A program made the translations under genes and the position numbers. Shown in pieces: positions 1-64,000 of a stretch of DNA of 64,000 nucleotides (the stretch's first letter is position 1; the number at the start of each line of letters is the position of its first letter). Under the pieces are notes generated by a model, which saw only the letters and a list, made by a program, of their open reading frames with translations, searched no databases and was not told where the DNA came from. Source of the stretch: a virus (taxonomy: Duplodnaviria > Caudoviricetes); the IMG/VR virus record IMGVR_UViG_2724679705_000002, positions 2,069-66,068 of that record; one strand, written 5' to 3'.

Positions 1-3000
1 AGCGGTGCGCCCCAATCGGCGGTCTGCTGAGCGGTGGTGTAGAGGACGGAGGGCGTGCTGCTGGTCAGCGTCCGCTTGATCGCAGCGCCGTCGAGGATCT
101 GGAGGTCGTAGGACTCAACGTCTTCAGCGAGCGGCACCTCGACCTGTTCCCAGGCATCGGCCACCAGCGCGCGGGATCGGCGCGTCCAACGGATGGTCAG
201 ATCGCCCGGGTTGCGGGCCGTTCGCCACGGCTGATCGACATGGACCGGGGCGAAGGGAACAAGGCCCCGGCCGGTCGGTGTGAAGTCCAGCGCGGCGTAA
301 CTAGCGTCGCTCACTGCCCGTGCAGCCGGACCCACGCGCCAATTCCACGGCAGTCCGAGATCAGCCTCGGCGATGGGCAGCGAAGACAGCGCTGTGTCGA
401 GGACCACGACCCGCGCCCCCGCGGGCGCCGTGTTACCCATCGCATGTTCCGTCCCGCGCTGGCCGCGTAGGAGGCGGGTCAGGCGGTACCGGCCGGGTGC
501 GATCAGCTCAGCCTGACCCGCCTGCACGATCTCCCATTGGCCAGCGGCGCTCTCGACCGCCAGCGCATTCGCCCCGCCAAACAGCGCGACATCGGTCACG
601 CTTTCCAGCGTCCCGGACAGCAGATCGACCACCAGAGCGTTGCCCAGATCGAAGCGCGAGGTCGGCCCCGGAAAGAGGTCGAAGGCCAGCGTGCCGATCC
701 GCGCCCGACTGCCGAAGGTGGTGAGCAGATTGAACCCATCCGTCGAGGCGCTGCGGAAGACGGCGATCTCGCCGGGCCAGGGGCTGGCATGGGCGGCGAT
801 CAGGGGGCGATGGGCGGGCTGGTCCTCGGAAATCTGCGGCAAATCCAGCATCACCACCTCGGGCGTGCCGAAGACGACGGGGCTGGCGAGCGACGCGGGC
901 CGTGGATCACCGGGCGGCAGATCGTAGGCCGCACGGTCCTGACGCACCGCCTCGATCCCGCGCGCTTCGGCATCGGCGACTGACACCAGCCGGAACTCGA
1001 CCTCCCGGCCGTCATGCGCGAGCCGGATGACATCGGCAGGGTCCAGCGCCAACCGCGAGGGCGGCAGACGGAAGGTGGCGCTTTCCCGGCCGATCCACGC
1101 CTCCATCAGTGCTCGGCGGCAGCGGCGTTCGGCCTCCTCGGGCGGGATCGCCATGGGGAAGGACTCGGAAGCGATGCGCGTGGTGTCGACCGTGATGCGG
1201 CGCGCTTCCATCAGCGCCGCGTCATAGTCCTCATCCGCCCGGGCGACCTGCCACTTCAGGGACTGGGGCAGTTCGGTCTCCTGCGCGCGGACCAGTTCCA
1301 GCGCCTCGCCTTCCCTGCTGGCGACCAGATCATCCACCGCGAGGGTGAGGCTGGATGCCCGACCGCGCATGACGAAGCGGATCATGCCCTCGGTCTCGAT
1401 GGCGTCGAACCCGAAATGCCGGGCCAGCGTGGAAATCGACGCGCGGGGGCTTTCCAGCGCGCCGATCACATAGCCCTCGACCGCGCCCCAGAGGCCAGAG
1501 ACGTCGATGAGGTCTTCCGCCAACCCCGCACGCAGGCAAAGGTGGCGCACCAGCGCGGCGAGCGACACCGCGCCCAGCCGTCCGGTCAGCCAATGCCCGA
1601 GCCGCCAGTTCGGCCCGTCTGTCCAGATGCCGGTCAGTTCGGGGAAGAAGGGATAGGGCCGCGCGTCCCAGGTCCAGGCGGCGCATTCCGGAACATGGAC
1701 CATCCGGCCGCCGTAGATGGATGAGGTCGGGTTGTTCGCCCCTTGGCCCCACCAGAGGTAACTGGCCTCGAGATAGGCACGCTGGATCGTGTCATCTCGC
1801 CAGCCACGGGAGAAGTATGGGGTGAAGCTCTCGGAGGACTTGGGGTCGAAGAACACGTTCGGCTGGTTGGTGCCCCTGTCGATGGCCGGGCAGCCGAGTT
1901 CCGTGAACCAGACGGGCTTCGATTGCGGCACCCATGCGGTCGGCGTGCCGCTTTCCACCCCGCCCGGCCGGTTGAAATGCGCGTTCGACCACCAGGCGCG
2001 CAAGTCCTTGTAGCGGAAGACCCACGGCTTGCCTGCGGCTCCGTCGGTGATGGGTGTCCGCAATTGCGCCGACCGGTCGGCCGCCGAAGCATAGAACCAG
2101 TCGAAGCCTTCGCCGCCTGCGATGTTGGCCTGCAGATAGCCGCGATCATGGATCGCGGGCCAACCCTGCAGCGCATCGGCATGGTCGAAGCCGTCGCGCC
2201 AGTCCGACAGCGGCATGTAGTTGTCGATGCCGATGAAATCGATGTTGGCGTCCGACCACAGCGCGTCGAGATGGAAGAACACATCCCCCGTGCCGTCCCC
2301 CGGCTGATGGCCGAAGTATTCCGACCAATCGGAGGCGTAACCCACCTTGGTCCCCGGCCCGAGGATCGCCTTCACATCCGCTGCCAGCGCCTTGAAGGCG
2401 GTGACGGCGGGATAGGCACTGGCGCTGGAGCGGATCGTGGTCAGCCCGCGCATCTCGGTCCCGATCAGGAAGGCATCGACCCCGCCCGCGACCGCGCAGA
2501 GATGGGCGTAGTGCAGGATCATCCGCCGCAGGCCCCAGTCGCCGGAGGGGCCGGTCCAGCTGACGGTGTCGCCCGACACCGAGAACTGCGCCGGGGTCGC
2601 CACGCCGAAGAAGGCCGAGACCTGCGTTGCGGCGGCGGCGGTCTTGTCGGTGGTCCCGACATAGCCTGCCGCCGGGGAACAGGTGATCCGGCCGCGCCAG
2701 GGGAAACTCGGCTGGCCCGGCGTCGCGGCATTCGCGCTGTAGGGGTTCGGCAGGGTATTGCCGGGCGGGACGTCCATCAGAAGGAACGGATAGAACGTCA
2801 CCCGCAGCCCGCGAGCCTTCATCTCGCGGATCGCCTGCACCACGGCAAAGTCGGCAGGCGTGCCGCCATAGACTGGCCTATCCTCGACGTCGCGACTGAC
2901 GAGATGGGCTGCAGCGCGGGAGACCCCGTTGACCGCCCAGACCTTGGGGCTGGTGACCTTGGTCGCCACCTCCACGCCGGGCTTGATGGTGCAGTTGCCC

Positions 3001-3908
3001 GCGCGCAGATCGTTGCCGAACCAGGCGACGACGAGGCTGACGCTTTCGACGGCCGGGGCCATGGCCCGCAGCCGATCGAGGGCCACGACGATATCGGCTT
3101 CATCCGGCAAGGCGTTCAGGTTCTCGGTCGAGGTGGTGCCGCCGGTCGTCTGGCCGAACACTGTGGTCGTGGCCCCGACTGTCTTGCGGACAGCCTCGGT
3201 CGCATAGGTGAACTCGCCCGAGGCCGGGATCATGGTCACCGCCTTGACCAGCCCTTCGGCGGTGTCGGGATCCGCGAGCGGCCGGAACACCTCGAATGAA
3301 AGCTGCGGCAGGCGGTTGCCGTAGGTGGCAAGCGCCAGTTCCTCGAAGACGACATAGGCGGTGCCGCGATAGGCGGGGTTGTTGGCGGCGCCCATCTTGG
3401 CGGCAATGAAAGGATCGACCGCCTGGTTCTCGTTCCCTGGATACCAGCGCCAGGTGATCCCCGTCATGTCGAGCGGCTTTCCGTCGGCCCAGATGCGGCC
3501 GATGCCGGTGATCGGCCCTTCGCAGAGCGCTACGGCGAAGCTGGCGTAGTAGAGGTATTCGGTGGTCTGGACCCTCCCGCCGCCGCCACCCTTGCCGCCG
3601 CCTTGCGTCGTGGTCTTGGTCTCCTCGCGGAAATCGGTCGCCCAGATGATGTTGCCACCAATGCGCATGCGGCCATAGAGCCGCGGGATGATCGCGCCTT
3701 CCGCAGCCGAGGTGATGCGCAAGCTGTCGAGGCGCTGGCCCTCGATCTTCTGCGCGGGGGCCAGCGAGGACACGATCCAGCTGTCCACCACCGACCCGAT
3801 GGTGGAGCCGATGAAGCCACCGATGGCTGCGCCAGAGAAGCCGATGATCGCGCCGCCGAAGGCTCCGCCGATGGCGGAACCGACAGCACCTAGGACAAGC
3901 GTCGCCAT
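1..3908 (-). CDS. GTA g15-like baseplate/host-specificity 'megatron' tail protein (runs off the window edge; missing from ORF track)
   Basis: Read by hand from ATG at 3908: MATLVLGAVGSAIGG...IPRLYGRMRIGGNIIWATDF...YASFAVALCEGPITGIGRIWADG, the typical g15 N-terminus; follows NlpC/P60. Confidence 0.9.
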   Translation of the reverse strand, partial: MATLVLGAVGSAIGGAFGGAIIGFSGAAIGGFIGSTIGSVVDSWIVSSLAPAQKIEGQRLDSLRITSAAEGAIIPRLYGRMRIGGNIIWATDFREETKTTTQGGGKGGGGGRVQTTEYLYYASFAVALCEGPITGIGRIWADGKPLDMTGITWRWYPGNENQAVDPFIAAKMGAANNPAYRGTAYVVFEELALATYGNRLPQLSFEVFRPLADPDTAEGLVKAVTMIPASGEFTYATEAVRKTVGATTTVFGQTTGGTTSTENLNALPDEADIVVALDRLRAMAPAVESVSLVVAWFGNDLRAGNCTIKPGVEVATKVTSPKVWAVNGVSRAAAHLVSRDVEDRPVYGGTPADFAVVQAIREMKARGLRVTFYPFLLMDVPPGNTLPNPYSANAATPGQPSFPWRGRITCSPAAGYVGTTDKTAAAATQVSAFFGVATPAQFSVSGDTVSWTGPSGDWGLRRMILHYAHLCAVAGGVDAFLIGTEMRGLTTIRSSASAYPAVTAFKALAADVKAILGPGTKVGYASDWSEYFGHQPGDGTGDVFFHLDALWSDANIDFIGIDNYMPLSDWRDGFDHADALQGWPAIHDRGYLQANIAGGEGFDWFYASAADRSAQLRTPITDGAAGKPWVFRYKDLRAWWSNAHFNRPGGVESGTPTAWVPQSKPVWFTELGCPAIDRGTNQPNVFFDPKSSESFTPYFSRGWRDDTIQRAYLEASYLWWGQGANNPTSSIYGGRMVHVPECAAWTWDARPYPFFPELTGIWTDGPNWRLGHWLTGRLGAVSLAALVRHLCLRAGLAEDLIDVSGLWGAVEGYVIGALESPRASISTLARHFGFDAIETEGMIRFVMRGRASSLTLAVDDLVASREGEALELVRAQETELPQSLKWQVARADEDYDAALMEARRITVDTTRIASESFPMAIPPEEAERRCRRALMEAWIGRESATFRLPPSRLALDPADVIRLAHDGREVEFRLVSVADAEARGIEAVRQDRAAYDLPPGDPRPASLASPVVFGTPEVVMLDLPQISEDQPAHRPLIAAHASPWPGEIAVFRSASTDGFNLLTTFGSRARIGTLAFDLFPGPTSRFDLGNALVVDLLSGTLESVTDVALFGGANALAVESAAGQWEIVQAGQAELIAPGRYRLTRLLRGQRGTEHAMGNTAPAGARVVVLDTALSSLPIAEADLGLPWNWRVGPAARAVSDASYAALDFTPTGRGLVPFAPVHVDQPWRTARNPGDLTIRWTRRSRALVADAWEQVEVPLAEDVESYDLQILDGAAIKRTLTSSTPSVLYTTAQQTADWGAP

Positions 3909-3917
3909 GGGAAAATC

Positions 3918-4364
3918 TCAGCGTGCAGGAAACAGGAAGGCGAAGGCGATGCGGCGTCGCCAGGAGGGGGATAGCGGTTCCTCGATCACGCCGAGGCGTT
4001 CGTAGGCGTGAAGGAAGGTGCCGGGACCGGTGAGGATCCCCACATGCTTGGCGATGGCGCGGGGCACCATCCGGAAGAGGATCAGCGCACCGGGCGGCGC
4101 ATCTGCGGGTGCGATCTCGGGCATCATCGCCCGCGCCCCATCGGCCAGCACCTCGCGCGGCCCGGTCTCGCCCCAATCCCGGCTGTAGGGCAGGATCGGA
4201 AATGGCTCCGGCCCTACCACCTCGCGCCAGACGCCGCGCGCAAGGCCGAGGCAGTCGCAGCCGACCCCGCGCAAACTGGCCTGGTCGTGGTACGGCGTGC
4301 CGAGCCACGACCGCGCGACGGCGATGACAAGAGCGGGATCAGCGGTCCGGTGTGATAGGGTCAC
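3918..4364 (-). CDS. NlpC/P60 family phage cell-wall peptidase (GTA g14-like)
   Basis: ARSWLGTPY..QAS..GVGCDCLGL and KHVGI motifs; position in tail module. Confidence 0.92.
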   Translation of the reverse strand: MTLSHRTADPALVIAVARSWLGTPYHDQASLRGVGCDCLGLARGVWREVVGPEPFPILPYSRDWGETGPREVLADGARAMMPEIAPADAPPGALILFRMVPRAIAKHVGILTGPGTFLHAYERLGVIEEPLSPSWRRRIAFAFLFPAR

Positions 4365-5245
4365 AGCACCGCCCCCTCATGGCCGCCATCCTTGGTGGCG
4401 TAGCGAAGGACTGTGTCTTGCCCTGGGATGTGCGGGAAACCCCGGAAGTTGGCGACATTGGCGAACTTCGCGCTGCAGGTCGCGATCCGCTTGTCGCAAC
4501 CCGCCTGGACCACGAAGGCGTCCGTCGCCATGATCGGGCGCACCGGCGCTTCGAGCAGGGTCAGGATCGCCACCCCGTCGACGAGGTCGTGCGACAGCAC
4601 CTCGACCCGCCGCCCGGCATTCGCACCTGTCGACCATGCGACGAGGCCGAAGGCAAACCAGCCCGCCGCGAATGTGCTGAGGCCGGAGGCCGTGAAGGCC
4701 CGGTCGCGCAGCACATCGATCACCGCGCCGGACCCCTTGAAGGCCGCGGCCTCGAGGTTCACGCCGCAGCGCACATCGCCCAGCGCCGCATCGCAGCTTG
4801 CCTGAAACGTCCGCCCGACCGTCTGTCCGAGGACATGGGCGAGGCTGCGCACCTCGGCCACAAAGGCGAGCCGCCCGCGCCGGATCTGGCCGATGGCCCC
4901 GCGCCGAAGGAGTACGCGCTGCGCCGGTGCCGACCAGTTCACGCGCCAGACCTCGACCGCTGCATTGTCCCATCGGCCGTCGAGGATGTCGGTCTCGGTG
5001 ATGCGGCTCGACGACAGCACGCCTTGCGCGTCCTGCGCGTCGACCGAGAGGTCAGAGCCGGATCGAACCTCGGAAGCGGTCAGCCCGCTTTCCGGTTCGA
5101 ACTCGGTGCCGTCGAACGACAAGGTCCGGTCGTGGTCCGTGAAGCCGAAGGTCACGCCATCGGCGCGGCTGATCCGCCAGCACCAGGCAAGCGTTGTCGT
5201 GCCGTCGTCGAGATGGGCCTGCAGCGCAGGGTTCAGGGACTTCAT
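4361..5245 (-). CDS. DUF2163 baseplate hub protein (GTA g13-like)
   Basis: True start MKSLNPALQAHLDDGTTTLAWCWRI at 5245; GFTDHD, CDA.LGD.RC, GCDK and NFRGFPHIPG motifs. Confidence 0.9.
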   Translation of the reverse strand: MKSLNPALQAHLDDGTTTLAWCWRISRADGVTFGFTDHDRTLSFDGTEFEPESGLTASEVRSGSDLSVDAQDAQGVLSSSRITETDILDGRWDNAAVEVWRVNWSAPAQRVLLRRGAIGQIRRGRLAFVAEVRSLAHVLGQTVGRTFQASCDAALGDVRCGVNLEAAAFKGSGAVIDVLRDRAFTASGLSTFAAGWFAFGLVAWSTGANAGRRVEVLSHDLVDGVAILTLLEAPVRPIMATDAFVVQAGCDKRIATCSAKFANVANFRGFPHIPGQDTVLRYATKDGGHEGAVL

Positions 5246-5868
5246 GTGCGGATTTCCACGAGAGGGATCGAGGTGATCGAGCCGAGCCGTTCGAGATCGA
5301 GGGTGACGTCGAGGGCGTCTGTGTCGAAGCGGACGGGGACGTCGAATTCGAAGCCTGCGGTGATGGCCACGCCCAAGGCCGGGGCGGTGGTGAAGGTAAT
5401 GAGGCCGGTTGAGGTGGAAACCGACCAGCCGGAGGCTTGGGGCGTGCCGTTCAGGGCGATGGTCACCGTTCCGGTGACGGGCTTGGTGATGGCCCGCGTC
5501 CAGGACTGCGCGCCCGACGTGTAGCGCTTGGTGAGCTGGAACAGGGTCGTCGTCCCGTTGCCGGTGCCGATGGGTTGATCGCTTGGCCCCGGCGTCTGTG
5601 ATGGCAGGCTGGACTTGAAATCGGCCCAGTCCTTGAAACGGAAGCCGTGCAGGCGGCCGTTGCGGGCCTCGAAGAAGGCGACGACCGCCGCCAGATCGTC
5701 GGCGCGGCGGATGCCATAGGCCACGTCGTAGCGGCGGCGGCTGTTGGCCCAGCTCGCATTGCGTTCCTCGGCCCCGCTTGCCAGTTCGACGATCTGGGTG
5801 CGCCGCTCGGGGCCGCCGCGCGCGCCCCGGCTGATGTTGTCCGGAAACCTGACCTCGTGAAACGCCAT
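5242..5868 (-). CDS. DUF2460 distal tail protein (GTA g12-like)
   Basis: MAFHEVRFPDNISRGARGGPERRT...GFEFDVPVRFDTD. Confidence 0.92.
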   Translation of the reverse strand: MAFHEVRFPDNISRGARGGPERRTQIVELASGAEERNASWANSRRRYDVAYGIRRADDLAAVVAFFEARNGRLHGFRFKDWADFKSSLPSQTPGPSDQPIGTGNGTTTLFQLTKRYTSGAQSWTRAITKPVTGTVTIALNGTPQASGWSVSTSTGLITFTTAPALGVAITAGFEFDVPVRFDTDALDVTLDLERLGSITSIPLVEIRT

Positions 5869-8330
5869 CACATCCCCCTCCGGCCCAGCGAAACGGCTCG
5901 GGCGATATCGCTGGCCACCTGCGTGCGCGATTGGCGGAAGCTCTCGGCGTCGCGGGCGTTGATCGTGACATTGACGGTCGACGCGCCCGCCTGGCCGTAC
6001 CCCGCCGCCTCGCGCCGGGAGAGAACCCGCTCGCCGCGCTGCAGGATCGCGGGCACCTCGTCGGGCCGCAGCCCAGCCCAACCGCCGTTATGCATGCGAG
6101 GGGCATGGGCGAAGGCCAGCGCCGGGACCATCCGGCCGGGACCGGGCGCGCCGACCATCCCGCCCGTGTGCAGGATGTTGGCGAAGATGCCACCCGCACC
6201 GCCCAGCGCGCCGGAAAGGGCATTGGCGATGGGGCCGAGGATGAAACGACGAGCCGCGAGCTTGGCGAGATCGGCGATCATCGAGGTGACCAGATCGCGG
6301 AAGTCGAGCTTGCCGGTCTTCACGAAGTCGCCGATGGCGTCCTCGGCGCTCTGGAACGCGCCCACCAGCGCGCTGCCGATATCCCCGCCGATGTCGCGCG
6401 CCTTGGCGGCGTAGTCGGCCAAAGCAGCGGTGACCGCAGCCCAACCGGTGGCGGCCTGGTCGGCCCCGTCCGCCGCCGCAGCCCCAGCATCCCGCGCGGC
6501 GGCCCCGGCACCTCCGGCAGCTTCGGTGGTCTCACCCAGTTCGTTGTTCAGGGCATCAGCTGAAGCAGCCGCATCCGCCAGCGCGGTCTCGGCCTCGGTC
6601 CCTGTTCCGTTCACTGCATCCTTCAGCGCCTGCCAGCTGGCGAGCGGCCGACCGGCGGCGTCAGCCAGCATCCCTGCCGCTTCGCGATAGCCATCCGCCC
6701 GGGCGCGGGCGTCGTCGGCCATGGCACCGAGCCCGAGATCGGGCGGCTCGAGGTAGGTCCGCGACAGCGCTGCCGAGAAGGCATCGGCGGCGGCGGCACC
6801 TGCAGCGGTCGCGGCGCCCTCGAAGGGGTTGCCGATGCGGCCGAGTTCCACCGGGTCGAGGATGCCGATCCGCACGCCACCTTCGCCTGTCGCCCATTCC
6901 GGCAGCAAGGCCAGCGCCGCGTTCAGGGTCGCGATGAAGCTGTTGATCCGGGTGACGACGCCGTTCAGCATCGCCTCGACACCAGAGATCAGCCCGTTCG
7001 CGGCCTGGAAGGCGAAGTCGCCGATGGCGCCGGGCAGGCTGCCCCAGATCGCGACCGCCGCGTCGTAGGCACCCTGGAAGATCGCCGCCGTCCGGTCACC
7101 GAAGCTGACCACGCCTGCGATGGTGCCCTCGAGGGCCGAGAGGCCGGCCGCTTTCAGCCCCTCCCATCCGGCCGCCATGCGCGCCAGCGCCGCGTCGAGT
7201 GACAGGCCAATGCGGGACCAGACTTCGCGGGCCAGATCGCCGAGGAGGCGAAACGCCTCGCCCACCCCGCCGACCCGGGCCACCAGCTGCGAGAACTGGT
7301 AGACTAGCTCGCCCGCGCCAACGATCAGCGCACCGATGCCGGTGCGGATAAGGGCGCCGCGCAGGAACACGAGCGCCGTGGCCAGGCCGCGCACCGACAG
7401 GGCCGCGGCGGCGAGACCCGCCACCCACCGCCCGGCCATGACGGCCGCGAAGGTCGCCGCATAGGACGCCAGGCGTCCAAGGTTGCCGATCAACCCGTCG
7501 ATGGCCGAGCGCAGGACGCCACCATCGGAGGCGAGGGCCACGAAGGCATTGGCCAGCGCCTCGATCGTCGGGGCCATGGCGACGGCGATGCGGTTCCGGA
7601 GACCATCGAACACGAGGGATACGGTGCCCAGCGCCAGTTGCGTGCGGCGCAGGGCTTCGAGCGCGTCACCGTCCAGAACCGCACCCAAATCGGAGGCCTG
7701 GTCGCCAAGCCGCGCCATTTCTGCCCCACCATTGCGCAGGAGCGGCAGGAGGCGGGTCGCGTCCGAGGCCATGGCCTCGAGATAGAAGGTCATCTCCTGC
7801 TGGCTGAGACCGGCGCGTTCCAGCGTGTCGACGTAGAGTTGCAGCGCCTCGGGGCCGGAGAGGCGCGCGAACTGGTCGGCGGTGACACCGACCCTCGGGG
7901 CCACGTTCTCGAAGAAATCCGCCATCGGCCCGCCGCCGGTCTGGAGGAAGTCGCCCACCCGGTCGTTCACGTCCTTCAGGATGTCGGCCAGCTTCTCCTG
8001 CTCGATGCCCACCGTCCTCGCGCCAGCCGACCAGCGCTGCAGCGCCTCGGGCGTGGCATTGGCAACCTGCGCGAACTGCCGGATCTGCGCGGCACTCTCG
8101 GCGGTGGAGCGGACGATCAGCCCTAGTGAGGCCGTGGCGGCGGCAGCGGCGGCCCCAAGGGCAAGGCCCGCCCGGCGCGCAAAGGCGGCAAGCCTGGTGT
8201 TCGCCAGTTCCATCTCGCGCGACAGGCGACCGAAGCCACGGGCCCCGGCCTCACCGACCCCTTCCAGTTCGGCGCGCACGCGGCGTCCGCCCTCCGCCAC
8301 GAGGCGGACGGAGACCTTCTTCTCAGCCAT
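5868..8330 (-). CDS. Tape measure protein
   Basis: 820 aa, Ala/Gly-rich helical; directly downstream of the tail chaperone. Confidence 0.9.
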   Translation of the reverse strand: MAEKKVSVRLVAEGGRRVRAELEGVGEAGARGFGRLSREMELANTRLAAFARRAGLALGAAAAAATASLGLIVRSTAESAAQIRQFAQVANATPEALQRWSAGARTVGIEQEKLADILKDVNDRVGDFLQTGGGPMADFFENVAPRVGVTADQFARLSGPEALQLYVDTLERAGLSQQEMTFYLEAMASDATRLLPLLRNGGAEMARLGDQASDLGAVLDGDALEALRRTQLALGTVSLVFDGLRNRIAVAMAPTIEALANAFVALASDGGVLRSAIDGLIGNLGRLASYAATFAAVMAGRWVAGLAAAALSVRGLATALVFLRGALIRTGIGALIVGAGELVYQFSQLVARVGGVGEAFRLLGDLAREVWSRIGLSLDAALARMAAGWEGLKAAGLSALEGTIAGVVSFGDRTAAIFQGAYDAAVAIWGSLPGAIGDFAFQAANGLISGVEAMLNGVVTRINSFIATLNAALALLPEWATGEGGVRIGILDPVELGRIGNPFEGAATAAGAAAADAFSAALSRTYLEPPDLGLGAMADDARARADGYREAAGMLADAAGRPLASWQALKDAVNGTGTEAETALADAAASADALNNELGETTEAAGGAGAAARDAGAAAADGADQAATGWAAVTAALADYAAKARDIGGDIGSALVGAFQSAEDAIGDFVKTGKLDFRDLVTSMIADLAKLAARRFILGPIANALSGALGGAGGIFANILHTGGMVGAPGPGRMVPALAFAHAPRMHNGGWAGLRPDEVPAILQRGERVLSRREAAGYGQAGASTVNVTINARDAESFRQSRTQVASDIARAVSLGRRGM

Positions 8331-8648
8331 TCCGGCGTCCTTCCATCTGCTCGTTGAGTTTGAGCACCATCACCGCCTCGATCTCGGGCAGCAGTTCGGC
8401 GGCGATCAGGGCATTGACGCCCAGCGCCTGTGCCAGTGCGAGGGCGGCCCCCATGTCCCATCCGATGACGGCACCCGGCGCGATGCGCAGCTGGCCGCCG
8501 AGGCGCTGGGTCAGGTCCCAGACCTGCCAGCCCTCGACGGTTTGCGGCCGGTTCAGTCTTGCGGGGCAGTCGGGGCAGGGGCCTGCGCAGGCCGCGCAGT
8601 AGCCGTCGCCCCCGCCGAAGGACCAGTCGGCGAGGGCGCGGAGGCGTT
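8323..8648 (-). CDS. -1 frameshift extension of tail assembly chaperone (lambda gpGT-like)
   Basis: After A AAA AAC (8652-8646) the -1 frame is open to TGA at 8325-8323: KRLRALADWSFGGGDGYCAACAGPCPDCP...EIEAVMVLKLNEQMEGRRNG*. Confidence 0.75.
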
Positions 8649-8990
8649 TTTTTCTGTGTCCAGCATCAGACCGCGGGCGACGTATTGCGCCTGGAAGGCT
8701 TCGAAGACCGGCCAGATTTCCAGCAGGGCGTCGATCCCGGCTGGGCTGACGGGTACGAGGTTGCCGTCATCGTCGCCGACGCCTTCCCATTCCAGGACCG
8801 CGCGGCGCGCGACCGCCTTGGCCATGGCGAGCGCCATGTCCTCCTGGCTGGAGCTGTCCGACAGGCCGTCCATCATGGGATCGGCGCGGGCGGAGACCAT
8901 CAGCGCAGTGGTCAAAGGGGCCACGAGGACGCGCAAGCCGGGCAGGAGGTCCAGCCATTCGGGCCGGTTCGACAGGTTCAGGCGGATCAT
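8553..8990 (-). CDS. Tail assembly chaperone (gpG-like)
   Basis: MIRLNLSNRPEWLDLLPG...; between tail tube and TMP; contains slippery site. Confidence 0.8.
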   Translation of the reverse strand: MIRLNLSNRPEWLDLLPGLRVLVAPLTTALMVSARADPMMDGLSDSSSQEDMALAMAKAVARRAVLEWEGVGDDDGNLVPVSPAGIDALLEIWPVFEAFQAQYVARGLMLDTEKNASAPSPTGPSAGATATARPAQAPAPTAPQD

Positions 8991-8992
8991 GG

Positions 8993-9931
8993 TCAGTATC
9001 CCGTGACGGTGTTGACGAGGACTGCAGTGCACATGCGGGCGGGGCTGGTGGCTTTCGCGGCCTGCCAGTCAAAGGTGGCCTGGATGCCCTGGGGCCCGGG
9101 GATCTCGATCCGCGGGACCGGCAGGTAGACGGCATGGGCCGTGAAGGTGAAACTGGCGTTCGCCCCGAGGCTGTAGGCGAACTCGAGCTCGCAGGGCGTG
9201 CCGTCGATGGCCTGGGTCACCAGCGCAGAGTCGGCGAACCGCACCTCGATCCGGCCGGTCAGGGCCGCCATGCCGGGATCGGCGCCCTCGATCTTGCCGT
9301 CGTTGCGGATGGTCTCGATCCGGTCGAGGCCGTTGGCATAGGTGATCTCGGCCGAGACGACATTGCCCAGCGCCGTGCCGTTGCGCTTCACCACCCCGTT
9401 GAAATGCCCGAAGCGCTGCAGGCCCAGCGCGGTGGGCGTCCCCGCGGCCGTGGTGGCCGCGATGGTCTCGCCCTGTGCGATCAGACGTGCGGTCGCCGTC
9501 AGCAGGCCCGAACGGTTCATCTGCCAGCTGAGCTGGTCCATCACGCAGCCCGCATACATCGCGAAGCGCGGCACCTCGGGCATCGCCACTTCGATGGCCA
9601 TCGAGGGCAGGGTCCAGTTGCCCGACTGGAAGGTGTGGGTCTTGGGAGTCGTCCCCGTCGTGGTCGGGGCGCCGAAGGCCGCCTTCAGCCAGAAGCCGAA
9701 AGCCTCCACATCGATCGGCACCACCACCTCGCCATCGGCGGTGACCGCGTCCTTGATCGGGGCCAGCGGATCGCGGCCATAGCCGAGCAGTTCGCTGTTC
9801 AGCAAGGGCTGTTCCGCGCCCAGCGTGGTCCGGGCGAAGGGCATCAGCCGATAGCCGCTGGCGGGCGGGGTGCCGTAGACGGTTTCGAACGCAAGCGCCA
9901 TCTGCGCCCGCGCGCCGTGTGCGCGTGCCAA
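8993..9931 (-). CDS. Major tail tube protein
   Basis: MARAHGARAQMALAFETVYG...; position upstream of chaperone. Confidence 0.85.
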   Translation of the reverse strand: MARAHGARAQMALAFETVYGTPPASGYRLMPFARTTLGAEQPLLNSELLGYGRDPLAPIKDAVTADGEVVVPIDVEAFGFWLKAAFGAPTTTGTTPKTHTFQSGNWTLPSMAIEVAMPEVPRFAMYAGCVMDQLSWQMNRSGLLTATARLIAQGETIAATTAAGTPTALGLQRFGHFNGVVKRNGTALGNVVSAEITYANGLDRIETIRNDGKIEGADPGMAALTGRIEVRFADSALVTQAIDGTPCELEFAYSLGANASFTFTAHAVYLPVPRIEIPGPQGIQATFDWQAAKATSPARMCTAVLVNTVTGY

Positions 9932-9954
9932 GGGGGTCTCCTATGTGGGGGATG

Positions 9955-10377
9955 TCAGGCCAGAGGGCCGGTGGTGGTGTAGTGCAGGACGACGGTGATC
10001 ACCGCCGCTTTCAGCGCCGCCGCGCCCTCGATGGGCAGATCGACCGAGGCCGGGGCATTCGGTTCCACCCAGTCACAGAGGCCGCCAAGGGTGCGGTCGG
10101 CTTCCAGCGCCCCGCCGATGGCGGCGATCAGGTCGTCGAAGGCGCTTGCCCGGTCGGTGCCCGCCTGGACGACGATCTCCAACTCGGCCCGGTGCTGGTA
10201 GTGATAGCGCAGGGGCGACAGAGTCACTTCCGGCTCACCCGGCTGGCCGTCGCGCAGGATGATCAGCCCGGCCGCCGGGATCCGTTCGGGCACGATCTCG
10301 TCACGCAGGGTGAGGGCGGCAAGCGGCTGCAGCCGCGCGAGCAGCGCGGTAAGGACGGTTTCGCGGGTGGTGGGCAT
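9955..10377 (-). CDS. Putative tail terminator/completion protein
   Basis: 140 aa, position before the tail tube gene. Confidence 0.65.
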   Translation of the reverse strand: MPTTRETVLTALLARLQPLAALTLRDEIVPERIPAAGLIILRDGQPGEPEVTLSPLRYHYQHRAELEIVVQAGTDRASAFDDLIAAIGGALEADRTLGGLCDWVEPNAPASVDLPIEGAAALKAAVITVVLHYTTTGPLA

Positions 10378-10389
10378 ACGCTATCTAAA

Positions 10390-11238
10390 TCAAGCGCCAA
10401 CGTGATGGATGGCGCCGACGGTGAAATCTGAATGGGGAACAGATAACAGCATCCCGTAACCCGTATCAAAGTAAGGAGGAGGAAAGAGAGAGCGGACGCC
10501 TACCATGCTCCCTGAGCCAAGCCACTTGAACGCGTCAGAGAGGTTGAATCGGATCACGCCGATAATCGCTTCTGAATAATCCATTATTCGGCCGCCCTGC
10601 TCGCCCTTTGCCCGAAAGAGCATTCCATGCTGAGAATGAGGCCGCAAGAAAATGGACGGGACCGTAACTCTCAGGTCGATAAGTTCGGTTTTGCGGCTCA
10701 ACAGCATTCCGCGGCGAGGTTTTCCGCGTCTATCATCGTTGGCGGACAGCAGGATTATGTAGCAATAAGAATCTTCCGTGACTTTTCGTTGGTCGAAATG
10801 GAGAAATTCTTTGTGTTTCCCGACCGAGAAAGCTTGATGGGATGCGAACCAGAGCGCGACCCAAACATTGTCCACCACATCGATCCACGTTGTGTGAATT
10901 CCGTAATGCTGAAGCAGCGGCTCATGGGCGTAGTCCGGAAATCCTTCGAAAATTCGGCAGTTGGCTCGAAACAATTCCAGCGTGGAGTTAAGTGCTGCAT
11001 GTCTGTTTGTTTGGGCGGCGTCACTCTTAATTCCGCGGTAAAGCGTTGGTGACAGACCATCATATAGCTTCGATTGGCCTCGCAAGAACACTCGCTCAAA
11101 TGGTTGCGCTTTGAACTTTGCGTATCCAACGGCTTGAGTGAGCGCATGTGGACTCTCTACGTGCAACACATTCTTGCCTGACGCTTGATCAACCAAATAG
11201 CTTGCATCGCGAATAGTCACCTTCTCGAAAACGCTCAT
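10390..11238 (-). CDS. FRG domain protein (moron inside the tail operon)
   Basis: FLRGQS, LLQHYGIHTTWIDV, VALWFA and HSQHGMLF motifs; visibly lower GC than flanks. Confidence 0.85.
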   Translation of the reverse strand: MSVFEKVTIRDASYLVDQASGKNVLHVESPHALTQAVGYAKFKAQPFERVFLRGQSKLYDGLSPTLYRGIKSDAAQTNRHAALNSTLELFRANCRIFEGFPDYAHEPLLQHYGIHTTWIDVVDNVWVALWFASHQAFSVGKHKEFLHFDQRKVTEDSYCYIILLSANDDRRGKPRRGMLLSRKTELIDLRVTVPSIFLRPHSQHGMLFRAKGEQGGRIMDYSEAIIGVIRFNLSDAFKWLGSGSMVGVRSLFPPPYFDTGYGMLLSVPHSDFTVGAIHHVGA

Positions 11239-11300
11239 TGCGAACCCCACTATCGGTCAGATTTGTAAGGGCTAATCCATCTCGAAGCTCGCGTCGAGAG

Positions 11301-11918
11301 TCAGACCCACCCCGCCACGATCCTTCCCGGCACGCCGTCGATGGCCTGATCTGCATCCCGCGCCAGATCGAGCCGCTTGCGAAGCTTGACCTGCGGCACG
11401 AGGAGAAAGATTGGCACGGTGGTCAGTCCTCGGCCCGTCTTCGCGCGGGATGCCACCGCCCGGCCCTTGCTGTTCAACCGCCCCTCGGCCACCAGCAGGC
11501 TTGGGCCCCGGCGGCGGTAGATCAAGCGCAAACGGAGGCCGGTTCGGCGTTCCCATTCGCCGGGTGTGATCCGACCGCCGCGCGTGGATTTTCCTGCGGC
11601 GGCGGTGGGGATCGACAGCCAGAACCCGTTGCGCGACCGGATCAGCGGCCCCGTGTCATGCGCGCCGACGATGACCGGGGCGTTCGACCAGACCAGCGCC
11701 GCGGCGTTCAGGCTCTCGCTGCCCTTGGGATAGGTGGCCAGCCGGATCGTGTTGCCAAGCCGGGTGCCCAGCCCCGCGCCGGTGATCTGGCCGCGCCAGG
11801 CGGATTTGAGGCTTGCGCCCGCCTCGCGCATGGCGGTGGTAACTGCCTTTTCTCCCGCGGCAATTTCCGCCTGCATCAGGGCTGCGAGGTCGGGGCTGAT
11901 TTCCAGCTTTAGCTTCAT
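11301..11918 (-). CDS. Neck/tail-connector protein (DUF6441-like)
   Basis: AWRGQITGAGLG.RL.N.IR, SLNAAALVWS and VPIFLLVPQVKL motifs; position. Confidence 0.7.
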   Translation of the reverse strand: MKLKLEISPDLAALMQAEIAAGEKAVTTAMREAGASLKSAWRGQITGAGLGTRLGNTIRLATYPKGSESLNAAALVWSNAPVIVGAHDTGPLIRSRNGFWLSIPTAAAGKSTRGGRITPGEWERRTGLRLRLIYRRRGPSLLVAEGRLNSKGRAVASRAKTGRGLTTVPIFLLVPQVKLRKRLDLARDADQAIDGVPGRIVAGWV

Positions 11919-12229
11919 GCTGGCCTCAGATCGAGCGTCCAGATCAGCCGCTCGCGATCCCGCAGCGGCTCTCCCTGGATGACATGGCTTTCGGCGCCGA
12001 TGACGATCACATCGCCCGGGCGCGGGGCGGGCAGGTCTGCCACGCGGACGTCCACAACGGTCGTGTCGCTGACGAAGCGCCCCGCGCCGAAGTCGGTCAC
12101 GCGATCCGGGGCGCGGCGGATGATGCGGATCGGGCGTTCCTCGGACGTCGTGGCCGAGATCCAGAGGGCCGGTGCCGCCATGGAGGCATGGGTGAAGATG
12201 CGGTCCATGGCGGCGGCAAAGACGGACAT
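11915..12229 (-). CDS. Head-tail joining protein
   Basis: 104 aa directly after the capsid gene; ends RLIWTLDLRP. Confidence 0.7.
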   Translation of the reverse strand: MSVFAAAMDRIFTHASMAAPALWISATTSEERPIRIIRRAPDRVTDFGAGRFVSDTTVVDVRVADLPAPRPGDVIVIGAESHVIQGEPLRDRERLIWTLDLRPA

Positions 12230-12240
12230 GGGTAGGTCCG

Positions 12241-13263
12241 TCAGTTCGAGCTGTGGATCCGGACGGCCAGCCGGGGTCGCTTGTTGACCGGCAGGATCGA
12301 GGCCTCGGTCATCACGTCGATCCAGCGGCCCTTCTCGTCGAGATGCTGGCGGGCGTAGAGGGGCAGGCCGATGGTGTTGGCGGTTTCCAGCAGGTTCGCG
12401 GGGCCGCCATAGGTGGTGAAGGTGTCCATCGTGCCGAGCGGGAAGGCGATGCCCTCGTTCGCCGGAACTAGCCGTTCGGTGGCCTTGGTGGAGAGGGTGA
12501 CGGTGCCGGAATATTCCTCGAAGAGGATGCCGGCGAAGGGGAAGTTGCGGCGGACGTCCTCGCGCAGCGGCTGGGCGCCGGTCGAGGCGTAGAACTTGTA
12601 GGCCTCCTCGGTCTTCGGATGCGCGATCAGCTTGTCGAAGAACTCGCGGCTGACCAGCGCATGGACCGAGGTCATCGCCTCGCCGAGGAGGTTGTCCTCA
12701 ATGGCCCGCAGCACCTCGCGCACCTTGCCCTGCACGTTCGTGCCTGCGGTGCCGAGCACGAAGTCGACCGAGATCTGCGCCAGGCCGAATTCGGTGAAGT
12801 AGTTGTAGATGGTCGTGCCCGCCCCGTCCTTCACGATGCCGCGGAGCGCGTTCATCTCCATGTATTCGCGGGTCTGGGCGTGCTTGCGGCGCATGAGGAG
12901 CAGCTTGCGGTTCATCACCTCGACGAGCGGATCGGCCGCATCGAACGTGCCCAGCGCGGGTTGTCCCTGGATATCGGCAGGCAGGATGACGTCGTCATGC
13001 GGGATCCACGGCAGGGCGAAGCTGCGCATCGACCGGCCTTCGCGCGTGCCGACGGTGGCGGGGCCGCCGAGCGGGACAGAGGGGAGAAGGCTGAGGACGC
13101 CCTCGTATTGCTCGATGATGACGGACCGTTGGCTGACCCCTTCGAAGCGGAAGAGGCCGATCTGGGCGAGGCGGGTGTAGAGGTTGGGCAGGATGTTGAT
13201 GGCCTGCGTCATCTCGGCCAGCGAATAGCCGCCAGCGTCGAAGGGATTGCGGATGAGGGTCAT
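12241..13263 (-). CDS. Major capsid protein (lambda gpE-like)
   Basis: Start MTLIRNPFDAGGYSLAEMTQAINILPNLY at 13263; 340 aa; follows decoration protein. Confidence 0.88.
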   Translation of the reverse strand: MTLIRNPFDAGGYSLAEMTQAINILPNLYTRLAQIGLFRFEGVSQRSVIIEQYEGVLSLLPSVPLGGPATVGTREGRSMRSFALPWIPHDDVILPADIQGQPALGTFDAADPLVEVMNRKLLLMRRKHAQTREYMEMNALRGIVKDGAGTTIYNYFTEFGLAQISVDFVLGTAGTNVQGKVREVLRAIEDNLLGEAMTSVHALVSREFFDKLIAHPKTEEAYKFYASTGAQPLREDVRRNFPFAGILFEEYSGTVTLSTKATERLVPANEGIAFPLGTMDTFTTYGGPANLLETANTIGLPLYARQHLDEKGRWIDVMTEASILPVNKRPRLAVRIHSSN

Positions 13264-13291
13264 GGGGGATGCTCCGGGGGAATGAGGGGGA

Positions 13292-13672
13292 TCAGACGCC
13301 GTCGCGGGCGACGATGCCTGCGGCGGCCAGCTGGCCGATCTTGGTGGTGATCTTCGCCGCGTCATCGACGGTGGCGTCGTAGGCGAGGCCCGCGCGCGAG
13401 ACGATGGCGGGGCCGCGGGCAATGACGATGCCCACCGCGTCCGCCAGCGTGGCATCGACGGCATAGAGCAGGACGGCCGAGGCGGTCTGCGCGCCATCGG
13501 TGCCGCCGCTGGTCGCCAGCTTGTATTTGCCGCTGGCGGTGATCCGGCCGAGGACGGCGCCGACAGGGTAGGGCATGCCCGCGAGCAGCGTCACCACCTC
13601 GCGGGTGTAGTTGGGGTTGACCTCATATTTGAGGACATCGCCCATGCTGGGCGGTTCCGTCAGGACGGGCAT
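13292..13672 (-). CDS. Head decoration protein (gpD-like)
   Basis: YTREVVTL, GAVLGRIT and GAQTASAVLL motifs; between protease and capsid. Confidence 0.85.
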   Translation of the reverse strand: MPVLTEPPSMGDVLKYEVNPNYTREVVTLLAGMPYPVGAVLGRITASGKYKLATSGGTDGAQTASAVLLYAVDATLADAVGIVIARGPAIVSRAGLAYDATVDDAAKITTKIGQLAAAGIVARDGV

Positions 13673-13713
13673 GGTTCAGTCTCCACGATGTTGGGGGATG
13701 GGATGCGCCGGGA

Positions 13714-15027
13714 TCAGCGCGAGGCGGCGGCCGACTTCTTCGCGGCCGCGACGATGGGGCTTTCCTTGGCCCCTTGTGCGGGGGCCGTGGCGATGATGCC
13801 CGCGGCATCACTGCGCGCGGCGAGATCGGCCAGGACCTTCGCACGCAGCGCCTCGGGCTTCACGCCCTTCGCGACGGCATCGGCGGCATCGATCTGGATG
13901 CCGAGCCGGGCGGCCTGCGCGCAGACTTGCGCGACCTCCGCCGCCTCTGCGCGGATGGCTTCGGGCGACATCGCGGCCGCCGCCGTCTGCGGCGGTGCGA
14001 TTGCCGTGGGCGCGGCCGGTTCCGGCGGGGTGCTGGCAGCAGGCGCGGTCGCAGGCTGCGCATGATCTTCGGGGGCAGTGGTCATCATCAGGCCCTTTCC
14101 TCTGGGGGTGGATGTGCCGCGGGGTGCGGCGGCGAAAGCGCGGAAGGCGGTGACGGGATCGGCCACCTCGTCGGCAAGACCGGCGAAGACCGCCGCCTCA
14201 CCGCGGAACACGGCGGCTTCGGTGCTTAGCGCGCGTAGGGTGTCGAGGCGGCGACCACGACCTTCGGCGACGGTTTCGGCGAAGAGCTGACGCAGGTCTT
14301 CCAGCTCGCCCGCGATCCGGGCGCGGACGGTCTCGCGCAGGGGCTGGTAGGGGTTCGCATCGACCTTGCGGGCTCCAGCATGGATCAGCGTGACGGCGAT
14401 GCCCTTCTGATCGAGCGCCCCGCTCATGTCGCTGTGCATGGCCACGACGCCGATGCTGCCAACTGCCCCGGTACGCGGCAGGATGATCCGCTCGGCCTGG
14501 GATGCGAGGGCGTAGGCGGCCGAAAGGGCGTGATCCGCGACGAAGGCATGGATGGGTTTCACCTGACGCGCGGCGCGGAGGCGATCCGCCAGATCGAAGG
14601 CCCCCGCCACTTCGCCACCGAAGCTGTCGATGTCGAGGGCGATGCCGCGGATCGCCGGATCGGCAAGCGCCGCCTGCAGCTGGGCCGCGATCCCTTCGTA
14701 GGATGTCAGCCCCGAGGATTGCCCGATCCAGGCACCACGATGCACCAGCGTGCCTGCGATCTCGATGACGGCGATCCCGTCCACCACAGCGAAGGGCTGT
14801 CTTCCGTTCCGCGCCTGGCGGTTGGTCAGGTCGTCGCCGAGCAGCGATGCGCGGGCAGGCAGGGTGGCTGCTTCGCGATCCTCGGCCATGATCTCCAGCC
14901 CCTCGACGCTGATCTCCCGCCCCGTGATCCGGGGACCAAGGCCGGTCACGAAGGCCAGTGCCTTGGCAGGATCCACCATCAGGGGCGTGTTGAAGACGCG
15001 CTGGGCGATCTGGGTGTGGTGCATCAT
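13714..15027 (-). CDS. S49 family prohead protease with C-terminal scaffold (lambda gpC/Nu3-like)
   Basis: DIDSFGGEV, ALSAAYALAS and GSIGV S49 motifs; Ala/Pro-rich C-terminus. Confidence 0.9.
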   Translation of the reverse strand: MMHHTQIAQRVFNTPLMVDPAKALAFVTGLGPRITGREISVEGLEIMAEDREAATLPARASLLGDDLTNRQARNGRQPFAVVDGIAVIEIAGTLVHRGAWIGQSSGLTSYEGIAAQLQAALADPAIRGIALDIDSFGGEVAGAFDLADRLRAARQVKPIHAFVADHALSAAYALASQAERIILPRTGAVGSIGVVAMHSDMSGALDQKGIAVTLIHAGARKVDANPYQPLRETVRARIAGELEDLRQLFAETVAEGRGRRLDTLRALSTEAAVFRGEAAVFAGLADEVADPVTAFRAFAAAPRGTSTPRGKGLMMTTAPEDHAQPATAPAASTPPEPAAPTAIAPPQTAAAAMSPEAIRAEAAEVAQVCAQAARLGIQIDAADAVAKGVKPEALRAKVLADLAARSDAAGIIATAPAQGAKESPIVAAAKKSAAASR

Positions 15028-16535
15028 GCGTCCTCCGCGCGCCGGGGTTCCCGGTCCTCCCCATCCTCTTCCTGATTGCCGTCCTCCTGCTGATCTCGTT
15101 GCTGGCCCTCCGCATCACCCGGCGCAGCGCCGCCGCCTGCCGCCTGTGCGGGTGACCCCGGCCGCCGGAAGTCGAGACCCAGTTCCGCCTCGCGCTTGCG
15201 TTCGGCCGCGATTTCCCGGTCGACCTGCTCTGCGTCGTATCCCCGCTCGGCGATGGCCTGTGTGCGGGATTTGAGGCCTGCCTCGATCTGCAGGATCTCC
15301 GCCGCGGCGTCCTTCGCCGGGTCGATCCAGTCCCATTTCGTGGGGAGCCAGTCACAGGCGAGGTAGGCACGCCGGTCGGTGGCATAGCCCGGAAAGTCGA
15401 TGGCGCCCGCCAGCACCGCCGTGTCCATCCAGCGCGTCCAGACCGCCCGGCAGAGCTGGTGAACCATCACCGAATGCTGGAAGGCGGAGATGCGGCGACG
15501 GAAGTCGACCAAGGCGATCCGGGTGTTCGAGAAGTTCCCCTTGGCGGTGTCGCCGGTCAGATACCCATAGGGCACGCCCAGCGCAGCGCCGATCTGCAGG
15601 AGCGTCCGGTACTGGAAGGGTTCGTAGGTGGACCCGGAATCCGGCGTCGAAGGCGTGGTGACGTCTTCGCCCGGATCAAGGCGCACCACCTGGCCCGGTT
15701 CGACCTCTAGATCGTCCTCGGCCGGATCGAGGGCGGTTTCCGGGGCGGGGGAGGTGATGAACATCGCGAACATCGCCGCGGTCTTTTTCCGTTCCAGTTC
15801 CGCATCGTCGTAGAGATCGAGGGTGAAGAGCTTCACGACGGCCGCGGCGAAGCGTGTCACGCCCCGCAGCTGGCCCGCCTCGACCGGATCGAGGATGTGG
15901 ATCACCTCCGAGGCCGGAACTCGAACCGTTTCGCCCGCCAGCCCCGGATCGGTACTGTCGCCCGGATGGCGGCGCAGGAAATGGTAGGCGACGCGCCGCC
16001 CGATCCCGTCGAATTCGATGCCCTGCCGGATCGATCCCGCGCCGGGCAACACGCGCGTCATGTCCTGCGGCAGCATTTCCGAGGAGAGCATCTGCAGCTG
16101 CATCGGCACGGTCAGCCCGTCCTCCGGCCGTCGCGTGCGGATGCGCAGGAAGACCTCGCCCGCGAGAAACACCTCGCGGGCCGCCCGGCGCTGCAGCCCG
16201 AAGAAGTCGGTCAGCCCCTCGGCATCGGCCTCGTCGGTCCAAGCAAGCCAGAGCTTCTGTAGCTCCTCCTTCTTCGCGGCGTCCGCGATCTTCGACGAGG
16301 GCTTGATCCCGTCACCGACGACGTGGTTCGCGAAAGCATCGACGGCATTTGCGGCGTAGCCGTTGTTGCGCACGAGCCAGCGCGCCCGGGCGGTGATCGT
16401 CTCGCCCGAGGCCGAGATCAGCGTGTTTACATGGGCGCGGGTGGCGCGGAACCCGCGCATGCGACGATGAGACTGTGCGGCGTCGAACCCGCCGATGATG
16501 GACCCAAGGCGGGCACGGAAGGCGTCGAAGACCAT
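15024..16535 (-). CDS. Portal protein, lambda family
   Basis: RARWLVRNNGYAANAV, QLRGV, NFSNTR and WDWIDP.KD motifs. Confidence 0.93.
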   Translation of the reverse strand: MVFDAFRARLGSIIGGFDAAQSHRRMRGFRATRAHVNTLISASGETITARARWLVRNNGYAANAVDAFANHVVGDGIKPSSKIADAAKKEELQKLWLAWTDEADAEGLTDFFGLQRRAAREVFLAGEVFLRIRTRRPEDGLTVPMQLQMLSSEMLPQDMTRVLPGAGSIRQGIEFDGIGRRVAYHFLRRHPGDSTDPGLAGETVRVPASEVIHILDPVEAGQLRGVTRFAAAVVKLFTLDLYDDAELERKKTAAMFAMFITSPAPETALDPAEDDLEVEPGQVVRLDPGEDVTTPSTPDSGSTYEPFQYRTLLQIGAALGVPYGYLTGDTAKGNFSNTRIALVDFRRRISAFQHSVMVHQLCRAVWTRWMDTAVLAGAIDFPGYATDRRAYLACDWLPTKWDWIDPAKDAAAEILQIEAGLKSRTQAIAERGYDAEQVDREIAAERKREAELGLDFRRPGSPAQAAGGGAAPGDAEGQQRDQQEDGNQEEDGEDREPRRAEDA

Positions 16536-16538
16536 GGG

Positions 16539-16751
16539 TCAAAGGCCCTTCGTCGCGACGGTGCCCCAGCGACGGCGGCGGGGCGTCGCAGAGGCGGTGG
16601 CGATCCGGCCCTCCAAGTCGCGAACGGCCGCCGCCAGTTCGGCATCCGAGCCATAGGTCACGGTCTTGCCGTCATAGCTGACGCTGCGCAGCCCGGCGAA
16701 GCGGGCTTCCTGCAGCGCGGTCAGCAGGGCCTGCATGCGTTCCAGGTCCAT
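16539..16751 (-). CDS. gpW-like head completion protein
   Basis: MDLERMQALL...RSVSYDGKTVTYGS; between terminase and portal. Confidence 0.8.
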   Translation of the reverse strand: MDLERMQALLTALQEARFAGLRSVSYDGKTVTYGSDAELAAAVRDLEGRIATASATPRRRRWGTVATKGL

Positions 16752-18757
16752 CAGTCCCTCATGAAGTTCGGGGTGTAGGCCCGCCGTTTCCGGCGTGGCG
16801 TGGTCAGGGTTCCGGCCTTCGGTTGGGCCGGGTCTTGTGTGGCGATGTCGGTTGCGGTGGCCGTGGGCAGGCGCGTTTCCACGCCCGCCTGCGCTTCCAG
16901 CCGCCGCCAGGTTGCCTCGTCCCATCGGTCGGCGCCGAGGATCCACGCCGCGGCACGGGCATAGACCCGGCAGTCCAGCGCCTCGTTCCGCTCGCGCATC
17001 TTCTGCCATTCCTGATGGGCATAGCCGCGCTTGTTGCGGATGGTGACCAGCTGTTCCGCCACCAGCTGTTTCAGCCATTCTGTGTCCGCCCAGCCGGGCA
17101 GGTGGATCGTGCCGGGGGCATCGAGGGCGCCCGAGCCGCGCGCCTCGTCCGAGGGGCGTTCGATCCGCAGGAAGCGGTAGGTCTCCGCCTTGAAAGTCGC
17201 GGTCGCGACCGACCAGAGCCGCGCGCCGCGGCGCAGCCGTTTCCCGCCGATGGTGGCGTCAACGAAGGTCGGGCCCGAGACCGGTGCCGACCGGTTGAAG
17301 CCCTCAAGCCCCTTCAGGGGCGCTACCTGTTCGAACCCGACCTTGCGCGACCATGCATAGACCGCCGCGGCCTCGTAGCCGGTGTCGATGCCAAGTCTTG
17401 CCACGGTCATGAAGGCGCCGTTGGCATGCTGCCAGCTGCGCCCGAGCAGGGCGGTGAGCTTGTCCCAGGCGGCGGGGTCGTCGGGGCCGCCCGGGATGAC
17501 GATGTGATCGACAAGCCAGCTTTCCATGCCCCGGCCCCAGGCCCAGATGTCGACCTCGATCCGGTCCCTCTGGACGTCGGCCCCGGCCGTCAGAAACAAC
17601 CCCGCCATGGGCACCGTGCCCGGCTTCCAGGATTCACGCCGATCCGCCAGCCGTTGCCACTCCGGCGCATCGCCCGACTCGACCCATGTCTCGCCCAGCA
17701 GCGTGTTGCGCGCGGCGCGCAGCGTCTCGTCCGAACCTTGGGCCGCCAGCCACTCCCGCGCGACGTCGGACCAGCTTTTCCACCCGAGCGGCGAATAGAG
17801 CGCCGAGAGATGGAAGCCGATGGCCTTCGGATCCCTGGAAACCGCTGTTGCCCGCCATTCCCCCTTGGCCAGCATCTCGGTCTTGTGGTGCTCGGCGATG
17901 GGGCGTTCGCAGCCTTCGCAGTGATAGGCGGCGGTTTCCGGCTTCCCCTTCGCCCAGCGCAGCCGGTCGAATTGCAGCCATTGCATCGTGCCACAATGCG
18001 GGCAGGGCACAAAATAGCGCCGCTGGTCGCTGGCCTCGAACTCCCGCTCGATCCGGGACAGCCCCCGGATCGTGGGCGTCGAGACCATGAACACCTTGCG
18101 CCGGTGCGAGAAGGTCGTCGTCCGCGCCTCTGCCAGCGTGACCGGATCGCCTTCCTCGTCGGCCGAGGCGGGATAGGCGTCAACCTCGTCGAGGAAGACA
18201 TAGCGCGCAGGCATCGACCGCAGGCCGGTGGCCGAATTGGCTCCGGTCAAGACCAGGATGCCGCCGGGGAATTCCTTCGACAGCATCGAATTCCCGGCAT
18301 CGCGCGACCGGGCCGGGTTCACCCGTTCGCGTAGGGCCGGGCTGTCCGCGATCAGTGGATCAAGGCGGCCCCGCGAGGTGCGCTTGGCCAGTTCCAGGCT
18401 CGGCAGCACCGCCAGCATCGGCCCCGGCGCGTGATGGATGACGAAGCCGATCCAGTTGTTGCCCGCTTCCGTGGCCCCGACCTGCGCCGCCTTCATGAAG
18501 GTGATGCGCTGGGCGGGATGGCCCGGCGACAGCGCATCCATGATCTCGCGCAGGTAAGGGGCCCGGGCGGTGCGATAGCGCCCCGGCTCGGCCGCGCCAC
18601 GCGACGACAGCCAGCGATGCTGATCCGCCCATTCCGACACCGTCAGGTTCGGATCCGGGCGGAGGCCCTGTCGCCAGACCCGCAGCAGGTCCTCGGCGCC
18701 GTCGAAGCCTAGATCGAGGTCGGCCGTCAGATCGTTGTCATCGTCCTCATCATGCAA
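16751..18757 (-). CDS. Terminase large subunit, lambda GpA family
   Basis: MKAAQVGATE (Walker A-like), FLDEVD, STPT and VPCPHCG motifs; TTG start overlapping the terS stop. Confidence 0.95.
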   Translation of the reverse strand: MHDEDDDNDLTADLDLGFDGAEDLLRVWRQGLRPDPNLTVSEWADQHRWLSSRGAAEPGRYRTARAPYLREIMDALSPGHPAQRITFMKAAQVGATEAGNNWIGFVIHHAPGPMLAVLPSLELAKRTSRGRLDPLIADSPALRERVNPARSRDAGNSMLSKEFPGGILVLTGANSATGLRSMPARYVFLDEVDAYPASADEEGDPVTLAEARTTTFSHRRKVFMVSTPTIRGLSRIEREFEASDQRRYFVPCPHCGTMQWLQFDRLRWAKGKPETAAYHCEGCERPIAEHHKTEMLAKGEWRATAVSRDPKAIGFHLSALYSPLGWKSWSDVAREWLAAQGSDETLRAARNTLLGETWVESGDAPEWQRLADRRESWKPGTVPMAGLFLTAGADVQRDRIEVDIWAWGRGMESWLVDHIVIPGGPDDPAAWDKLTALLGRSWQHANGAFMTVARLGIDTGYEAAAVYAWSRKVGFEQVAPLKGLEGFNRSAPVSGPTFVDATIGGKRLRRGARLWSVATATFKAETYRFLRIERPSDEARGSGALDAPGTIHLPGWADTEWLKQLVAEQLVTIRNKRGYAHQEWQKMRERNEALDCRVYARAAAWILGADRWDEATWRRLEAQAGVETRLPTATATDIATQDPAQPKAGTLTTPRRKRRAYTPNFMRD

Positions 18758-19286
18758 GCGAGACCCGGAGGTCGGCGAGGGCGTCGAGCTGTTCGCGGAC
18801 ATGGGCTTCCAGCACCCTCTGCATGATCGCGGTCTCGATCGTCACCGATGCCCCGGATTGCCGTTCCACCTCCGCCATGATCTGCGCCGCCATCAGCGCG
18901 GCCACCCGTCCGGGCCAGGTCACCCAGACATCCCGTTCCTGCCGCGCCAGGCGAAACACCAGCGTTTCCGCCCGCGCACGGTCGACCAGCGTGCCCTTCT
19001 TCTTCTGGACCGCGATCTGCTTGTCCTGCGCGGCATAGACCGTCAGCAGCGTGCGGGCCTTGATGTAGGACGAGGTCTCGCCCGCACCGCTGGCCAGCCC
19101 GTCACCACCAAGCGACCTACGCTGCTGGTCGGGAGCCGTCATCTCGGCCCGCCGCACATCCGAGGCCGCGGCGTTGATCGACCCGTCGTCATGGACCACC
19201 AGCCGCCCGTTCTTGCGCGCCTTCTGCACCCCGCCGCGCGACAGCCCGGAATGGGCCGCATACTCGCGTTCGCTCATGCCTTTCAT
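18750..19286 (-). CDS. Terminase small subunit (Nu1-like wHTH)
   Basis: MKGMSEREYAAHSGLSRGGVQKARKNGRL N-terminal wHTH followed by coiled coil; directly upstream of terL. Confidence 0.85.
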   Translation of the reverse strand: MKGMSEREYAAHSGLSRGGVQKARKNGRLVVHDDGSINAAASDVRRAEMTAPDQQRRSLGGDGLASGAGETSSYIKARTLLTVYAAQDKQIAVQKKKGTLVDRARAETLVFRLARQERDVWVTWPGRVAALMAAQIMAEVERQSGASVTIETAIMQRVLEAHVREQLDALADLRVSLA

Positions 19287-19330
19287 GGTGCCGTTGTGCC
19301 TGTCAAGATATTGAAAATAAACAGGAAAAT

Positions 19331-19351
19331 ACAATCAATCCCGTTGATTGT
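19331..19351. promoter_or_regulatory. Palindrome ACAATCAA-N5-TTGATTGT, putative operator
   Basis: Perfect 8-bp inverted repeat in the AT-rich spacer between divergent terS and the plus-strand cassette. Confidence 0.5.
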
Positions 19352-19420
19352 TTCCCCCTCCGGAGCGATTCTGTCGTCCATCAACAGGCCGCATCGCGCC
19401 GATCCCAGGAGGGCTTCACC

Positions 19421-19636
19421 ATGACCACGACCACCATCCGCATCGACTATTCCACCCTTCCCGAGGGCTTCGACCTGAGCCGCCCGGATGCCATTGCCGA
19501 GGTCATCGAGCAGGCACTGCGCGAGAGCGGGATCCCGGCCGAGGCGTCCGACGTCCTGTCGCACCTGAAGATCGAACTGCCGACCGCCCAGCTTGGTGCC
19601 GCCAGCCGCACGCTGGCCGAGATGCGGCTGATCTGA
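19421..19636 (+). CDS. Small hypothetical protein
   Basis: AGGAGG RBS upstream; protein-like composition. Confidence 0.7.
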   Translation: MTTTTIRIDYSTLPEGFDLSRPDAIAEVIEQALRESGIPAEASDVLSHLKIELPTAQLGAASRTLAEMRLI

Positions 19637-19747
19637 CCGGAGCGATCAGAACGCACTGATATTGCTCCGATTTGCCTACGATCATCCGCCCTGCAGAGCG
19701 ATGGTGTTCGCACCAGAACGATGCAACTCACCGAAGGATGCCCCGCC

Positions 19748-19975
19748 ATGACCACCCGCCGCGCAGCCGACAATTCCAAAGCCCTCGACGCCTTCATCGC
19801 CGCCAAGGCCGAGATCGACACGATGCTGGAGCGCCTGAAGGCCCTGAGCGACGACCACTTCGAGACCCACCCCGACGAGATCAACTGGGGGCATGTCGGC
19901 ACGCTGAAGCACTATGCGGGCCTGCTGCGCCAGATCACCGACAGCGCCTTCAAGGAAGGCGAACACGCCGCCTGA
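19748..19975 (+). CDS. Small hypothetical phage protein (…DEINWGHVG…)
   Basis: GAAGGA upstream of ATG 19748; helical 75 aa. Confidence 0.7.
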   Translation: MTTRRAADNSKALDAFIAAKAEIDTMLERLKALSDDHFETHPDEINWGHVGTLKHYAGLLRQITDSAFKEGEHAA

Positions 19976-20070
19976 CGCGCCCACACGGCGCGACGGCCGC
20001 CCCGTCCGACGACGGGGCTTGCCTCCGTAGAAGGCGCGCACAGCGCGCGCCGCAGCGCCCGGAGGCCCCG

Positions 20071-20634
20071 ATGACCACCCCGTCCGACACCCAATCCCTG
20101 ATCCTGTCCCGCGCCGCGACCCGGCCCGGCAACCTCGCCCTGCCGCTGCCCGAGGGGCTGGTCGGCGCCGCCGCCAAGATGGTGGTCGGCAAGATGATCG
20201 CCCACGGCTGGCTCGAGGAGGTCGAGGCCAACCTGCGCCGCAACGAGCCGATGTGGCGCGAGACCGGCGACGGCCACGGCACCACGCTGATTGCCACCGA
20301 GGCCGGGCTGGAGGCCATCGGGATCGAGCCGTTGGCGGCCAGTGCTGTCGCCAGCGCGCGGAAGGCGAAGCCGAAACCGGAACCGGTGCAGACGCCCGAC
20401 GACACCGCCGCCACGAAACCTGTCGCCATCCGCGCTGGCACCAAGCAAGCGCAGATCATCGCCATGCTCCAGCGCCCCGAGGGCGCAACGGTCGCCGAGA
20501 TGGTCGCGGCGACCGGATGGTTGGCCCATACCGTCCGCGGCGCCATCTCTGGGGCGCTGAAGAAGAAGCTGCGCCTACCCATCGCCGCGGAGAAGGTCGA
20601 GGGCAGGGGGACTGTCTACAAGCTGCCCGCCTGA
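20071..20634 (+). CDS. DUF3489 domain protein (C-terminal wHTH)
   Basis: GTKQAQIIAMLQRPEGATVAEMVAATGWLAHTVRGAISGALKKKL signature; GGAGG RBS. Confidence 0.85.
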   Translation: MTTPSDTQSLILSRAATRPGNLALPLPEGLVGAAAKMVVGKMIAHGWLEEVEANLRRNEPMWRETGDGHGTTLIATEAGLEAIGIEPLAASAVASARKAKPKPEPVQTPDDTAATKPVAIRAGTKQAQIIAMLQRPEGATVAEMVAATGWLAHTVRGAISGALKKKLRLPIAAEKVEGRGTVYKLPA

Positions 20635-20658
20635 GCCTTCAACGAATACCACACTGCG

Positions 20659-20686
20659 CCGCCGCCCCGCCCGGGCGGCGGTTCTT
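20659..20686 (+). terminator. Rho-independent terminator after DUF3489
   Basis: 9-bp GC stem CCGCCGCCC/GGGCGGCGG followed by TTCTT. Confidence 0.6.
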
Positions 20687-20883
20687 CATTGCCACGACAG
20701 AAGATCGCGGGCCGCCGCCTGCAGGATGTCCTGCGCCATCCGTGGCTCGCAAGTGTAGATCCCGCCCGGTTCCGGTTCGCCCACATTGTCCTCGAACCAC
20801 GCCCGCCCCTCGTCCGAGATCGGACGCAGGACGACGATGGTCCCGTGATCGTTGATTTCGATGTGCTGCCAGCCTTCGGACAT
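20686..20883 (-). CDS. Small hypothetical protein
   Basis: 65 aa with protein-like composition in the minus-strand operon. Confidence 0.6.
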   Translation of the reverse strand: MSEGWQHIEINDHGTIVVLRPISDEGRAWFEDNVGEPEPGGIYTCEPRMAQDILQAAARDLLSWQ

Positions 20884-20927
20884 GGGACAAGGCTACCAGT
20901 CGCGGGCCCGACGCGCCAGCGATCCGG

Positions 20928-21143
20928 TCAGTCCCGCCGCCAGCGTTCGAACAGCCTGCGCAAGAAATAGCCGCGCAACAGCGATACGCCGGTGAACGCG
21001 AGGCCGATGGCCAGCTGATCGCCCAGCGCGATGTGGATGCCGAAGACCGGAAACACCATGATCTGCATTCCGACGGCGAGGGCATAGCCGACGATCACGT
21101 TGGTTGCGGCCTCGGCCAGAGACATGCGGCGGGATTGGGTCAT
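20928..21143 (-). CDS. Small two-TM hypothetical protein
   Basis: Two hydrophobic segments; coupled to the MTase stop. Confidence 0.7.
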   Translation of the reverse strand: MTQSRRMSLAEAATNVIVGYALAVGMQIMVFPVFGIHIALGDQLAIGLAFTGVSLLRGYFLRRLFERWRRD

Positions 21144-22513
21144 GCGCCCTTTCTCGCACGGAGCGCAGGCTTAGTCGCCGCCTCCGCTTCCTTGACCCGG
21201 CTGGCTGTCCGCCCTGTCGCAAGTTCCCATCGCCGCACCGCGACGTCACAATAGACCGGGTCCAGTTCCACCGCGATGCAGCGCCGCCCGGTGCGTTCAG
21301 CCGCGATCAGTTGGGTGCCGGAGCCGCAGAAGGGTTCGAAAACCAGATCGCCAGGATCCGTGAAGGCCTCCAGCACAGCCTCAACCAGCGCGATGGGAAA
21401 CACGGCCGGGTGCGATCCGGCGGCGCCCAGCCCGCCCTTGTGGCGCATGATCCGAAAGACGCTGTCCGGAATGCGGTGGCTCTGGATCTCGTTGCCGTAG
21501 CCCGTCTTGCGATGGACCGTGCCGTCCGCCCCGCGCAGGCCGCCGCCGCCGAGGGTTTCCCCTGCGTGCTTGCTCTCGACCGTCTTGTTCGGCTTCCGGG
21601 GCTGGCGGTTGAAGTGGAAGATGAACTCGTGCGAGGGAGAGAGGCGGCCGTTCCAGTCACCGGGCAGGCCGGGCCCCTGGTCCCAGACATACCAGCCGAA
21701 GCGCCGCCAGCCCTGCGCGCGCATCCAGTCAACCCAGCCCTCCCAATAGGGGAGCCATTCGCTGTCGCGATGGACGAGGCCGAGGTTGACCAGCAACTGG
21801 GCATCGGCGGTGACCGGTGCTGCGGCGAAGACGCCCTGCATCAGCGCATCCCAATCGCCGACCTTCTCCTTCGCCGCGCCATAGTCGCGCTGCTGGGCGT
21901 AGGGCGGGGACGTGAACATCAGCAACGCCTGCCTCCCGTCCATCAGCCGCGCGACCACGGCCGGGTCGGTGGCATCGCCGCAAATCAGCCGGTGATTGCC
22001 CAGCGCCCAGATGTCACCGGGTCGGGTGATCGGATCGGGCGGGGCCTCGGGGATATTGTCGGCGGTGTCGTCGTCGATGGGCGCGCGGTCGTCGGCATCG
22101 TGCAGCAGCGCGTCCAGTTCGTCCTCGGGGATGCCGATCAGCCCGAGGTCGAAATCCTCGGCCAGCAGCCCGCGCAGTTCTTCAAGCAGCAGCGCCTCGT
22201 CCCACCCGCCCAGTTCGGTCAGCTTGTTGTCGGCGATCCGATACGCGCGGCGCTGCGCCTCGGTCAGATGGCCCAGCACGATCACCGGCGCCTCTGCCAG
22301 TCCGAGCTGGGTTGCGGCCAGGACGCGGCCATGGCCAGCTATCAACTCGCCATCCGCGGCGACGAGGCAGGGGACCGTCCAGCCGAACTCGGCCATGCTG
22401 GCGGCGATCTTCGTGACCTGGTCGGCGTCATGGGTCTTGGCATTCCGGGCGTAGGGCCGGAGACGGGCGAGGGGCCAATGCTCGATCCGGCCGGGCAGGA
22501 GGGGCGCGTTCAT
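21140..22513 (-). CDS. ParB-like domain + amino (N4-C-type SPPY) DNA methyltransferase
   Basis: Start MNAPLLPGRIEHW at 22513; ParB N-terminus (RPYARNAKTH, GHGR, IADNKL); TSPPY and FEPFCGSGT motifs. Confidence 0.9.
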   Translation of the reverse strand: MNAPLLPGRIEHWPLARLRPYARNAKTHDADQVTKIAASMAEFGWTVPCLVAADGELIAGHGRVLAATQLGLAEAPVIVLGHLTEAQRRAYRIADNKLTELGGWDEALLLEELRGLLAEDFDLGLIGIPEDELDALLHDADDRAPIDDDTADNIPEAPPDPITRPGDIWALGNHRLICGDATDPAVVARLMDGRQALLMFTSPPYAQQRDYGAAKEKVGDWDALMQGVFAAAPVTADAQLLVNLGLVHRDSEWLPYWEGWVDWMRAQGWRRFGWYVWDQGPGLPGDWNGRLSPSHEFIFHFNRQPRKPNKTVESKHAGETLGGGGLRGADGTVHRKTGYGNEIQSHRIPDSVFRIMRHKGGLGAAGSHPAVFPIALVEAVLEAFTDPGDLVFEPFCGSGTQLIAAERTGRRCIAVELDPVYCDVAVRRWELATGRTASRVKEAEAATKPALRARKGA

Positions 22514-23772
22514 GCCGCGAGCCTCTTTGCCTTGAGGGCGGCGAAGGTCTCGCCGGTTTCCGCCAGCACCGCCTCTTGGCCGGTGAAGGACTGCCAGCGC
22601 TCGATGGCGACATCGACATAGACCGGGTTCAGTTCGACGCCGAGGCATACACGCCCTGTGGTTTCTGCTGCGATCAGCGTCGTACCGGAACCCATGAAGG
22701 GCTCGTAGACCGCCTGGCCGGGGCTGGAGTTGTTCAGGATCGGCCGCCGCATGCACTCCACCGGCTTCTGCGTGCCGTGCACCGTGTCGGCATCCTGATC
22801 CCGGTTGGCGATCTGCCACAGCGTCGTCTGCTTGCGGTCCCCCGCCCAGTGACCCTTGCCCTTGGCCCGCACCGCATACCAGCAAGGTTCGTGCTGCCAG
22901 TGGTAATCGCCCCGGCTGAGGACCAGCCGGTCCTTCGCCCATATGATCTGCGACCGAACGGCGAAGCCCGTGGCTGTCAGGCTGTCCGCCACGGTCGCGG
23001 CATGCAGCGCCCCATGCCAGACATAGGCTACGTCGCCGGGGAACAGCGCCCAAGCTTCGCGCCAGTCGGCCCGGTCGTCATTCAGCACCTTGCCGGTGCG
23101 TTTGGTCTTGGCAGCGCCCGCCTGGTTGCGCCACGAGGGATCATACTCCACGCCATAGGGCGGATCGGTGACCATCAGCAGGGGGCGCACGGCACCCAGC
23201 AGCCGCACGACCACATCGGCAGATGTGCAGTCACCGCAGATCAGCCGGTGCGCACCCAGATGCCACAGGTCACCCGGCACCGACACTGGCGTGACCGGAA
23301 GTTCGGGCACATCGTCCTCGCCCTCGACCGGACCATCGTCGCCCAGCGCGTCGGGATCCCGCAGCAGCGCGTCAAGCTCATCGTCGCTGATGCCAAGCAG
23401 CGTCAGGTCGAAATCCTCGGCCAGCAGCCTCGCGATCTCGTCGCGCAGCAGGGCTTCGTCCCATTCGCCGAGCTCCGTCAGCTTGTTGTCGGCGATCCGG
23501 TAGGCCCGGCGCTCGGCCTCGTCGAGATGGCTGAGCCGGATCACCGGCACCTCGGTCAGCCCGAGCATGGTCGCGGCCAGCACCCGGCCATGGCCCGCGA
23601 TCAGTTCGCCATCGTCGGCCACCATGCAGGGGACGGTCCAGCCGAACTTGGCCATGCTGGCCGCGATCTTCGCCACCTGGTCGTCGCCGTGCATCTTGGC
23701 ATTGCGGGCATAGGGGCGCAGCCGGGCAATCGGCCAGGACTCTACCTGGCTCGGCGCGAAGACGAGGTCCAT
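22510..23772 (-). CDS. ParB-like domain + amino (N6-A-type DPPY) DNA methyltransferase
   Basis: ParB N-terminus; TDPPY, HGTQKP and YEPFMGSGT motifs. Confidence 0.92.
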   Translation of the reverse strand: MDLVFAPSQVESWPIARLRPYARNAKMHGDDQVAKIAASMAKFGWTVPCMVADDGELIAGHGRVLAATMLGLTEVPVIRLSHLDEAERRAYRIADNKLTELGEWDEALLRDEIARLLAEDFDLTLLGISDDELDALLRDPDALGDDGPVEGEDDVPELPVTPVSVPGDLWHLGAHRLICGDCTSADVVVRLLGAVRPLLMVTDPPYGVEYDPSWRNQAGAAKTKRTGKVLNDDRADWREAWALFPGDVAYVWHGALHAATVADSLTATGFAVRSQIIWAKDRLVLSRGDYHWQHEPCWYAVRAKGKGHWAGDRKQTTLWQIANRDQDADTVHGTQKPVECMRRPILNNSSPGQAVYEPFMGSGTTLIAAETTGRVCLGVELNPVYVDVAIERWQSFTGQEAVLAETGETFAALKAKRLAA

Positions 23773-23801
23773 GGGATGGGGCTCAGGATGTGGGGGATGG
23801 G

Positions 23802-23838
23802 AAATGAAAAGCGCCCGCGAGGGGGTTCCTCCGGGCGC
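23802..23838 (-). terminator. Putative rho-independent terminator upstream of the ParB-MTase/late operon
   Basis: GCGCCCG..GAGG/CCTC..CGGGCGC stem followed by TTTTCATTT on the minus strand. Confidence 0.55.
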
Positions 23839-23923
23839 AATTCTTCGATGATCAAGGGGTAGGTCAATGGGGGCAGGTCTGTCAACCCGAAAAGTGAAGC
23901 CGATTCAACGGCTTCTAATGAAT

Positions 23924-24156
23924 TGGCTTCCCGGGGTGGCTTCCGCCCACCTGGCTTCCCCGGAGGTGGCTTCCCTGGCTTCCCGCCGGGAATCCACCCC
24001 GGCCAGCTCCCGACTCCGCAAGCCGCTGATCTGACTCACGAATTCCGGCATCAGGTCGCAAGGTGGCTTCCGCCTGGCTTCCCCGGTGAAACTGCCTCAC
24101 GCTAGCGAACCGCCGCGCTGCGCCCCCCCGCATACATTCGGGGCCGGGGAGGAACC
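23924..24156 (-). other. Lambda-like cos site (cosQ-cosN-cosB)
   Basis: Minus strand GGTTCCT (24156-24150), then ..GTATGC GGGGGGGCGCAG CGCGG, then seven TGGCTTCC repeats (23924-24082) split by a near-consensus IHF site (24019-24031). Confidence 0.7.
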
Positions 24157-24216
24157 AGAGGGAGGGGGCAAGAGGAATACGTTGCGGGCGTGCCATGCAG
24201 GATGGCACCCTATGGT

Positions 24217-25296
24217 CTACGACAGGCGTTTGGCAGCGTAGGCGTCATGTATGAAGCCGATTGTTCTAAGTAAGCGGCGATAGAATTCATCAAGGATTTT
24301 TGGCAAGTCATAATTTATCTTGAGATCTCGGCCATAGAAATTTGTACGATTCTTGAACGTGTCAAATCGACCATCAGTCATGTCTGGAATCAGAACAAAC
24401 CTTTCAACCAATCGCGCTCTTTTGAAGTTTTCGTAAACGCGGGCGCTAATGTCCAAGTGGCCGTCATGAACAATTCGATCTCTGATTGAGGATATCATCC
24501 AAATCAGTTCATCCTTCACAAATAAGGTGCCTTCTTTTCCGTTAATCCGAAGTTCCTTCTTGTCGATGTATTGCTTTGATGCGCCGCGCAATTTTACAAT
24601 CTTTGAAAAATCCGCACCGGTGCATTCAGCTTCTAGTGCTAGTTTTACGGCATAATCGAGCATGCTTCTAAGGCGAACAAAGGTCGTTTCAAGATGTGCA
24701 TGCAAGAGGGCAGTGGCTGCAGAAACTGAAGAGCGAAATCCAACTCTCTCATTCGGAGAATAGATATAGAAAACACTGTCATTGAGAATTCCATAAAATT
24801 CTCCAACCACCTGACTTATTTGCGCGCTTGTTCTTTGCAGATTAGTGAGCAGGCCCTGTACATCTTGCAAGTACAGGAACTTGTGAAGCACGGCATCTGG
24901 TTGGGATCTGGCCAGAAGCTGTTCGAATCTCTGCTTCGTGACGCGGCTTTCTGGTTCAATACCAGCCATATGAACCCAGTCGGGGATCCGATCATGGTAG
25001 ATCATGAACTCGACATCAGATACAATTGATCGTCGTATGTGCCCATGCGTTGCAACGCAGAGCTCATCGAAATCAACGTCGACACTCGTATCTGTTCGAC
25101 GCCAGTATCCTTGAATGTCTTTGAAAAAGGCGGAAGTAAACTCGGGCTGGATAGCTCGGGACGGACGTCCATTGAGATTTTTGATTGGCTTGTCGTCTTC
25201 GAGTGAGACTGGCCATCCAGAAATTTTTTTTGGGCTTGTAGCCGTTTGAATGGAGATCTTCGAATAGCCTCGCCGTAGATCTGACTTTCTTGGCAT
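24217..25296 (-). CDS. HEPN-domain protein (Cthe_2314-like), putative RNase
   Basis: R-x4-H motif RDRIVH (24483-24466) preceded by RSMLDY; AT-rich. Confidence 0.6.
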   Translation of the reverse strand: MPRKSDLRRGYSKISIQTATSPKKISGWPVSLEDDKPIKNLNGRPSRAIQPEFTSAFFKDIQGYWRRTDTSVDVDFDELCVATHGHIRRSIVSDVEFMIYHDRIPDWVHMAGIEPESRVTKQRFEQLLARSQPDAVLHKFLYLQDVQGLLTNLQRTSAQISQVVGEFYGILNDSVFYIYSPNERVGFRSSVSAATALLHAHLETTFVRLRSMLDYAVKLALEAECTGADFSKIVKLRGASKQYIDKKELRINGKEGTLFVKDELIWMISSIRDRIVHDGHLDISARVYENFKRARLVERFVLIPDMTDGRFDTFKNRTNFYGRDLKINYDLPKILDEFYRRLLRTIGFIHDAYAAKRLS

Positions 25297-25442
25297 TACA
25301 AATGGGGATCACTTTGGTTTTGTTTCTGGTTATGCCATCCTCGCCCAAGATCGGCAGGCCCGTGGTGGCTGATGATGAGCGCGGCGCTTTTCGTTTTTGG
25401 GCGAGTATCAGTGTATCCTTGTGTGGGCATGATTTCTCCGCC

Positions 25443-28400
25443 CTACACCGAATTGGTCATCAGTACCTTTGCGATACTCTGACTCCACGCGGTCTTGAAC
25501 GCAGGATCTGAGGCGAAGAGCCTGTAAAGCTCCAGTTCTTCCTTTCTACGCTTCAGCATTACTTCCTGCAGCATTTTTTCAAGGGCCAGGCCGCGGTTAT
25601 ATGGGTCACTATTCGCTTCGTACTTTTCAGTGTAGTCGGGGTGCGACCGTATACTGTTCACGACGTTGATAAACTTGACCCGTTGTTCCTCCGGTGTGGC
25701 GCTCCATCCCTGAAACCATCGTTCGTTGAAGGACCGAATGATCTCGTCGAGGGGGTCTTTCTCGGGTTCACCATCCCGATAGCCCCGCGGATTGGGGTTC
25801 TGGGGTTCGAGTTCGGTTGGGGATGCGTCGAGACCGATCGTGTGGTTCAGTTTGGTCCGCTCCAGGCCATAAGAGGATAGGTCGACGGCCTCCAGCAACT
25901 CGTCCAACATGTCCTGGTCCGGATCCTTGATCTTCAGCTTTGGCACCAGGAACTTCAGGAACCAGAAGAGCTTCTCCCATTCCAGAACCTCGAACGGCAT
26001 GATCGACGCCATCTGGCCATAGATCTTGACGAACTGCCGCGCCTTGATCTTGACGTCGATCTTGTCCTTCTCGGCTAGTTCCAGTTGCTGGTTGAACCGA
26101 TCGGCCGCCACGTCGATCAACGGGCTGAGCGTCTGAGCATCCTCACCCGCGAAGTAGCGCGTGACGAACTCTTCGACCTCCTGCCATTCGTATACGCCGA
26201 CCTGGTCAAGCGGTCCCTTCAGCTCGTGAAGGACATTCACATCCGTTGCGGATGAAAGGGTGGTGACAGTGTAGAAGGGGTCGAAGGCCGCCTTGATGTC
26301 GGTCACGTCGTTGAAAAAGTCCAGGATGAACAGGTCCTCGGTCCGTTTGCCGAGTTTCGGTGCCGAACGGTTCAGCCGTGACAGCGCCTGCACGGCGAGG
26401 ACGTACTGCAGCTTTTTGTCCACATACATCGTGGTCAGTTTCGGCTGGTCGAAACCGGTCAGATACTTGTTGGCCACCACCAACAGCCGGTAGTCATCCT
26501 CGTCGAACCTGTCCCGCGTGTCGGCTTCGGGAAAGCCGTTCATCTCGGCCTCGGTGTAGGTCACCCCGTCCACGACCTTCTCGCCCGAGAATGCGATCAG
26601 CGCCTTGAATGGGTTGCCCCGCTCCGCCAGCAACTTGGTCACGGCCTTGTAATAGCGGATGGCCGCCTCGATGTTTTGGGTGACGATCATCCCCTTGGCC
26701 TTGCCGCGCAGCTTCTTCGGCGTCACCACATGTTCGATGAAATGGTCGAGCATGATCTCGGCCTTGGTGTTGATCGTCTGCTGGCTGCGCTCGACATAGG
26801 CGCGCAGCTTCTTCTGCGCCTTCTTCGTGTCGAACAGGGGGTTGTCGGCAATCGACTTCTGGATCTCGTAATAGCTCTTATAGGTCGTGTAGTTCGCCAA
26901 AACGTTGAGGATGAAGCCTTCCTCGATCGCCTGCTTCATGCTGTAGAGATGGAAGGGCTTGAAGCTGCCATCCGCCTGGCGCTCGCCGAACTTTTCCAGC
27001 GTCGTGTTCTTGGGCGTCGCGGTGAAGGCGAAATACGAGGCGTTGCCCCGCATCTTGCGCGACTGCATCGCCGCGAGGATGCGGTCCTGCGGGTCATCCT
27101 CGTCCGGGTCCTGATCGCCCGCACCCATCGCGCGGTTCATGTTGTCATGCGCGCTGCCGCTCTGGCCGCTGTGGGCCTCGTCGATGATCACCGCGAACCG
27201 CTTGTCACTCAGGTCGGCGATCCCCTCGATGATGAAGGGGAACTTCTGGATCGTGGTGATGATGATCTTCTTGCCGTTCTCCAGCGCCGATTTCAGATCG
27301 GCCGACCGCAGCGCCGGGGCGACGATGTTCTTGACCTCGGAGAAGTCCTTGATGTTCTCCCGCAGCTGCTTGTCCAGAAGCCGCCGGTCGGTCACCACGA
27401 TCACGCTGTCGAACAGCGGCTGGTCCAGCCCCTTGGCGCCCGGAATGCCCAACTTGGCCGGATAGGTCTCGATCAGCTGATAGGCCGTCCAGGTGATCGA
27501 GTTCGACTTGCCCGAACCCGCCGAGTGCTGGATCAGATAGCTGTGCCCCACGCCAGTCGTGGCCGCATGGGCCAGCAATCGGCGCACCACCTCCAGCTGG
27601 TGATAGCGCGGGAAGATCATCGACTTCTTGGCCAGCGGGTCAGTCGCCTTGCCCTCCAGCAGCACGAAATGCTGGATGATCCCCGCAAGGCTTTCCTTGG
27701 TGAAAACCTCTTCCCACAGATAGGCGGTCTTGTGACCATTGGGGTTGGGCGGGTTGCCTTCGCCCTGTTCATGGCCCTTGTTGAAGGGCAGGAAGAATGT
27801 CGCGGGCCCGGCCAGTTTCGTGGTCATGAACACCTCGTCGGTGTCCACCGCCATATGCACCAGCGCGCGACCGAACTGCAGCAGGGGCTGGGTGGCGTCG
27901 CGGCCGTCGCGATACTGCTTTTGCCCGTGATAGCGGGCGGTCTGGCCTGTCCAGGCGTTCTTCAACTCGATGGTGATCAGCGGCAGCCCGTTGAGGAAGA
28001 GGACCATGTCGATCTCTTCGCCCGGGTTGGTCTGCGAATAGCGGACCTGCCGGGTCACGCTGAAGATATTGGCGGCGAAGTTTTCTTGCACCTTGGTGGC
28101 CGAGCTGGCCAGCGGCGCGGGATACATCAGCGCAAAGAAGGCGTCATCGACGGCAAGGCCCTTCTTCAGCAGATGCAGCACGCCGTTCTTCTTGATCAGC
28201 CGGTCGAAGCGTTCAAGGATCTTGCGCTGCCAGTCGGCAGGATTGCGGTCCTTCAGCTTGGCCAGCTCCTTGCCTTGGGTGGTTTCCAGAAACTCCCAGA
28301 ACAGCCGGGTGTCGAGTGCGTATTCGGCGTCGAAATCGGCGGGCAGGCCAAGGCGGAATGGGCCGTGGCCTTCGGGGGCGGGGTGGCCGGCCAGTTCCTC

Positions 28401-28469
28401 GGTTGTCAGGCCCGTCAGGTGCCGCTGGATCGCCTGTTCCAGTGCCACTTCCTTGGTGTTGCTGACCAT
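25443..28469 (-). CDS. hsdR: Type I restriction enzyme R subunit
   Basis: D..LFLNGLPLITIELK nuclease motif; QHSAGSGKS, IIDEAH, FTATP and YLTGFDQP helicase motifs. Confidence 0.97.
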   Translation of the reverse strand: MVSNTKEVALEQAIQRHLTGLTTEELAGHPAPEGHGPFRLGLPADFDAEYALDTRLFWEFLETTQGKELAKLKDRNPADWQRKILERFDRLIKKNGVLHLLKKGLAVDDAFFALMYPAPLASSATKVQENFAANIFSVTRQVRYSQTNPGEEIDMVLFLNGLPLITIELKNAWTGQTARYHGQKQYRDGRDATQPLLQFGRALVHMAVDTDEVFMTTKLAGPATFFLPFNKGHEQGEGNPPNPNGHKTAYLWEEVFTKESLAGIIQHFVLLEGKATDPLAKKSMIFPRYHQLEVVRRLLAHAATTGVGHSYLIQHSAGSGKSNSITWTAYQLIETYPAKLGIPGAKGLDQPLFDSVIVVTDRRLLDKQLRENIKDFSEVKNIVAPALRSADLKSALENGKKIIITTIQKFPFIIEGIADLSDKRFAVIIDEAHSGQSGSAHDNMNRAMGAGDQDPDEDDPQDRILAAMQSRKMRGNASYFAFTATPKNTTLEKFGERQADGSFKPFHLYSMKQAIEEGFILNVLANYTTYKSYYEIQKSIADNPLFDTKKAQKKLRAYVERSQQTINTKAEIMLDHFIEHVVTPKKLRGKAKGMIVTQNIEAAIRYYKAVTKLLAERGNPFKALIAFSGEKVVDGVTYTEAEMNGFPEADTRDRFDEDDYRLLVVANKYLTGFDQPKLTTMYVDKKLQYVLAVQALSRLNRSAPKLGKRTEDLFILDFFNDVTDIKAAFDPFYTVTTLSSATDVNVLHELKGPLDQVGVYEWQEVEEFVTRYFAGEDAQTLSPLIDVAADRFNQQLELAEKDKIDVKIKARQFVKIYGQMASIMPFEVLEWEKLFWFLKFLVPKLKIKDPDQDMLDELLEAVDLSSYGLERTKLNHTIGLDASPTELEPQNPNPRGYRDGEPEKDPLDEIIRSFNERWFQGWSATPEEQRVKFINVVNSIRSHPDYTEKYEANSDPYNRGLALEKMLQEVMLKRRKEELELYRLFASDPAFKTAWSQSIAKVLMTNSV

Positions 28470-28478
28470 GATCCCCCC

Positions 28479-29786
28479 TTACGCCACCTTGATCTTGCCC
28501 GTGACCGCCGCGTTGATCAGGCTGGTCTTGTATTCTTTGAGTGCGGCGATCTGGTCTTCTTTAAATGATATGGCCCGATCATATTCGCCATTAAGCCCTT
28601 CGAGATGCTCTGTCAGGGCTTGTCGCTCTTCCGGTGGCGGAATCGGAACAGATATCGAATTGAGATTTGAGGTTGTAAGCTGGTTGATTGTCGCGGTCAG
28701 AAACGATCCAGCGAGCATCCGGAAAATCTCGCTATTGAGGATCTGAAAGATGTATCGGTTCATTTCAGATCGAAACACAGTGGTGAACGCACCAAAGCTC
28801 GCACCGGTGTCATCGTGTGTCGCTAACGCACATTTCCCGATGAGGTCACGACTTCCGTTCCGAGAGCAAATTAGGATGTCATTCGCGCGTATTCTGAGTT
28901 TTTCGGGAATGCGCATTCGGACATAGGCGTTGAGTCCGTCCCCGTAGACAAACTTGCCGCTCTTCAGGTTCGATGACCGCAAAACGAGAGTGCCCTCATC
29001 CTCGTCACAGAGGTCTTTGGGATCATAAGTCAGGCCAATCACAGCATTTCCAAGATGCTTGAGCCGCTTCACTTCCCAATGCGCGGGGATTTGGCCGATC
29101 CAGTCTATACGGCTGTCCTTCATGGGGGCGGAGGGGTTCAGGCCGCGGGTCACGGCCTGTTGGATCAGGATCTGCCGCCGCTCGCGCAACAGCGCGATCT
29201 GCTCTTCCTTGATCCGCACCGCCTCGTCCACCTTGGCGCATTTCTCATCCAGAAACGCCGCGATGGCGCGTTGTTCCTCGGGTGAGGGGATGGGCAGGCG
29301 CAGGTATTTGAAGTCGTCATAGGACAAGTTCTGCCGCAGCCCTGAGCCCAGAGCGTAGAAAACCTTCTTCACGTCGTAGGAATGCAGCAGGTAATGCAGG
29401 AACGCCGGGTCAATCTCGGCCTTAGGTCGAAGGTTGATGTAGGCCGACGTGATGATGCCAGTATCACGCGCCAACCCCGTGCGCAGGCTTGTCATATCGT
29501 TTTGCAGATCGGTGCCGCGAATGATTATGTCGCCGGGCTGGACGATCTGGTAGGTCTCGAAGCTTTCCGGCACCAGTCCGGTCAGCTTGTCCTCGTCTTT
29601 CACGATCACCCGGCCATAGCTCAGGGAAAGCACGGTGCTTTCCTTCATGCCGGTGTTCTTGTCCTTGTTTTCATACAGACACTGGCGGCCCGGTTCGACG
29701 CGCCAGTCTGCGGGCACTTCGCCGATCCACTCGACACCGCTCTCCTTGTAGTTGTCATAGGTCGGCCAGGCGGCGAGCGTCATCAC
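28479..29786 (-). CDS. hsdS: Type I restriction enzyme S subunit
   Basis: Two TRDs with conserved IP.PP.EEQ..I..FLD and LKEYKTSLINAAVTGK regions. Confidence 0.95.
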   Translation of the reverse strand: MMTLAAWPTYDNYKESGVEWIGEVPADWRVEPGRQCLYENKDKNTGMKESTVLSLSYGRVIVKDEDKLTGLVPESFETYQIVQPGDIIIRGTDLQNDMTSLRTGLARDTGIITSAYINLRPKAEIDPAFLHYLLHSYDVKKVFYALGSGLRQNLSYDDFKYLRLPIPSPEEQRAIAAFLDEKCAKVDEAVRIKEEQIALLRERRQILIQQAVTRGLNPSAPMKDSRIDWIGQIPAHWEVKRLKHLGNAVIGLTYDPKDLCDEDEGTLVLRSSNLKSGKFVYGDGLNAYVRMRIPEKLRIRANDILICSRNGSRDLIGKCALATHDDTGASFGAFTTVFRSEMNRYIFQILNSEIFRMLAGSFLTATINQLTTSNLNSISVPIPPPEERQALTEHLEGLNGEYDRAISFKEDQIAALKEYKTSLINAAVTGKIKVA

Positions 29787-32173
29787 ACCGCCTCCGACAG
29801 ATCGGCGGGCTTCACACCCAGAATATCGGCGATCAGGCCATCGGCCTTTTGCTCCAGCGCCAGAATGTCCCGCGTCACGTCATCCAGGCTGCGCAGCGGC
29901 TTGTGGCGGTAGAAATACTTGTTGAAGCTGATCTCGTAGCCGATCTTGACCGTGTCGAGGTTGATCCAGGCCTCGGGCACATGCGGCTTTACCTCGGCCT
30001 TGAAATAGCGGTGGATGCTGTCTTTCAGGGCCACCGCCTCGCTGTCGCGCAGGTCGGTGCTGGGGGCGTAGGTCAGGTAACTGCCATCCGGCTGGGCATA
30101 AAGGCCGAAGTCGCCCAACTCGTCGATGCCACAGCCAAGCCGCTCTGCCACCGCCTCCAGCTCTGCCTTGGAATAGCGCTGGATGCTGTCGATCACCTTT
30201 TCCGCGTCATCGGCATACCAGCTGACGGCGTTCAGGATCGCGTTCTTCTCGGTGGCGGTCAGCTTGATCTTGCGGGCCTTCAGCACCTTGCCGACGTGAT
30301 CGCGGAAGGCGTTGAAATCCGCCGTCTCTTCGGTGCCTACGGCCTCCATCAGCTGATGGCCGACCCCGATCAGATCGCGCTGGCGCAGCCAGAGCGAGGT
30401 GTCGACCAGTTTGCCACGCTGCTTGGCGTTCAGCGCGATCTCCTGCTCCTCGCACCAGGCCTGGATCGCCTTGGCCTGGGCCTTCAGGAAGCCGGGTTCA
30501 TAGACCTTGTCGCCATGTTCGGCCCACAGATGCTCCATCGGTTCGCGAAGGGATTTGTCGAAGCGCAGAGGTTCCAGCCGTTCGCGCGTGATGCGCGCGC
30601 GGCGGCGGTCGGGGCGTTCGATGGTGACCTTGTGATAGCCGAAATCGGTGTTGTCGAAGATTTGCACCGCAATGCCGGTGGGATCGCCGTTCGCGTCAAG
30701 CTGCCGTTCGACCGGCTGGAAGGCCATGTAGGCGGCGATGATGTCGTCGATATGTTCCGGGGCGAATTCGCAGTTCTTGTCGCCAAGGTTCTTGCGCAGC
30801 TTGCGGAACATCAGGTTGGCGTCGATCAGCTGCACCCGGCCGCGCCGCCCCTCGGGCTTGGCGTTGGTCAGAAGCCAGATGTAGGTGGTGATGCCAGTGT
30901 TGTAGAACAGGTTGTTCGGCAGCTGGATGATGGTGTCCAGCATGTCGTTTTCGATGATGAAGCGGCGGATGTTGGATTCGCCGCTGCCCGCGTCACCGGT
31001 GAACAGGCTGGAGCCGTTGTGGACGGAGGCGATGCGCGAGCCGATGGGGCTGTTGGCGATGGGCTTCATCTTGCCCACCATCTCCATCAGGAACAGAAGC
31101 TGGCCGTCGCTGGAGCGCGGTGTTGCGTCGACGGTTTCCGTCTTGCCCCAATAATCGGTCAGTTCCACCTGGAAGCGCGGGTCGATGACGTCGTTGCCAT
31201 CCTTGATGTGCTTCAGGTCGCTCTTCCAGCTCTTGCCGTAGGGCGGGTTCGACAGCATGAAGTCGAAGCGATGGCCCGAAAATTCGTCGGTGGACAGCGT
31301 CGAGCCGACCTTGATGTTCTCGGGGTTGTTGCCCTTGATCATCATGTCGGATTTGCAGATGGCATAGGTCTCGTCGTTGATTTCCTTGCCATAAAGGTAG
31401 ACGTCGCCCTTGGCCGCGATGGGGCCTTCGGGTTCCTTGATGTAGTTCTGGGCCTCGGTCAGCATCCCGCCGCTGCCGCAGGCGGGGTCGTAGATTGTCA
31501 TCACCGGCGGCAACTGGCCGCTGATCGGGTCGAAGATGAGGTGGGTCATCAGATGGATGACCTCACGCGGGGTGAAATGCTCCCCGGCTTCTTCGTTGTT
31601 TTCCTCGTTGAACTTGCGGATCAGCTCTTCGAAGACATAGCCCATGCCGAGGTTTGACAGACCGGGCATCATGTTGCCGTCCGGGTCTTCGGCGTCGTGG
31701 GGCGTCAGGTTGATGTAAGGCGAAATGAACTTTTCGAGGACGTCGAGCAGGACCTGCTTGTTCGCCATGTGCCGCATCTGCTCGAGCAGCTTGAAGCGGG
31801 CGATGATCTCTTTGACGTTGTCGCTGAAGCCGCCGAGATATTCCTCGACGTTGGCCAGCAGGATCTGCTGGTTGTTCGTGGCCGTGGCGTAGAGCTGTTT
31901 AAGCGTCCACTTGCTGGTGTTGTAAAACACGTATCCCGAAGCAGCGGTCAGCGGGGCATCATCGAGCTCTGTCGCCTTCATCTCTTCGCGCTGGAAGCGG
32001 ACTTCCTCCAGGACGGCCGCCTTGGTGGGTTCCAGCAGCGTGTCGAGGCGCCGTAATACGACCATCGGCAGGATAACGTCACGGTACTTGCCGCGCACAT
32101 AGACGTCGCGCAGGCAATCGTCAGCAATGGACCAGATGAAAGAGATGAGCTTGTTGTGGGCGGCCTGGTTCAT
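29783..32173 (-). CDS. hsdM: Type I restriction-modification M subunit
   Basis: GEHFTPRE, YDPACGSGGML and NPPY motifs. Confidence 0.97.
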   Translation of the reverse strand: MNQAAHNKLISFIWSIADDCLRDVYVRGKYRDVILPMVVLRRLDTLLEPTKAAVLEEVRFQREEMKATELDDAPLTAASGYVFYNTSKWTLKQLYATATNNQQILLANVEEYLGGFSDNVKEIIARFKLLEQMRHMANKQVLLDVLEKFISPYINLTPHDAEDPDGNMMPGLSNLGMGYVFEELIRKFNEENNEEAGEHFTPREVIHLMTHLIFDPISGQLPPVMTIYDPACGSGGMLTEAQNYIKEPEGPIAAKGDVYLYGKEINDETYAICKSDMMIKGNNPENIKVGSTLSTDEFSGHRFDFMLSNPPYGKSWKSDLKHIKDGNDVIDPRFQVELTDYWGKTETVDATPRSSDGQLLFLMEMVGKMKPIANSPIGSRIASVHNGSSLFTGDAGSGESNIRRFIIENDMLDTIIQLPNNLFYNTGITTYIWLLTNAKPEGRRGRVQLIDANLMFRKLRKNLGDKNCEFAPEHIDDIIAAYMAFQPVERQLDANGDPTGIAVQIFDNTDFGYHKVTIERPDRRRARITRERLEPLRFDKSLREPMEHLWAEHGDKVYEPGFLKAQAKAIQAWCEEQEIALNAKQRGKLVDTSLWLRQRDLIGVGHQLMEAVGTEETADFNAFRDHVGKVLKARKIKLTATEKNAILNAVSWYADDAEKVIDSIQRYSKAELEAVAERLGCGIDELGDFGLYAQPDGSYLTYAPSTDLRDSEAVALKDSIHRYFKAEVKPHVPEAWINLDTVKIGYEISFNKYFYRHKPLRSLDDVTRDILALEQKADGLIADILGVKPADLSEAV

Positions 32174-32363
32174 GGTTCTACACTGCTGTCCTTACTTTGG
32201 CGCCGGAACGGTCAGTGTCGGAAATATCTTCAGAAAACCGAGCCCTTGCAGCGCATAGCTATGTGGCACCCTAGTTCGCATCTGGTGGCCCCGCAACGTC
32301 CTACGGTGTTCGGGCGAAAGCAAATCTGCCATCGGTTGAAACTTCGCCGCACGAGATGCCAAA

Positions 32364-33032
32364 TCATTTACAGGAAATCCAAGGCCGCGCCTTCGGCATC
32401 GCCACCGTCACCTCGACCTCCCGCAGCATCCCGCCCGCGATCAGCCCCTCGCGGACCCAGCCCAGCGCGTGCCACCAGTCCTCATAACTCCGCCTGGCGG
32501 CCTCAATCTGGTGCGGGTGGGGGGAGAAGGTGACCGGGCAGGCTAGGATGTCGATGGTCTTCCAAGTGGCGCGAGCGCCCGGGCCGCGCACGCGGATGCG
32601 TTCGGTACCTACGACGATGGCGCCCGCATGTGTGCCATGCTGGTTCTGTTTCACGATGGTCGGCACGCAGCGCGGCACAGCGCCGGGCATCCAGTCCGGG
32701 GTCAGCCCGGCGCGGGCCAGTTCGGCGACGCGGATCGCCATGCGCTTGCCGCCGAGGCTGTCGGGGATCCCGGCGACGGTGGCGGCGATCACCTCGGCGT
32801 CCTCGTGGGTGTAGCCGCCGATTTTGTGCTGGCCGCCGTCGATCTTGCAGCCCAGCACGGCGCGCTGGAGGAGGACGTATTCCAGGCCGAAGCCGAAACC
32901 TTCCTCGGTGACGTCCGGGGGCAGGGGCAGTTCCAGCTGCGCCTGTTCGATCCGGAACGCCCATTCCAGCGCGGCCTGCACGCCCAGCGCGCGTTTGATC
33001 CTGGTGCCGCTGACGCGGCCGTGGAAGCTCAT
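32364..33032 (-). CDS. Hypothetical phage protein (position of a late-gene regulator)
   Basis: 222 aa, last gene of the replication operon; function unresolved. Confidence 0.65.
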   Translation of the reverse strand: MSFHGRVSGTRIKRALGVQAALEWAFRIEQAQLELPLPPDVTEEGFGFGLEYVLLQRAVLGCKIDGGQHKIGGYTHEDAEVIAATVAGIPDSLGGKRMAIRVAELARAGLTPDWMPGAVPRCVPTIVKQNQHGTHAGAIVVGTERIRVRGPGARATWKTIDILACPVTFSPHPHQIEAARRSYEDWWHALGWVREGLIAGGMLREVEVTVAMPKARPWISCK

Positions 33033-34117
33033 GGCTTCAATCCTTCAAGGAAATCCATCTGCGCCGGGCGCTGGGCCGCATCCGTCGGCCGCCAGATCCA
33101 CGGGCCCGAGGCCATGGGCAGCTGCGAGAGAGCGCCACGCATGTGCCGCTGCCAGAGGGTGAACTCCATTTCCGAGCAGGCGCAGAGCGCGTGCCCGATA
33201 GGCCAGCCCATCAGCCATCCGACGAAGAGCGGGTTCAGCCGCCGCCGCGACCTGCCCTTCAGGATCCGCCGCGAGACGACGCGCCCATGCGAGGCAATCA
33301 TCGAAGCCCAGAGCGGGCGCGAGATCGGGGCGTGCGGCGAGGACCGCGGCCCATCCGGCGAAATCGCCGGGGCCGGGCGGGTGAAGCCCTGCTCCGCCCG
33401 GTAGTGCAGCAGGTCCATCCGGGATTTGCCGTCGCTGCGGGTGATGCTGGCCTCGCTCGACCCCTTCCAGTTCTGGGCGGCCGGTGTCGGCCAGTGGTTC
33501 GGTAGGGCCGTCGCGATGCCCAGCGCCAGCGCTTCTGCCTTCCGGGTAAAGTCGCTGTTCCCGGCCGGGTTGTAGCGGCCGGTGCCGGGGTGCAGGCTCA
33601 TCGGTGTGGGCCAGGATGAAGATACGCAGCCGCTCGTGCGGCGCGCCGACCTCTGCCGCCGAGAACAGGCCCGCCGCAGGCATGTAGCCCAATCCCCAAA
33701 GCTCTCGCAGGACGGTCTCGAGGCCGAGGGTGACGTGCCCGGCGACGTTTTCGAGGAAGACCCATTCGGGGCGGCACTCGCCGATAACGCGGGCGACATC
33801 GGGCCAGAGGTGGCGGGGATCGTCGGCGCCGCCGCGTTTCCCGGCCGCGCTGAAGGGTTGGCAGGGATAGCCTGCGAGGACGGCATCGAAGGCCCCGCGG
33901 AAGGGGCGGGCATCGAAGCTGCGCAGGTCGGTCCAGATCGGGGCCGGGGCGAAGTATTCGGCGTGCTGGGCCGCGATGAGGACGGCGCGCGGCCAGTCCT
34001 CCCATTCGACGAAGGCGCGGGTGTGATAGCCGGGCTCGGCGAGCATGAGGCCCAGATCAAGGCCTCCGCCGCCTGCGCAGAGGGAGAGTCCGTGCCGGGG
34101 ACGTGACACCATGCCAT
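33029..34117 (-). CDS. Overlapping alternative-frame ORF carrying C5-MTase motif IX (beta-like polypeptide; real start uncertain)
   Basis: WPTP twice and RRLNPLFVGWLMGWP; frame open across the whole alpha gene. Confidence 0.7.
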   Translation of the reverse strand: MAWCHVPGTDSPSAQAAEALIWASCSPSPAITPAPSSNGRTGRAPSSSRPSTPNTSPRPRSGPTCAASMPAPSAGPSMPSSQAIPANPSARPGNAAAPTIPATSGPMSPALSASAAPNGSSSKTSPGTSPSASRPSCESFGDWATCLRRACSRRQRSARRTSGCVSSSWPTPMSLHPGTGRYNPAGNSDFTRKAEALALGIATALPNHWPTPAAQNWKGSSEASITRSDGKSRMDLLHYRAEQGFTRPAPAISPDGPRSSPHAPISRPLWASMIASHGRVVSRRILKGRSRRRLNPLFVGWLMGWPIGHALCACSEMEFTLWQRHMRGALSQLPMASGPWIWRPTDAAQRPAQMDFLEGLKP

Positions 34118-34121
34118 TCAC
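33045..34121 (-). CDS. C5 cytosine DNA methyltransferase, alpha-like polypeptide (motifs I, IV, VI, VIII, X)
   Basis: LCAGGGG, AGYPCQPFS, ENV, PHERLRIF and LLGNGV motifs; no motif IX in this frame. Confidence 0.88.
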   Translation of the reverse strand: MNGMVSRPRHGLSLCAGGGGLDLGLMLAEPGYHTRAFVEWEDWPRAVLIAAQHAEYFAPAPIWTDLRSFDARPFRGAFDAVLAGYPCQPFSAAGKRGGADDPRHLWPDVARVIGECRPEWVFLENVAGHVTLGLETVLRELWGLGYMPAAGLFSAAEVGAPHERLRIFILAHTDEPAPRHRPLQPGREQRLYPEGRSAGAGHRDGPTEPLADTGRPELEGVERGQHHPQRRQIPDGPAALPGGAGLHPPGPGDFAGWAAVLAARPDLAPALGFDDCLAWARRLAADPEGQVAAAAEPALRRMADGLAYRARALRLLGNGVHPLAAAHAWRSLAAAHGLGPVDLAADGCGPAPGADGFP

Positions 34122-35125
34122 CGCACCCCGCGCTCGCGCAGGCGTTGGGCCGTGACCAGCCCCCGGGCCAGCATGGCATCGCGCATGGTGTTGCTGATCG
34201 CGCTGACTGGCAGGTAGCGGTCGGAGTTGACGAGTTCGGCGTAGAAGGCGGGCAGGTCGGTGATCGGCTTTGCCGCCGACGCGGGGGCCGCTTTCGGCTT
34301 TCGGCGCTTCCGCCCGGCATCCTCGGCCTTGCGCTGGGCGGCGCGCTGCATCGCCCGGTCCAGCGCCTTCGGACCATCGGGCGGTTTGGGGTGTTCCTGG
34401 CGGCTGGCCTCGGCCGCGGCGATGATCTCCGCCTCGGTCAGCCCCAGCTCATCGCGCCAGCGCTGCACGTGCAACCGGGGCGGCCAGCCTTGCCACCAGC
34501 CGGGCAGGGCGGCGGGGTCGAGGCCGAGTGCCGCGAGCAGGTCCCCGAAAACCTCATCGGAAATTGCCTCGCGCGCTTGCGCGCCCTCCTCCTCCTTTAC
34601 TGGTTTACTTAGAGGTTCCCTTACAGGGTTAGTGTCCGAAATCCGGACACGGCTTTCGGCATTTTCCGGACACGGCTCGGCCGAAAAATCGGACACGGGA
34701 CTCGCCTCATCCCCGTGTCCGAAATCCGGACACGGCAAGGCATCGGCCATGGCGTCATCGTCACAAACATCGGTACTGTCGCGGCTTTCTACGCCCTGAT
34801 CCTGTCCGTGTCCGGTTTCCGGACACGGCACCACAGCCACAGGTGCGAAGCCCGGCTCAAACCCCAGGATGTAGCGGGTGGGCAGCTGGCGCTTGGTCAC
34901 AGGGTCCAGCCGCGGCACCCGCCGCAGCAGACCCACGGCCTCCAGCTGGCCAAGGTGATCGTTCAGCGTTGATCGGCTGATCTCGCAGTCATGCGCCAGC
35001 CGGTCCTGTGAGGGGAAGCAGCCGTAGTCGGGGTTGAACCGGTCGCAGAGGTGCCAGAGCACGATCTTGGTCGTCGGCTTCAATCCGCGCTGCTTGATGG
35101 CCCAGTTGGTGGCCTCGTGACTCAT
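34118..35125 (-). CDS. Phage replication initiator with N-terminal wHTH
   Basis: MSHEATNWAI...KIVLWHLCD...CFPSQDRLAHDCEISRST; internal iterons. Confidence 0.85.
   Translation of the reverse strand: MSHEATNWAIKQRGLKPTTKIVLWHLCDRFNPDYGCFPSQDRLAHDCEISRSTLNDHLGQLEAVGLLRRVPRLDPVTKRQLPTRYILGFEPGFAPVAVVPCPETGHGQDQGVESRDSTDVCDDDAMADALPCPDFGHGDEASPVSDFSAEPCPENAESRVRISDTNPVREPLSKPVKEEEGAQAREAISDEVFGDLLAALGLDPAALPGWWQGWPPRLHVQRWRDELGLTEAEIIAAAEASRQEHPKPPDGPKALDRAMQRAAQRKAEDAGRKRRKPKAAPASAAKPITDLPAFYAELVNSDRYLPVSAISNTMRDAMLARGLVTAQRLRERGVR
34632..34828. repeat. Iterons, probable replication origin inside the initiator gene
   Basis: Palindromic CCGTGTCCG-N4-CCGGACACGG-type units at 34632, 34713 and 34806; half-sites at 34663 and 34686. 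Confidence 0.75.
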
Positions 35126-35517
35126 GGCGCGGGCCTCCGCGGGGCAGGAGCGATACGCGTGGTGAAGCCTTGATCGGCCAGCGCGCCCAGCGCATCGTCG
35201 AGACTGCGCACCAGCGCCCAGCCGAACCCATGCGCCCGCACCGCATCGCGGAACGCCTCCTGTTCCGGCCGCAATCGCCCCTTCGGAGCCTTCAGTTCGA
35301 GGAACAGGACGCGGCCGTCGCAGAGCACCATCAGATCGGCGAACCCGGCATGGACGCCCATGCCGACAAGGATCGCCTGGCGCTTCGCCCCGCGGGGCCC
35401 GGCCTCGGTCACCTCGTTGGCGCAGTGGTGGATGATGGCGCTGCGGGGCAGGGCGATGCGCAGCGTCTGCACCACGGCACGCTGCAGGTCGGCCTCGGGG
35501 GTGCCGCGGCGTTTCAT
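35122..35517 (-). CDS. VRR-NUC domain nuclease
   Basis: GVHAGFADL..L....VLFLELKAPKGRL PD-(D/E)xK motif. Confidence 0.88.
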   Translation of the reverse strand: MKRRGTPEADLQRAVVQTLRIALPRSAIIHHCANEVTEAGPRGAKRQAILVGMGVHAGFADLMVLCDGRVLFLELKAPKGRLRPEQEAFRDAVRAHGFGWALVRSLDDALGALADQGFTTRIAPAPRRPAP

Positions 35518-35753
35518 CGCACGGCCCTCCCCTGGTCTTCGCGCTGGGCGCGCCGCACCGGCCGCCGCGCATCAACCACCACCAGAAGGCGCTGGGCATC
35601 AGCACGTTCGTCCGGGGTCTCGCCATGTTGGACCAGCACGTTGCAGGCGAGCCGGATCAGGAGATCGCTGTGATGTGCGACATCGGCGAGGACGGCGCGG
35701 GCCTCGGCCACGCGGTCGGCGGGCCAGGCGGAACTGCGGGGGTGGATCGTCAT
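35514..35753 (-). CDS. Hypothetical protein
   Basis: ATG 35753 coupled to neighbours by 4-nt overlaps. Confidence 0.6.
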   Translation of the reverse strand: MTIHPRSSAWPADRVAEARAVLADVAHHSDLLIRLACNVLVQHGETPDERADAQRLLVVVDARRPVRRAQREDQGRAVR

Positions 35754-35998
35754 GGCCGCCCCCGCGTCTTGCGCACCGGGTGAGCCTGTTCCTGCGCCCT
35801 GATCCACTCCTGGATGGCGGCGCGGCGATAGAAGATCTTTCGACCTATGCGTGTGCAGGGCGGACCCTGACGGCGGGCTTCCCACCGCGACAAAGTGTCT
35901 GTGGTCAAATCCAGTGCGCGGGCAAGCTGCTCGCGGCTGATCCAGTCGGCCAAAAGGTCAGGGACCTCCTCCACTGGGTCGTTTTGCATGTCCTTCAT
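35750..35998 (-). CDS. Excisionase/AlpA-like HTH protein
   Basis: ISREQLARALDLTTDTLSRW...GPPCTRIGRKIFYR pattern. Confidence 0.8.
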   Translation of the reverse strand: MKDMQNDPVEEVPDLLADWISREQLARALDLTTDTLSRWEARRQGPPCTRIGRKIFYRRAAIQEWIRAQEQAHPVRKTRGRP

Positions 35999-36060
35999 CG
36001 GCTGCTCCGTTCGCCTCGCGCCCCTCTGCCGGGGGCGGTTTCAGCGAAGCAGAGCGTGAG

Positions 36061-36111
36061 GACCGGAAGACAGGCGGAAGGTGGAACTGGCCGCTATCTC
36101 CCAATTCCACC
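36061..36111. promoter_or_regulatory. Regulatory repeat copy 1 (upstream of xis)
   Basis: 27/29 identical to 38569-38597; contains GGTGGAACTGG-N10-CCAATTCCACC inverted repeat. Confidence 0.65.
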
Positions 36112-36599
36112 CCTTGTTTTATTGGACTTTCAGCGGATAGCGCGCGACGCGACAGGCGTTGCCGCAGCCTTCGCAGGGCATTCCAAGCGCCGCTTCCTGG
36201 CGACGATCCGCGCTTCGTCGACACCGCTCCGACAGCTTGGGGCTGATTGGGCGGCGCTGAGGCGGTTTCGCCGGTTTCGCAGGGACCGGAATTGCCGGAA
36301 TGGACCATTCCGGTCGGGTTCCGACGGTTCTGGATGATATCCACAAGTTCTTTCTTTGTTCCGGTGCGCCAGTGCAGGATTCTGGTTGATCGTTCGCCTT
36401 CAGGATGCGTAGATTCGTGGTTGAGCAGAACATAAGAATCGACAAGGCAACCGAAGCCAGGTGCCGCCCCTCTTGGGGTGGGGTGCCCAATTACAGGCAG
36501 TTTTCCTCGACGACGTGGGCTGCAGCCAGTCCACCCGCGTGCTTGGCACGGCGGGTTTTTGTAACCCGCAGTCCGACGGCCCTGGCCGAAGGATGCCGT

Positions 36600-37223
36600 A
36601 TGTCTGAGAGGAGTTCGTTCATGCCTTTGCCGCCCGTCGCCTTCTATTCCATCTACGAAATTGCCGTGCGCTGGGGCTGTCCCCCGGCCGATGTCGCGGG
36701 CTGGGCGGCAGAGGGCCAGCTGAAGGTCGTCGCAGGCATTCCGCCCGTCAGATGTGGGGATGAAGTCGTGGGGGGCTTGGTCGAGGTGCCCATCGCGGAA
36801 CTGATGTGCATGTTCAGGCGGTTCGGGCCGAGCGACGATATCGGCCGATTGAGGCGCGTTCTCAAACCCGGCAGCGCGACCTGGGCGCACGTGACCGAAC
36901 CTTCGGATGGTCTGCCGATCCGCTCGTCAGACCTGCTGGTGGCGTCGGGGTCGTTGCTGCAATTCGAGGAAGAACGCGACCTATTGCGCCGCCCGGCCTC
37001 CACCATCGGCGCCAGTCCGCGGTACGATTGGGATTCCATGTACGCGTGGCTGACCGTTTTCCTGTTCGAAAAGGGGGTGCCCGACACCCAGACCGCGCTG
37101 GTTGCGCTGGTGCAGGACTGGTTCGTCCAGAATTCGAAGTCGGGGGAAGTGCCGGATGAAAGCACCATCCGCAAGCGGCTGACCTCCCTCTGGCGCAAGC
37201 TGCGTGGCGAGGAAACGGTGTGA
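36600..37223 (+). CDS. Hypothetical DNA-binding protein (putative regulator)
   Basis: N-terminal YSIYEIAVRWGC HTH-like segment and C-terminal VPDESTIRKRL wHTH-like segment; divergent from xis, convergent with int. Confidence 0.7.
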   Translation: MSERSSFMPLPPVAFYSIYEIAVRWGCPPADVAGWAAEGQLKVVAGIPPVRCGDEVVGGLVEVPIAELMCMFRRFGPSDDIGRLRRVLKPGSATWAHVTEPSDGLPIRSSDLLVASGSLLQFEEERDLLRRPASTIGASPRYDWDSMYAWLTVFLFEKGVPDTQTALVALVQDWFVQNSKSGEVPDESTIRKRLTSLWRKLRGEETV

Positions 37224-37226
37224 AGG

Positions 37227-38498
37227 TCAGGCCGATTTCGGCAAGTCGGTTCCGTCCTGCGCTGCGTCATGCACAAGGCGGGGCCGCGGGCGCAGGAGAC
37301 TGGCCACCGTATCGACGCCTGCGCGCAAGGGGGAATCCATCAGGTGCGCATAACGCTGGGTGGTCTGCATCTGGCTGTGGCCCAAGAGCTTGCCGATCAT
37401 TTCCAGCGATGCGCCGCCGCTGACAAGCAGGGAGGCGAAGGTGTGGCGCAGGTCGTGGATGCGGACGTCGGCCAGCCCGGCGTCCTTCTGTGCCTTGGCC
37501 CAGAAACGGCGGATTTCACGCACCGGCTGGCCAACCGTCTCGCCGGGGAAGAGCCACGGATTGCCGCTCGGCACCGCCCGCAGGCGCAGGCGCACGATGG
37601 CTGCGACGTCCTGCGAGATCGGCACACGGTGGATCTTGCGCTGCTTGGTGGTCGAGGCGGGTTTCGACCAGATGGCATAGTCGAGGTTGAACTGTTCGAA
37701 CCGCGCGGTCCTGACCTCGCCCACCCGCGCGCCGGTCAACATGCACATGCGGATGATCGCCGCGGCGCGCTGATCCTCGGCTGTATCCAGCACGACCGCC
37801 AGCCGGGTCAGTTCTTCGGGCGACAGGAACCGTTCGCGGGCATGTTCAATGCGCCGATGGAACCCCTGCGCGGGGTTGTCCGTCCGCCATTCCCATTCCA
37901 CCGCCAGCGTGAACATCTTGCGCAGCACCTCGCCCATGCGGTTGGCCCGGATTGGGGTTGGCTTGTGACCCTGCAGCTTTCGGGCGCGGTTGTTGGGCTT
38001 TGCCTTGCAGGGGCGGGGGCGGCCCTCTGCCACGAAATCGAGGAACTTCGCGACGTCGGACTTGGTGATCTCCGTCACCAGCCGGTTGCCCCAGGCCGGT
38101 TCGACCATCTTCTTCAGCATCGAGAGCTGGTCGCCTGCATTGGTCTTGGCCAGTTTTGGCAGGTGTTCAGCGATGTAACGGTCGATCATGTCGGTGATGC
38201 GCGGGGCCCCGCGCCACTCGTCGCGCGCCGCCAGAGGATCCTGCCCTTCGTCGATGGCGCGGCGCAGTTCCTTGGCGCGTTCGCGCGCGGCCGTGACACT
38301 CCATTCCGGCCAGCGCCCGATGGTCATCCGCCGCTGCCGCCCTGCGTGCCGGTAGTCGATGGTGAACGTGCGCGCGCCCGAGGCCTGAACCCGGGCGGCG
38401 AAGCCGATCACTTCCGTGTCGAAGATCTGATAGCTGACGCCGGGCTTGGGTTCCGCCTCGCGCAGGGTTTTTTCATTGAGTTTCAGTCTCTTGACCAT
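37227..38498 (-). CDS. int: Tyrosine integrase with N-terminal arm-binding domain (P4-like)
   Basis: TGARVGE, HDLRH, LLGH and TQRYAH catalytic motifs; RRMTIGRWPEWSV arm domain. Confidence 0.95.
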   Translation of the reverse strand: MVKRLKLNEKTLREAEPKPGVSYQIFDTEVIGFAARVQASGARTFTIDYRHAGRQRRMTIGRWPEWSVTAARERAKELRRAIDEGQDPLAARDEWRGAPRITDMIDRYIAEHLPKLAKTNAGDQLSMLKKMVEPAWGNRLVTEITKSDVAKFLDFVAEGRPRPCKAKPNNRARKLQGHKPTPIRANRMGEVLRKMFTLAVEWEWRTDNPAQGFHRRIEHARERFLSPEELTRLAVVLDTAEDQRAAAIIRMCMLTGARVGEVRTARFEQFNLDYAIWSKPASTTKQRKIHRVPISQDVAAIVRLRLRAVPSGNPWLFPGETVGQPVREIRRFWAKAQKDAGLADVRIHDLRHTFASLLVSGGASLEMIGKLLGHSQMQTTQRYAHLMDSPLRAGVDTVASLLRPRPRLVHDAAQDGTDLPKSA

Positions 38499-38568
38499 GC
38501 ATCCCGCCTCCTTGCCCGACGACACAGGCGTAGACCCGCGCCACTATCAAGTCGGACCACGGGGCCGG

Positions 38569-38616
38569 GACCGGAATACAGGCGGAAGGTGGAATTGAAC
38601 GCTGGCGGCCAATTCC
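38569..38616. promoter_or_regulatory. Regulatory repeat copy 2 (upstream of int)
   Basis: GACCGGAATACAGGCGGAAGGTGGAATTG...CCAATTCC with the same internal spacing as copy 1. Confidence 0.65.
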
Positions 38617-38806
38617 GGACAATGAAAACAGGGAGTTGGCCGTGCAAGCCCAGCGCGCCGGGTGGCCTGAGATGGGGAATCTTACTGGCATTTGCATCGA
38701 CCGTTTGATCGAACCCCGCGCATGGGGTAGGCGAACTCGCGGCCTTCGAGCCCAGCGATTAAGTGATACCGCCAGCGGACCGCATAATGACGGAGTAGGA
38801 TACAAA

Positions 38807-39403
38807 ATGCTTCAACCGACCGAGGCCCCCGGCCAGCTATTCGTGATCGTCATCGACGAGACATATGGAGGGGACGAGGACACTTGGGAATTCGAGAGCG
38901 AACGGTATCGGCGTGATTTGGAGCGGGCGTTTGGAACAACTTTCCAAGAGGCGAACGTTGGGCCCGGCGCCGACATCCCAGCCTTTCTCACTGATCTGAT
39001 CAACGCCAGAGTCCCACTCTGGAGCGCCGCGTTGGTTGTGTTCTTCGCGGGCAAGTCCATTAAGGATAGCTTCGAGGCTTGGATTGAGATGGCCCGCGCC
39101 GTCCGAAGCTTCTTCGATCGCCCTGTGATTTTGGCACGGCACGGCGCAGCGGTCCTCGCCATCGAAGCGGCGCTTGCCGAGATGAATGGTATCCCAAAAA
39201 CAATCCGACTGGTTCGCTACCGGGCCGGGCATCTGGCTGAGGATACGTCGCTCCTTGATGCAAACCTAGGCAACGGAATTGAAGACAGTCCACCTACCCT
39301 GAACCTTGGGTACGTGGTGCATCTCTTCGAGATGGAGGTCGACGGCGTGCTTCTCCGCGTGAGCGTCGACGGCAGGCGGGCTACGGTCGCGCGGGTTTCC
39401 TGA
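38807..39403 (+). CDS. Hypothetical protein (cargo between int and att)
   Basis: AGGA RBS before ATG 38807; 198 aa with one hydrophobic segment. Confidence 0.7.
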   Translation: MLQPTEAPGQLFVIVIDETYGGDEDTWEFESERYRRDLERAFGTTFQEANVGPGADIPAFLTDLINARVPLWSAALVVFFAGKSIKDSFEAWIEMARAVRSFFDRPVILARHGAAVLAIEAALAEMNGIPKTIRLVRYRAGHLAEDTSLLDANLGNGIEDSPPTLNLGYVVHLFEMEVDGVLLRVSVDGRRATVARVS

Positions 39404-39442
39404 GCTTTGGTCAGGCCGCCCCGGGTCACCTAAGCATGCTCG

Positions 39443-40384
39443 TCAGTCCATCCAGCCCTCGATGACGCCCTTCAGCTGAATGATGCGATCCTGCACCAAT
39501 GCGGATCTCTCTCCAGCCCAAACGAGCGGATACATAGAGCCACCCTCAACCTGCGAAGCGATCAGGGCGGCATGCTGGTCGGCAAAGTCGGACCAAGCCG
39601 CGTGAGCATCGCGAAGCATGGAGGCGTCCATGCCAGGAAGAGCCGCAACCCGTTCCAATAGCGCGTTCAGTTCCTCCTCCTCGCCGCGCAGTTTGTCGCC
39701 AGCGGCGACATTCATCGCAGTCTGCGTTCGAGGTACTGAGCCATGGAGAACCTCGACAACGGCCCAATCCACCCCGTCGACGAACGTTCGGGCGGCATCA
39801 ATGAAGGCTGTAAGGTCTGAAAGGTCGAATACGGGATCAGCGGGTAGTTCATGTGTTAGGACGTGGCGAACTTCGAAAAGGCGTGAGAGAGCCACCATCA
39901 TCGCATTGTAGTTGGTGACGATGGGAGGAAGTGGCCAATCGTCCGACTCCTCTGACCAGCGCGGATGCGCCGCTTTGAGTTTGTGCGCGAAGCCGGGGAT
40001 CAAGGTGTCCAAGATGGCCAAGATCCCATCAATCCCGTTTAGGGAAACGGAGTGAGCGATGAAGTCGCCGATCGTCAGCTCGCGCCGATTCACGTGTGCG
40101 GCGAAGGTCAGATCGATCTTCGCGCCTTTGACGAGTTTTTCCGCGCGTTGGAAGGTGGCTTCGTCGCCATCGACCAGCTCGGCGATCACCTCACGGAGGA
40201 AGACTTCAAGGATCGTCACCAATCGGATCGGCACGAACTGAAGGTGCATAGGCGCCAATCCCGCAATGGTACTGACCTCGGCTCTAAGCGCATCGATTTG
40301 TGCAGCGAGTTCCTGTCCGAGGCGACGATGTTCCCCGCGTCGGGCGTTCCATTCGATGATCTGCTGATAGGGCGAGCGGTGCAT
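39443..40384 (-). CDS. HEPN-like domain fused to LprI/DUF1311-like domain
   Basis: R-x4-H motif RHVLTH (39868-39851); C-terminal PRTQTAMN...LRDAHAAWSDF...GGSMYPL...L..DRI LprI pattern; no signal peptide. Confidence 0.7.
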   Translation of the reverse strand: MHRSPYQQIIEWNARRGEHRRLGQELAAQIDALRAEVSTIAGLAPMHLQFVPIRLVTILEVFLREVIAELVDGDEATFQRAEKLVKGAKIDLTFAAHVNRRELTIGDFIAHSVSLNGIDGILAILDTLIPGFAHKLKAAHPRWSEESDDWPLPPIVTNYNAMMVALSRLFEVRHVLTHELPADPVFDLSDLTAFIDAARTFVDGVDWAVVEVLHGSVPRTQTAMNVAAGDKLRGEEEELNALLERVAALPGMDASMLRDAHAAWSDFADQHAALIASQVEGGSMYPLVWAGERSALVQDRIIQLKGVIEGWMD

Positions 40385-40513
40385 TGTTTCTGCGACATAC
40401 TTTCTGATCTAATGGCTGATACTTGTCACTCGTTGCGGCAGGCTTCAAGGACGGTTGGCTATTCGCGCCGCTGACGGACATGGTGCTTGGTTGGCCGCAC
40501 GTTAGCATAAATG

Positions 40514-40536
40514 GATTATCACCATTGGTGATTATC
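40514..40536. promoter_or_regulatory. Imperfect palindromic operator (core ATCACCA-T-TGGTGAT)
   Basis: Inverted repeat ending just upstream of the -35 box, in the divergent spacer. Confidence 0.55.
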
Positions 40537-40539
40537 TAT

Positions 40540-40568
40540 TTGACTGCATGCGTCGAATCGTTCATGAT
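40540..40568 (+). promoter_or_regulatory. Sigma70-type promoter of the retron operon
   Basis: TTGACT-N17-CATGAT. Confidence 0.55.
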
Positions 40569-40574
40569 GGCGTG

Positions 40575-40790
40575 GTGAAGATTGTTCATCCGAGGAGCAG
40601 AACCCGTCTTGAGTTGGGGCCGTGAGCCCTGTGGAGGCCGATGGTCTCCGTCTCAATCCCGTAGCTGGCAGGGACCGCGGACGAGCGCCGCACCCGCTGG
40701 GCACGGGTGCGGCATGTTCGAGGTAAAACGTCGCTGAACTGACCTTCTTCCCGATGGGCACCGGCACTTTCGCCGGTGGGTAAGAAGGAG
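40575..40790 (+). ncRNA. Putative retron msr-msd RNA plus RBS-masking hairpin
   Basis: TTGAG/CTCAA stem (40609/40656) enclosing two hairpins; perfect 10-bp stem GCCGCACCCG/CGGGTGCGGC (40687-40713); CCTTCTT/AAGAAGG stem (40743-40788). Boundaries approximate. Confidence 0.65.
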
Positions 40791-40799
40791 ACTTTCAGG

Positions 40800-40940
40800 A
40801 TGGACAGGAAAAATCGTCACCAGCGGCGGCGCCGCCGGTCTGGCAGGAACCAAGGGTGGCTCTGGCGAGTCGTCGTTCTGCTGGGCCAGGCAACATACTA
40901 CGTTGTTCGTTTTTGGTTCTGGTTTTCGGACCGAGAGTGA
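40800..40940 (+). CDS. 46-aa small protein (not in ORF track), candidate retron effector toxin
   Basis: AAGGAG-N9-ATG; MDRKNRHQRRRRRSGRNQGWLWRVVVLLGQATYYVVRFWFWFSDRE*. Confidence 0.65.
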   Translation: MDRKNRHQRRRRRSGRNQGWLWRVVVLLGQATYYVVRFWFWFSDRE

Positions 40941-40975
40941 GCGGCGACCTCGAAAATAGCCGATTGGAGGGAACG

Positions 40976-41302
40976 ATGTCTGATGTGAAGCGACCGATGA
41001 TCAACGACGCCCTTCGCCTGATCCGCCTATACCATGGGTTTTCGCAAGCAGAACTTGCCGAAGAGATTGGACTGTCGCAATCAATGATCTCGGAGATCGA
41101 GCGCAATGCCAAGCCAGTCTCGATCGAGGTTCTTGAGCGATACAGCCAAAAGCTCGGGGTGCGGATGTCGCAGCTCATGTTCTTTGCCGAGGAGTTGGAA
41201 GGCGAGCCCGTGCAGAAGCGCGGTAAGCTGATCGTCGCGAACCGCGTGTTGAAGCTCCTAGAGTCCTTTTCCCCTAGGGAGCCTGCTGGTGCGGCACAGT
41301 AG
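40976..41302 (+). CDS. XRE/Cro-C1 HTH protein
   Basis: LRLIRLYHGFSQAELAEEIGLSQSMISEIERN; GGAGG RBS. Confidence 0.92.
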   Translation: MSDVKRPMINDALRLIRLYHGFSQAELAEEIGLSQSMISEIERNAKPVSIEVLERYSQKLGVRMSQLMFFAEELEGEPVQKRGKLIVANRVLKLLESFSPREPAGAAQ

Positions 41303-42320
41303 GAAGCCGCACCCGTACGAGATTTATGGTCTCGAGAGGTCTCCGTTTGCCCAGCGCCCTACCCAACGGGAGGTCGCCGATCTTCTGGGCGAAACCAAAG
41401 CTGACCTTATCCGCTTGGCCAATTACAAAGACCAGTTCATCGTGCGCCGCCGGGAAAACATAGGCGGCAAGGATCGGGATCTCGCATATCCGGTGTCGCG
41501 GCTTCGTGGCGTGCATGAACGCCTCAAGTTCCATCTCAACAAGGTCCAACAGCCCAGCTATCTCTTTAGCCCGCGTAAGAAGCGGAGCCAGCGGGACAAC
41601 GCGGCACTGCATCTCGACCAGGATCAGTACCTGACGATGGACGTAAAGCAATTTTATCCGTCAACGACGGAGGAAATGGTGTATCGCTGGTTTGTAGACG
41701 AACTCGGGCTGTTCGAGGATGTTGCCGGTCTGCTCACTCGTCTGAGTACCATTGATGGCAAGGCATCCTTCGGCTCGCCGCTCACACCTGTGCTCTGCAC
41801 CCTTGTCCATCGTCCTTTGTTCGACCGCATCTCCGATATCTGCGGCCATCGAGGACTGCGCCATTCTCTTTGGGTCGACGACTTGACGATTTCTGGAAAA
41901 TTTGTGCCTGGACAGGTTGTTACGAGCATCCGGGAAGTTATTCGACAGCGCGGTCTACGCTCGCACAAAATCCGATATCGCACGGGTAACCGACCAGTCA
42001 TGATAACTGGGATCGGCGTCGTCGGCCGGGATCTTCTCGCGCCCAATTCGCTCAACCTCCGCATTAAGCAGTATTGGCAGGATCTGCATGATGCGATGAC
42101 GGCAGAGGAACGGGCCTCATGCGCCCAACGCCTCCTCAGCCAGCTCGGAACCGTCCGGCATATCGTCGGAACGAAGTCTAACGTGGGGCAGCGAGCGTCC
42201 GACCAGATGAACATGCTCAAGCAGAAGCGAGACAAATGGATAAGTGAGGCGAGCCAAGAAGCGTCGAAAAAGAGCGCCGATGAGGCCGCGCCGATGGAGC
42301 ATGAAGACATACCGTTCTGA
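41289..42320 (+). CDS. Retron-type reverse transcriptase
   Basis: Region X NAALH, DVKQFYPS, SFGSP, catalytic WVDD, region Y ITG; no maturase/endonuclease domain; overlaps the HTH stop. Confidence 0.88.
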   Translation: MRHSRKPHPYEIYGLERSPFAQRPTQREVADLLGETKADLIRLANYKDQFIVRRRENIGGKDRDLAYPVSRLRGVHERLKFHLNKVQQPSYLFSPRKKRSQRDNAALHLDQDQYLTMDVKQFYPSTTEEMVYRWFVDELGLFEDVAGLLTRLSTIDGKASFGSPLTPVLCTLVHRPLFDRISDICGHRGLRHSLWVDDLTISGKFVPGQVVTSIREVIRQRGLRSHKIRYRTGNRPVMITGIGVVGRDLLAPNSLNLRIKQYWQDLHDAMTAEERASCAQRLLSQLGTVRHIVGTKSNVGQRASDQMNMLKQKRDKWISEASQEASKKSADEAAPMEHEDIPF

Positions 42321-42622
42321 TCCGGGCGTGGGCTAAGGTTTTTTTGAGCGCGACTGTGTCAGTGCCATCCGGTCGAAGATTGCGTCGGCGGTTACCTGCA
42401 CCTAGCTGACTCTTAGGTAAGACGTGGCAAAAGGCGTTAACCTCTCCTCGCATCGAGTTCGGTGCCAGGTTTGTGGCCTTCGCTCGTCGGAAGGTAATCT
42501 GCTTGGCTTGTCAACGTCTGGTCAACCCTTGAATTCAGTTTCACCGCGTTCGCTTCCGTTGAAATGAGTTGATTTCCGCCGAGTGTCGGTCAGTACCTCA
42601 ACGAATTCAAAGGCATGCTGTG

Positions 42623-42635
42623 TAAGTGATTGATT
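42623..42635 (-). promoter_or_regulatory. IHF site next to att
   Basis: AATCAATCACTTA on the minus strand matches WATCAANNNNTTR. Confidence 0.6.
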
Positions 42636-42665
42636 TGATTCACTTTACAGGATCGGCGTGGTTGC

Positions 42666-42712
42666 GGCTCATAACCTGAAGGCCGCAGGTTCAAATCCTG
42701 CCCCCGCAACCA
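42666..42712 (+). other. 3' half of tRNA-fMet(CAT) = att site at the integrase-proximal end of prophage 1
   Basis: GGCTCATAACCTGAAGGCCGCAGGTTCAAATCCTGCCCCCGCAACCA; 5' half of the tRNA absent. Confidence 0.88.
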
Positions 42713-42740
42713 AAATTACCACGCGATAACGGTGACTTAC

Positions 42741-42765
42741 AAGCCGCCCCTCCGGGCGGCTTTTT
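42741..42765 (+). terminator. Rho-independent terminator (original tRNA terminator)
   Basis: AAGCCGCCC/GGGCGGCTT stem followed by T-run. Confidence 0.8.
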
Positions 42766-42806
42766 GCTGTGCAGATTTTAACTCAACACCAACTCAACAA
42801 AACCGG

Positions 42807-42853
42807 TGTAGCGTGACACGAATTTTTGCAGGGCGTGACACGAATATTTGCAG
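42807..42853. repeat. Mu-type right end: terminal TG plus two transposase-binding sites (R1/R2-like)
   Basis: TGTA then GCGTGACACGAATWTTTGCAG twice with 22-bp period (42811, 42833). Confidence 0.72.
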
Positions 42854-42948
42854 CATCTGAATTTTGTCCGAGACTTCCGCGTCCTGACGATTCCATGATC
42901 CCGACTGACAGCCGAGGCGCTGTCGATTCGTAGTAATCGGGGGTTCTC

Positions 42949-43470
42949 ATGGTTCTTAAAACAGGCTTTTCAGCAGCACTTGTAGCGGTTGCGTCAATCG
43001 GGTTTGGATCGGCTTCAAACGCGGCCATCCTGTGGACATTCGACGGGACAGTTGTCGATGCAGGCCTCTACTGCGCGTTTCCGGACCCAGACGAAGAATG
43101 TCAGCCCGACGAAATGCCGATATTCAATTACGCTCTCGGAGAGACGGGCGTCGCGACCGCGCGTATCCGGGCCGGGGTTGTCACTTTGAACTTCAACGGC
43201 TCCGAGCTTTTCAGTGGCGAGGTTGAGCGAATTGGAAACCGCTATAGCAGCTGGATAGATCGCAACCCCTTTGCAGTGCATCTCCTCGAATGGAACGATC
43301 GTTCGGGGTTTCTTTATTATGAGAACGACGACGTCCCGTAATTCGAGCGGTTTCAACTGCAGCTGGACAATGTCACCATGTCCCCGATCCCCCTCCCCGC
43401 CTCCGCAGCCCTTCTGCCCCTGGGCCTGGGCGCCCTCGCGCTGGTGCGAAGGCGCCGCCGTTCGGCTTAG
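42949..43470 (+). pseudogene. VPLPA-CTERM (PEP-CTERM-like) surface protein interrupted by in-frame TAA at 43339-43341
   Basis: Signal peptide; same frame continues FERFQLQLDNVTMSPIPLPASAALLPLGLGALALVRRRRRSA*. Confidence 0.8.
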
Positions 43471-45752
43471 ACCGCAAGCGGCTCCAGGCAGCCCCGCGAG
43501 GGGTTCGGGCCACGCAGGCGGCCCAGCAGATCGCGGGGCAACCTGGGCCATTGGTCCGCATCCTGATAGGCCCCGCTTCCGGGCGCAGGGCGGTAGAGCT
43601 GCACCATGCCGCCCGGCAGTCCGTTGACCGGGTTGTATTTCGGAAGGCTGGTCATCGGGACAGTGCGATGGTCGAACCCGAAATCCAGGCTGGTTCCCGC
43701 AGGCCAGGTCGCGCCGCTGGTGTTGGTGATCGTGATGGCGCTTGCACCGAACGACACCGCGATCTGGCTTGAAACCGCGGTGTAGATGGCCCCTGTGGAC
43801 GCGGCCTCCTCGCTCGCCGCGTCACTGCCGCCGAACCGGATCCAGTGGTCCCTGTGGCGGGACGGATCGGCGGTGAACATGGCCCGCGCATAGGACGCCG
43901 CTTGCCATCCCGCAGGCTGATTGAGGTCGGCATAGGGAATCGTGACCGTTCCCCCAGGGGCGACGGCCGCAGGCAGCCCGGCAGGCCATGTCCCGCGCGC
44001 CACGCCGATCTTGTAGCCGCGGTCGACGGGCGCCCAAAGCGCCTCCAGGTCGAACGGCCCGTCGCTGGTCAAACCATCCGCCCTGTTTGGGGTATGGACC
44101 ACGTTGTTGGCGAAGGTGGCCCGTTTGAAATACACGCCGCCGTCTGCGCCCCCGATCGGAACATAGGCCCCGCTGTAATGGGCGTCGGACACCAGATTGA
44201 CCACGGTGCAATGCAGGATCGCCACGGCGCTTTCGAGCGAATCCCGATCCAGATCGGGCACCCCTTTCATGCCGATGCTCGATCCGGGCAGCCAGGGGGC
44301 ATCGGACGCGATATCCGGCCGGATGACCAGGCAGTTTTCGAGCGCCACGCCCCCGTTGCTGTCATTTCCAAACACCCCTCCCTTCCGCGATGCGGGGACG
44401 ATGATGCTTTCCGACATCCGCCCGTTCAGGGCGCGCTGGGTCGAGGGCGCCCCGCCGATGGCATTGCCCCAGGCGACGCTGCCCTCGATATAGCTGCGGG
44501 ACACCAGAATCCGGCTGATGGTGTCGTTCTGGTGAATGCGCAGCACCGGCTGCGGGCTGGGCGGCAGGACGGCCCCGTTGCCCGACCATTGCCCTTTGCC
44601 ATGCCCGGAAAAGGATTCGACGATCATCAGGGCGTTTCGTTGGGATCGCAGCGCCGTGTGATCGTTGCGCATCCCGCGTTCGCCCAGGGATTTTCCGACG
44701 CCGTTCATCAGCGCATCCGCGCTGTGAATGCCCTCGCACCCGATAATCAGGAAATGGGACCGATTCCCCGCCGAGGCGTAATAGCCGAAGTTCTGGAAGT
44801 TCCTGGCGGAACAGTTCTGGGCCACGAGATAGGACGGCCGCGAGTCCGACGCGCTGTAGGTGTCGTATCCGTTCCCCACGCCGTCCGCCAGGCAGTTCCT
44901 GACCGCGAGCCAGCCCGTCACCCAGATCGAGAACGCGGCCGGCAGGGACGCGACGTTGCCCGCCGCGGTGCTTTCGATCGTGCTGTCCCAGGTGCTGCGC
45001 ACATCGAGGTTTTCCAGGAAGGTGTATTCGACACCCTTTCCCGCCTCGCCGACGACCCGCATGAACGCCACCGCCGATGGGGCGACATTGATGATCGCCC
45101 GTGCGGATCCCCCATAGGTGCCGACCGTGAAGCGCCCCATGTTCCAGGCGTTCTGGTTGGCCGCCTCGCTTTGCAAGCGAAAGCCCTCGCTTTCGAACGC
45201 CTCTCCCGCCCGGCACAGGATCCGGTGATTGCTGCCCGAGGTCATCGCATAATTCATCGCCGCGTCGAAGGACGCGAAGCGATGGTCCACGTTGTGCGCA
45301 GGCGCCCCGGTCCAGGTGCCGCTCGTGCTCACGATCAGGGGAATATACCCGGCGGGATAGGGATTGACCGTGAAGGTGATCGAGGCATAGGCGGTGCGCC
45401 CCCAGTAATCCGTGACCGCCACCAGGACCGTATGGGTGCCGGGATCATAGATCCGGCAGACGTGCTGATCCCGCGCCCTATTGGCGTCTCGATGCGCGGG
45501 CAGCAGGCGTTCCGGCACATCGAAGGTCGCGCCCGGCATCCCCATGTCCCATTCGCAATGCATCTCGCGAAACGCGGGATCGTAGGTGATGCCGGTGCGC
45601 TTCTTGGTGTGCGAAAAGTTCGCCGGGACCGCCTTGAGAATGATAGGTTCCGGCCCCCCATAGGCGAGATTTGCCGGATCGTGGGGGCGGGTGATCTCGA
45701 TGGCCACACTCGGGGCGGACAGGCGTTTGACGGCTGCGGTGATGCTGCCCAT
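43467..45752 (-). CDS. Large accessory protein: PKD-like N-terminal domain + probable right-handed beta-helix
   Basis: CEWDMG...YDPGTHTVLVAVTDYWG..ASITFTV (PKD-like); G/N/S-rich beta-helix-like repeats; 761 aa. Confidence 0.6.
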   Translation of the reverse strand: MGSITAAVKRLSAPSVAIEITRPHDPANLAYGGPEPIILKAVPANFSHTKKRTGITYDPAFREMHCEWDMGMPGATFDVPERLLPAHRDANRARDQHVCRIYDPGTHTVLVAVTDYWGRTAYASITFTVNPYPAGYIPLIVSTSGTWTGAPAHNVDHRFASFDAAMNYAMTSGSNHRILCRAGEAFESEGFRLQSEAANQNAWNMGRFTVGTYGGSARAIINVAPSAVAFMRVVGEAGKGVEYTFLENLDVRSTWDSTIESTAAGNVASLPAAFSIWVTGWLAVRNCLADGVGNGYDTYSASDSRPSYLVAQNCSARNFQNFGYYASAGNRSHFLIIGCEGIHSADALMNGVGKSLGERGMRNDHTALRSQRNALMIVESFSGHGKGQWSGNGAVLPPSPQPVLRIHQNDTISRILVSRSYIEGSVAWGNAIGGAPSTQRALNGRMSESIIVPASRKGGVFGNDSNGGVALENCLVIRPDIASDAPWLPGSSIGMKGVPDLDRDSLESAVAILHCTVVNLVSDAHYSGAYVPIGGADGGVYFKRATFANNVVHTPNRADGLTSDGPFDLEALWAPVDRGYKIGVARGTWPAGLPAAVAPGGTVTIPYADLNQPAGWQAASYARAMFTADPSRHRDHWIRFGGSDAASEEAASTGAIYTAVSSQIAVSFGASAITITNTSGATWPAGTSLDFGFDHRTVPMTSLPKYNPVNGLPGGMVQLYRPAPGSGAYQDADQWPRLPRDLLGRLRGPNPSRGCLEPLAV

Positions 45753-45754
45753 GA

Positions 45755-47455
45755 TTATTGCTCCACGATTTCAAAGAGCGCCGAGACCCAGGAGGTATCG
45801 ACGGGATAGGTGGCGTTGATCGCGCCCGTGGCGGTGGGACCGTTCTCGAACACGCCATCCGCCAGGGACAGCCAGCCGCCGGCGTTCTGGTCGGTCCCGA
45901 ACACGCTGCGCTCGCGCCATGCCTGGATCTGCTTGTTGGACAGCTGGCTGATCTGCCGCACGGCGTTGTCCGTGCGCTCGCCGATCACCGCCAGGATCCG
46001 GCCGCGCGCTGCCGCGGCGGTGTTCGCCGTGGGGATCGTCAGAACCGTGCCGGTGCCTTTGACCGTGTTTGCAGCTTCCGTGCGGTTGCCCAGATGCCGC
46101 AGGACCAGCGACGCGCTGCCCGCGGGGCGATAGACGGCCATCGTCAGCAGGCCCGTGTTCCACGAATCGGGAAGCCGCAATCCCGCCTCGGCCGCGCCGG
46201 CCGCGGTCCGGTGGAACACCTCGACCACGGCATCGCCCGTGGCGGCGCCCTGCGCATATCGGCCTTGCTTCGTCCATCCTGCGGGCGCCGGGCTGGCAGC
46301 GTCGGCGCCCCGCGTGAGCAGGACGCCGACCGCCAAATCGCCCGCCTGATGCCCTGCGGGCCATTCGGCCGTCAGGTTGCCGATGCCCCAGACAGACTGT
46401 CCCATGCCGACAAAGCGGGGCGCCAGGGGATCATCGCCGATCAGGACATTTTCGCGGATGATGTTGCTGACATTGCCCGCCGCGTCGATCACGCCATAGG
46501 CGATGCGGTTGCCCAGATCGGTATCGAAGGTGAGGGTCACAGACCCATCGCCCGCAGGCACCGCCACGGATCCGGTCTCGATGACCGGCCCGGACCAGCT
46601 GCCGTCGCTGTTCAACGTCGGCTGACCGTCCTCGCCCCAATAGATCGCCCAGCGCAGTGTCCCGCCTTCGGTGATCGAGAAGGACATCGCGCCCGTGTCG
46701 ATGTCGTAATCCTCCTCGCTGATGATCGGGGCCGCGGTGTCAGTCTGGCCCTGATCCGATGCAGCCACGCTGACCGAGGCGGTCCGGGCGCGGGCGGTAT
46801 AGCCGCTACGGGTGCCGGTGACGGTGAACGACAGCTCGGTCCGTCCCGTCAGCGCGGCCGTGGTGACGATCTGATCGCCACTGATTTGCACAAGGCCTGC
46901 GTCGTCGCCGCCCAGCGTCAGGGCGGTGGCGTCCGTGCTGATGGTTGCTGCCACGGTGCCGACCGGCGACGACTGGGTTACGGCAGACGACGGCGTGACC
47001 GTCAGGGCGACCTGCGGCTGGACTGCCACTGTCTAGGAAATGCCGATGCTGGCAAACGCCCCGCTTGGGTCGCTTCCGGTCAAGGTCACGCTGTAGCTGC
47101 CCGCCGTCGTCGGGGTGCCTGCGAAAGCCGCGTTTGTTCTGGCAATGCCAGGCGGCGGGGTGCCTGTCATCGCAAAGATCAGCGGATCGCCATCCGGGTC
47201 GGAAAACCGGCTTCTGAAATCCGCGCTGTAGGCGGCACCCACGGTGAGCGTATCGGTCGCTGGGGCGGTCGCGGACGGAGAACCGTTCTGCGCCGGCGGA
47301 TCTGTCGCGGTCGCCGGATCGGGGTTGCTGGCGGTGTTGACGACGACATAGTCGCCGGCGGGAAGGTCCAGGGTGTGGGGCAGCGTGGGGCGCGGGAGCA
47401 GGATGAGAGTGTCGCTGTCCCAGTTCCCGTCGGTGATGATGATGCGGTTGACCAT
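45755..47455 (-). pseudogene. Ig/cadherin-like multidomain protein split by one in-frame TAG (47035-47033); readthrough or nonsense
   Basis: ORF 47455-47033 (FSDPDGDPL, GTPTTAGSYSVTLTGSD; He_PIG-like) and ORF 47029-45755 are in the same frame: ...SIGIS*TVAVQPQ... Confidence 0.65.
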
Positions 47456-47457
47456 GT

Positions 47458-47964
47458 TCAGTCCTCGGTGATGGTGATGGAGCCCACGCCGCCGGAACCG
47501 CCCAGGCGGGCGACGGGCGGCATTGCGAAAATGGTGATGGCGCCGGCGCCGCCCGACACGTCCCAGACAGGGACAGGGGAGCCGCCTCCGACCGTCAGTA
47601 TCGGGCCAATCACGCGGGATCCGTCGCCCAGGATCTTGATGAGCCGCCCGTCCTCGATGTCCAGATCCATGATCGACAGGGGCAGATCGGCCAGCGCCTC
47701 GTCCACGGCAGCCGCCGCATCGCGCGCCGCAGCGATCGCGGCTTCGTCTGCCTCGGCCAGGCTGGCCCTGATCTCGTTCAGAAGGATCTCGCTCCCGTCC
47801 GTCATCAGGACGCGCATGCCGCCACCGGGATCGGCAGTCATCGACCGAATGCCGCGTCCGGCCTTGGGTGTGCGATTGGCCGCGTTGACGCAGGCCGCCA
47901 GCAGGGCCGCCAGCTCTGCGTCCAGGCCCAGGTTGCGCCATTTCGCAACATCGAATTGCAGCAT
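47458..47964 (-). CDS. Hypothetical protein, coupled to gpD (TAATG overlap)
   Basis: MLQFDVAKWRNLGLDAEL..., 168 aa. Confidence 0.65.
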   Translation of the reverse strand: MLQFDVAKWRNLGLDAELAALLAACVNAANRTPKAGRGIRSMTADPGGGMRVLMTDGSEILLNEIRASLAEADEAAIAAARDAAAAVDEALADLPLSIMDLDIEDGRLIKILGDGSRVIGPILTVGGGSPVPVWDVSGGAGAITIFAMPPVARLGGSGGVGSITITED

Positions 47965-48934
47965 TACAGGACTCCTCGCTTGGCCTCGACGGCCGTGCGC
48001 AGGCCGTCCGAGAGGGTGTGGGTGACGCGCGTCAGATCCCATTGGCCATCGCATTTGCCGGACACGCCCGTCAGGGTCATCCGGGCGCCCGCGATGACCT
48101 GGGGCGAAAATCGGGCCAACTCGGCCGAGAAGGTGGTCTGGCCACGCGCCCGCCTGCGGAACTCGGCTTCGGCCGCGCGCCGGGCCTCGGCCTCGGAGGC
48201 ATGGACATGGCGCAGGGTCGTGGCCGGATCGCCGTCGCCCACCGACACGGTCTGCTTCGCGGCCGCGTCCACATCCGACCAGAGGGCGTCGACCCGGCCG
48301 ACCTTCTCGCGGCCGTCCTCGGCCCAGGTCCATTCGACCAGGTCGCGGGCGGTCAGGATGCCATTGGGCATCGGATCGCCGCCGACGGTGCTGTCGTCGC
48401 CGCGCCGCGACACCAGCAGGGTGCCGCCGGCCGGCTTGGCGGTGGCGTCCAGGGTCTGGGCGATGCGCCGCAGGAAATGCAGGTTGCTTTCGGCGGTCTG
48501 GGCCAGATAGGGCCAGCGGATGTCGGCGATCGCGGCGGATACGACCCCGCGCAGCCCGGCCTCGGCCGCGATGGTCCGGACGATCTCGGACAGGGCCTTG
48601 TCCTGCCAGGCGCGGGTCCGGGGCGCCCGGATGCCGCCCTTCATGTCGGCGGCGGTGGCCTCGATCGTCAGGCGGCGCACCGGGCCTTCGCCGCCGCGTC
48701 CGTCCACGGCGAACTGGCCCATCATGGACAGGCCCGTCTCGCGATACCCCAGCCAGACTTGCAGCAGCGTGTCCATTTCAGGCAGGGCCACCCGGTCCTG
48801 GCGATCATCGACGACGATGCGGACCCGGTCGGCGCTTTCGCCGTCCTCGTCCACGATCTCCAGCTCGACCAGCCGGTCCTGGAACACGCCGGTGACGTCC
48901 CGGCCATTGGCGGGATCTGGAAGGCCGGCGTCAT
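47964..48934 (-). pseudogene. P2 gpD-like late control/baseplate hub gene with apparent 1-nt frameshift near 48912
   Basis: Coupled ATG at 48934 (MTPAFQI) is out of frame with the body (ANGRDVTGVFQDRL...QTAESNLHFLRRIA); in-frame GTG at 48887. Confidence 0.7.
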
Positions 48935-49140
48935 GTGCGACCCCACAGGCGGATTTCGGACCGGACGGAGGCGGGCGCGGCGTCCGGAAACAGGATGGCC
49001 AGCCCGGCCGGATAGACCGGACCTCGCTCGGCCAGGCCCGGATTGAGGTCCAGCACCGCCGTTATCGCGTGTTCCGATCCCAGGTGGACCTTGCAGAGCG
49101 CGTCCAGCATGTCGCCGCCGCGGGTGATGACGCGCCTCAT
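48931..49140 (-). CDS. P2 gpX-like tail protein
   Basis: TRGGDMLDALC...LDLNPGLA..GPVYPAG....P..IRLW. Confidence 0.88.
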   Translation of the reverse strand: MRRVITRGGDMLDALCKVHLGSEHAITAVLDLNPGLAERGPVYPAGLAILFPDAAPASVRSEIRLWGRT

Positions 49141-49559
49141 CCGAACAGCCCCCCGAGGCCCGCGCGGTCGTCGCCGTAAGCCATCAGCTCCATCGAAAAC
49201 TCGATCTTGCGGGGGGCGCCATCGGCCAGGAACACGCTCTTGCGCTCCTCGATCGACAGGATCGACCACCGATGCCAGACCCAGCCTAGCCCGTCGACCA
49301 GGATCATCGGCTGGCCCAGGCCGGCCATGGCGCGCATCCCTTCGACCTGGCGCAATCCCCCCTTGAAGTGGGGATAAATGACCCCTTCAAGGGTCACTTC
49401 GTCGGCGCCGGGGCCGAGGTATTGCAGCGCCGGGGCGCGGCCGATCCGGTCGGCCTGATCCCACCGCCAGGACGCCCGTCGGGTGAACGCCTGATACGCG
49501 GCGCGGTTGATCCCGAACCGGTAGGTGCCAAGCGCCATCATGACCAGGCTGCTAAGCAT
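49137..49559 (-). CDS. P2 gpU-like tail protein
   Basis: MMALGTYRF...LQYLGPG...VTLEGVIYP...PRKIEFSMEL. Confidence 0.88.
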   Translation of the reverse strand: MLSSLVMMALGTYRFGINRAAYQAFTRRASWRWDQADRIGRAPALQYLGPGADEVTLEGVIYPHFKGGLRQVEGMRAMAGLGQPMILVDGLGWVWHRWSILSIEERKSVFLADGAPRKIEFSMELMAYGDDRAGLGGLFG

Positions 49560-51585
49560 AGGCGCCCCCGTCGTGCAGCGCCGCGCGTCCGTCCCGGTCC
49601 AGCCGCCGCAGCACCCGGCCGACCTCGCGGGCGATGTCGCGCGCATCCATCCCCGGCGCGGCGTTGATGGTGATGCCGCCCACGTCGATGCGCGATCCCG
49701 CCGGGGACGCGGGCCGCTGCCGCATGGCGCGCAGCTGGCGGTTGGAAATGACCTGGCCGTCCGCATTGAGCACGAACATCTCCTGGCCTTCTTCCAGCCA
49801 GCGATAGACGTGGCCGGCGCGGACCGGGCCGCCCAGGGCGCGCGGTCCGGCATAGGGCGTGGCCTCCTGCCCATAGGCCAGCGACGGGGCACGGCGCGCC
49901 ATCGCGGCCTGCTGACCGGCGGGCGTGGTGTCGCCGTTCCACAGCCGGTCCAGCCAGGCGGGCGGCTCGGGCCAGGTGATCAGGCTGCCGATGTCGATGC
50001 GGCCGATCGCGGCGACGATCATGTCCGGGATGCGCCGGAACCAGTCCAGCACATCGGTCCAGGCCTGCCGGATGCCGTCCCACATCGACTTGACCATGGC
50101 GTCGCCGGCGCCCAGCAGGTCGACGCCGAAGGCCTCCTCGATCTTGTCGTTCACATAGGTGACGAACCCCGCCAGGGCTTCGACCACCAGCGTGGTCGGG
50201 TTGAACTCCTTGAAGGCCGTCCAGAGGCCCTGGAAGAAGCCTTCGTCGAAGGCCGCGCGGACCCGCTCGATCTTGCCCTGGAACCAGGTCACGATCCCGT
50301 CCCAGTTTTCGTAGATCGCATAAACGCCGGTCGCGACGGCCGCGATGGCCAGGCCCAGCGGCGTGAGAAACAGGGCGCGTCCCAGCACGGCCAGCACTCG
50401 GCCGAAACCCACCAGGATGCGCTGCGACAGGGTCAGCTTGCCGACGTCCTTGACCAAGCCCAGGAAACCGCCCGACACCAGCCCCAGGCCGACCGTCAGC
50501 TTGGCAAGACCCATTACCATACCAAGGATCGTCTTGCCGAAGGCCAGGGCGGTGATGGCGATCAGCAGGTTCTGCCAGCCCCCGGTCCATTCGGCCGCAG
50601 CCTCCAGCCAGGGATAGACCTGCTGCCACAGCGCCAGGGCCTCGACGCCCATGGCCCAGATGCCTTCCAGCGCCCACATGATCGCACCGGCCGTCTGTTC
50701 GGCCCAGCGTTGCAGACGCCCGTCGGCGGCGGCCTGGTTCAGGAAGTCCAGGAACAGTTGCAGCTTGCCTTTGAGAAAGTCGAACAGGCCCGCGTCCATG
50801 ACCATGACCTGCCAGCGTGACCAGTGATCGATCAGGTTCGAGATGATCCCGTCCCAGGTCTTCGACATGGCCTCGGACGCGCCCTTGTTGCGTTCGGCCA
50901 GCGCATCGACCAGCAGCTGGATCTCGGTCCGGCCCAGCTTGCCAGCCGAGGCCATCTCCTGCATCTCGGCCGCGGTCCGGCCCAGCTTCGCGGCCAGCAG
51001 ATCCCAGACGGGGACGCCGCGTTCCAGCATCTGCAAGGCTTCCTCGCCTTGCAGCTTGCCCTTGGTCCAGGACTGGCCCAGGGCCAGGACCAGGCCGTCC
51101 AGCTGCTCGGCGCCGCCGCCGCTGGCGGCCATCGTGTCGACCAGGGCCTGCAAAGACCCGTTCATGGGATCGACGCCGAAGGCCTTCAGCCTGGCATAGG
51201 CGCTGATCGTGTCGTTCAGTTCCAAGGGCGTGCGGGTCGCGAACTCCTGGATCCAGGCCATCGCCCGTTCCGCCCCGGCCGACGATCCTTCCAGGTTCTT
51301 CAGCTGGACCTTGAACCGTTCCATCTGCGCGGCGGGCCGCACGAAGGCCAGGCCGATCCCGGCCATCACGCCGCCATAGGCCCCGACCGCCAGGGCCGCC
51401 CGGCCCGCGCCGCGCGCCACGTCGCCCATGCCGCCCGCCATCAGCCGGGCGCCGCGATCCGCGATCGCCGCGTTGCGGGTCAAGGCCCCCTGGGACATCC
51501 GGTCCATGCGGTCGAAGGCCGCACGCGCCGGCCCGGTGGCCCGATCGACCAGCCGCAGGATCAGCGCGATGTTCAGGTCAGCCAT
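49552..51585 (-). CDS. Tape measure protein
   Basis: Start MADLNIALILRLVDRATGP at 51585; tape-measure domain (FATRTPLEL...GKLQGEEALQMLERG). Confidence 0.9.
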   Translation of the reverse strand: MADLNIALILRLVDRATGPARAAFDRMDRMSQGALTRNAAIADRGARLMAGGMGDVARGAGRAALAVGAYGGVMAGIGLAFVRPAAQMERFKVQLKNLEGSSAGAERAMAWIQEFATRTPLELNDTISAYARLKAFGVDPMNGSLQALVDTMAASGGGAEQLDGLVLALGQSWTKGKLQGEEALQMLERGVPVWDLLAAKLGRTAAEMQEMASAGKLGRTEIQLLVDALAERNKGASEAMSKTWDGIISNLIDHWSRWQVMVMDAGLFDFLKGKLQLFLDFLNQAAADGRLQRWAEQTAGAIMWALEGIWAMGVEALALWQQVYPWLEAAAEWTGGWQNLLIAITALAFGKTILGMVMGLAKLTVGLGLVSGGFLGLVKDVGKLTLSQRILVGFGRVLAVLGRALFLTPLGLAIAAVATGVYAIYENWDGIVTWFQGKIERVRAAFDEGFFQGLWTAFKEFNPTTLVVEALAGFVTYVNDKIEEAFGVDLLGAGDAMVKSMWDGIRQAWTDVLDWFRRIPDMIVAAIGRIDIGSLITWPEPPAWLDRLWNGDTTPAGQQAAMARRAPSLAYGQEATPYAGPRALGGPVRAGHVYRWLEEGQEMFVLNADGQVISNRQLRAMRQRPASPAGSRIDVGGITINAAPGMDARDIAREVGRVLRRLDRDGRAALHDGGAYA

Positions 51586-51784
51586 CGTCCTCGTTTCCGT
51601 TCGGGATGCGCGCCAGGGCACGGCGCCACCAGCCGGCCAGTTCCTCGACACTCATCGGGTCCATGTCCCGCGGCGCCCAGCCAAAGACGGTGGCGATATC
51701 CGCCATCGCCTCCTCGACGTCGTCGGGCAGCCCTAGCCCCCCGCCGCCTCGATCGCCTCCATCTCCGCCTGACTGATGAAAAAA
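51578..51784 (-). CDS. gpE' -1 frameshift extension of the tail chaperone
   Basis: T TTT TTC slippery site (51784-51778); -1 frame gives ...MADIATVFGWAPRDMDPMSVEELAGWWRRALARI..* (P2 E'-like). Confidence 0.8.
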   Translation of the reverse strand, partial: FFHQSGGDGGDRGGGGLGLPDDVEEAMADIATVFGWAPRDMDPMSVEELAGWWRRALARIPNGNEDDG

Positions 51785-52038
51785 ACCGACGTCTCCTTCA
51801 TCAGCGACACGAGGTCGGCCACGTCCAGCGCCTCGATCTCGTCGGGCAGCAGCGACGGCACGGTGATGCGCGGCAGCAGCTGGCAGTAGCTCGCCACATC
51901 CATGCGCATCAGTTCGACCATCTTCATGCCGCGCAGCGCGCCGACATCGGGCTTGCGGACGGCGACGCTGGCGATGGTCTCGTCACCGCGCCGGATCGGC
52001 TCGGCCAGGGTGATCGGATCGGACAGTTTTGCAGACAT
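51733..52038 (-). CDS. Tail assembly chaperone (P2 gpE-like)
   Basis: ITLAEPIRRG...VRKP..GALRG...LPRIT.P.L motifs. Confidence 0.88.
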   Translation of the reverse strand: MSAKLSDPITLAEPIRRGDETIASVAVRKPDVGALRGMKMVELMRMDVASYCQLLPRITVPSLLPDEIEALDVADLVSLMKETSVFFISQAEMEAIEAAGG

Positions 52039-52052
52039 GGTTCAAGGCCCCC

Positions 52053-52550
52053 TTAAATGCCCATGGCGCGGCGCAAGGCCGCCAGTTGGTCGACGCCGCC
52101 GACGACGCGCCTGCCGGCCACCAGGTCGATGTCCCAGATGACCTCGTTGTTGATCTCCAGCCGGTACTGGCGGACGTCCCAGGTCAGCTTCAGGGTCGAT
52201 CCGGTGCCGGGCTTCAGGTCGCCGCCCTCGTGGCCCGTCACCAGACCCGAAACGGTGGCGATGATCGTCTCGGCCGTGGCCGCGCCGTCGGCCCTGGCGG
52301 CGGGCCGGAACACGACGCGGGTTTCGGTCCCGATGCGCTTCAGCAGCGCGGGCGACCATTCCGCGAAGGTCGCCTCGGCCGACAGGGCTTCCATGCCCAT
52401 GTCCTGGCCGATCGGGCCGTCCATGCCCGAGCCGCGATGCGCCTCGGTCTGGATCTTGGGCCAGGGCATCTTGGCCTCGGTGGCCAGCCCGAAATAGCTG
52501 ATGCCGTCCACGAAGGCGTTGAAGTTGCGGATGGTCTTGGGCAGGGCCAT
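52053..52550 (-). CDS. Tail tube protein (FII-like)
   Basis: MALPKTIRNFNAFVDG...GMDGPI...EIDL..G.RVVGGVD. Confidence 0.92.
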   Translation of the reverse strand: MALPKTIRNFNAFVDGISYFGLATEAKMPWPKIQTEAHRGSGMDGPIGQDMGMEALSAEATFAEWSPALLKRIGTETRVVFRPAARADGAATAETIIATVSGLVTGHEGGDLKPGTGSTLKLTWDVRQYRLEINNEVIWDIDLVAGRRVVGGVDQLAALRRAMGI

Positions 52551-52560
52551 GGCGTTCTCC

Positions 52561-53745
52561 TCAGTTGACCGCGGCGACCGCGGACACCAGCTCGTCGTAA
52601 TACGAGCCGTTGCGGAAGGCGCGGAAGGTCAGGCGCTCCAGCGGCGCCCGCGGTTCGATGTCGAAGTCGAGATACAGCTGCCCCGCCTTCAGGGTGGCTT
52701 CGGTGTTCAGTTCGGGGTCCAGCCAGCAGTCCCCGCCCAGGAGCGCGCCGCGCGTGACAAGGGTCGTGATATAGTCCTTCACGCTGTCCCGGATGTCGCG
52801 CAAGAGCTGCTCGCTGAAGGGCCGGTCCATGGCCCACAGCATTGCGGAGTCGATGCTGTCATAGATCATGTCGGCGGTGCGGCGCACGGACAGGAAGGCC
52901 CAGTTGGCGTCGGCGGCGGGCGAACGGTTGCCCCAAGTCCGAAAGCCGTTCTGGTTGACGATCGTGGTGATGCCCTTCTCGTTCATGCGGTTCGATTCCG
53001 TCGCCGGATCGGATATGGCGAAACCGACCGGGCGGGCCGTGCCGACGATGCCTTTCAACACCCTGTTCGAATGGGACCACCAGAAACCGCGCGTGGCATC
53101 CGAAAACGACAGTGCGCCGGCATGGGTGGCGCTGGCGGGCCGGGTGACGACCGCGCCCGCGCCCTCGTCCCAGACCCGGACGGCGGGTTCGCAATACAGC
53201 ACCCGCTGCGAGCCGTAGCGGGCGACGTCGGCCACCGCCGCGGCTTCGGTGGTGTTGGGTCCGTCGATGACGGCAACCGCCTTCAGCCGTTCGGCCACCG
53301 CGATCAGGGCGGTGGCCACCGGGGACGCCTCGGTCGCCCCGGCAGCGTTCGCGCTGTGGCCCGGCGCGGCCAGGATGCGCGGCGTCGCACCCAGCAGCGG
53401 CCGTGCGTTCATCAGCGCCCAGATGCCGGTGGCGGCGGTTTCCGATCCGATCACGGCCGTGACGGTGTCGGCGGGCGTGGCCCCGGCGGCCACGCGCACC
53501 ACGACCATCGCGGAGACCCCTTCGCGGTAGGCCTGCTGATAGGCGTCCAGCAGCGATCCGGCCGCACCCAGAAGCGCCGCCTGGCGGGGTCCGGCGATCA
53601 GCACCGGCATGTCGACCGGGAACAGTTCGTCATCGGCCTCGGGGGCCGTGCCCACGAAGCCGATCAGGGACGAGGCGACGGTGGCGATCGGACGGGTTCC
53701 GTTGTCGATCTCGATGACTTCGATGCCGTGCAGGAAATCGGGCAT
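52561..53745 (-). CDS. Tail sheath protein (FI-like)
   Basis: FLHGIEVIEI, PRILAAPG, GFWWSHSN, GFRTWGNR and VRRTAD motifs. Confidence 0.95.
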   Translation of the reverse strand: MPDFLHGIEVIEIDNGTRPIATVASSLIGFVGTAPEADDELFPVDMPVLIAGPRQAALLGAAGSLLDAYQQAYREGVSAMVVVRVAAGATPADTVTAVIGSETAATGIWALMNARPLLGATPRILAAPGHSANAAGATEASPVATALIAVAERLKAVAVIDGPNTTEAAAVADVARYGSQRVLYCEPAVRVWDEGAGAVVTRPASATHAGALSFSDATRGFWWSHSNRVLKGIVGTARPVGFAISDPATESNRMNEKGITTIVNQNGFRTWGNRSPAADANWAFLSVRRTADMIYDSIDSAMLWAMDRPFSEQLLRDIRDSVKDYITTLVTRGALLGGDCWLDPELNTEATLKAGQLYLDFDIEPRAPLERLTFRAFRNGSYYDELVSAVAAVN

Positions 53746-53758
53746 GGCGGGGGTCTCC

Positions 53759-54184
53759 TTATGCGAAAATAAGCGCGGCGGCGCGGAACAGGTCGTCGAT
53801 CGCCTCGTCGGGCAGGCCCATCAGGGCGCCGGTGGTGACGATGGCGGGGGACATGCGGCGGAACTCGCTGGCGCTGTCCCAGGCCTCGATCAGGGCCGCG
53901 TCGCCGCTGTCGCGGACGGCGGCCTCGGCGGCCTCGAACAGACCCGCGGCCCGCAGCGCGGATCGGGCCTGGAAGCGGGTGGCGGTCCAGATCTCGCGAA
54001 GCGCCTCGATGCTGGCGGGCACGACGCGCCAGACGGGCGCCTCGTCGTCGCCGTCGTTGGCCAGATCGGCGACCGGCTCGATGACCTCGCCATAGGCCGC
54101 GTGATGGGCGCGGATGCGGTCCGTGACCGTCATGTAGGCCGCGCCGGTCGGCTGGCCGTCGGCGTCAAGAACGGCATGGATCAT
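53759..54184 (-). CDS. Tail fibre assembly/chaperone-like protein
   Basis: TRFQARSAL...AWDSASEFRR.SP..DDLFRAA; follows the fibre gene. Confidence 0.65.
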   Translation of the reverse strand: MIHAVLDADGQPTGAAYMTVTDRIRAHHAAYGEVIEPVADLANDGDDEAPVWRVVPASIEALREIWTATRFQARSALRAAGLFEAAEAAVRDSGDAALIEAWDSASEFRRMSPAIVTTGALMGLPDEAIDDLFRAAALIFA

Positions 54185-55185
54185 CTGTAGATCACTCCCG
54201 ATGGCGTCGTGGTGTTTGTGGCGATGTTGGTGCCGCCGATCGCTCCGGCCGCGGCGATCGTGCCGCCTTGCGCGACGGCGATGTCGGCGCTGCTGTCGGA
54301 CGCCCCCTTGCGGCAGTTGGCGCTGAAGGCCGCGACGCGACCGGCCAGAGAGCAGTAGATGCCGCTGACCGCGGCGCCGGTCAGGATCGCGCTCTGGCAG
54401 TCGGCCGCGCCGCCCTTGTGGCAGTAGACGCCTGACCCGCCCGCGCCGGTCAGGATCGCCTCGTTGACCACCACGACCCCTCCTGCCGAGGCGCGCGCGC
54501 CGTCTTCGCCGGCGTTGCGGAAGTCGGCGCCCTGGGCCACGATGGTGCCGCCCGACGTCGCGAACAGGCCATAGCCGCCGGCGCCCTGGATGCCCGCCCC
54601 GGCCGTCACCTGCGCATAGCCGCCGACCGAGACCATCAGGCCCACGCGTCCGGTCGCCAGGCCTTCCGTGGACATCACGAACAGGGCGCTGATCTGTGGC
54701 AGGACGCCCCCGTTGATCGCCAGGAACGCCGGGTAGAGACCGGTTCCGACGGTGAGCGCGTTGCGCCGGATGATGACCGTGGGCGCGTCGGCGATGATGC
54801 GGACCCAGCCGAGGTTGATGCCCCGCACGGTGATCTGCTCGGCCATCTCGTAGCCGGCCAGCAGGCGCACGGTGCCGATGACGGCTTGCGCCCGCAGGCG
54901 CGGGGTCATCACCGAAAACACCTCGAGCGCGGCGCCCAGCGTGGCGTATTGTCCGCCCGGCCCGACCGTCAGCTCGCGGGATATGTCGAGCTTGCGTTCC
55001 TGCTCGCGGTTGTAGAAATAGCGGGTCCGCCAGGCCAGGACCTGCAATGGCCAGTTCAGCAGGCCCTCGTCGGCGACCGGATTGGGCGGACCGCCCGTGG
55101 GGCGCCAGCCGTTCTGCAGCTCGGGCACCTTGTCCACCCAGACATCGGCTTCGCCGATTCCGGGCACGCTTGCCACATCAACCAT
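54181..55185 (-). CDS. Tail fibre/receptor-binding protein with beta-helix-like C-terminus
   Basis: Fibre-type N-terminus (GG..NP...GLLNW..L..RT.Y), TVGPGGQYATLGAAL, Gly/Ala-rich repeats. Confidence 0.75.
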   Translation of the reverse strand: MVDVASVPGIGEADVWVDKVPELQNGWRPTGGPPNPVADEGLLNWPLQVLAWRTRYFYNREQERKLDISRELTVGPGGQYATLGAALEVFSVMTPRLRAQAVIGTVRLLAGYEMAEQITVRGINLGWVRIIADAPTVIIRRNALTVGTGLYPAFLAINGGVLPQISALFVMSTEGLATGRVGLMVSVGGYAQVTAGAGIQGAGGYGLFATSGGTIVAQGADFRNAGEDGARASAGGVVVVNEAILTGAGGSGVYCHKGGAADCQSAILTGAAVSGIYCSLAGRVAAFSANCRKGASDSSADIAVAQGGTIAAAGAIGGTNIATNTTTPSGVIYR

Positions 55186-55901
55186 CAGTGCACCTCATAG
55201 TCATAGCTCCTGCCCAATCCGATGTCGCCGCCGATCCGCCACTGATCGTCGCCCAGGGCGAAATACGCCCCGGACAGCGCGATGCCCCGCAAACGGCAGC
55301 GCGCCGGTGCGACGCTGGCCAGACGGCCTGCCAGCCGGTCGGCGTCCGCCCGGCGGATCGCGACCGGCACCGCGACCCAGTAATCGGCCCAGTGCGGATC
55401 ATCGGGGCCTATGGACCAGGTTCCGGTGATCGTCTGGTTCTCGAAGGCCAGGTCGCGGTCCCCGCCGATGCGCAGATCGCCGCGGCCGATGACCAGGATA
55501 TCGCCCACGGCCCAGGCATCGCGCACGGGCTCCCCCTCGATCCGCGCCCCGCCGACAATCAGGCCGGCATCGCCGATCCGCGGCAAATCCTTGTCTTCGG
55601 TGATCGAGGCATTGCCATAGCCCTGCATCGCCAGCGCCTGTTTGACCGACGTCTGGGTGCCCTTGATCCGGTGCAGGTCGAACGACCGGCGCACCACCTC
55701 GCGGCGGCGGGCCTCGGGCCAGTCGGGATCCCAGTCGTCGACCGACAGCGCCCAGGCCAGCCAGGGCAGATAGGCCAGCGGGATGGTATCGGGATCCCAC
55801 ATCAGGTTCGCGGGCGTGTCGATCTCGGCCAGCCGGGACATGGCGATCGAGGCGGCGCGCTCCAGGGCGGTGCTGTTCGGGGGCAGCAGGTGATCGGTCA
55901 T
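55185..55901 (-). CDS. P2 gpI-like baseplate/tail protein
   Basis: LLPPNSTALERA...YLPWLAWALSVDDWD..W....R....S..LHRIKGT. Confidence 0.92.
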   Translation of the reverse strand: MTDHLLPPNSTALERAASIAMSRLAEIDTPANLMWDPDTIPLAYLPWLAWALSVDDWDPDWPEARRREVVRRSFDLHRIKGTQTSVKQALAMQGYGNASITEDKDLPRIGDAGLIVGGARIEGEPVRDAWAVGDILVIGRGDLRIGGDRDLAFENQTITGTWSIGPDDPHWADYWVAVPVAIRRADADRLAGRLASVAPARCRLRGIALSGAYFALGDDQWRIGGDIGLGRSYDYEVH

Positions 55902-56785
55902 GGCGCCACCCCCGCGGTCAGGGTTACGGCCGTGGCGCGGGCGACGCCGGTGGCGCCCGGATCCACGTCGCCCGCCGGGGACGTCAGGGTCACGGCCTCG
56001 ACGCCCGCCTGGTGCAGCCGGGCGATCAGCGCGCTGCGGCGCACCGCGCGGCCGACGGCGCGGGCCTCGTCCAGATAGGCGGTGACGGCGGCCTGGGCCG
56101 CGGCCCGCGCGATCTCGGCGCCGGGCGATCCGGGCACGATCAGATGGGCCGTGACGGCAAAGTCGGCGAATGTCGGCGCGGCCACGGCCACGTCGTCGCA
56201 CAGCGGCCGGACCTCCTGCAGGACGGCGGTCACGGCCGCCAGCAGATCCGGCGCCGGGGCGCCGTCATCGTCGTGGGACAGGATCGTGACGACAACCCGG
56301 CCGGGCGTCGGGCTGGTGACGCCGGCATCGCGAACGCGGCCGTCCGCGCTGAGCGCGTGATAGACATAGCTGCCGGCGGTCCCCGCGTTGGTCAGGCCTT
56401 CGGGCGACATCTGCGCCCGGCGGCGGAGCGCGGCGTCAGTTTCCAGGACGGCCGCCACCGGCGGCACCGCGTCGGGATCGGCCTCGACGATCACCTGCCG
56501 TTCGACGCCCGTCAGCGCGGCCAGGCCGTCCAGATCGGCGCCGGTCGAGGTGGCCAGGATCACGGCGCGCACGCTGTCGTTGACGCGCGCGCGCAGCAGC
56601 AGCTCGCGATAGGCACCCGCCTGAAGGATCTTGAGGATCGTGCTGCTTTCCAGCTCCAGCTCGCTTGCGGTCTCGGGGGCCAGGGCGATCATGACCTGCT
56701 TCATCGCGCCGAGGATCGTCTCGTAATCCAGCGCCTCGACCGCGTCGGGCAAAGGCAAGCGGGACAGATCGACGGGTGTCGTCAT
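55898..56785 (-). CDS. Baseplate J-like protein
   Basis: VDLSRLPLPDAVEALDYE...TGADLD.LA...AG..GSYVYHALSAD. Confidence 0.92.
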   Translation of the reverse strand: MTTPVDLSRLPLPDAVEALDYETILGAMKQVMIALAPETASELELESSTILKILQAGAYRELLLRARVNDSVRAVILATSTGADLDGLAALTGVERQVIVEADPDAVPPVAAVLETDAALRRRAQMSPEGLTNAGTAGSYVYHALSADGRVRDAGVTSPTPGRVVVTILSHDDDGAPAPDLLAAVTAVLQEVRPLCDDVAVAAPTFADFAVTAHLIVPGSPGAEIARAAAQAAVTAYLDEARAVGRAVRRSALIARLHQAGVEAVTLTSPAGDVDPGATGVARATAVTLTAGVAP

Positions 56786-57120
56786 GCCGGGCCACCGATC
56801 CGGACCGCGACGGACCGGGCCGCGCCGTCCTGCTCGCCGTCCAGCAGGATTTCGAACGCGCCGACCTCGGCCGCGATCAGTTGCACACGCGTCAGCCGAA
56901 AGCGCGGCTCCCAGCGGTCGATGGCGTCCGCGCTTTCGGCGAACACATCGATGACGGTTTCGCCGTTCATGGGGGCATCCAGAAGGTCGGGCAGGTTCGA
57001 CCCATAGTCGCGCCGCATCACGCGGGTGCCCAGGGGCGTGGTCAGGATATCGGCGATCGATTGCGCCAGATGCGCATCGCCGTCGAGCATCCTGCCCGTG
57101 TGGCGCGACATGCCGATCAT
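56782..57120 (-). CDS. GPW/gp25 baseplate wedge protein
   Basis: HLAQSIADILTTPLGTRVMRRDYGS...RWEPR. Confidence 0.93.
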   Translation of the reverse strand: MIGMSRHTGRMLDGDAHLAQSIADILTTPLGTRVMRRDYGSNLPDLLDAPMNGETVIDVFAESADAIDRWEPRFRLTRVQLIAAEVGAFEILLDGEQDGAARSVAVRIGGPA

Positions 57121-57323
57121 GCGTCGGTCCCGGTCCGGGTCTCGGGCCGGCCCTTGGCGCGGCGCGCCGGCTCGGCCTGGGCGTCCGCGTCGTCCGATAC
57201 CACCGGATCGACCGGCTCATAGCGCGCCTCGCGCTCGGTCAGGCGCACGACATCGCCCGCCTTCGCGGGGCGGCCGGCGATCCAGGCCTCAGTGCGCACA
57301 ATGTAATCCCGCTTTTCCGTCAT
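57117..57323 (-). CDS. Small hypothetical baseplate-region protein
   Basis: 68 aa, 4-nt overlaps with both neighbours. Confidence 0.65.
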   Translation of the reverse strand: MTEKRDYIVRTEAWIAGRPAKAGDVVRLTEREARYEPVDPVVSDDADAQAEPARRAKGRPETRTGTDA

Positions 57324-57751
57324 TTCGGTTTTCCCGTGTTATCGGGGCCTCCCTGGACCCCGCCATGCACATGCCCGACCAGCGATATCCCCGAGGCGGT
57401 GACATCGCCCGTCACCTCGATCGAGCCCTCTACCCGCATCACGCCGCCGGCCAAGGCGATCAGCGGCACGCCCGCGTCCGACGACGGGGCGTTGCCCGCG
57501 AAGATGCCGCACAGGATCACGCCCTGGCCGATGTCGCCGCCGGGGCAGCCGACCAGCACCTGCTCGCCGACCTGGGGCAGCCACCAGAAGGACAGCGCGC
57601 CGGCCCGCAGCTGGCCGACCGGCAGGTCCGGCGATTGCAGATCCCCGAAATCGACCCGCGCCCGCGCGGCCCCGGCGTTGACCGCGCTGACCGTGCCGAT
57701 CATCAGGATGTTGGCGGCGCGGCGGTCGTTCTCGGCGGCGGACCAGCTCAT
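57320..57751 (-). CDS. Baseplate spike gpV-like
   Basis: IGTV.AV...RARV...W.PQVGEQV; C-terminal HVH metal-binding tip. Confidence 0.9.
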   Translation of the reverse strand: MSWSAAENDRRAANILMIGTVSAVNAGAARARVDFGDLQSPDLPVGQLRAGALSFWWLPQVGEQVLVGCPGGDIGQGVILCGIFAGNAPSSDAGVPLIALAGGVMRVEGSIEVTGDVTASGISLVGHVHGGVQGGPDNTGKPK

Positions 57752-58302
57752 GGGTTGCCCCCGACCAGGACATAGTCGTCCTCGTGCGCGGCGCCGATCC
57801 GGGGCGCCCAGCCGACATACAGCTGCGGGGTGATCGGCTCGGGTTCGGGATGGGCCTCCAGCGCGACACGCTGCCGCCAGGTGACGGCCCAGAGCGCGAT
57901 GCCTTCCTTCAGGACGTCGGTCGTGACCAGCGAATGCTCGGTCAGGTCGGACACCTCGCCCACGCCCTCGGCGTCGATCTCCAGATCCGGCAGGCGGGTC
58001 AGCAGGGCCTGGGTGATCGTGGCGGCGGCGGTGTTGCGGTCCAGGCCCAGGGCATCCTTGGTCACGACAAAGGCCGCCAGGTCGACCAGGTAATGGCGGT
58101 GGGGACCGGCCAGGGCCTGCGCGACGCGCGTGCCGAACCGCGACACCAGGACGGCGGGCGCGGCGATGCCCAGGCGCTTGACCTCGGCCAGCTCGATCCG
58201 GCCGACCACGCCCTTGCAGGTCGCCAGATCGGGCAGCCAGCCCTGCACCTCGGCGGCGACCAGGCCGGGCAGCGTGGCCAGCAGGTCGGGGCGCAGGCTC
58301 AT
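57748..58302 (-). CDS. Mu gp37-like tail terminator
   Basis: Position; GIALWAVTWRQ motif. Confidence 0.65.
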   Translation of the reverse strand: MSLRPDLLATLPGLVAAEVQGWLPDLATCKGVVGRIELAEVKRLGIAAPAVLVSRFGTRVAQALAGPHRHYLVDLAAFVVTKDALGLDRNTAAATITQALLTRLPDLEIDAEGVGEVSDLTEHSLVTTDVLKEGIALWAVTWRQRVALEAHPEPEPITPQLYVGWAPRIGAAHEDDYVLVGGNP

Positions 58303-58739
58303 TGCAGCATCCCTTCCAGGCCATCGACCACCAGCGCCTCGATCTCGCGGCGGTTCTCGCCCGACAGGCCCAGATACGGGCGGGCGGGGATCGCGCCGTC
58401 GTCGGACCCGACCTGGTGGACGCGGCCATAGACCAGGTTGGTGCCGACGATCGCGGCGTCGGCGGTGGAATGATTGGCGATGCTTTCCAGCAGGCCGGGG
58501 TTGCCCACATCGACCAGCAGCGAATGACGAGCGGACCGGGTGGCGGCATAGGCGTCCGACCAGGGCGCCCAGGGCGCGCCGTCGGGATCGGTCTTCTCGT
58601 CGGCGATCCGGGTCTTGGTCTGCGTGACCATCAGCTCGCCGATGGCGAACACCAAGGTTTCCAGATCCTCGGCCGAAAGCTCGGCCAGGCGGCGGGCGCC
58701 GGACAGGTCGGGGGTGACGCTGATGTTGATTCCGGCCAT
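58299..58739 (-). CDS. Phage virion morphogenesis protein (Mu gpG/P2 gpS-like)
   Basis: PDGAPWAPWS, VGTNLVYGRVHQ.G and IPARPYLGLS motifs. Confidence 0.9.
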   Translation of the reverse strand: MAGINISVTPDLSGARRLAELSAEDLETLVFAIGELMVTQTKTRIADEKTDPDGAPWAPWSDAYAATRSARHSLLVDVGNPGLLESIANHSTADAAIVGTNLVYGRVHQVGSDDGAIPARPYLGLSGENRREIEALVVDGLEGMLQ

Positions 58740-59185
58740 CAGAAATCCCGCATGGCGCCGCGCGTGAACAGGCGCGGGGGTCCGCTGGCCACGATCGGGC
58801 GCGGGCCGGTCATCTCGGGGGCGTCGGGATCGGTGGGCGCGTCCGGATCGGCCGGCAGGACCAGCGCGGCCTTGCCTTCGGCGATCCGGCGCAGATGCGC
58901 GACCGCGTCCTCGTACCGGCGCCGGTGTTCCTCGGTCAGCACGTCGGCCGACAGCGCCAGGCGATAGACGGCGATGTCGACGCAATGCTGGCGCAGGATG
59001 CCCGGCACCGCGGCCAGGGGCAGCGCATGGCGCACGCCTACATGGCTGTCGATCTCGTCCGAGGCCGACACAAGTGCGCGATCCACCGCCGCCGCATCGA
59101 CTGTGCCGTCGTTGTCGCGATCCGCCACATACAGGGCGGACGGGCCGTAAAGATCGACGATGTCGGGGGCGGTGGCGTAGGACAT
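58739..59185 (-). CDS. Mu gp36/DUF1320 head-tail connector
   Basis: MSYAT..D...ASDEIDS...LRQHCVDIAVYRL...RYEDA...LRRIAEGK. Confidence 0.9.
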   Translation of the reverse strand: MSYATAPDIVDLYGPSALYVADRDNDGTVDAAAVDRALVSASDEIDSHVGVRHALPLAAVPGILRQHCVDIAVYRLALSADVLTEEHRRRYEDAVAHLRRIAEGKAALVLPADPDAPTDPDAPEMTGPRPIVASGPPRLFTRGAMRDF

Positions 59186-59343
59186 GGGTTCCTGCGGGTG
59201 AAAAGGGTGCCGGTCTCTCCCGGCCGTCACGCCCCCTTACGACGTTCGCGTCCGGGTCCGCCCCCGGCCGGCCTACTCGAACCGCCCATCCGTGCCCTCA
59301 ATGGCCTATGGGATGGGATCGCGACGGGTTCTTTCGCCTGGGA

Positions 59344-59706
59344 TCACTCGACCGGCTTGACCCCGGCCCAGACCTGATCGCGCAGCTCGGCGGTGATCTG
59401 GTCCTTGGCTTCCGGCAGGGCTGCCCGAAGCGCGTCCAGCCTGGGCTTGCCGTCCTTGCCGAAGCTGTCGGCCTCCAGCCCGGCGATCATCGCCTTGAGC
59501 CGATCGCCCAGATCGTCGGTCTGGACCTGCGCGATCTCGGCCTCGTCCGGGGCCGGGCCGACATGCAGCATCGGCTCCCCGGCCAGCAGCGCCCATTCGT
59601 CGTCGCTGAATTCGGCCTGCTCGACCACGACGCCCGCCTTCGTCCAGCCCCGGCCCAGGCGGAAGAACGGGCCGGGATCGGCGACGGTCTTGACCAGGAT
59701 CCTCAT
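59344..59706 (-). CDS. HI1506-like Mu-type head protein
   Basis: FFRLGRGW....LAGEPMLHV; directly after gpT. Confidence 0.65.
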   Translation of the reverse strand: MRILVKTVADPGPFFRLGRGWTKAGVVVEQAEFSDDEWALLAGEPMLHVGPAPDEAEIAQVQTDDLGDRLKAMIAGLEADSFGKDGKPRLDALRAALPEAKDQITAELRDQVWAGVKPVE

Positions 59707-59717
59707 CGCGCCCTCCC

Positions 59718-60638
59718 TCACAGCCAGTCCGACACGATCGTGTCGACGGCCTTGTAATGGACGTTGCTTTCGCCGCCCGTCAGGTTGGCCTTGGCGATCA
59801 GCTCGTCCGCCGCGCTGCGCAGCGACCGCGGCACGACCAGGACGTTCGGGTTCATGCCCAGCGGCCGCCCGCCATCCGCCTTGAAACCCGCCATGGCGTC
59901 GCGGGCCGTCACAAAGTTTGGCACGCTCAGCGCCGCCTTCGAGCAATAGGCCATCTGCCAGAAGCCGTATCCGCCGTTGCAGCGATAGCGGATGCCGTGG
60001 ACGTAGCGGTCGGCCATGAACACCTGGTCCGAATTGGCCGGGTTGGTCTTGTGCTCGAACTCGGGCTTCGTGCGTTCCTGGAAGATGAAGGGCTTGAGCG
60101 GCTTTCGGGTATCCAGCAGATACCAGGCCGGGCCCGGCGCGCCGCCGCCGCTGTCGTAGTTCGACACGGTCGCGGCCGTGCCGGTGCCGTCGACGTTGGG
60201 ATAGACCGGATGGTCGGTGTCGAAGAAGTACTGCCCGTCATAGCAGGTGGCGGTCGTGCCCGCCGCCATCAGGGCGGCGATGATCTTGTCGGGATGCTGG
60301 GCCGCTTCCTGGCCCATGCTCGCCGCCACGGTGCCATAGTGCCCGTATTGATCGTCCTCGATCGCGGTCCGCGCGACGCCCAGGGTGGCCTCGTAGAGGC
60401 GGTTCGAGACCTGATAGCCGTGGGCCTTCATGTCGCGCAACACGCGCTCGCCCACCCATTCCTGCAACGTCGGGAAATCGCCCAGCCAGGAATAGGTGTT
60501 GGTCGCGGTGCTGGACGGCACCGTGGTTGCGATCCGCTCGAAGACCGCCTCGGCGCGGGCGGCGGCATAGGCGTCCTTGAAGGCCTTTTGCAAGACGGTG
60601 TTCAGCGCCACGAGCAGCGCGGGGGTGATGATCGCCAT
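59718..60638 (-). CDS. Mu-like major head subunit gpT
   Basis: YSWLGDFP.LQEWVGER, FFDTDHP, WYLLDT..P.KP.IFQ and GFWQMA motifs. Confidence 0.95.
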   Translation of the reverse strand: MAIITPALLVALNTVLQKAFKDAYAAARAEAVFERIATTVPSSTATNTYSWLGDFPTLQEWVGERVLRDMKAHGYQVSNRLYEATLGVARTAIEDDQYGHYGTVAASMGQEAAQHPDKIIAALMAAGTTATCYDGQYFFDTDHPVYPNVDGTGTAATVSNYDSGGGAPGPAWYLLDTRKPLKPFIFQERTKPEFEHKTNPANSDQVFMADRYVHGIRYRCNGGYGFWQMAYCSKAALSVPNFVTARDAMAGFKADGGRPLGMNPNVLVVPRSLRSAADELIAKANLTGGESNVHYKAVDTIVSDWL

Positions 60639-60645
60639 GTTCGGC

Positions 60646-61611
60646 TTACTCCTTCTTGCCCGCGCCGAAGACGACGGCCGGATCCATGTTCATGGCGCGG
60701 CAGACCGCGACCTGTTCGTCGGTGGGACCGGCCGCATCGCCCGGCTTCCTGGCGTCGATGCCCGACCCGGCCGCGATGACCGGGGCCGTGGCCATGGCGG
60801 CCTGGAACCGTTCCAGCCCGCCGTCCGACCGGCAGGCGGCCAGGTGGTATTCGCGCGACGCCGGGGCGACCTTGCCGGCGGCGACAGCGGCATCGAGGGC
60901 GGAATTGATCGCCTCGTCGCGGCGGGTCTTCTCGGCCGTCTCGAAACCGGCGATCCGGTTCAGGGCCAAGTCGTGATCGGCGCGTGGCACGAACTTGTCC
61001 GGATCCGGCATCTTCGCGGCGTTCAGCGCGGTGTCGCGGGTGTCCTTCAGCTTGCCGATGGCCACCACCGCATCGGCGGCACTAGCATTGGCGTTCAGGC
61101 CAAGGGCCTCCAGCAGGGCGGGGTCCAGCATCTCGTCGGTCTCCTGTTCGGCGGCGTTCAGCGCGGCCATGTCGAGGTTGGGGTTGTTGGTCAGGCCGGC
61201 CGACACGATCGCCAGCACCTCGCCGCTGCGGGGATCGTGGCGGAACGCGGGGCTGAGGTAGCGATAGGCGCGCGAGGCAACGGCCACGCGGCCCTCCTCG
61301 GTCCAGTCCATCCGGCCCCAGATCGATCCGTCCCGGCTCTCGATCTCCTCGAACCAGCCGACCGCCGGGGCCGGCTCGCCCTTGGGCGCGCGGATCTGGG
61401 TCGAATGCTCGATGTCGATGTGCGGCTTCTGAATGGATGCGTTGAAGGCCGCCGCCACGGCGGCGGGGTCGGACAGCTTCCAGCGCCGGCCGTCGCGGCC
61501 GAGGATCCGGGGTCCGGCCGGAATGAGCTGGACCCAGTCCGGCGCGGTGCCGTCCTGGGCGTTGAGGGCGATGCCCTGAAGGGTGGATGAACGTCGTGCC
61601 ATGCCGATCAT
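60646..61611 (-). CDS. Mu-like prohead protease I with scaffold
   Basis: WVQLIPAG..GRDGR, DIEH, PAVGW and YRYLSPAF...AGLTNNPNL motifs. Confidence 0.93.
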   Translation of the reverse strand: MIGMARRSSTLQGIALNAQDGTAPDWVQLIPAGPRILGRDGRRWKLSDPAAVAAAFNASIQKPHIDIEHSTQIRAPKGEPAPAVGWFEEIESRDGSIWGRMDWTEEGRVAVASRAYRYLSPAFRHDPRSGEVLAIVSAGLTNNPNLDMAALNAAEQETDEMLDPALLEALGLNANASAADAVVAIGKLKDTRDTALNAAKMPDPDKFVPRADHDLALNRIAGFETAEKTRRDEAINSALDAAVAAGKVAPASREYHLAACRSDGGLERFQAAMATAPVIAAGSGIDARKPGDAAGPTDEQVAVCRAMNMDPAVVFGAGKKE

Positions 61612-62330
61612 CTGGCATGGCCGGACGGCGAAGTGCCCCGTAAAGCACTTCAGGGGGTGGCGAGGATTTCCGGGGGATTTCGGAAGGCCGCGTCAGAGCG
61701 CCGTTGAGCGGCCTCTTTGCCCGAATGGTAGCCGCACCTGTGACGGTCCGACAAGGCCCTTCAAACGGTATTCAAATCGCCTCTCAGGGGCCGTTCGGCC
61801 GACGAGGGCATGGCACCGTTGCAAAAACCGGCCGGTGCGCCTATGTTCGTGGTGCGCCTGAGCCAATTTTCCCGTCGAACCGGACATGAGCCGTGGGGGA
61901 TGTGACGTCCCCCCAGGCGCATCAATCCCTCCAAATCTGTCCGCTGCCCAAAAGCCTGCGCAGATAGCGCGCGGACGCCAGCCGATGGCGAGCCACGGCA
62001 GATCGGGGTTCTTTTCGACAAAGGCCAGATGCGTGTCGTCCTGATACAGGCCCGGCGGCCCTGCAACCGCGTGCTCGGCGGTCGAGATCCAGCCAGGACG
62101 AAGACTCGTGCAACCGCTTCGGTTCGCGTTCCAGCGGTTGGGTCCAGCGTCACGGTCAGGTCGAAGGCGAAGATCACGCGCCACGCGCCCACGGGGCCGA
62201 CCAAGCCCGGACACTGGACAATGGATGGTTCGCAATCTGACTGTCACGCCATCCACAGGCTTGAGCCAAACGGGCAGGTGGCCACGCAGGTATGACAGAA
62301 CGCAGCCCGCGAGCAGAAAATAATGAAAAT

Positions 62331-62343
62331 AATCAATAGTTTG
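62331..62343 (+). promoter_or_regulatory. Consensus IHF site
   Basis: AATCAATAGTTTG matches WATCAANNNNTTR in an AT-rich patch. Confidence 0.45.
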
Positions 62344-62432
62344 ATCGATTTTCGGCTGTTCCAGGACCGCCCGCCATCGTCCCTTTCAGACCCACGGCTG
62401 GCCAGAAGGCAATGCCGGATTGGCGGGCGCGG

Positions 62433-63041
62433 TCAGGGGCGCATTCGGTCCAGAGGCACGTTCTGGCCGAAACCGTCCTTTTTGGGAAACATCTGCCGGA
62501 TGTCTGCCTCGGACGGCGCAGTCTCGGCCAGGGCCTTGCGGGCCTCGTGGATGGCGATGTCCCTTTTGATCGTCAGGACGCGACCAAGGATTTGCGGGAT
62601 TTGCAGGGCATGGATGGCGGCGGCGGTGGCGGCCAGCAGCGCCAGCGATTGCACGCCCCGCCGCGCGGCATCGGGAACCTCGATCCCGGCAAGGGGAATC
62701 GGCCAGGCGATGTCGGGCAGGATCGCGATCAGCATCAGCAGCACCACGGCCACCGCGACAAGCGCCAGGATCAGGAACAGCGTTCGAACCGCCTGTGACA
62801 ATTCCCGCGCCAGTTCCTCGATCCTCATCACCGACCGTCCCGAGGATGACAGGCTGCCGATGACCAGCGAAACCGTGGGAAGGATGCTGGCCGCGGCCAG
62901 CCCCAGAAACGTCACCAGCAGCCGCGACGGATCGCCGATCAGCAGGGGCGGGGGCAGGATCGCCCCAGCCGCGGCGCCTGCGATCAGTGCAACGGCCTTT
63001 GATCCTCGAAGCGGCAATCGATTTTCCCGGCAGCGGCCCAT
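62433..63041 (-). CDS. Multi-pass (about 4 TM) membrane protein, moron
   Basis: Four hydrophobic segments; overlaps the upstream ORF; exact start uncertain. Confidence 0.7.
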   Translation of the reverse strand: MGRCRENRLPLRGSKAVALIAGAAAGAILPPPLLIGDPSRLLVTFLGLAAASILPTVSLVIGSLSSSGRSVMRIEELARELSQAVRTLFLILALVAVAVVLLMLIAILPDIAWPIPLAGIEVPDAARRGVQSLALLAATAAAIHALQIPQILGRVLTIKRDIAIHEARKALAETAPSEADIRQMFPKKDGFGQNVPLDRMRP

Positions 63042-64000
63042 TCCCTCAGGGCCTCGACGATCCGCAGCATAGCATCGGTCGGATCAAGAAGGGAGCCTTC
63101 GGCTGCAATATCCCTGACGACCGAAAGCTTGACCATGCCGCCCTGTTCCCGCCCGTCGCCGTGCAGGCCGAGATCGGCCGGATCGACGTTGCGCAGCGCC
63201 TCGTCGATGGCGGCCCTGGGGATGCGGACCGTGCGCCGCCGGTCCTTGACAAAGACCTTGAGCAGGCCTTCTACCCGCCCCCCGTCCGGCACCTCGGCCA
63301 AGAGGCGGGCCAGGGCGTCGTCCTGCCAGCCCATCAGGCGCAGCACGTCAAAGATGGTCGCCCCCGTGTCGCGGGCTTCGCCCGCCGGGCGCCGGAACAG
63401 ATCGTCCATGGGGTACGGACCGGCATCATTCCGATACCGGGGACGGGCCGACAGGGACAGGTCGCCGATTTCGGACAGCCCTTTTTCCCCGGCGGCCGAA
63501 AACCGCGCCAGCAGGACGATCCGTTGCCCAGGATGCAGCTCGCCCGCCTGCCGGAACAGCGCGGTAAAATAGCGTTCCAGGACGGATGCCCTGACCGCCG
63601 CGCTTTCGATCAGGCCGACATGATTGCGGTGGACCGCAAAATACAGCACGCCCCTGACGATTCGGGCGCCCTGCCCGACATCGATGTTCTGCACCAGGAA
63701 TTCGTCCGTGTCGTCGTCCAGCGATTGCAGCACCGCCTGGACATCCGCCCCGGCCCTGAGGTGGATGATCTGCCCGCAAAAGACCGGCCCGTCCCAGGTC
63801 GCGGGCGACGACACTTTGTTCAGCACCACATGGCTGCCGTCTCCGTCCAGATCGATCGCCCTCAGCCGTGCATTCTCGCCGATCCGATGACTGTGTGACC
63901 GCCGCCGCAAGACATCGACCAGCCTGGTCTTGAGATCCGTGCCGTGCAGCGCGCCATCCGCCTTGCATTCGCGATACTGGATGGTCGCCCGTTTCGGCAA
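62984..64000 (-). CDS. Soluble hypothetical protein, moron (start at or beyond window edge)
   Basis: At least 338 codons open; alpha/beta pattern (GVLYFAV..NHVGLIES...LERYF..L). Confidence 0.7.
   Translation of the reverse strand: MPKRATIQYRECKADGALHGTDLKTRLVDVLRRRSHSHRIGENARLRAIDLDGDGSHVVLNKVSSPATWDGPVFCGQIIHLRAGADVQAVLQSLDDDTDEFLVQNIDVGQGARIVRGVLYFAVHRNHVGLIESAAVRASVLERYFTALFRQAGELHPGQRIVLLARFSAAGEKGLSEIGDLSLSARPRYRNDAGPYPMDDLFRRPAGEARDTGATIFDVLRLMGWQDDALARLLAEVPDGGRVEGLLKVFVKDRRRTVRIPRAAIDEALRNVDPADLGLHGDGREQGGMVKLSVVRDIAAEGSLLDPTDAMLRIVEALREWAAAGKIDCRFEDQRPLH

Follow-up and report, generated by a model that had tools for sequence, protein, structure and literature searches.

A candidate two-chain cytosine methyltransferase encoded in two overlapping reading frames of a prophage

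Introduction

Can the two structural domains of one enzyme be written over each other in the same DNA? The question is raised by a 1.09-kb locus on the minus strand of a 64,000-nucleotide stretch of viral DNA (termed the window; positions 2,069 to 66,068 of IMG/VR record IMGVR_UViG_2724679705_000002), whose numbering is used throughout. In the original prediction, two completely overlapping open reading frames at this locus were likened to the two subunits of the methyltransferase M.EcoHK31I, with a double frameshift as the alternative. The explanation favored here, with a probability of roughly 75%, is that the locus encodes an orphan DNA (cytosine-5) methyltransferase of the prophage, and that the same 1.09 kb, read in two frames, yields the enzyme's two structural domains as separate polypeptides.

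Architecture of the locus

The two frames are real: open reading frames of 358 and 362 codons, termed frame A (alpha) and frame B, overlap completely on the minus strand, B being shifted by +1 from A (Table 1), as had been predicted. The third reading frame is broken in every locus compared. GC content is 70% at the locus and 66% in the whole genome. Homologues of frame A (355–416 aa) are labelled "DNA cytosine methyltransferase", and a match to phrog_363 spans its residues 12–335. A homologue search with frame B returned 689 matches, called as proteins of 217 or 248 aa or of 389 aa; B belongs to phrog_27243 (E 3.6e-103), which is listed by PHROGs as "unknown function".

Both starts lie beside the stop codon of the upstream replication-initiator gene, again as predicted: the GTG of alpha, beginning at 34121, overlaps this TGA, and the ATG of B, beginning at 34117, follows it directly. 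A Shine-Dalgarno–like GGGG (34126–34129) is located upstream of the alpha GTG. Across loci, alpha starts mostly with GTG and in a few cases with ATG; a second in-frame ATG of frame A (34110–34112) is not conserved. The RTGA-ATG junction recurs in 77 of the 81 loci from genomes and in 69 of the 79 from viruses; in all 77 junction-bearing loci the ATG of B is invariant while the codon after it varies (GCA, ACA, GTG, CCC, TCA, GTC). At the other end, the alpha stop precedes the B stop by 16 nt in 77/81 loci. The AGGA between them is the Shine-Dalgarno sequence of the downstream gene, whose ATG (33030–33032) overlaps the stop of B. This ATGA coupling recurs in 133/133 loci, and in 127 of them the downstream ORF reaches 150 aa or more. 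Frame B is coupled on both sides, by TGA-ATG upstream and by ATGA downstream.

Table 1. Features of the locus, in window coordinates.
Feature	Position	Strand	Details
Frame A ORF (alpha)	33045..34121	(-)	GTG start, 358 aa; candidate large-domain polypeptide
Frame B ORF	33029..34117	(-)	ATG start, 362 aa, +1 relative to A; candidate small-domain polypeptide, N-terminal half unconstrained
TGA stop, upstream replication-initiator (O-like) gene	34118..34120	(-)	pivot of both starts; phrog_345, HTH_36
GTG start, frame A	34119..34121	(-)	overlaps upstream stop as GTGA
ATG start, frame B	34115..34117	(-)	directly after upstream TGA
Alpha catalytic half	33591..34114	(-)	aa 3-177; motifs I, IV, VI, VIII; frame B unconstrained but stop-free here
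Motif I, frame A	34062-34082	(-)	LCAGGGG
Motif IV, frame A	33849-33872	(-)	GYPCQPFS
Motif VI, frame A	33738-33752	(-)	ENV (ENVAG)
Motif VIII, frame A	33606-33638	(-)	HERLRIFILAH
Hand-over zone	33591..33623	(-)	33 nt, near-invariant at all three codon positions; A: IFILAHTDEPA, B: SSSWPTPMSL
Presumed target-recognition part, frame B	33383..33622	(-)	aa 166-245; W-x-T-P repeats, WPTP at 33602-33613 and 33482-33493
Alpha conserved C-terminal part	33090..33389	(-)	aa 245-344: GLHPPGPGD, RPDLAPALGFDDCLAWA, LRRMADGL, motif X
Doubly constrained stretch	33130..33340	(-)	both proteins conserved, nucleotide diversity collapses
Motif IX equivalent, frame B	33191..33247	(-)	RRRLNPLFVGWLMGWPIGH; nearly invariant
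Candidate motif X, frame A	33135-33179	(-)	LLGNGVHPLAAAHAW
Frame B tail after motif IX	33032..33142	(-)	MRGALSQLPMASGPWIW...; B third position varies most
3' end	33029..33047	(-)	alpha TGA 33045-33047; AGGA 33041-33044; B TGA 33029-33031

Division of the methyltransferase motifs between the frames

The catalytic half of a C5 DNA methyltransferase is found in frame A. Pfam PF00145 matches it with E 1.3e-30, over aa 12–179 only (profile positions 4–168 of 324), and hhalign pairs the catalytic half with canonical C5 methyltransferases at a probability of 99.3%. The half also matches residues 71–174 of M.HhaI, with motifs VI and VIII in the aligned part. The motif I (AdoMet binding) and motif IV (P-C-Q with the catalytic cysteine) of this enzyme class are both present, their columns being invariant among 74 homologues, and motifs VI and VIII are likewise in frame A. 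Judged by its sequence, the stretch formed by the first 177 residues of alpha is a clear member of the canonical C5 methyltransferase family.

Beyond this point, frame A departs from the canonical layout. Between motifs VIII and X, it lacks motif IX and a target recognition domain (TRD); in their place is an unconserved linker (aa 178–244) that is out of frame with B's presumed target-recognition part, and in a low-confidence model, residues 179–253 are without predicted secondary structure. TIGR00675 (dcm) matches the first half of frame A only, with a score of 75 that is below the cut-off of 100.65. The candidate motif X, in the conserved C-terminal part, is invariant in homologues and is the sole hhalign match of that part to canonical enzymes, albeit a weak one (E 0.3); of the predicted set, motifs I, IV, VI and VIII and this candidate for X were located in frame A, without IX. 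The frame A tail, in the 33032..33142 region, is unconserved.

Frame B contains the two WPTP motifs (33602–33613 and 33482–33493) and the motif IX equivalent (33191–33247) that had been ascribed to it. When the B profile was compared with canonical C5 methyltransferases by hhalign, the sole match, a weak one (E 0.08), set the motif IX stretch against PRRLTPRECARLMGF. On the DNA, the candidate motif X comes immediately after the motif IX equivalent, an order shared with canonical enzymes. The conserved part of B amounts to about 197 aa, and its tail motif recurs in a cyanophage relative (MRSALSQL). Searches of Pfam and NCBIfam with frame B gave no match, a PDB sequence search with the B profile gave nothing at E up to 10, and the ESM Atlas held no usable match for B. 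AlphaFold2 monomers had mean pLDDT values of 44 (alpha) and 56.5 (second half of B), too low for a fold search. The claim that motif IX lies in the alternative frame is supported but too narrow: B also has the W-x-T-P repeats and is presumed, by motif resemblance to canonical enzymes, to represent the whole small domain.

Selection on both frames

Codon-position variation was followed in an alignment of 79 relatives. From 34117 to about 33640, the variable position is the third position of A (pi ~0.3), and from about 33620 to 33400 it is the third position of B. Per-column counts place the change within the hand-over zone: third positions of A freeze from 33621, which is 20 nt upstream of an internal ATG of frame B (33599–33601), and third positions of B start to vary at 33590. 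Within the presumed target-recognition part (33383..33622), 86 variant alleles are synonymous in B only versus 16 in A only. Frame A is conserved again from 33389, and its conservation exceeds that of frame B at 33341–33399. From 33340 to 33130, conservation of both protein sequences leaves all three codon positions almost without variation; pi is 0.002–0.15 per position, mostly below 0.09, compared with ~0.3 at the free codon position elsewhere, and variant alleles number 0.42 per site versus 0.72–0.88. Constraint acts on both frames at about 47 codons. Third-position variability returns in the tail, at the third position of B.

In both halves, synonymous choices that would create a stop in the opposite frame are avoided. 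In the catalytic half, fourfold Leu/Val codons that precede an A-starting codon end in G or A in 0/299 cases versus 29% elsewhere, and in the B-coded half, T occupies the third position before AA, AG or GA in 5/1688 cases, alpha's own stop excluded, versus 9.8% elsewhere. Among likely genes of this genome, the +1 frame has 3.2 stops per 100 codons and is open in 0/1021 genes of at least 300 codons, so an open frame B is more than chance would give. In the -1 frame, stops are rarer (0.73 per 100 codons), and 65/1021 genes lack any. The openness of frame A over its second half is unremarkable in one sequence; its openness across homologues is what is remarkable. The comparison of aligned loci thus shows purifying selection on both frames, and the check proposed with the original prediction, whether both stay open in homologues, gave a positive answer.

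Spread and relatives

The layout is maintained in many loci. Of 159 loci fetched, 133 combine RTGA-ATG and a full-length B frame with alpha and B stops placed 16 nt apart, that of alpha coming first. Indels are multiples of three, giving pairs of 358/362, 385/389 and 416/420 aa, and homologue indels of 27 and 58 codons preserve both frames. A diverged second copy of the pair lies within the same genome. The B profile gathers 998 cluster representatives at 50% identity. More distant relatives were found by scanning viral contigs: in 77 of 80 diverse viral loci, with GC from 0.32 to 0.73, the catalytic domain is read in frame -1 with respect to the B-like part, and in none do the two share a frame. 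The median overlap between the open B frame and the catalytic domain in these loci is 142 codons. In cyanophage Yong-M2-251, two ORFs, of 379 and 371 aa, are likewise co-extensive and in the register seen here. Relatives are also represented in four metatranscriptome libraries, by short contigs distributed across the whole gene; these libraries may contain DNA, and the contigs are silent on transcription, starts and frames.

A few ORFs, all metagenomic, have the frames fused (P0084 and 8 of 150 diverse representatives). A single-chain clade was considered for the eight and rejected, as their junctions are at different places, several of them skipping the TRD. Because the junctions differ, these ORFs are read as frameshift errors or mutants; they indicate that single-chain forms can arise.

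The same family, with the same +1 nesting, is represented in Escherichia phage K1ind1 (Kagunavirus) by ORF29 ("C-specific methylase") and ORF28 ("Mte8-like protein"), both already annotated in GenBank and RefSeq. The B protein of K1ind1 is ~30% identical to B here; its start, which has a GGAG and an ATG of its own, lies 88 nt inside alpha. This pair is known as annotation, no paper interpreting it having been found in the literature; similarly, no published description of the layout was found in literature searches on Mte8, EcoHK31I, overprinting and overlapping methyltransferase genes or in the Atkins review of frameshifting.

Taken together, these relatives favor, with somewhat less assurance than the reading of the locus itself, a family of cytosine methyltransferases that would be ancient and very large, numbering ~1000 clusters at 50% identity and spread over phages and prophages of hosts ranging from Rhodobacteraceae to E. 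coli and cyanobacteria. Its members would always be encoded by two nearly co-extensive same-strand ORFs, each product being half functional domain and half unconstrained spacer, and the two products would reconstitute a single enzyme's large and small domains. As to its origin, the layout probably derives from two compensating frameshifts that flanked the small domain in an ancestor.

Comparison with known methyltransferases

C5 methyltransferases made of two polypeptides, and complementation between fragments of such enzymes, are established (PMC2836561, PMC3404938). M.EcoHK31I of E. coli HK31 (YGGCCR; Lee, Kam and Shaw 1995) is described in these two sources as a two-polypeptide enzyme whose activity needs both chains; the account in PMC2836561 assigns motifs I–VIII, X and the TRD to alpha and only motif IX to beta. 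M.AquI (CYCGRG; Karreman and de Waard 1990) is presented in PMC3404938 as an alpha/beta enzyme with a linear split, in which alpha carries motifs I–VIII and beta the distal variable region with motifs IX and X.

The locus resembles M.EcoHK31I in motif layout, alpha having motifs I–VIII plus a candidate motif X, with a motif IX equivalent in the second chain, and in the placement of the second chain in another frame within the alpha gene (here +1, with both frames selected). In the proposed model, too, activity would need both chains. However, the beta chain of M.EcoHK31I, at 61 aa, is small and nested, whereas B is not a small nested ORF, since the two ORFs are co-extensive (362 versus 358 codons) and B apparently starts at its own ATG beside the alpha start, 4 nt away. 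The partition differs as well: the TRD of M.EcoHK31I is in alpha, whereas the W-x-T-P recognition-like part is here in B, and alpha is unconserved there. The predicted M.EcoHK31I-like overprinted design holds at the level of sequence, in that both frames are selected and open in homologues, but not in its details, as B holds more than motif IX. M.EcoHK31I is nonetheless the closest known case, with a different domain partition. Like M.AquI, which is split within the variable region and whose activity is reconstituted, the locus would divide a C5 methyltransferase into two chains. Unlike M.AquI, it would be split by frame rather than by position, and the motif X equivalent is on the catalytic chain (frame A) instead of beside motif IX. 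With canonical single-chain enzymes (M.HhaI, M.HaeIII; PF00145), it shares the order of motifs along the DNA, but no single frame has all ten.

Proposed two-chain enzyme and alternative explanations

In the favored reading, ribosomes that end the upstream gene at TGA 34118–34120, or that bind the GGGG, would start at either GTG 34121 or ATG 34117. Translation of frame A would yield alpha, consisting of the AdoMet-binding and catalytic half (motifs I–VIII), some 65 unconstrained residues that would be the out-of-frame reading of B's recognition part, and a conserved helical C-terminal part closing with motif X. Translation of frame B would yield a chain whose first ~165 residues, Ser/Ala/Pro-rich and unconstrained, would be a reading of alpha's catalytic half and whose second half would form the small domain, with W-x-T-P repeats, the motif IX equivalent RRLNPLFVGWLMGWP and the conserved tail. 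Alpha and B would then associate non-covalently into one enzyme, as do the chains of M.EcoHK31I, M.AquI and artificially split C5 methyltransferases. Both proteins are presumably made, with B starting at 34117; the two chains would bind each other, the resulting enzyme would be active, and it may protect phage DNA from restriction. A point against this reading is the unconstrained 165-residue N-terminal extension on B, which is an odd and costly design.

That extension would be dispensed with if B of the same two-chain enzyme started at the internal ATG, giving a 190-aa beta (217 aa in most homologues), and if the open B frame upstream were kept for another reason, such as ribosome delivery or coupling. 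This is an unlikely reading. The internal ATG occurs in 78/81 loci, gene callers mostly report the 217- or 248-aa form, and the amino acids of B are unconstrained upstream of ~33621; however, this ATG has no Shine-Dalgarno sequence ahead of it, is replaced by ACG in one locus (L048) and by GTG in another (L009), and is preceded by seven codons in which B is already constrained (SSSWPTP). In the cyanophage and K1ind1 relatives, no Met lies close to the corresponding WPT motif. Moreover, the 5ʹ ATG of B is invariant, and stops are avoided over the 172 codons upstream of the internal ATG, frame B being open for exactly 516 nt upstream of it in 76/81 loci. Still harder to accept is a programmed +1 ribosomal frameshift from A to B near 33623–33591, which would fuse motifs I–VIII to the TRD and motif IX beside full-length alpha. 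It would account for the near-invariance of the 33-nt hand-over block at all codon positions, for the onset of B-frame constraint upstream of the internal ATG and for the sporadic fused ORFs in metagenomes. But by inspection the frozen block is devoid of a slippery or hungry-codon motif, and frameshifting would need neither the conserved ATG 34117 nor stop avoidance across the upstream half. The B gene of K1ind1 has its own GGAG-ATG, the metagenomic fusions join at varied places, as errors or mutations would, and the fusion product would be without motif X.

A single polypeptide, read from A into B past motif VIII and back into A past motif IX through a double frameshift, or a pseudogene with two compensating indels, is highly improbable. 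The motif order along the DNA is indeed canonical, with I–VIII in A, TRD to IX in B and X in A, starting where IX ends, an order that may instead reflect how the layout arose. The double frameshift named in the original prediction does not fit, because residues 245–280 of frame A are conserved, and better than B, inside the part that B would supply, and because frame B is conserved past motif IX, varying at its own third position. Furthermore, stops in frame A are avoided throughout the linker, and hundreds of diverged loci have the identical layout. The notion of a chance open frame in GC-rich DNA (B or the second half of A), with only one protein made, draws on the high GC content and on the -1 frame being open in 6% of this genome's genes. 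It was rejected, its probability being close to nil, as it is contradicted by comparative data: the switch in the codon position that varies, the avoidance of stops in both directions, the 0/1021 genes with an open +1 frame and the presence of the nested layout in phages of 32–48% GC.

Implications

If both chains of the proposed two-chain enzyme are made and assemble, the locus would exemplify, in nature, two folded domains of a single enzyme that are encoded by shared DNA in different frames. It would then offer a rare test bed for the information load of one sequence, with a 1.09-kb overlap and ~47 doubly constrained codons, and the subunit ratio would be set by two starts 4 nt apart that flank the upstream stop. 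The chains would divide at the boundary of the large and small domains, a division of the type wanted in the design of targeted methylation tools (PMC2836561, PMC3404938). If the family-wide reading also holds, these overlaps would rank with the longest known same-strand gene overlaps conserved in prokaryotic viruses, and with the most widespread. Annotation would be affected too, as pipelines call one frame only or label the other "hypothetical", and half-profile PF00145 matches could be mistaken for truncated genes. Among 61 genomes of the same bacterial family, such matches (positions 4–168) occur at this locus and at ~14 other places, and the remaining PF00145 matches are full-length.

Proposed domain composition of the two-frame methylase

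Two fully overlapping ORFs of 358 and 362 codons are found in different frames of the minus strand, as in the original prediction; the product of frame A is here termed alpha and that of frame B simply B. Alpha matches the Pfam profile DNA_methylase (PF00145) with its first half only (aa 12-179, profile positions 4-168 of 324), carries motifs I, IV, VI and VIII, and contains LLGNGVHPLAAAHAW close to its C-terminal end. This catalytic half aligns to residues 71-174 of M.HhaI and is matched at 99.3% by hhalign to canonical enzymes, represented by an alignment of 12 such proteins from related genomes. On sequence grounds, the first half of alpha is unambiguously assigned as the catalytic half of a C5 methyltransferase.

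Frame B has no match in Pfam or NCBIfam, both of which were searched, but its sequence contains WPTP twice and RRRLNPLFVGWLMGWPIGH. When compared with the 12 canonical enzymes by hhalign, the B profile gives a single, weak match (E 0.08), which places RRRLNPLFVGWLMGWPIGH on the motif IX sequence PRRLTPRECARLMGF. The C-terminal part of alpha likewise gives a single, weak match (E 0.3), of RARALRLLGNGVHPLAAAHAWRSL on motif X. Each of these matches falls exactly on the expected motif, and in the DNA the end of motif IX is the beginning of motif X. In the M.HhaI-type fold, the large domain comprises motifs I-VIII together with X, and the small domain comprises the variable region and motif IX. Given this composition, alpha would correspond to the large domain and the second half of B to the small domain. 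The large and small domain composition of C5 methyltransferases is consistent with published work (PMC3404938).

In PHROGs, alpha is assigned to phrog_363 (DNA methyltransferase, aa 12-335) and B to phrog_27243 (unknown function). Frame A products in public data (355-416 aa) are named 'DNA cytosine methyltransferase', and frame B products (217/248 aa or 389 aa) 'hypothetical protein' or 'DNA methyltransferase'. With 'Mte8-like protein' and the PHROG label also in use, the naming of frame B is inconsistent, and most public records of the methylase family call one frame alone.

Features of the two-frame methylase and its surroundings
Feature	Location	Strand	Details
Frame A ORF (alpha)	33045..34121	-	GTG start, 358 aa
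Frame B ORF	33029..34117	-	ATG start, 362 aa, +1 relative to A
M-x-W-x-[Y/H/F]-[V/I]-P start of B	34094-34117 (window); L082:880-900; L242:1439-1459	- (window)	
Tyrosine integrase	37227-38525	-	
VRR-NUC nuclease	35122-35517	-	
O-like replication initiator	34118-35122	-	
Two-frame methylase gene	33029-34121	-	
phrog_9306 ORF	32364-33032	-	unknown function, 222 aa
Type I set hsdM, hsdS, hsdR	25443-32173	-	
hsdM	29783-32173	-	796 aa, long C-terminal extension
hsdS	28479-29786	-	
hsdR	25443-28469	-	

Selection on both frames

Homologous loci were fetched from genomes (n=80, mostly Rhodobacteraceae, 86-97% nucleotide identity) and from 79 IMG/VR contigs. Of the 81 genome loci, 77 have the alpha stop 16 nt ahead of the B stop, and 76 show an uninterrupted frame B of exactly 516 nt upstream of a conserved internal ATG; in none of the loci is the third frame open. 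Whether both frames stay open in homologues had been proposed as a check, and the complete arrangement, with an alpha stop at -16, a B of full length and the RTGA-ATG junction, is present in 133 of 159 loci, a count that includes some IMG/VR entries duplicating genome entries. The lengths of the two products vary in pairs (358/362, 385/389 and 416/420 aa); therefore, indels preserve both frames. Frame A ends early in some loci: 47 nt beyond the internal ATG in L064, about 11 residues short in L001, L021 and L096, and up to several hundred nt short in L139, L146, L152 and L161. Such loci could reflect gene decay or faulty assembly.

Because the methylase region has a GC content of 70%, chance open frames needed to be excluded. 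The null set consisted of 1021 likely genes of at least 300 codons from the same genome (GC 66%). Their +1 frames average 3.2 stops per 100 codons and none is open, whereas their -1 frames contain 0.73 stops per 100 codons and 65 are open. An open frame A across the B-coded half is thus unremarkable in one sequence; an open frame B across the catalytic half, where about 5.5 stops are expected in 172 codons, is remarkable. A chance ORF was excluded by the comparative data.

Per-frame diversity, calculated from a codon alignment of 79 loci, changes character along the gene. From 34117 to about 33640, diversity lies at the third position of A (pi ~0.3) and the amino acids of B are unconserved. 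Positions 33623-33591 are nearly invariant at all codon positions, after which, at about 33590-33400 (the alpha linker), diversity moves to the third position of B and the amino acids of A are unconserved. A (GLHPPGPGD..W) is conserved more than B at 33399-33341. Both proteins are conserved at 33340-33130, where per-position diversity is 0.002-0.15 (mostly <0.09) and variant alleles per site number 0.42, compared with 0.72-0.88 elsewhere; at 33129-33032 the third position of B is variable again. In the motif X stretch, amino-acid diversity is lower in A (0.022) than in B (0.112). Judged from the alignment, such a mosaic of variable codon positions cannot be produced by a single coding frame.

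Stop codons are avoided in both halves. Within the catalytic half, none of 299 instances (14 sites) of a fourfold Leu/Val codon of frame A before a codon starting with A ends in G or A, compared with 29% at comparable Leu/Val sites elsewhere. In the B-coded half, T occupies the third position of B before AA, AG or GA in 5 of 1688 cases outside alpha's own stop, compared with 9.8% elsewhere, and many of these T-avoiding positions vary among C, G and A. This avoidance argues that both frames are kept open by selection, including in stretches where the amino acids are free.

Proposed translation of frame B and alternative explanations

The original prediction had offered a double frameshift as an alternative, but aa 245-280 of frame A and the tail of B are both conserved, which contradicts this reading as well as that of a pseudogene. 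A programmed +1 frameshift would place the change of frame at a frozen 33-nt block; this block contains no recognisable shift site, and such a shift leaves the conserved 5ʹ ATG and the upstream stop avoidance unexplained.

The predicted positions of the two starts beside the stop of the initiator gene are borne out: GTG 34121 overlaps the upstream TGA, and ATG 34117 directly follows it. Among genome loci, 77 of 81 have this RTGA-ATG junction, as do 69 of 79 viral loci, and the ATG of B is invariant while the next codon is variable. At the 3ʹ end, the alpha TGA is followed by AGGA, and the ATG of the next gene, the phrog_9306 ORF, overlaps the B stop (ATGA) in 133 of 133 loci checked, making this ORF a constant companion of the methylase. 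Both ends of frame B are thus coupled to the adjacent genes, and because of this coupling, translation of B from 34117 is somewhat favoured. Production of B as a 190-aa form from the internal ATG is possible. B-frame constraint starts 7 codons ahead of this ATG (33599-33601), which has no Shine-Dalgarno sequence ahead of it and is replaced by ACG in locus L048 and by GTG in locus L009.

The opening residues of frame B, M-x-W-x-[Y/H/F]-[V/I]-P, are also present in distant relatives, although the ~160 residues after them are unconstrained. The recurring N-terminus could be a functional peptide, a signal in the initiation region, or a by-product of the N-terminus of alpha.

Distribution of the layout and comparison with known enzymes

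The second half of B, searched with phmmer against 1.84 billion representatives (E <=0.001), matched 998 clusters. Among the best 150 of the 998, 8 join the catalytic domain to B-like sequence, with differing junctions; P0084 likewise does so. Such single-ORF joins are sporadic (metagenome proteins P0084, P0305, P0355, P0372, P0359, P0376, P0379 and P0284), several lack the TRD, and from their sequences they are read as frameshift errors or mutants. P0284, in which the junction lies just ahead of WPTP via a 35-aa insert, might be a natural fusion.

A more diverse set of 80 viral loci (GC 0.32-0.73) was obtained from a search seeded with a 40%-identical representative. With the B-like match as reference, 77 of these loci encode the catalytic domain in the -1 frame and none (0/80) in the same frame; the overlap between the open frame of B and the catalytic domain has a median length of 142 codons. 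In cyanophage Yong-M2-251, ORFs of 379 and 371 aa start 7 nt apart and share the same register (RRVADGL over FVEWLMGW, MLGNGVVP over ACSATEL). In the E. coli Kagunavirus K1ind1, both ORFs are annotated ('C-specific methylase' and 'Mte8-like'), and B starts 88 nt inside alpha with its own GGAG ahead. The genome that holds the window contains a second, diverged two-frame copy (L242:1430-2545, contig C35 of G000; alpha 365 aa, B 371 aa), adjoining and downstream of a ParB-like/DNA-methylase fusion gene. There, the GTG of B overlaps the upstream TGA and the ATG of alpha lies 5 nt later, so the start roles of alpha and B are swapped. Additionally, a set of 61 genomes from the same bacterial family contains about 14 PF00145 matches that are limited to approximately profile positions 4-168, beside full-length canonical ones. 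As judged from these sequences, the co-extensive two-frame layout is characteristic of a very large phage family.

Two-polypeptide C5 methyltransferases have been described, namely M.EcoHK31I and M.AquI (PMC3404938). In M.EcoHK31I, beta is encoded in another frame inside alpha and carries motif IX only, while the TRD is in alpha (PMC2836561). The original prediction of an overprinted design like that of M.EcoHK31I holds insofar as two overlapping frames are under selection, but the partition differs: here, it falls at the domain boundary, with a TRD-like part as well as motif IX in B, and the ORFs are co-extensive rather than one inside the other. A literature search, with REBASE outside its scope, found no paper describing a co-extensive two-frame C5 methylase. 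Relative to known two-chain enzymes, the domain-boundary partition, the co-extensive ORFs and the prevalence of the layout in a very large phage family appear to be new.

Genomic context

The methylase gene is located in a prophage-like element, and its relatives are found on IMG/VR viral contigs. Being an orphan enzyme within a phage replication module, the methylase most likely protects phage DNA against restriction. Two genes downstream, beyond the phrog_9306 ORF, is a complete type I restriction-modification set, apparently inside the same integrated element. Because the long upstream extension of the replication initiator (a 502-aa ORF from 35626) and the VRR-NUC ORF overlap, the true start of the initiator is probably near 35122.

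What the first reader, a model, noticed from the sequence alone, without database searches (positions are those of the whole stretch)
40575..42320. Retron-like anti-phage system: structured RNA + hidden small protein + XRE-HTH + WVDD reverse transcriptase
Seen: one promoter-driven plus-strand unit with four parts. (i) An msr-like junction (TTGAG/CTCAA closing GGGC/GCCC and GGAGGCC/GGTCTCC hairpins) and an msd-like 10-bp perfect hairpin at 40687-40713. (ii) An unannotated 46-aa ORF. (iii) An HTH. (iv) An RT with retron-specific NAxxH and (V/I)TG regions but an atypical WVDD catalytic motif and SFGSP in place of QG. Established: retrons are tripartite anti-phage systems, and the HTH plus small-protein arrangement matches type VI of the Mestre et al. 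classification, which is little characterised. Inference: an alphaproteobacterial, prophage-encoded variant protecting the lysogen. This is the strongest candidate for an undescribed system in the window.
Basis: partly seen in the sequence, partly recalled or inferred. Interest (0 to 1): 0.92.

Follow-up and report, generated by a model that had tools for sequence, protein, structure and literature searches.

The report
Prophage-borne Type VI retron, alphaproteobacterial lineage
This is a Type VI retron, an anti-phage system built from a structured RNA that carries a small toxin gene, a helix-turn-helix (HTH) protein and a reverse transcriptase (RT); it is a clear new member of a kind already described, here in a divergent alphaproteobacterial branch and carried by a prophage.

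Summary
PADLOC profiles place the RT (41289-42320) in RT_VI (1.3e-59; next family 6e-33) and the HTH (40976-41302) in HTH_VI (2.8e-31).

The 46-codon small-protein (SP) ORF (40800-40940) is kept in the 37 related loci where SP and HTH could be placed.

The upstream RNA does not stop at 40800. It runs from about 40575 to 40953 and encloses the SP gene. Over 30 homologues, 97% of cells in 55 tested base pairs are paired and 22 pairs show compensatory changes. Three long-range helices tie the non-coding part to the SP codons and to the bases just after the SP stop. The SP ribosome-binding site (Shine-Dalgarno, SD) lies in a hairpin in all 30.

This matches the "hybrid RNA" (hyRNA) published for Retron-Vpa2 (bioRxiv 2025). 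Retron-Sen3 (bioRxiv 2026) shows SP is the toxin. So the system is not undescribed.

WVDD and FGSP are not oddities of this copy. They mark a monophyletic sub-lineage of Type VI RTs. The TTGAG/CTCAA closing stem is not conserved.

The retron is cargo between the integrase and the att site of a ~48 kb siphovirus prophage inserted in a tRNA-Met(CAT) gene.

Reverse-transcribed DNA (msDNA) and defence were not tested.

The parts
40540..40568 (+). Promoter-like site, TTGACT-17 nt-CATGAT. The predicted transcript start is about 40575.
   Evidence: 9 of 12 matches. Conservation in alignment A2 begins at column 57, which is 40575. In A2 several homologues appear to carry TTGAC and a CATAAG/TATAAG-like box at a similar distance; this is my reading, not a count.
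40575..40953 (+). Hybrid RNA (hyRNA): a non-coding 5' arm, a ribosome-binding-site hairpin and the embedded SP coding sequence, closed by long-range helices.
   Evidence: Alignment A2 of 30 homologues. 55 pairs are 97.3% paired and 22 covary. The single-sequence fold has z -2.13, with 0 of 100 shuffles folding as well.
40616..40650 (+). Two adjacent 5' hairpins: H1 at 40616-20/40626-30 and H2 at 40632-38/40644-50.
   Evidence: H1 is nearly invariant. H2 has 6 of 7 pairs with compensatory changes. A covariance model of 40598-40663 finds the same motif upstream of a distant Type VI RT (L009, E 0.002).
40687..40713 (+). H3, a perfect 10-bp G+C-rich hairpin and the candidate reverse-transcription template stem. 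Its loop carries UGGGCAC (40698-40704).
   Evidence: 98% paired, 2 covarying pairs, 6 invariant. The assignment as template is inferred from the Vpa2 model, not shown.
40718..40724 (+). 5' arm (UCGAGGU) of the inverted repeat that pairs with 40947-40953 (ACCUCGA), just after the SP stop codon.
   Evidence: 7 pairs, 100% paired, 4 with compensatory changes. Coordinates.
40729..40736 (+). CGUCGCUG, which pairs with CAGCGGCG (40821-40828) inside SP codons 8-10. This helix encloses the SD hairpin and the start codon.
   Evidence: 8 pairs, 96% paired, 2 with compensatory changes. Also present in the single-sequence minimum-energy fold.
40743..40788 (+). Y-shaped hairpin that sequesters the SP Shine-Dalgarno (SD) sequence AAGGAG (40785-40790). 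It has an inner stem at 40761-65/40772-76, and its internal loop carries the second UGGGCAC (40755-40761).
   Evidence: Per-sequence folds place the SD in this hairpin in all 30 homologues, with different stem sequences; the SD is fully or nearly fully paired in 23. The inner stem has 3 covarying pairs. Direct repeat.
40800..40940 (+). SP, a 46-aa small protein with an Arg-rich N-terminus (HQRRRRR) and one long hydrophobic, aromatic helix. It is the presumed toxin effector.
   Evidence: The ORF is kept in the 37 related loci where SP and HTH could be placed; the 30 used are aligned as A3. Indels in A3 look like whole codons (my reading). Third-codon-position entropy is 50.4, against 36.8 and 38.2 for positions 1 and 2, and synonymous to non-synonymous single changes are 2362:2500. 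AlphaFold2 gives a helix at 16-45 with mean pLDDT 78. The toxin role is taken from Vpa2 and Sen3 and was not tested.
40830..40835 (+). CGCCGC in the SP Arg codons, which pairs with GCGGCG (40941-40946) directly after the SP stop codon.
   Evidence: 6 pairs, 97% paired, 4 with compensatory changes.
40976..41302 (+). Cro/C1-type HTH protein, 108 aa. It overlaps the RT start by 14 nt.
   Evidence: PADLOC HTH_VI 2.8e-31, profile positions 1-91 of 92. Pfam HTH_3 5.4e-13. Found directly upstream of the RT in nearly all homologous loci; alignment A4 has 70% mean identity.
41289..42320 (+). Retron Type VI reverse transcriptase, 343 aa, GTG start. Motifs: NAALH, SFGSP, WVDD, ITG.
   Evidence: PADLOC RT_VI 1.3e-59, 199.8 bits, profile positions 2-272 of 279; next best is RT_III-A at 112 bits. 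NCBIfam retron models match below their cut-offs. 532 homologues.
37227..38525 (-). Context: tyrosine integrase of the host prophage.
   Evidence: Pfam Phage_integrase 2.4e-24 and Arm-DNA-bind_3. PHROG 1 integrase 4e-67.
42668..42712 (+). Context: a 45-nt 3' fragment of tRNA-Met(CAT), the right att repeat of the prophage. The intact tRNA lies at contig positions 12-88.
   Evidence: ARAGORN finds no tRNA in the window.

Best explanation
The locus is a Type VI retron carried as cargo by a prophage.

**Proposed workings.** One promoter makes a structured hybrid RNA of about 380 nt (40575-40953), followed by the HTH and RT genes. The RNA has three parts.
- A 5' arm with hairpins H1, H2 and H3, which is the likely RT-binding and template part.
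- A hairpin that hides the ribosome-binding site and start codon of the 46-aa SP.
- The SP coding sequence itself, clamped by three long-range helices.

By analogy with Retron-Vpa2, the RT, HTH and RNA would form a resting complex in which SP is not translated. Phage infection would let reverse-transcribed DNA accumulate. That DNA would open the hairpin, possibly through the UGGGCAC repeat shared by the H3 loop and the hairpin loop. SP would then be made and stop the infected cell.

**Shown here:** family membership of the RT and HTH, conservation of the SP ORF, the RNA fold with covariation, and the prophage setting.

**Inferred only:** RT-DNA synthesis, SP toxicity, the trigger and defence itself.

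**My odds:** Type VI retron, about 0.93. Vpa2-like translational switch rather than the Sen3 mode, about 0.55.
For: - **Family.** PADLOC RT_VI 1.3e-59 and HTH_VI 2.8e-31, both near full length. Ten sampled relatives down to 31% identity all hit RT_VI best.
- **SP.** Conserved in the 37 loci where it could be placed, with excess third-position variation. Predicted as a disordered basic N-terminus plus one helix.
- **RNA.** 55 pairs are 97.3% paired and 22 covary. Slid controls give 37-49% paired and 2-9 covarying pairs, and 0 of 500 shuffles reach the observed values.
- **Three-arm layout.** The three nested long-range helices (40718-24/40947-53, 40729-36/40821-28, 40830-35/40941-46) reproduce the three-arm hyRNA with closing inverted repeats described for Vpa2.
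- **Sequestration.** The SD lies in the hairpin in all 30 homologues, through different stem sequences; it is fully or nearly fully paired in 23. The start codon is often in a second small hairpin. Vpa2 has the same two features.
- **Direct repeat.** A 7-nt repeat sits in the H3 loop and the hairpin loop, as reported for Vpa2.
- **Autonomy.** The module travels alone. The two neighbouring genes are not found beside it elsewhere.
Against: - No RT-DNA, toxicity or defence data exist for this lineage.
- Rfam has no matching family.
- No branching G or canonical a1/a2 pair around an msr-msd could be assigned.
- The direct-repeat match is only slightly better within a locus than between loci (mean 5.3 against 4.7 nt).
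- Sen3, also Type VI, makes DNA and SP constitutively, so sequestration in a fold does not prove translational control.
- The RT active site differs from the studied members (W for Y; F for T or Q).
Confidence: 0.6

Rival explanations
1. A Type VI retron that works in the Retron-Sen3 mode. SP and RT-DNA are made constitutively, the HTH protein binds and neutralises SP as an antitoxin, and loss of a host DNA-end-processing nuclease activity during infection frees SP.
For: Sen3 has the same SP-HTH-RT order, an RBS buried in the RNA and a long-range pairing across the SP gene. Here HTH is as conserved as the RT (A4, 70% mean identity) and is coupled to it by a 14-nt overlap.
Against: The host has alpha-type AddA above the curated cut-off, and no RecC was found in a 100%-complete genome, so RecBCD surveillance cannot apply as published. 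The SD hairpin, start-codon hairpin and loop repeats match the Vpa2 description more closely.
Confidence: 0.3
2. A retron-derived module kept mainly as an addiction or maintenance toxin-antitoxin system, or as a regulator, of the prophage or plasmid that carries it, rather than for defence against other phages.
For: It sits between the integrase and att of a prophage. Relatives lie on Rhizobium, Agrobacterium and Leisingera plasmids and within about 1.5 kb of tRNA genes in 5 other loci. Three related cluster representatives carry WVDN, which may be catalytically impaired.
Against: Both studied Type VI retrons defend against phages. Placement as cargo next to att in prophages is typical of defence genes (my knowledge). 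The RT catalytic DD is kept in nearly all members.
Confidence: 0.06
3. A non-retron defence reverse transcriptase (Abi, UG or DRT class) that only resembles a retron.
For: Pfam RVT_1 matches only weakly (E 1e-4, below the gathering score). No Rfam retron RNA match.
Against: All top 25 listed PADLOC matches are retron RT families, led by RT_VI with an 88-bit margin. The three NCBIfam matches are all retron RT models. The NAxxH and (V/I)TG motifs are present. The partner HTH matches the Type VI-specific profile.
Confidence: 0.02

Closest known systems
Retron-Vpa2 (Type VI, Vibrio parahaemolyticus; Zhang et al., bioRxiv 10.1101/2025.10.22.683967)
   Same: Same gene order: RNA-SP-HTH-RT. [quoted passage not shown] Direct repeats sit in a 5'-arm loop and the RBS-hairpin loop. 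SP is small with a hydrophobic, aromatic C-terminal helix.
   Different: The RT catalytic motif is YADD in Vpa2 and WVDD here. SP is 55 aa there and 46 aa here. The host is a gammaproteobacterium. The RNA here is about 380 nt against about 470 nt. I did not have the Vpa2 sequences, so no direct alignment was made.
Retron-Sen3 and the cl2075 lineage (Type VI, Salmonella enterica; Garcia-Rodriguez et al., bioRxiv 10.64898/2026.04.27.721009)
   Same: SP-HTH-RT module. The SP RBS is buried in the RNA. A long-range pairing links the non-coding RNA to the bases just after the SP stop codon, and covariation extends into the SP coding region.
   Different: Sen3 has YVDD, a 79-aa SP with two or three helices, constitutive DNA and SP, and a RecBCD-loss trigger. 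This host was not found to have RecC and has AddA. That paper's subclades are described for Beta- and Gammaproteobacteria, Bacteroidetes and Pseudomonas, plus a mixed "Large" group. Alphaproteobacteria are not mentioned.
Type VI retrons of P2-like phages (for example Burkholderia phage KS5 gp44/gp45, Peduovirus P22H1)
   Same: Phage-borne HTH and RT with about 30% RT identity. KS5 also has an unannotated small basic and hydrophobic ORF and, by eye, a similar pair of hairpins upstream.
   Different: My covariance model of the 5' core did not score the KS5 RNA significantly. The carrier phages there are myoviruses.

Membership tests
Type VI retron (Mestre et al. 2020 classification) | The RT belongs to the Type VI RT clade. 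| tested here: met
   PADLOC RT_VI 1.3e-59, 199.8 bits, profile positions 2-272 of 279; the next family scores 112 bits. Ten relatives spanning 31-47% identity all hit RT_VI best. No rooted tree with the reference set was built.
Type VI retron (Mestre et al. 2020 classification) | A Cro/C1-type HTH protein lies directly upstream of, or overlapping, the RT gene. | tested here: met
   PADLOC HTH_VI 2.8e-31, positions 1-91 of 92. 14-nt overlap with the RT start. Conserved across loci.
Type VI retron (Mestre et al. 2020 classification) | A small accessory protein (SP) is encoded upstream of the HTH. | tested here: met
   A conserved ORF of 37-46 aa with a coding signature. Its published cluster identity (cl2075, cl2760, cl3272, cl3897 or other) could not be assigned because no reference sequences were at hand.
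Type VI retron (Mestre et al. 2020 classification) | A structured RNA upstream that extends over the SP gene and buries the SP RBS (hyRNA or extended ncRNA). | tested here: met
   22 covarying pairs, three long-range helices, and the SD inside the hairpin in all 30 homologues.
Retron (general) | Retron-specific RT motifs NAxxH and (V/I)TG, plus a catalytic xxDD. | tested here: met
   NAALH at 104-108, ITG at 239-241 and WVDD at 195-198. These columns are kept across the family.
Retron (general) | An msr-msd RNA with flanking a1/a2 inverted repeats and a priming guanosine. | tested here: inconclusive
   The inverted repeat 40718-24/40947-53 covaries, but it flanks the SP gene rather than the 5' arm. 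No closing stem for the 5' arm is conserved. No priming G could be assigned.
Retron (general) | Production of RT-dependent single-stranded DNA (msDNA). | not testable with these tools
This needs a wet-lab test.
Retron (general) | Anti-phage defence through a toxic effector. | not testable with these tools
   Known only from the Vpa2 and Sen3 preprints.

The most novel reading that the evidence does not exclude
The alphaproteobacterial FG/WVDD sub-lineage may be a functionally distinct variant of Type VI. It has an altered polymerase pocket (Trp for the Tyr of YxDD; Phe where other Type VI RTs have Thr or Gln), and some members carry WVDN.

SP codons 8-12 themselves form one strand of two of the three clamping helices. 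A first ribosome passing through would therefore unzip the whole RNA scaffold, giving a translation-coupled, self-reinforcing switch.

The trigger would have to involve AddAB or phage recombinases rather than RecBCD.
Probability: 0.15. Interest if true: 0.6.

Novelty: new member of a known kind. Interest (0 to 1): 0.35.

Why it matters
It extends the recently described Type VI hybrid-RNA design to Alphaproteobacteria, on prophages and on Rhizobium and Agrobacterium plasmids. Independent covariation evidence supports the three-arm fold.

This suggests that embedding the toxin gene in the RT's RNA partner is general to the type.

It also flags a small toxin gene that the one RefSeq-derived plasmid annotation I checked does not list, and an RT sub-lineage with an unusual active site.

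It does not reveal a new kind of system.

Tried and rejected
- **Rfam** scan of 36000-44000 at E up to 1: nothing.
four of its five pairs hold in only 10-12 of 30 homologues.
- **My alternative closing helix** between the 5' end and 40652-40665: duplex energies are no better than shuffles, -8.4 against -8.3 kcal/mol. Dropped.
- **Covariance model R1** of the 5' core against distant Type VI loci: one hit (L009, E 0.002). KS5, P22H1 and five others gave nothing significant, even with filters off.
- **Even sample of 400 genomes of the class**: only about 30%-identical RTs turned up, so the close family is sporadic.
- **Neighbouring LprI-like and 255-aa genes as parts of the system**: rejected, because they are not found beside the retron in any other locus.
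Full report
**1. What is there**

The plus strand between 40540 and 42320 holds one compact unit.
- A promoter-like site, TTGACT-17-CATGAT, lies at 40540-40568.
- A non-coding stretch of about 225 nt follows.
- A 46-codon ORF runs from 40800 to 40940, preceded by AAGGAG.
- A 108-aa HTH gene runs from 40976 to 41302.
- A 343-aa RT gene runs from 41289 to 42320. It starts at GTG and overlaps the HTH gene by 14 nt.

**2. Family assignment**

- PADLOC profiles put the RT in RT_VI (1.3e-59, 199.8 bits, near full length). The next family, RT_III-A, scores 112 bits, and all 25 listed matches are retron RT families.
- The HTH matches the Type VI-specific HTH_VI profile at 2.8e-31, over positions 1-91 of 92.
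- Pfam sees the RT only weakly (RVT_1, 1e-4) and the HTH as HTH_3.
- NCBIfam retron models match below their cut-offs.
- Rfam has no match.

**3. The literature**

Two preprints now describe this architecture.
[quoted passage not shown] DNA accumulates only after a phage trigger, and it then de-represses SP.
- Retron-Sen3 has SP as toxin and HTH as antitoxin. DNA is made constitutively, and loss of RecBCD is the trigger.

The system is therefore known in kind, though only recently and only from Gammaproteobacteria.

**4. Relatives**

- The RT has 532 homologues in the word-indexed search. The named ones are almost all Alphaproteobacteria, including Pseudooceanicola, Cereibacter, Rhizobium, Agrobacterium, Bosea and Hoeflea.
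- I fetched 61 metagenome loci and 3 genome loci.
- The HTH lies directly upstream of the RT in nearly all loci with enough sequence.
- A small ORF of 37-46 aa lies upstream of the HTH in the 37 loci where both could be placed. It has a conserved basic N-terminus (HQRRRR) and a hydrophobic, aromatic C-terminal half.
- In A3 the indels look like whole codons (my reading). Third codon positions vary most (entropy 50.4, against 36.8 and 38.2). Single-base codon differences are synonymous nearly as often as not (2362:2500), which is far more synonymous than I would expect by chance.
- AlphaFold2 on the 30-sequence alignment gives a disordered residues 1-15 and one helix at 16-45, with mean pLDDT 78.
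- In the gene table distributed for an Agrobacterium vitis plasmid, the HTH and RT are listed but the small ORF is not.

**5. The RNA**

I aligned 30 non-identical homologues from 250 nt upstream of SP to the HTH start (A2). A search for stacked, well-paired, covarying columns, together with RNAalifold, gave nine helices. I then tested these as one structure.
- 97.3% of cells are paired. With partners slid by 1-3 columns the figure is 37-49%.
- 22 pairs have changes on both sides, against 2-9 when slid.
- 0 of 500 shuffles reach any observed measure.

In window coordinates the helices are:

| Helix | Coordinates | Note |
|---|---|---|
| H1 | 40616-20 / 40626-30 | nearly invariant |
| H2 | 40632-38 / 40644-50 | 6 of 7 pairs covary |
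| H3 | 40687-96 / 40704-13 | G+C-rich 10-bp hairpin |
| Inner stem | 40761-65 / 40772-76 | inside the SD hairpin |
| Long-range 1 | 40718-24 / 40947-53 | 4 covarying pairs |
| Long-range 2 | 40729-36 / 40821-28 | 3' strand in SP codons 8-10 |
| Long-range 3 | 40830-35 / 40941-46 | 4 covarying pairs |

The table leaves out two weaker helices from the same test: a 3-bp stem at 40658-60/40671-73 and an alternative pairing at 40603-06/40755-58.

The three long-range helices are nested. Together they make a three-arm RNA: the 5' structured arm, an arm with the SD and start codon, and an arm with the rest of the SP gene. The 3' strands of helices 3 and 1 follow directly after the SP stop codon (40938-40940).

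Folding the middle arm sequence by sequence places the SD in a Y-shaped hairpin in all 30 homologues, through different stem sequences. The SD is fully or nearly fully paired in 23. The start codon is often in a second small hairpin.

A 7-nt direct repeat, UGGGCAC, lies in the H3 loop (40698-704) and in the internal loop of the SD hairpin (40755-761). Other lineages share 4-10 nt there, but the within-locus match is only slightly longer than the between-locus match. This point is suggestive only.

All of this matches the published description of the Vpa2 hyRNA point for point.

**6. The RT active site**

- WVDD is present in 118 of the 120 closest homologues.
- In a search of 1.8 billion cluster representatives, 86 clusters match at E up to 1e-30.
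- In a tree of 121 full-length representatives, those with xFG in motif B form one clade of 22 (support 0.94). Of these, 17 have WVDD, 3 have WVDN and 2 have YVDD.
- The rest of the family has mostly YVDD, with PTGSP the commonest motif B. Trp turns up sporadically in 6 others.
- All ten sampled members, from both sides, hit RT_VI best. The FG/W group scores 171-256 bits and the others 276-301.
- So this is a divergent sub-lineage within, or at the edge of, Type VI, not an aberrant copy.

**7. Setting**

- Positions 3-18802 of the window encode siphovirus tail, tape-measure, head, protease, portal and terminase proteins.
- These are followed by methyltransferases, a type I restriction-modification system at 25443-32173 and an integrase at 37227-38525.
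- An intact tRNA-Met(CAT) lies at contig positions 12-88. A 45-nt copy of its 3' end lies at window 42668-42712. This bounds a prophage of about 48.4 kb.
- The retron lies in the 4.1 kb between the integrase and the right att, in a stretch of 55-59% G+C against 65-72% around it.
- The two genes between the integrase and the retron are not found next to the retron in any other locus, so the conserved unit is RNA-SP-HTH-RT.
- Relatives sit on Rhizobium, Agrobacterium and Leisingera plasmids, and within about 1.5 kb of tRNA genes in five other loci.
- Distant Type VI RTs occur in P2-like phages.

**8. Mechanism**

I favour the Vpa2 mode, at about 0.55. The reasons are the conserved SD and start-codon hairpins and the loop repeats.

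The Sen3 mode remains open, at about 0.3. As published it needs RecBCD, and this host has AddA with no RecC found.

No tool here could test DNA synthesis, toxicity or defence.

**9. Verdict**

This is a new member of a known kind, with a well-supported RNA fold and an unusual but lineage-typical RT active site.

Noticed in passing
P0135, P0137, P0146 (representatives): Three cluster representatives inside the FG/W Type VI sub-lineage carry WVDN instead of WVDD, so the second catalytic Asp is lost. They may be inactive or altered RTs.
   Followed up: no
L035:1760-2121, also L036, L047, L062: One sub-group lacks the H3 hairpin altogether (a gap of about 27 nt in A2). It has a shorter 37-aa SP whose end overlaps the HTH start. 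It may be a natural variant without the presumed template stem.
   Followed up: no
window 41289-42320, RT residues 294-343: The RT has a C-terminal tail of about 50 aa beyond the RT_VI profile. It ends in a nearly invariant Pro-Phe (P342, F343 in alignment A1).
   Followed up: no
window 36060-36108 and 38568-38616: A 49-nt direct repeat (84% identity) brackets the integrase gene, 2508 nt apart. Its meaning is unknown.
   Followed up: no
window 42811-42853: Two tandem 21-nt copies (GCGTGACACGAAT[T/A]TTTGCAG) lie about 100 nt beyond the att fragment.
   Followed up: no
window 39443-40384 (-) and 38636-39403 (+): A 313-aa protein with an LprI-like C-terminal domain (Pfam 1.2e-10) and a 255-aa protein with no family match lie between the integrase and the retron. 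Neither co-occurs with the retron elsewhere.
   Followed up: partly
window 25443-32173 (-): A complete type I restriction-modification system (hsdR, hsdS, hsdM) lies in the same prophage, so the prophage carries at least two defence modules.
   Followed up: partly
L001:1750-1839; L025:3780-3856; L058:5030-5105; L060:1409-1484: Homologous retrons in other genomes lie within about 0.2-1.5 kb of tRNA genes (Ser, Met, Val, Lys). This suggests they ride at the ends of integrated elements there too.
   Followed up: partly
L083:554-756 (Burkholderia phage KS5): An unannotated 67-aa basic and hydrophobic ORF lies upstream of the annotated regulator gp45 and RT gp44. It looks like the SP of that phage's Type VI retron.
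   Followed up: partly

What the first reader, a model, noticed from the sequence alone, without database searches (positions are those of the whole stretch)
40743..40940. 46-aa Arg-rich/aromatic micro-protein whose Shine-Dalgarno is locked in a hairpin
Seen: CCTTCTT (40743-49) pairs with AAGAAGG (40782-88), which covers the SD AAGGAG, around an inner CACCGGC/GCCGGTG stem. The ORF has a poly-Arg N-terminus and a W/F/V-rich membrane-like C-terminus. As I recall, recent work on type VI Retron-Vpa2 reports a translationally repressed toxic small protein released upon RT-DNA synthesis. Inference: reverse transcription (plus RNase H) just upstream unmasks the RBS and releases a membrane toxin, an RT-triggered riboswitch.
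Basis: partly seen in the sequence, partly recalled or inferred. Interest (0 to 1): 0.82.

Follow-up and report, generated by a model that had tools for sequence, protein, structure and literature searches.

The report
Type VI retron toxin riboregulator
The hairpin and the 46-codon gene are real, conserved parts of a Type VI retron (a reverse-transcriptase anti-phage system). This is a new alphaproteobacterial example of a toxin-in-a-structured-RNA design described in two recent preprints, not a new kind of system.

Summary
Observation confirmed. The nested inverted repeats (40743-49/40782-88 and 40759-65/40772-78) are there and cover the Shine-Dalgarno (SD) AAGGAG at 40785-90, 9 nt before the ATG at 40800.

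The hairpin alone is only marginally better than chance (z -1.8). Comparison makes the case:
- The locus is a Type VI retron (PADLOC RT_VI 1e-59, HTH_VI 3e-31).
- All 26 alphaproteobacterial relatives with upstream DNA carry a 41-46 aa small-protein (SP) ORF in the same slot.
- In every one the SD pairs with an anti-SD strand about 50-60 nt upstream, and the two strands co-evolve (cognate -12.0 vs non-cognate -7.7 kcal/mol; 0/5000 permutations).

Three further conserved helices appeared: the RNA 5' end pairs with the start codon; a flanking repeat brackets the SP gene; and the poly-Arg codons themselves sit in a helix.

This matches the "hybrid RNA" described for Retron-Vpa2 and the RNA scaffold described for Retron-Sen3.

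RT-triggered unmasking is inferred by analogy only. The RNase H version does not fit the anatomy. Sen3 shows that a sequestered ribosome-binding site need not mean repression.

Verdict: new member of a known kind, moderate interest.

The parts
40516..40536 (.). Conserved palindrome (half-sites ATC-R-C, 5-nt spacer) just upstream of the promoter-like site. Candidate HTH operator, or the 'upstream stem-loop' reported for Sen3-type retrons.
   Evidence: Present in all 27 loci. At the one variable stem position the arms match in 20 loci (13 G-C, 7 A-T), with 4 A/C and 2 G/T mismatches. Listed as I2.
40540..40568 (+). Sigma-70-like promoter (-35 TTGACT, 17-nt spacer, -10 CATGAT). It predicts an RNA 5' end near 40573-40578.
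   Evidence: Consensus scan. The TTGAC and the spacing are conserved in groups A and B of alignment A2. The start site is inferred, not measured.
40573..40964 (+). Predicted hybrid RNA of about 390 nt: structured non-coding part, SP coding sequence and 3' repeat.
   Evidence: The block is alignable across 27 loci. In the named structure 96.4% of cells pair, against 35-54% when partners are slid. The extent is inferred by analogy to the Vpa2 hyRNA.
40573..40591 (+). 5' arm (a1-like). It pairs with the start codon and first codons of SP (40797-40822).
   Evidence: duplexfold covers the start codon in 26 of 26 loci. Listed as I4. Helices 1 and 2 pair in 94.6% and 92.9% of cells, two pairs with double changes. 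In L008 a GUG start is matched by CAC.
40616..40650 (+). Two short msr-like stem-loops (40616-30 and 40632-50).
   Evidence: RNAalifold. The second has 4 of 7 pairs with changes on both sides.
40687..40713 (+). Perfect 10-bp stem-loop. Best candidate for the reverse-transcription template (msd) hairpin. Its loop resembles the riboregulator's internal loop.
   Evidence: I8; 98.8% paired. The msd assignment is inferred. The loop resemblance is 13 of 15 positions in the window (D2) but is not significant across loci.
40717..40724 (+). IR1, the 5' arm of the long-range repeat that brackets the SP gene.
   Evidence: It pairs with 40947-54. Up to 10-11 of 26 sequences keep a given pair through changes on both sides. 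100% paired.
40729..40736 (+). 5' strand of the helix that closes the riboregulator arm. Its partner is 40821-28, inside the Gln-Arg-Arg codons of SP.
   Evidence: RNAalifold pairs 171-177 with 289-295, with C-G to U-A and U-A to G-C exchanges. 100% paired.
40739..40796 (+). The riboregulator hairpin of the finding: anti-SD strand 40743-49, three C-G pairs, conserved 5' internal loop about 40753-59, inner stem 40759-65/40772-78, and SD 40785-90 in the 3' strand.
   Evidence: Covariance model (CM) R1 scores 47-68 bits on all 27 loci and finds nothing in three more distant Type VI loci.
40800..40940 (+). SP: a 46-aa protein with a basic, disordered N-terminus and one long aromatic/hydrophobic helix. 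Presumed toxic effector.
   Evidence: The ORF is intact at the same position in 26 loci. 34 representative clusters among 1.84 billion proteins, nearly all 38-52 aa. AlphaFold2 gives a helix at 16-45, pLDDT 78. No Pfam or PADLOC family. Toxicity is inferred from Vpa2 and Sen3.
40943..40954 (+). 3' strands just after the SP stop codon. 40943-46 closes the coding arm by pairing with 40830-33. 40947-54 is IR2, pairing with IR1.
   Evidence: (I9).
40976..41302 (+). Cro/C1-type HTH protein, 108 aa.
   Evidence: PADLOC HTH_VI 2.8e-31; Pfam HTH_3 5e-13.
41289..42320 (+). Retron reverse transcriptase, 343 aa. Its start overlaps the end of the HTH gene.
   Evidence: PADLOC RT_VI 1.3e-59, next best RT_III-A 6e-33. 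The NAxxH, xVDD and xTG motif residues are invariant in A1. It is the only RT_VI in the 3.65-Mb genome.

Best explanation
The region 40573-40964 is the hybrid RNA of a Type VI retron whose genes run ncRNA, SP, HTH, RT. The 46-aa SP is the presumed toxic effector. Its translation start is held shut by two conserved RNA elements. The first is a local three-tier hairpin in which an anti-SD strand (40743-49) pairs with the SD. The second is a long-range helix in which the 5' end of the RNA (40573-91) pairs with the AUG and the first codons. A second set of helices is topologically incompatible with that 5'-end/AUG helix unless a pseudoknot forms: IR1/IR2, 40729-36 with the Gln-Arg-Arg codons, and 40830-33 with 40943-46. 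The RNA probably has two states. Most likely mechanism, by analogy with Retron-Vpa2: in uninfected cells SP translation is kept very low. When phage recombination or anti-RecBCD functions let the RT's single-stranded DNA product accumulate, that DNA or the changed RT-HTH-RNA complex opens the riboregulator, SP is made, and the cell stops growing. Shown here: retron type, conservation of SP, and conservation with covariation of the helices. Inferred: repression, RT or msDNA dependence, toxicity, and the trigger.
For: - Type: RT_VI 1.3e-59 and HTH_VI 2.8e-31.
- SP: an ORF of 41-46 codons at the same place in 26 of 26 readable relatives, spanning Rhodobacterales, Hyphomicrobiales (Rhizobium and allies), Sphingomonadales and Acetobacteraceae. 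Differences are biased to third codon positions (630 vs 446 and 410). The family is a small set of stand-alone micro-proteins.
- SD lock: the MFE partner of the SD lies 48-72 nt upstream of the AUG in all 27 loci, and 48-62 nt in 25 of them. Cognate anti-SD/SD duplexes average -12.0 kcal/mol against -7.7 for non-cognate pairs, 0 of 5000 permutations as low. On the CM-fitted alignment 8 of 10 outer-stem pairs and 6 of 7 inner-stem pairs show changes on both sides. There, 73 cells have double changes against 37 +/- 5 in shuffles, 0/500.
- AUG lock and whole architecture. 96.4% of cells pair against 35-54% when slid. 22 pairs have double changes against 11.3 +/- 1.7, 0/500.
- The layout matches the published Vpa2 hyRNA: three arms from a node, RBS and AUG in stem-loops, and a 3' end annealing back. 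SP is short with an aromatic C-terminus, as described for Vpa2 and unlike the 79-aa Sen3 SP.
Against: - No expression, toxicity or msDNA data exist for this locus or its clade.
- The single-sequence fold is only marginally better than shuffles.
- In this GC-rich RNA the predicted pairing probability of the SP SD (0.75) is not much above that of the HTH gene's SD (0.61). Thermodynamics alone does not single it out.
- Retron-Sen3 also has a sequestered RBS and yet makes SP constitutively.
- The 'direct repeat' that links msDNA to the riboregulator in the Vpa2 model is 13 of 15 positions in this window. Across loci it is no longer than with shuffled sequence.
- The SP profile does not detect the SPs of three more distant Type VI loci, and the riboregulator CM does not hit them. 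Homology to the Vpa2 elements is therefore unproven.
Confidence: 0.6

Rival explanations
1. Sen3-like control. SP is translated all the time, the HTH protein neutralises it after translation, and phage inhibition of RecBCD releases it. The hairpin and the other helices would then be a scaffold for the RT-HTH-RNA complex, or would merely tune the SP:HTH ratio. They would not be an on/off switch.
For: This was shown experimentally for another Type VI retron whose RBS is also predicted to be sequestered and whose SP gene is also bracketed by IR1/IR2. IR1/IR2 and RNA structure inside the SP coding region are conserved here too. The HTH gene is tightly conserved and sits directly after SP.
Against: The SP here is 46 aa with one predicted helix. 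It lacks the long amphipathic C-terminal extension that is proposed to contact HTH in Sen3. Both the SD and the AUG are paired by co-varying partners, which is more than a scaffold needs. In the Shinella relative (L009) the HTH frame carries an in-frame stop while SP is intact. That is hard to reconcile with an essential antitoxin, unless it is a sequencing error or the locus is decaying.
Confidence: 0.25
2. The hairpin is mainly a reverse-transcription element: the msd template stem, or an RT-recognition element. Its overlap with the SD would be secondary. In canonical retrons the template stem-loop sits directly 5' of the 3' arm of the basal a1/a2 helix, and this hairpin sits exactly there relative to the 5'-end/AUG helix.
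For: The geometry: the 5' arm (40573-91) pairs with 40797-40822, and the hairpin ends at 40796. The hairpin has a strongly conserved internal loop, with invariant positions at 40754 and 40756-58. That suggests recognition by a protein or a nucleic acid.
Against: Copying this stem and removing the template would destroy the SD of that RNA molecule. In Vpa2 the msDNA maps to a stem-loop in the first arm, upstream of the RBS arm. The anti-SD strand tracks SD variants such as AGAGG, GGAGA and GAGAGC, as expected if pairing with the SD itself is selected.
Confidence: 0.1
3. Chance hairpin beside a spurious ORF in GC-rich DNA.
For: The single-sequence z-score is only -1.8. The ORF has no Pfam or PADLOC family.
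Against: The ORF, its position, the hairpin and its compensatory changes recur in 26-27 loci from four bacterial orders.
Confidence: 0.02

Closest known systems
Retron-Vpa2 hybrid RNA and SP (Type VI retron, Vibrio parahaemolyticus; Zhang et al., bioRxiv 10.1101/2025.10.22.683967)
   Same: Gene order ncRNA-SP-HTH-RT. The SP coding sequence lies inside a structured RNA. The RBS and the start codon sit in stem-loops of a separate arm. The 3' end anneals back to the non-coding part. SP is short, with a hydrophobic/aromatic C-terminal helix.
   Different: The host clade is Alphaproteobacteria. The RNA is shorter (about 390 nt against about 470 nt), and SP is 46 aa against 55 aa, with a poly-Arg N-terminus. 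The nearest non-alphaproteobacterial RTs found on plasmids are at most 33% identical. SP and riboregulator homology to other Type VI lineages could not be shown. The 7-nt direct repeat is not convincingly conserved. There are no functional data.
Retron-Sen3 / cl2075 lineage (Garcia-Rodriguez et al., bioRxiv 10.64898/2026.04.27.721009)
   Same: IR1/IR2 bracket the SP gene. Covarying RNA structure lies inside the SP coding region. Two alternative folds of the RNA are proposed. A conserved palindrome or stem-loop lies upstream of the structured RNA.
   Different: The Sen3 SP is 79 aa with two or three helices, and HTH controls it after translation. Here SP is 46 aa with one predicted helix, and both SD and AUG have co-varying partners. 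That lineage is found in Beta- and Gammaproteobacteria.
hok/sok-type toxin mRNAs (type I toxin-antitoxin systems). This comparison rests on my own knowledge, not on a tool result.
   Same: It works in a similar way: a small hydrophobic toxin whose mRNA is kept untranslatable by pairing between its 5' end and a distant downstream segment, and by sequestration of the translation start.
   Different: No antisense RNA antitoxin is evident. Activation is presumed to go through reverse-transcribed DNA and an RT-HTH complex, not through 3' trimming of the mRNA. There is no sequence relation. It is not a member of that family.

Membership tests
Type VI retron (Mestre et al. 2020 scheme; PADLOC models) | RT belongs to the Type VI RT clade | tested here: met
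   RT_VI 1.3e-59 over 272 of 279 profile positions. The next model, RT_III-A, scores 6e-33.
Type VI retron (Mestre et al. 2020 scheme; PADLOC models) | Cro/C1-type HTH gene directly upstream of, or overlapping, the RT gene | tested here: met
   HTH_VI 2.8e-31. The HTH gene ends at 41302 and the RT gene starts at 41289.
Type VI retron (Mestre et al. 2020 scheme; PADLOC models) | Retron RT motifs (NAxxH, catalytic xxDD, xTG) | tested here: met
   N104, A105, H108, D197, D198, T240 and G241 are invariant in 16 RTs. The sequence is read.
Type VI retron (Mestre et al. 2020 scheme; PADLOC models) | RT-dependent single-stranded DNA and anti-phage defence | not testable with these tools
   Needs experiments.
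Vpa2-type hybrid RNA with translationally repressed SP | Small ORF between the structured RNA and the HTH gene | tested here: met
   Present in 26 of 26 readable loci.
Vpa2-type hybrid RNA with translationally repressed SP | RBS and start codon inside conserved stem-loops | tested here: met
Vpa2-type hybrid RNA with translationally repressed SP | Three arms from a central node, with the 3' end annealing to the non-coding part | tested here: met
   IR1/IR2 and the two arm-closing helices, all with compensatory changes.
Vpa2-type hybrid RNA with translationally repressed SP | Conserved 7-nt direct repeat in an msd loop and in the riboregulator loop | tested here: inconclusive
   In the window there is an exact 7-mer and 13 of 15 identity (40693-707 vs 40750-64). 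Across loci the longest shared word is 4-8 nt, against a mean of 5.6 with a shuffled stem-loop.
Vpa2-type hybrid RNA with translationally repressed SP | SP and RNA homologous to those of Vpa2 | not tested
   No Vpa2 sequence could be obtained through the tools. The SP profile and the CM do not detect three more distant Type VI loci.
Vpa2-type hybrid RNA with translationally repressed SP | One abundant transcript; msDNA-dependent derepression; SP toxicity | not testable with these tools
The rest needs experiments.
Sen3 / cl2075-type Type VI retron | SP of about 79 aa with an N-terminal extension and an amphipathic C-terminal helix | tested here: not met
   SP is 46 aa with a single helix at 16-45.
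Sen3 / cl2075-type Type VI retron | [quoted passage not shown] | tested here: inconclusive
   The palindrome at 40516-36 is conserved in 27 loci. It lies upstream of the predicted promoter and may be a DNA operator rather than an RNA stem.

The most novel reading that the evidence does not exclude
The RNA is a two-state switch in which both states are under selection. State 1 pairs the 5' end with the AUG and codons 1-8, forming a retron-like basal helix. State 2 pairs 40729-36 with the Gln-Arg-Arg codons and IR1 with IR2. The two cross each other, so they are alternatives unless they form a pseudoknot. The invariant Gln-Arg and the poly-Arg tract of the toxin would then be fixed as much by RNA pairing as by protein function (dual coding). 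Binding or extension by the RT, or its DNA product, would decide which state forms and so whether the toxin is made.
Probability: 0.3. Interest if true: 0.6.

Novelty: new member of a known kind. Interest (0 to 1): 0.4.

Why it matters
Type VI retrons were the last retron type without a mechanism. Two preprints now give conflicting pictures: translational release by msDNA in Vpa2, and post-translational control by HTH in Sen3. This alphaproteobacterial clade has 27 loci in hand and 34 SP clusters in public data. It gives an independent, well-diverged data set in which the SD lock, an AUG lock and the flanking repeat all show compensatory evolution. That supports the view that RNA-level control of the toxin is ancestral to the type. 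It also names specific base pairs to mutate. It does not reveal a new principle.

Tried and rejected
- Rfam scan of 38000-43500: only a sub-threshold twister-sister match on the minus strand (20 bits against a gathering score of 34, E 0.88). Taken as chance.
- tRNA scan of 36000-44000: none found.
- Terminator reading of the hairpin: rejected, because no U-tract follows it.
- Minus-strand ORFs over the region (66 and 127 aa): treated as GC-rich noise and not studied further.
- Plain RNAalifold on MAFFT alignments recovered the inner stem but not the SD stem, because the bulge positions differ between clades. Duplex tests and a CM-fitted alignment were used instead.
- The direct-repeat link to msDNA is not significant.
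- A possible pairing between the conserved 5' motif (about 40600-08) and the riboregulator loop gave mixed compensation by eye. It is left open.
- The SP profile against the SPs of Acinetobacter, Aeromonas and Azospirillum Type VI loci gave no significant match. CM R1 gave no hit there.
- The ESM Atlas search of SP gave nothing above chance level.
- The neighbouring LprI-domain gene and the 255-aa ORF are not found beside the other retrons, so they are not counted as parts of the system.

Full report
**Observation.**
- 40743-49 is the exact complement of 40782-88, and 40759-65 is the exact complement of 40772-78.
- AAGGAG lies at 40785-90, 9 nt before the ATG at 40800. The frame is open for 46 codons, to the stop at 40938-40.
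- The fold of 40735-40810 gives this hairpin at -25.8 kcal/mol. Three extra C-G pairs and a one-base bulge join the stems, and a 7-nt loop is left open on the 5' side.
- On its own this is marginal: z = -1.81, and 9 of 200 shuffles fold as well.

**What the locus is.**
- Downstream lie a 108-aa HTH protein (40976-41302) and a 343-aa reverse transcriptase (41289-42320) whose start overlaps the HTH stop.
- PADLOC assigns them to HTH_VI (2.8e-31) and RT_VI (1.3e-59; the next RT model scores 6e-33). Pfam sees only HTH_3 and a weak RVT_1 match.
- The retron RT motif residues are invariant among relatives.
- It is the only RT_VI in the 3.65-Mb genome.
- The operon sits between a tyrosine integrase (37227-38525) and a 3' fragment of a tRNA gene (about 42655-42712). 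It is therefore cargo of an integrated element.
- The two genes between the integrase and the retron are not found beside related retrons.

**Is the small ORF conserved?**
- The RT has hundreds of relatives. A scan of one genome per species returned 27 loci, from Rhodobacterales, Hyphomicrobiales, Sphingomonadales, Acetobacteraceae and Caulobacterales, with 48-92% RT identity.
- In all 26 loci where upstream DNA is available, an ORF of 41-46 codons lies between a conserved non-coding block and the HTH gene.
- The ORFs share a basic N-terminus with an invariant Gln-Arg. A hydrophobic/aromatic stretch follows, usually with Gly-Gln in the middle and a basic residue seven positions on either side.
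- Differences are biased to third codon positions.
- A profile of the family finds only 34 clusters among 1.84 billion representative proteins. Nearly all are 38-52 aa, and a few are longer through an upstream start call.
- The family has no Pfam or PADLOC model.

**The SD lock.**
- Folding the arm that contains the start site, sequence by sequence, gives the same design almost everywhere. From the bottom it has an anti-SD/SD stem, a 5-bp middle stem, a conserved 6-7-nt loop on the 5' side only, and an inner 7-bp stem.
- In full-length folds the MFE partner of the SD lies 48-72 nt upstream of the AUG in all 27 loci, and 48-62 nt in 25 of them.
- The SD variants of different clades are matched by their own anti-SD strands. 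Cognate duplexes average -12.0 kcal/mol against -7.7 for non-cognate pairs, and none of 5000 permutations reaches the observed value.
- A covariance model of the hairpin (R1) scores 47-68 bits on all 27 loci.
- On its alignment the inner stem pairs in 99% of cells, with 6 of 7 pairs changed on both sides. The outer stem shows double changes in 8 of 10 pairs.
- Overall 73 cells have double changes against 37 +/- 5 in shuffles (0/500). Sliding the partners drops pairing from 81% to 33-56%.
- The outer stem pairs in only 68% of cells in one fixed register, because the bulge positions differ between clades.
- One caution: the predicted pairing probability of the SP SD (0.75) is not far above that of the HTH SD (0.61) in this GC-rich RNA. 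The argument rests on covariation, not on energy.

- RNAalifold and a hand-named structure show four further conserved helices:
  - two short stem-loops (40616-50);
  - a perfect 10-bp stem-loop (40687-40713);
  - a long-range repeat, 40717-24 with 40947-54, that brackets the SP gene and has many compensatory exchanges;
  - a helix between 40729-36 and 40821-28, that is, the Gln-Arg-Arg codons, plus 40830-33 with 40943-46.
- The 5' end of the RNA (40573-91) pairs with the start codon and first codons (40797-40822). A duplex covering the start codon forms in 26 of 26 loci.
- Changes in codons 1-3 are mirrored in the 5' arm. In one Devosia locus (L008) a GUG start is matched by CAC.
- On 16 loci the full structure pairs in 96.4% of cells, against 35-54% when slid. 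It has 22 pairs with double changes against 11.3 +/- 1.7 in shuffles (0/500).
- The 5'-end/AUG helix crosses the helix at 40729-36/40821-28. The two sets are alternatives or a pseudoknot.
- A sigma-70-like promoter (40540-68) predicts a 5' end at about 40575. Upstream of it lies a palindrome conserved in all loci.

**Comparison with what is known.**
- Two preprints cover this ground.
- Zhang et al. (10.1101/2025.10.22.683967) report the following:
  - Retron-Vpa2 makes a hybrid RNA that holds both the template and the SP coding sequence.
  - The RBS and the AUG are in stem-loops of a second arm.
  - The 3' end anneals back.
  - SP is toxic and translationally repressed.
  - msDNA, even supplied in trans, derepresses it.
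- Garcia-Rodriguez et al. (10.64898/2026.04.27.721009) show for Retron-Sen3 an IR1/IR2 pair around SP and covarying structure inside the coding region. There, however, SP is made constitutively and is neutralised by HTH.
- The present locus has the anatomy of both. Its short SP, one helix with an aromatic end, resembles the description of the Vpa2 SP more than the 79-aa Sen3 SP.
- Sequence-level homology to other Type VI lineages could not be shown:
  - RTs outside this clade found on plasmids are at most 33% identical.
  - Three such loci carry 51-53-aa SPs of similar design.
  - Neither the SP profile nor the hairpin model detects them.

**Mechanism.**
- Most likely (0.6 for the whole statement) the hairpin and the 5'-arm helix keep SP translation low, and a phage-induced change in the RT product or complex opens them.
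- The link to reverse transcription is by analogy only.
- The Vpa2 model invokes a 7-nt repeat shared by an msd loop and the riboregulator loop. This window has such a repeat (40693-707 vs 40750-64, 13 of 15 positions). Across loci the shared word is no longer than with shuffled sequence.
The anti-SD strand lies within the same hairpin and 3' of the probable template, so degrading upstream template RNA would not free the SD.
- The rivals are Sen3-like post-translational control (0.25), the hairpin as a template or RT-recognition element (0.1), and chance (0.02).

**Verdict.** The feature is real, conserved and under structural selection. It is a new alphaproteobacterial member of a kind described in 2025-2026 preprints. 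Useful extras are a co-varying AUG lock and apparent dual coding of the poly-Arg tract. Function remains inferred.

**Tools unavailable.** Complex prediction, the look-up of sequencing runs and the look-up of encoding contigs could not be used.

Noticed in passing
window 40516-40536 and the same position in L001-L027: A palindrome (half-sites ATC-R-C, 5-nt spacer) lies just upstream of the -35-like TTGAC and is conserved in all 27 loci. Both A-T and G-C versions of the variable pair occur. It is a likely binding site for the retron's own HTH protein (autoregulation), or the same element as the 'upstream stem-loop essential for defence' reported for Sen3.
   Followed up: partly
window 40821-40833 (SP codons 8-12): The invariant Gln-Arg and the following Arg codons pair with 40729-36 and 40943-46. 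The poly-Arg N-terminus of the toxin may therefore be constrained by RNA structure as well as by protein function.
   Followed up: partly
L009:2161-2481 (Shinella sp.): The HTH gene has an in-frame stop after codon 37 while SP and RT look intact. This is either a sequencing error or a decaying locus. It bears on whether HTH is an essential antitoxin.
   Followed up: no
L026:1920-1945 (Paracoccus sp.): An extra small hairpin of about 20 nt is inserted between the anti-SD strand and the middle stem of the riboregulator. The SD is still paired in the MFE fold.
   Followed up: no
window 40600-40608 and 40753-40759: The conserved 5' motif (AACCCGUC-like) is complementary to the conserved internal loop of the riboregulator (4-6 bp). 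Some loci change in a compensating way and others do not. This is a possible tertiary contact.
   Followed up: partly
window 42655-42712: The 3' part of a tRNA gene (T-arm and acceptor end), which ARAGORN does not call as a whole tRNA. It is probably the attachment-site remnant of the integrase element (integrase at 37227-38525) that carries the retron as cargo.
   Followed up: partly
window 39443-40384 (minus strand): A 313-aa protein with a C-terminal LprI domain (Pfam 1e-10) is transcribed divergently from the retron promoter region. It is not present beside the related retrons, so it is probably separate cargo.
   Followed up: partly
L028, L029, L030 (Acinetobacter, Aeromonas and Azospirillum plasmids): More distant Type VI loci (25-31% RT identity) also have 51-53-aa ORFs in the same slot, with a basic N-terminus and a hydrophobic C-terminus. 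Only the Azospirillum ORF is annotated.
   Followed up: partly
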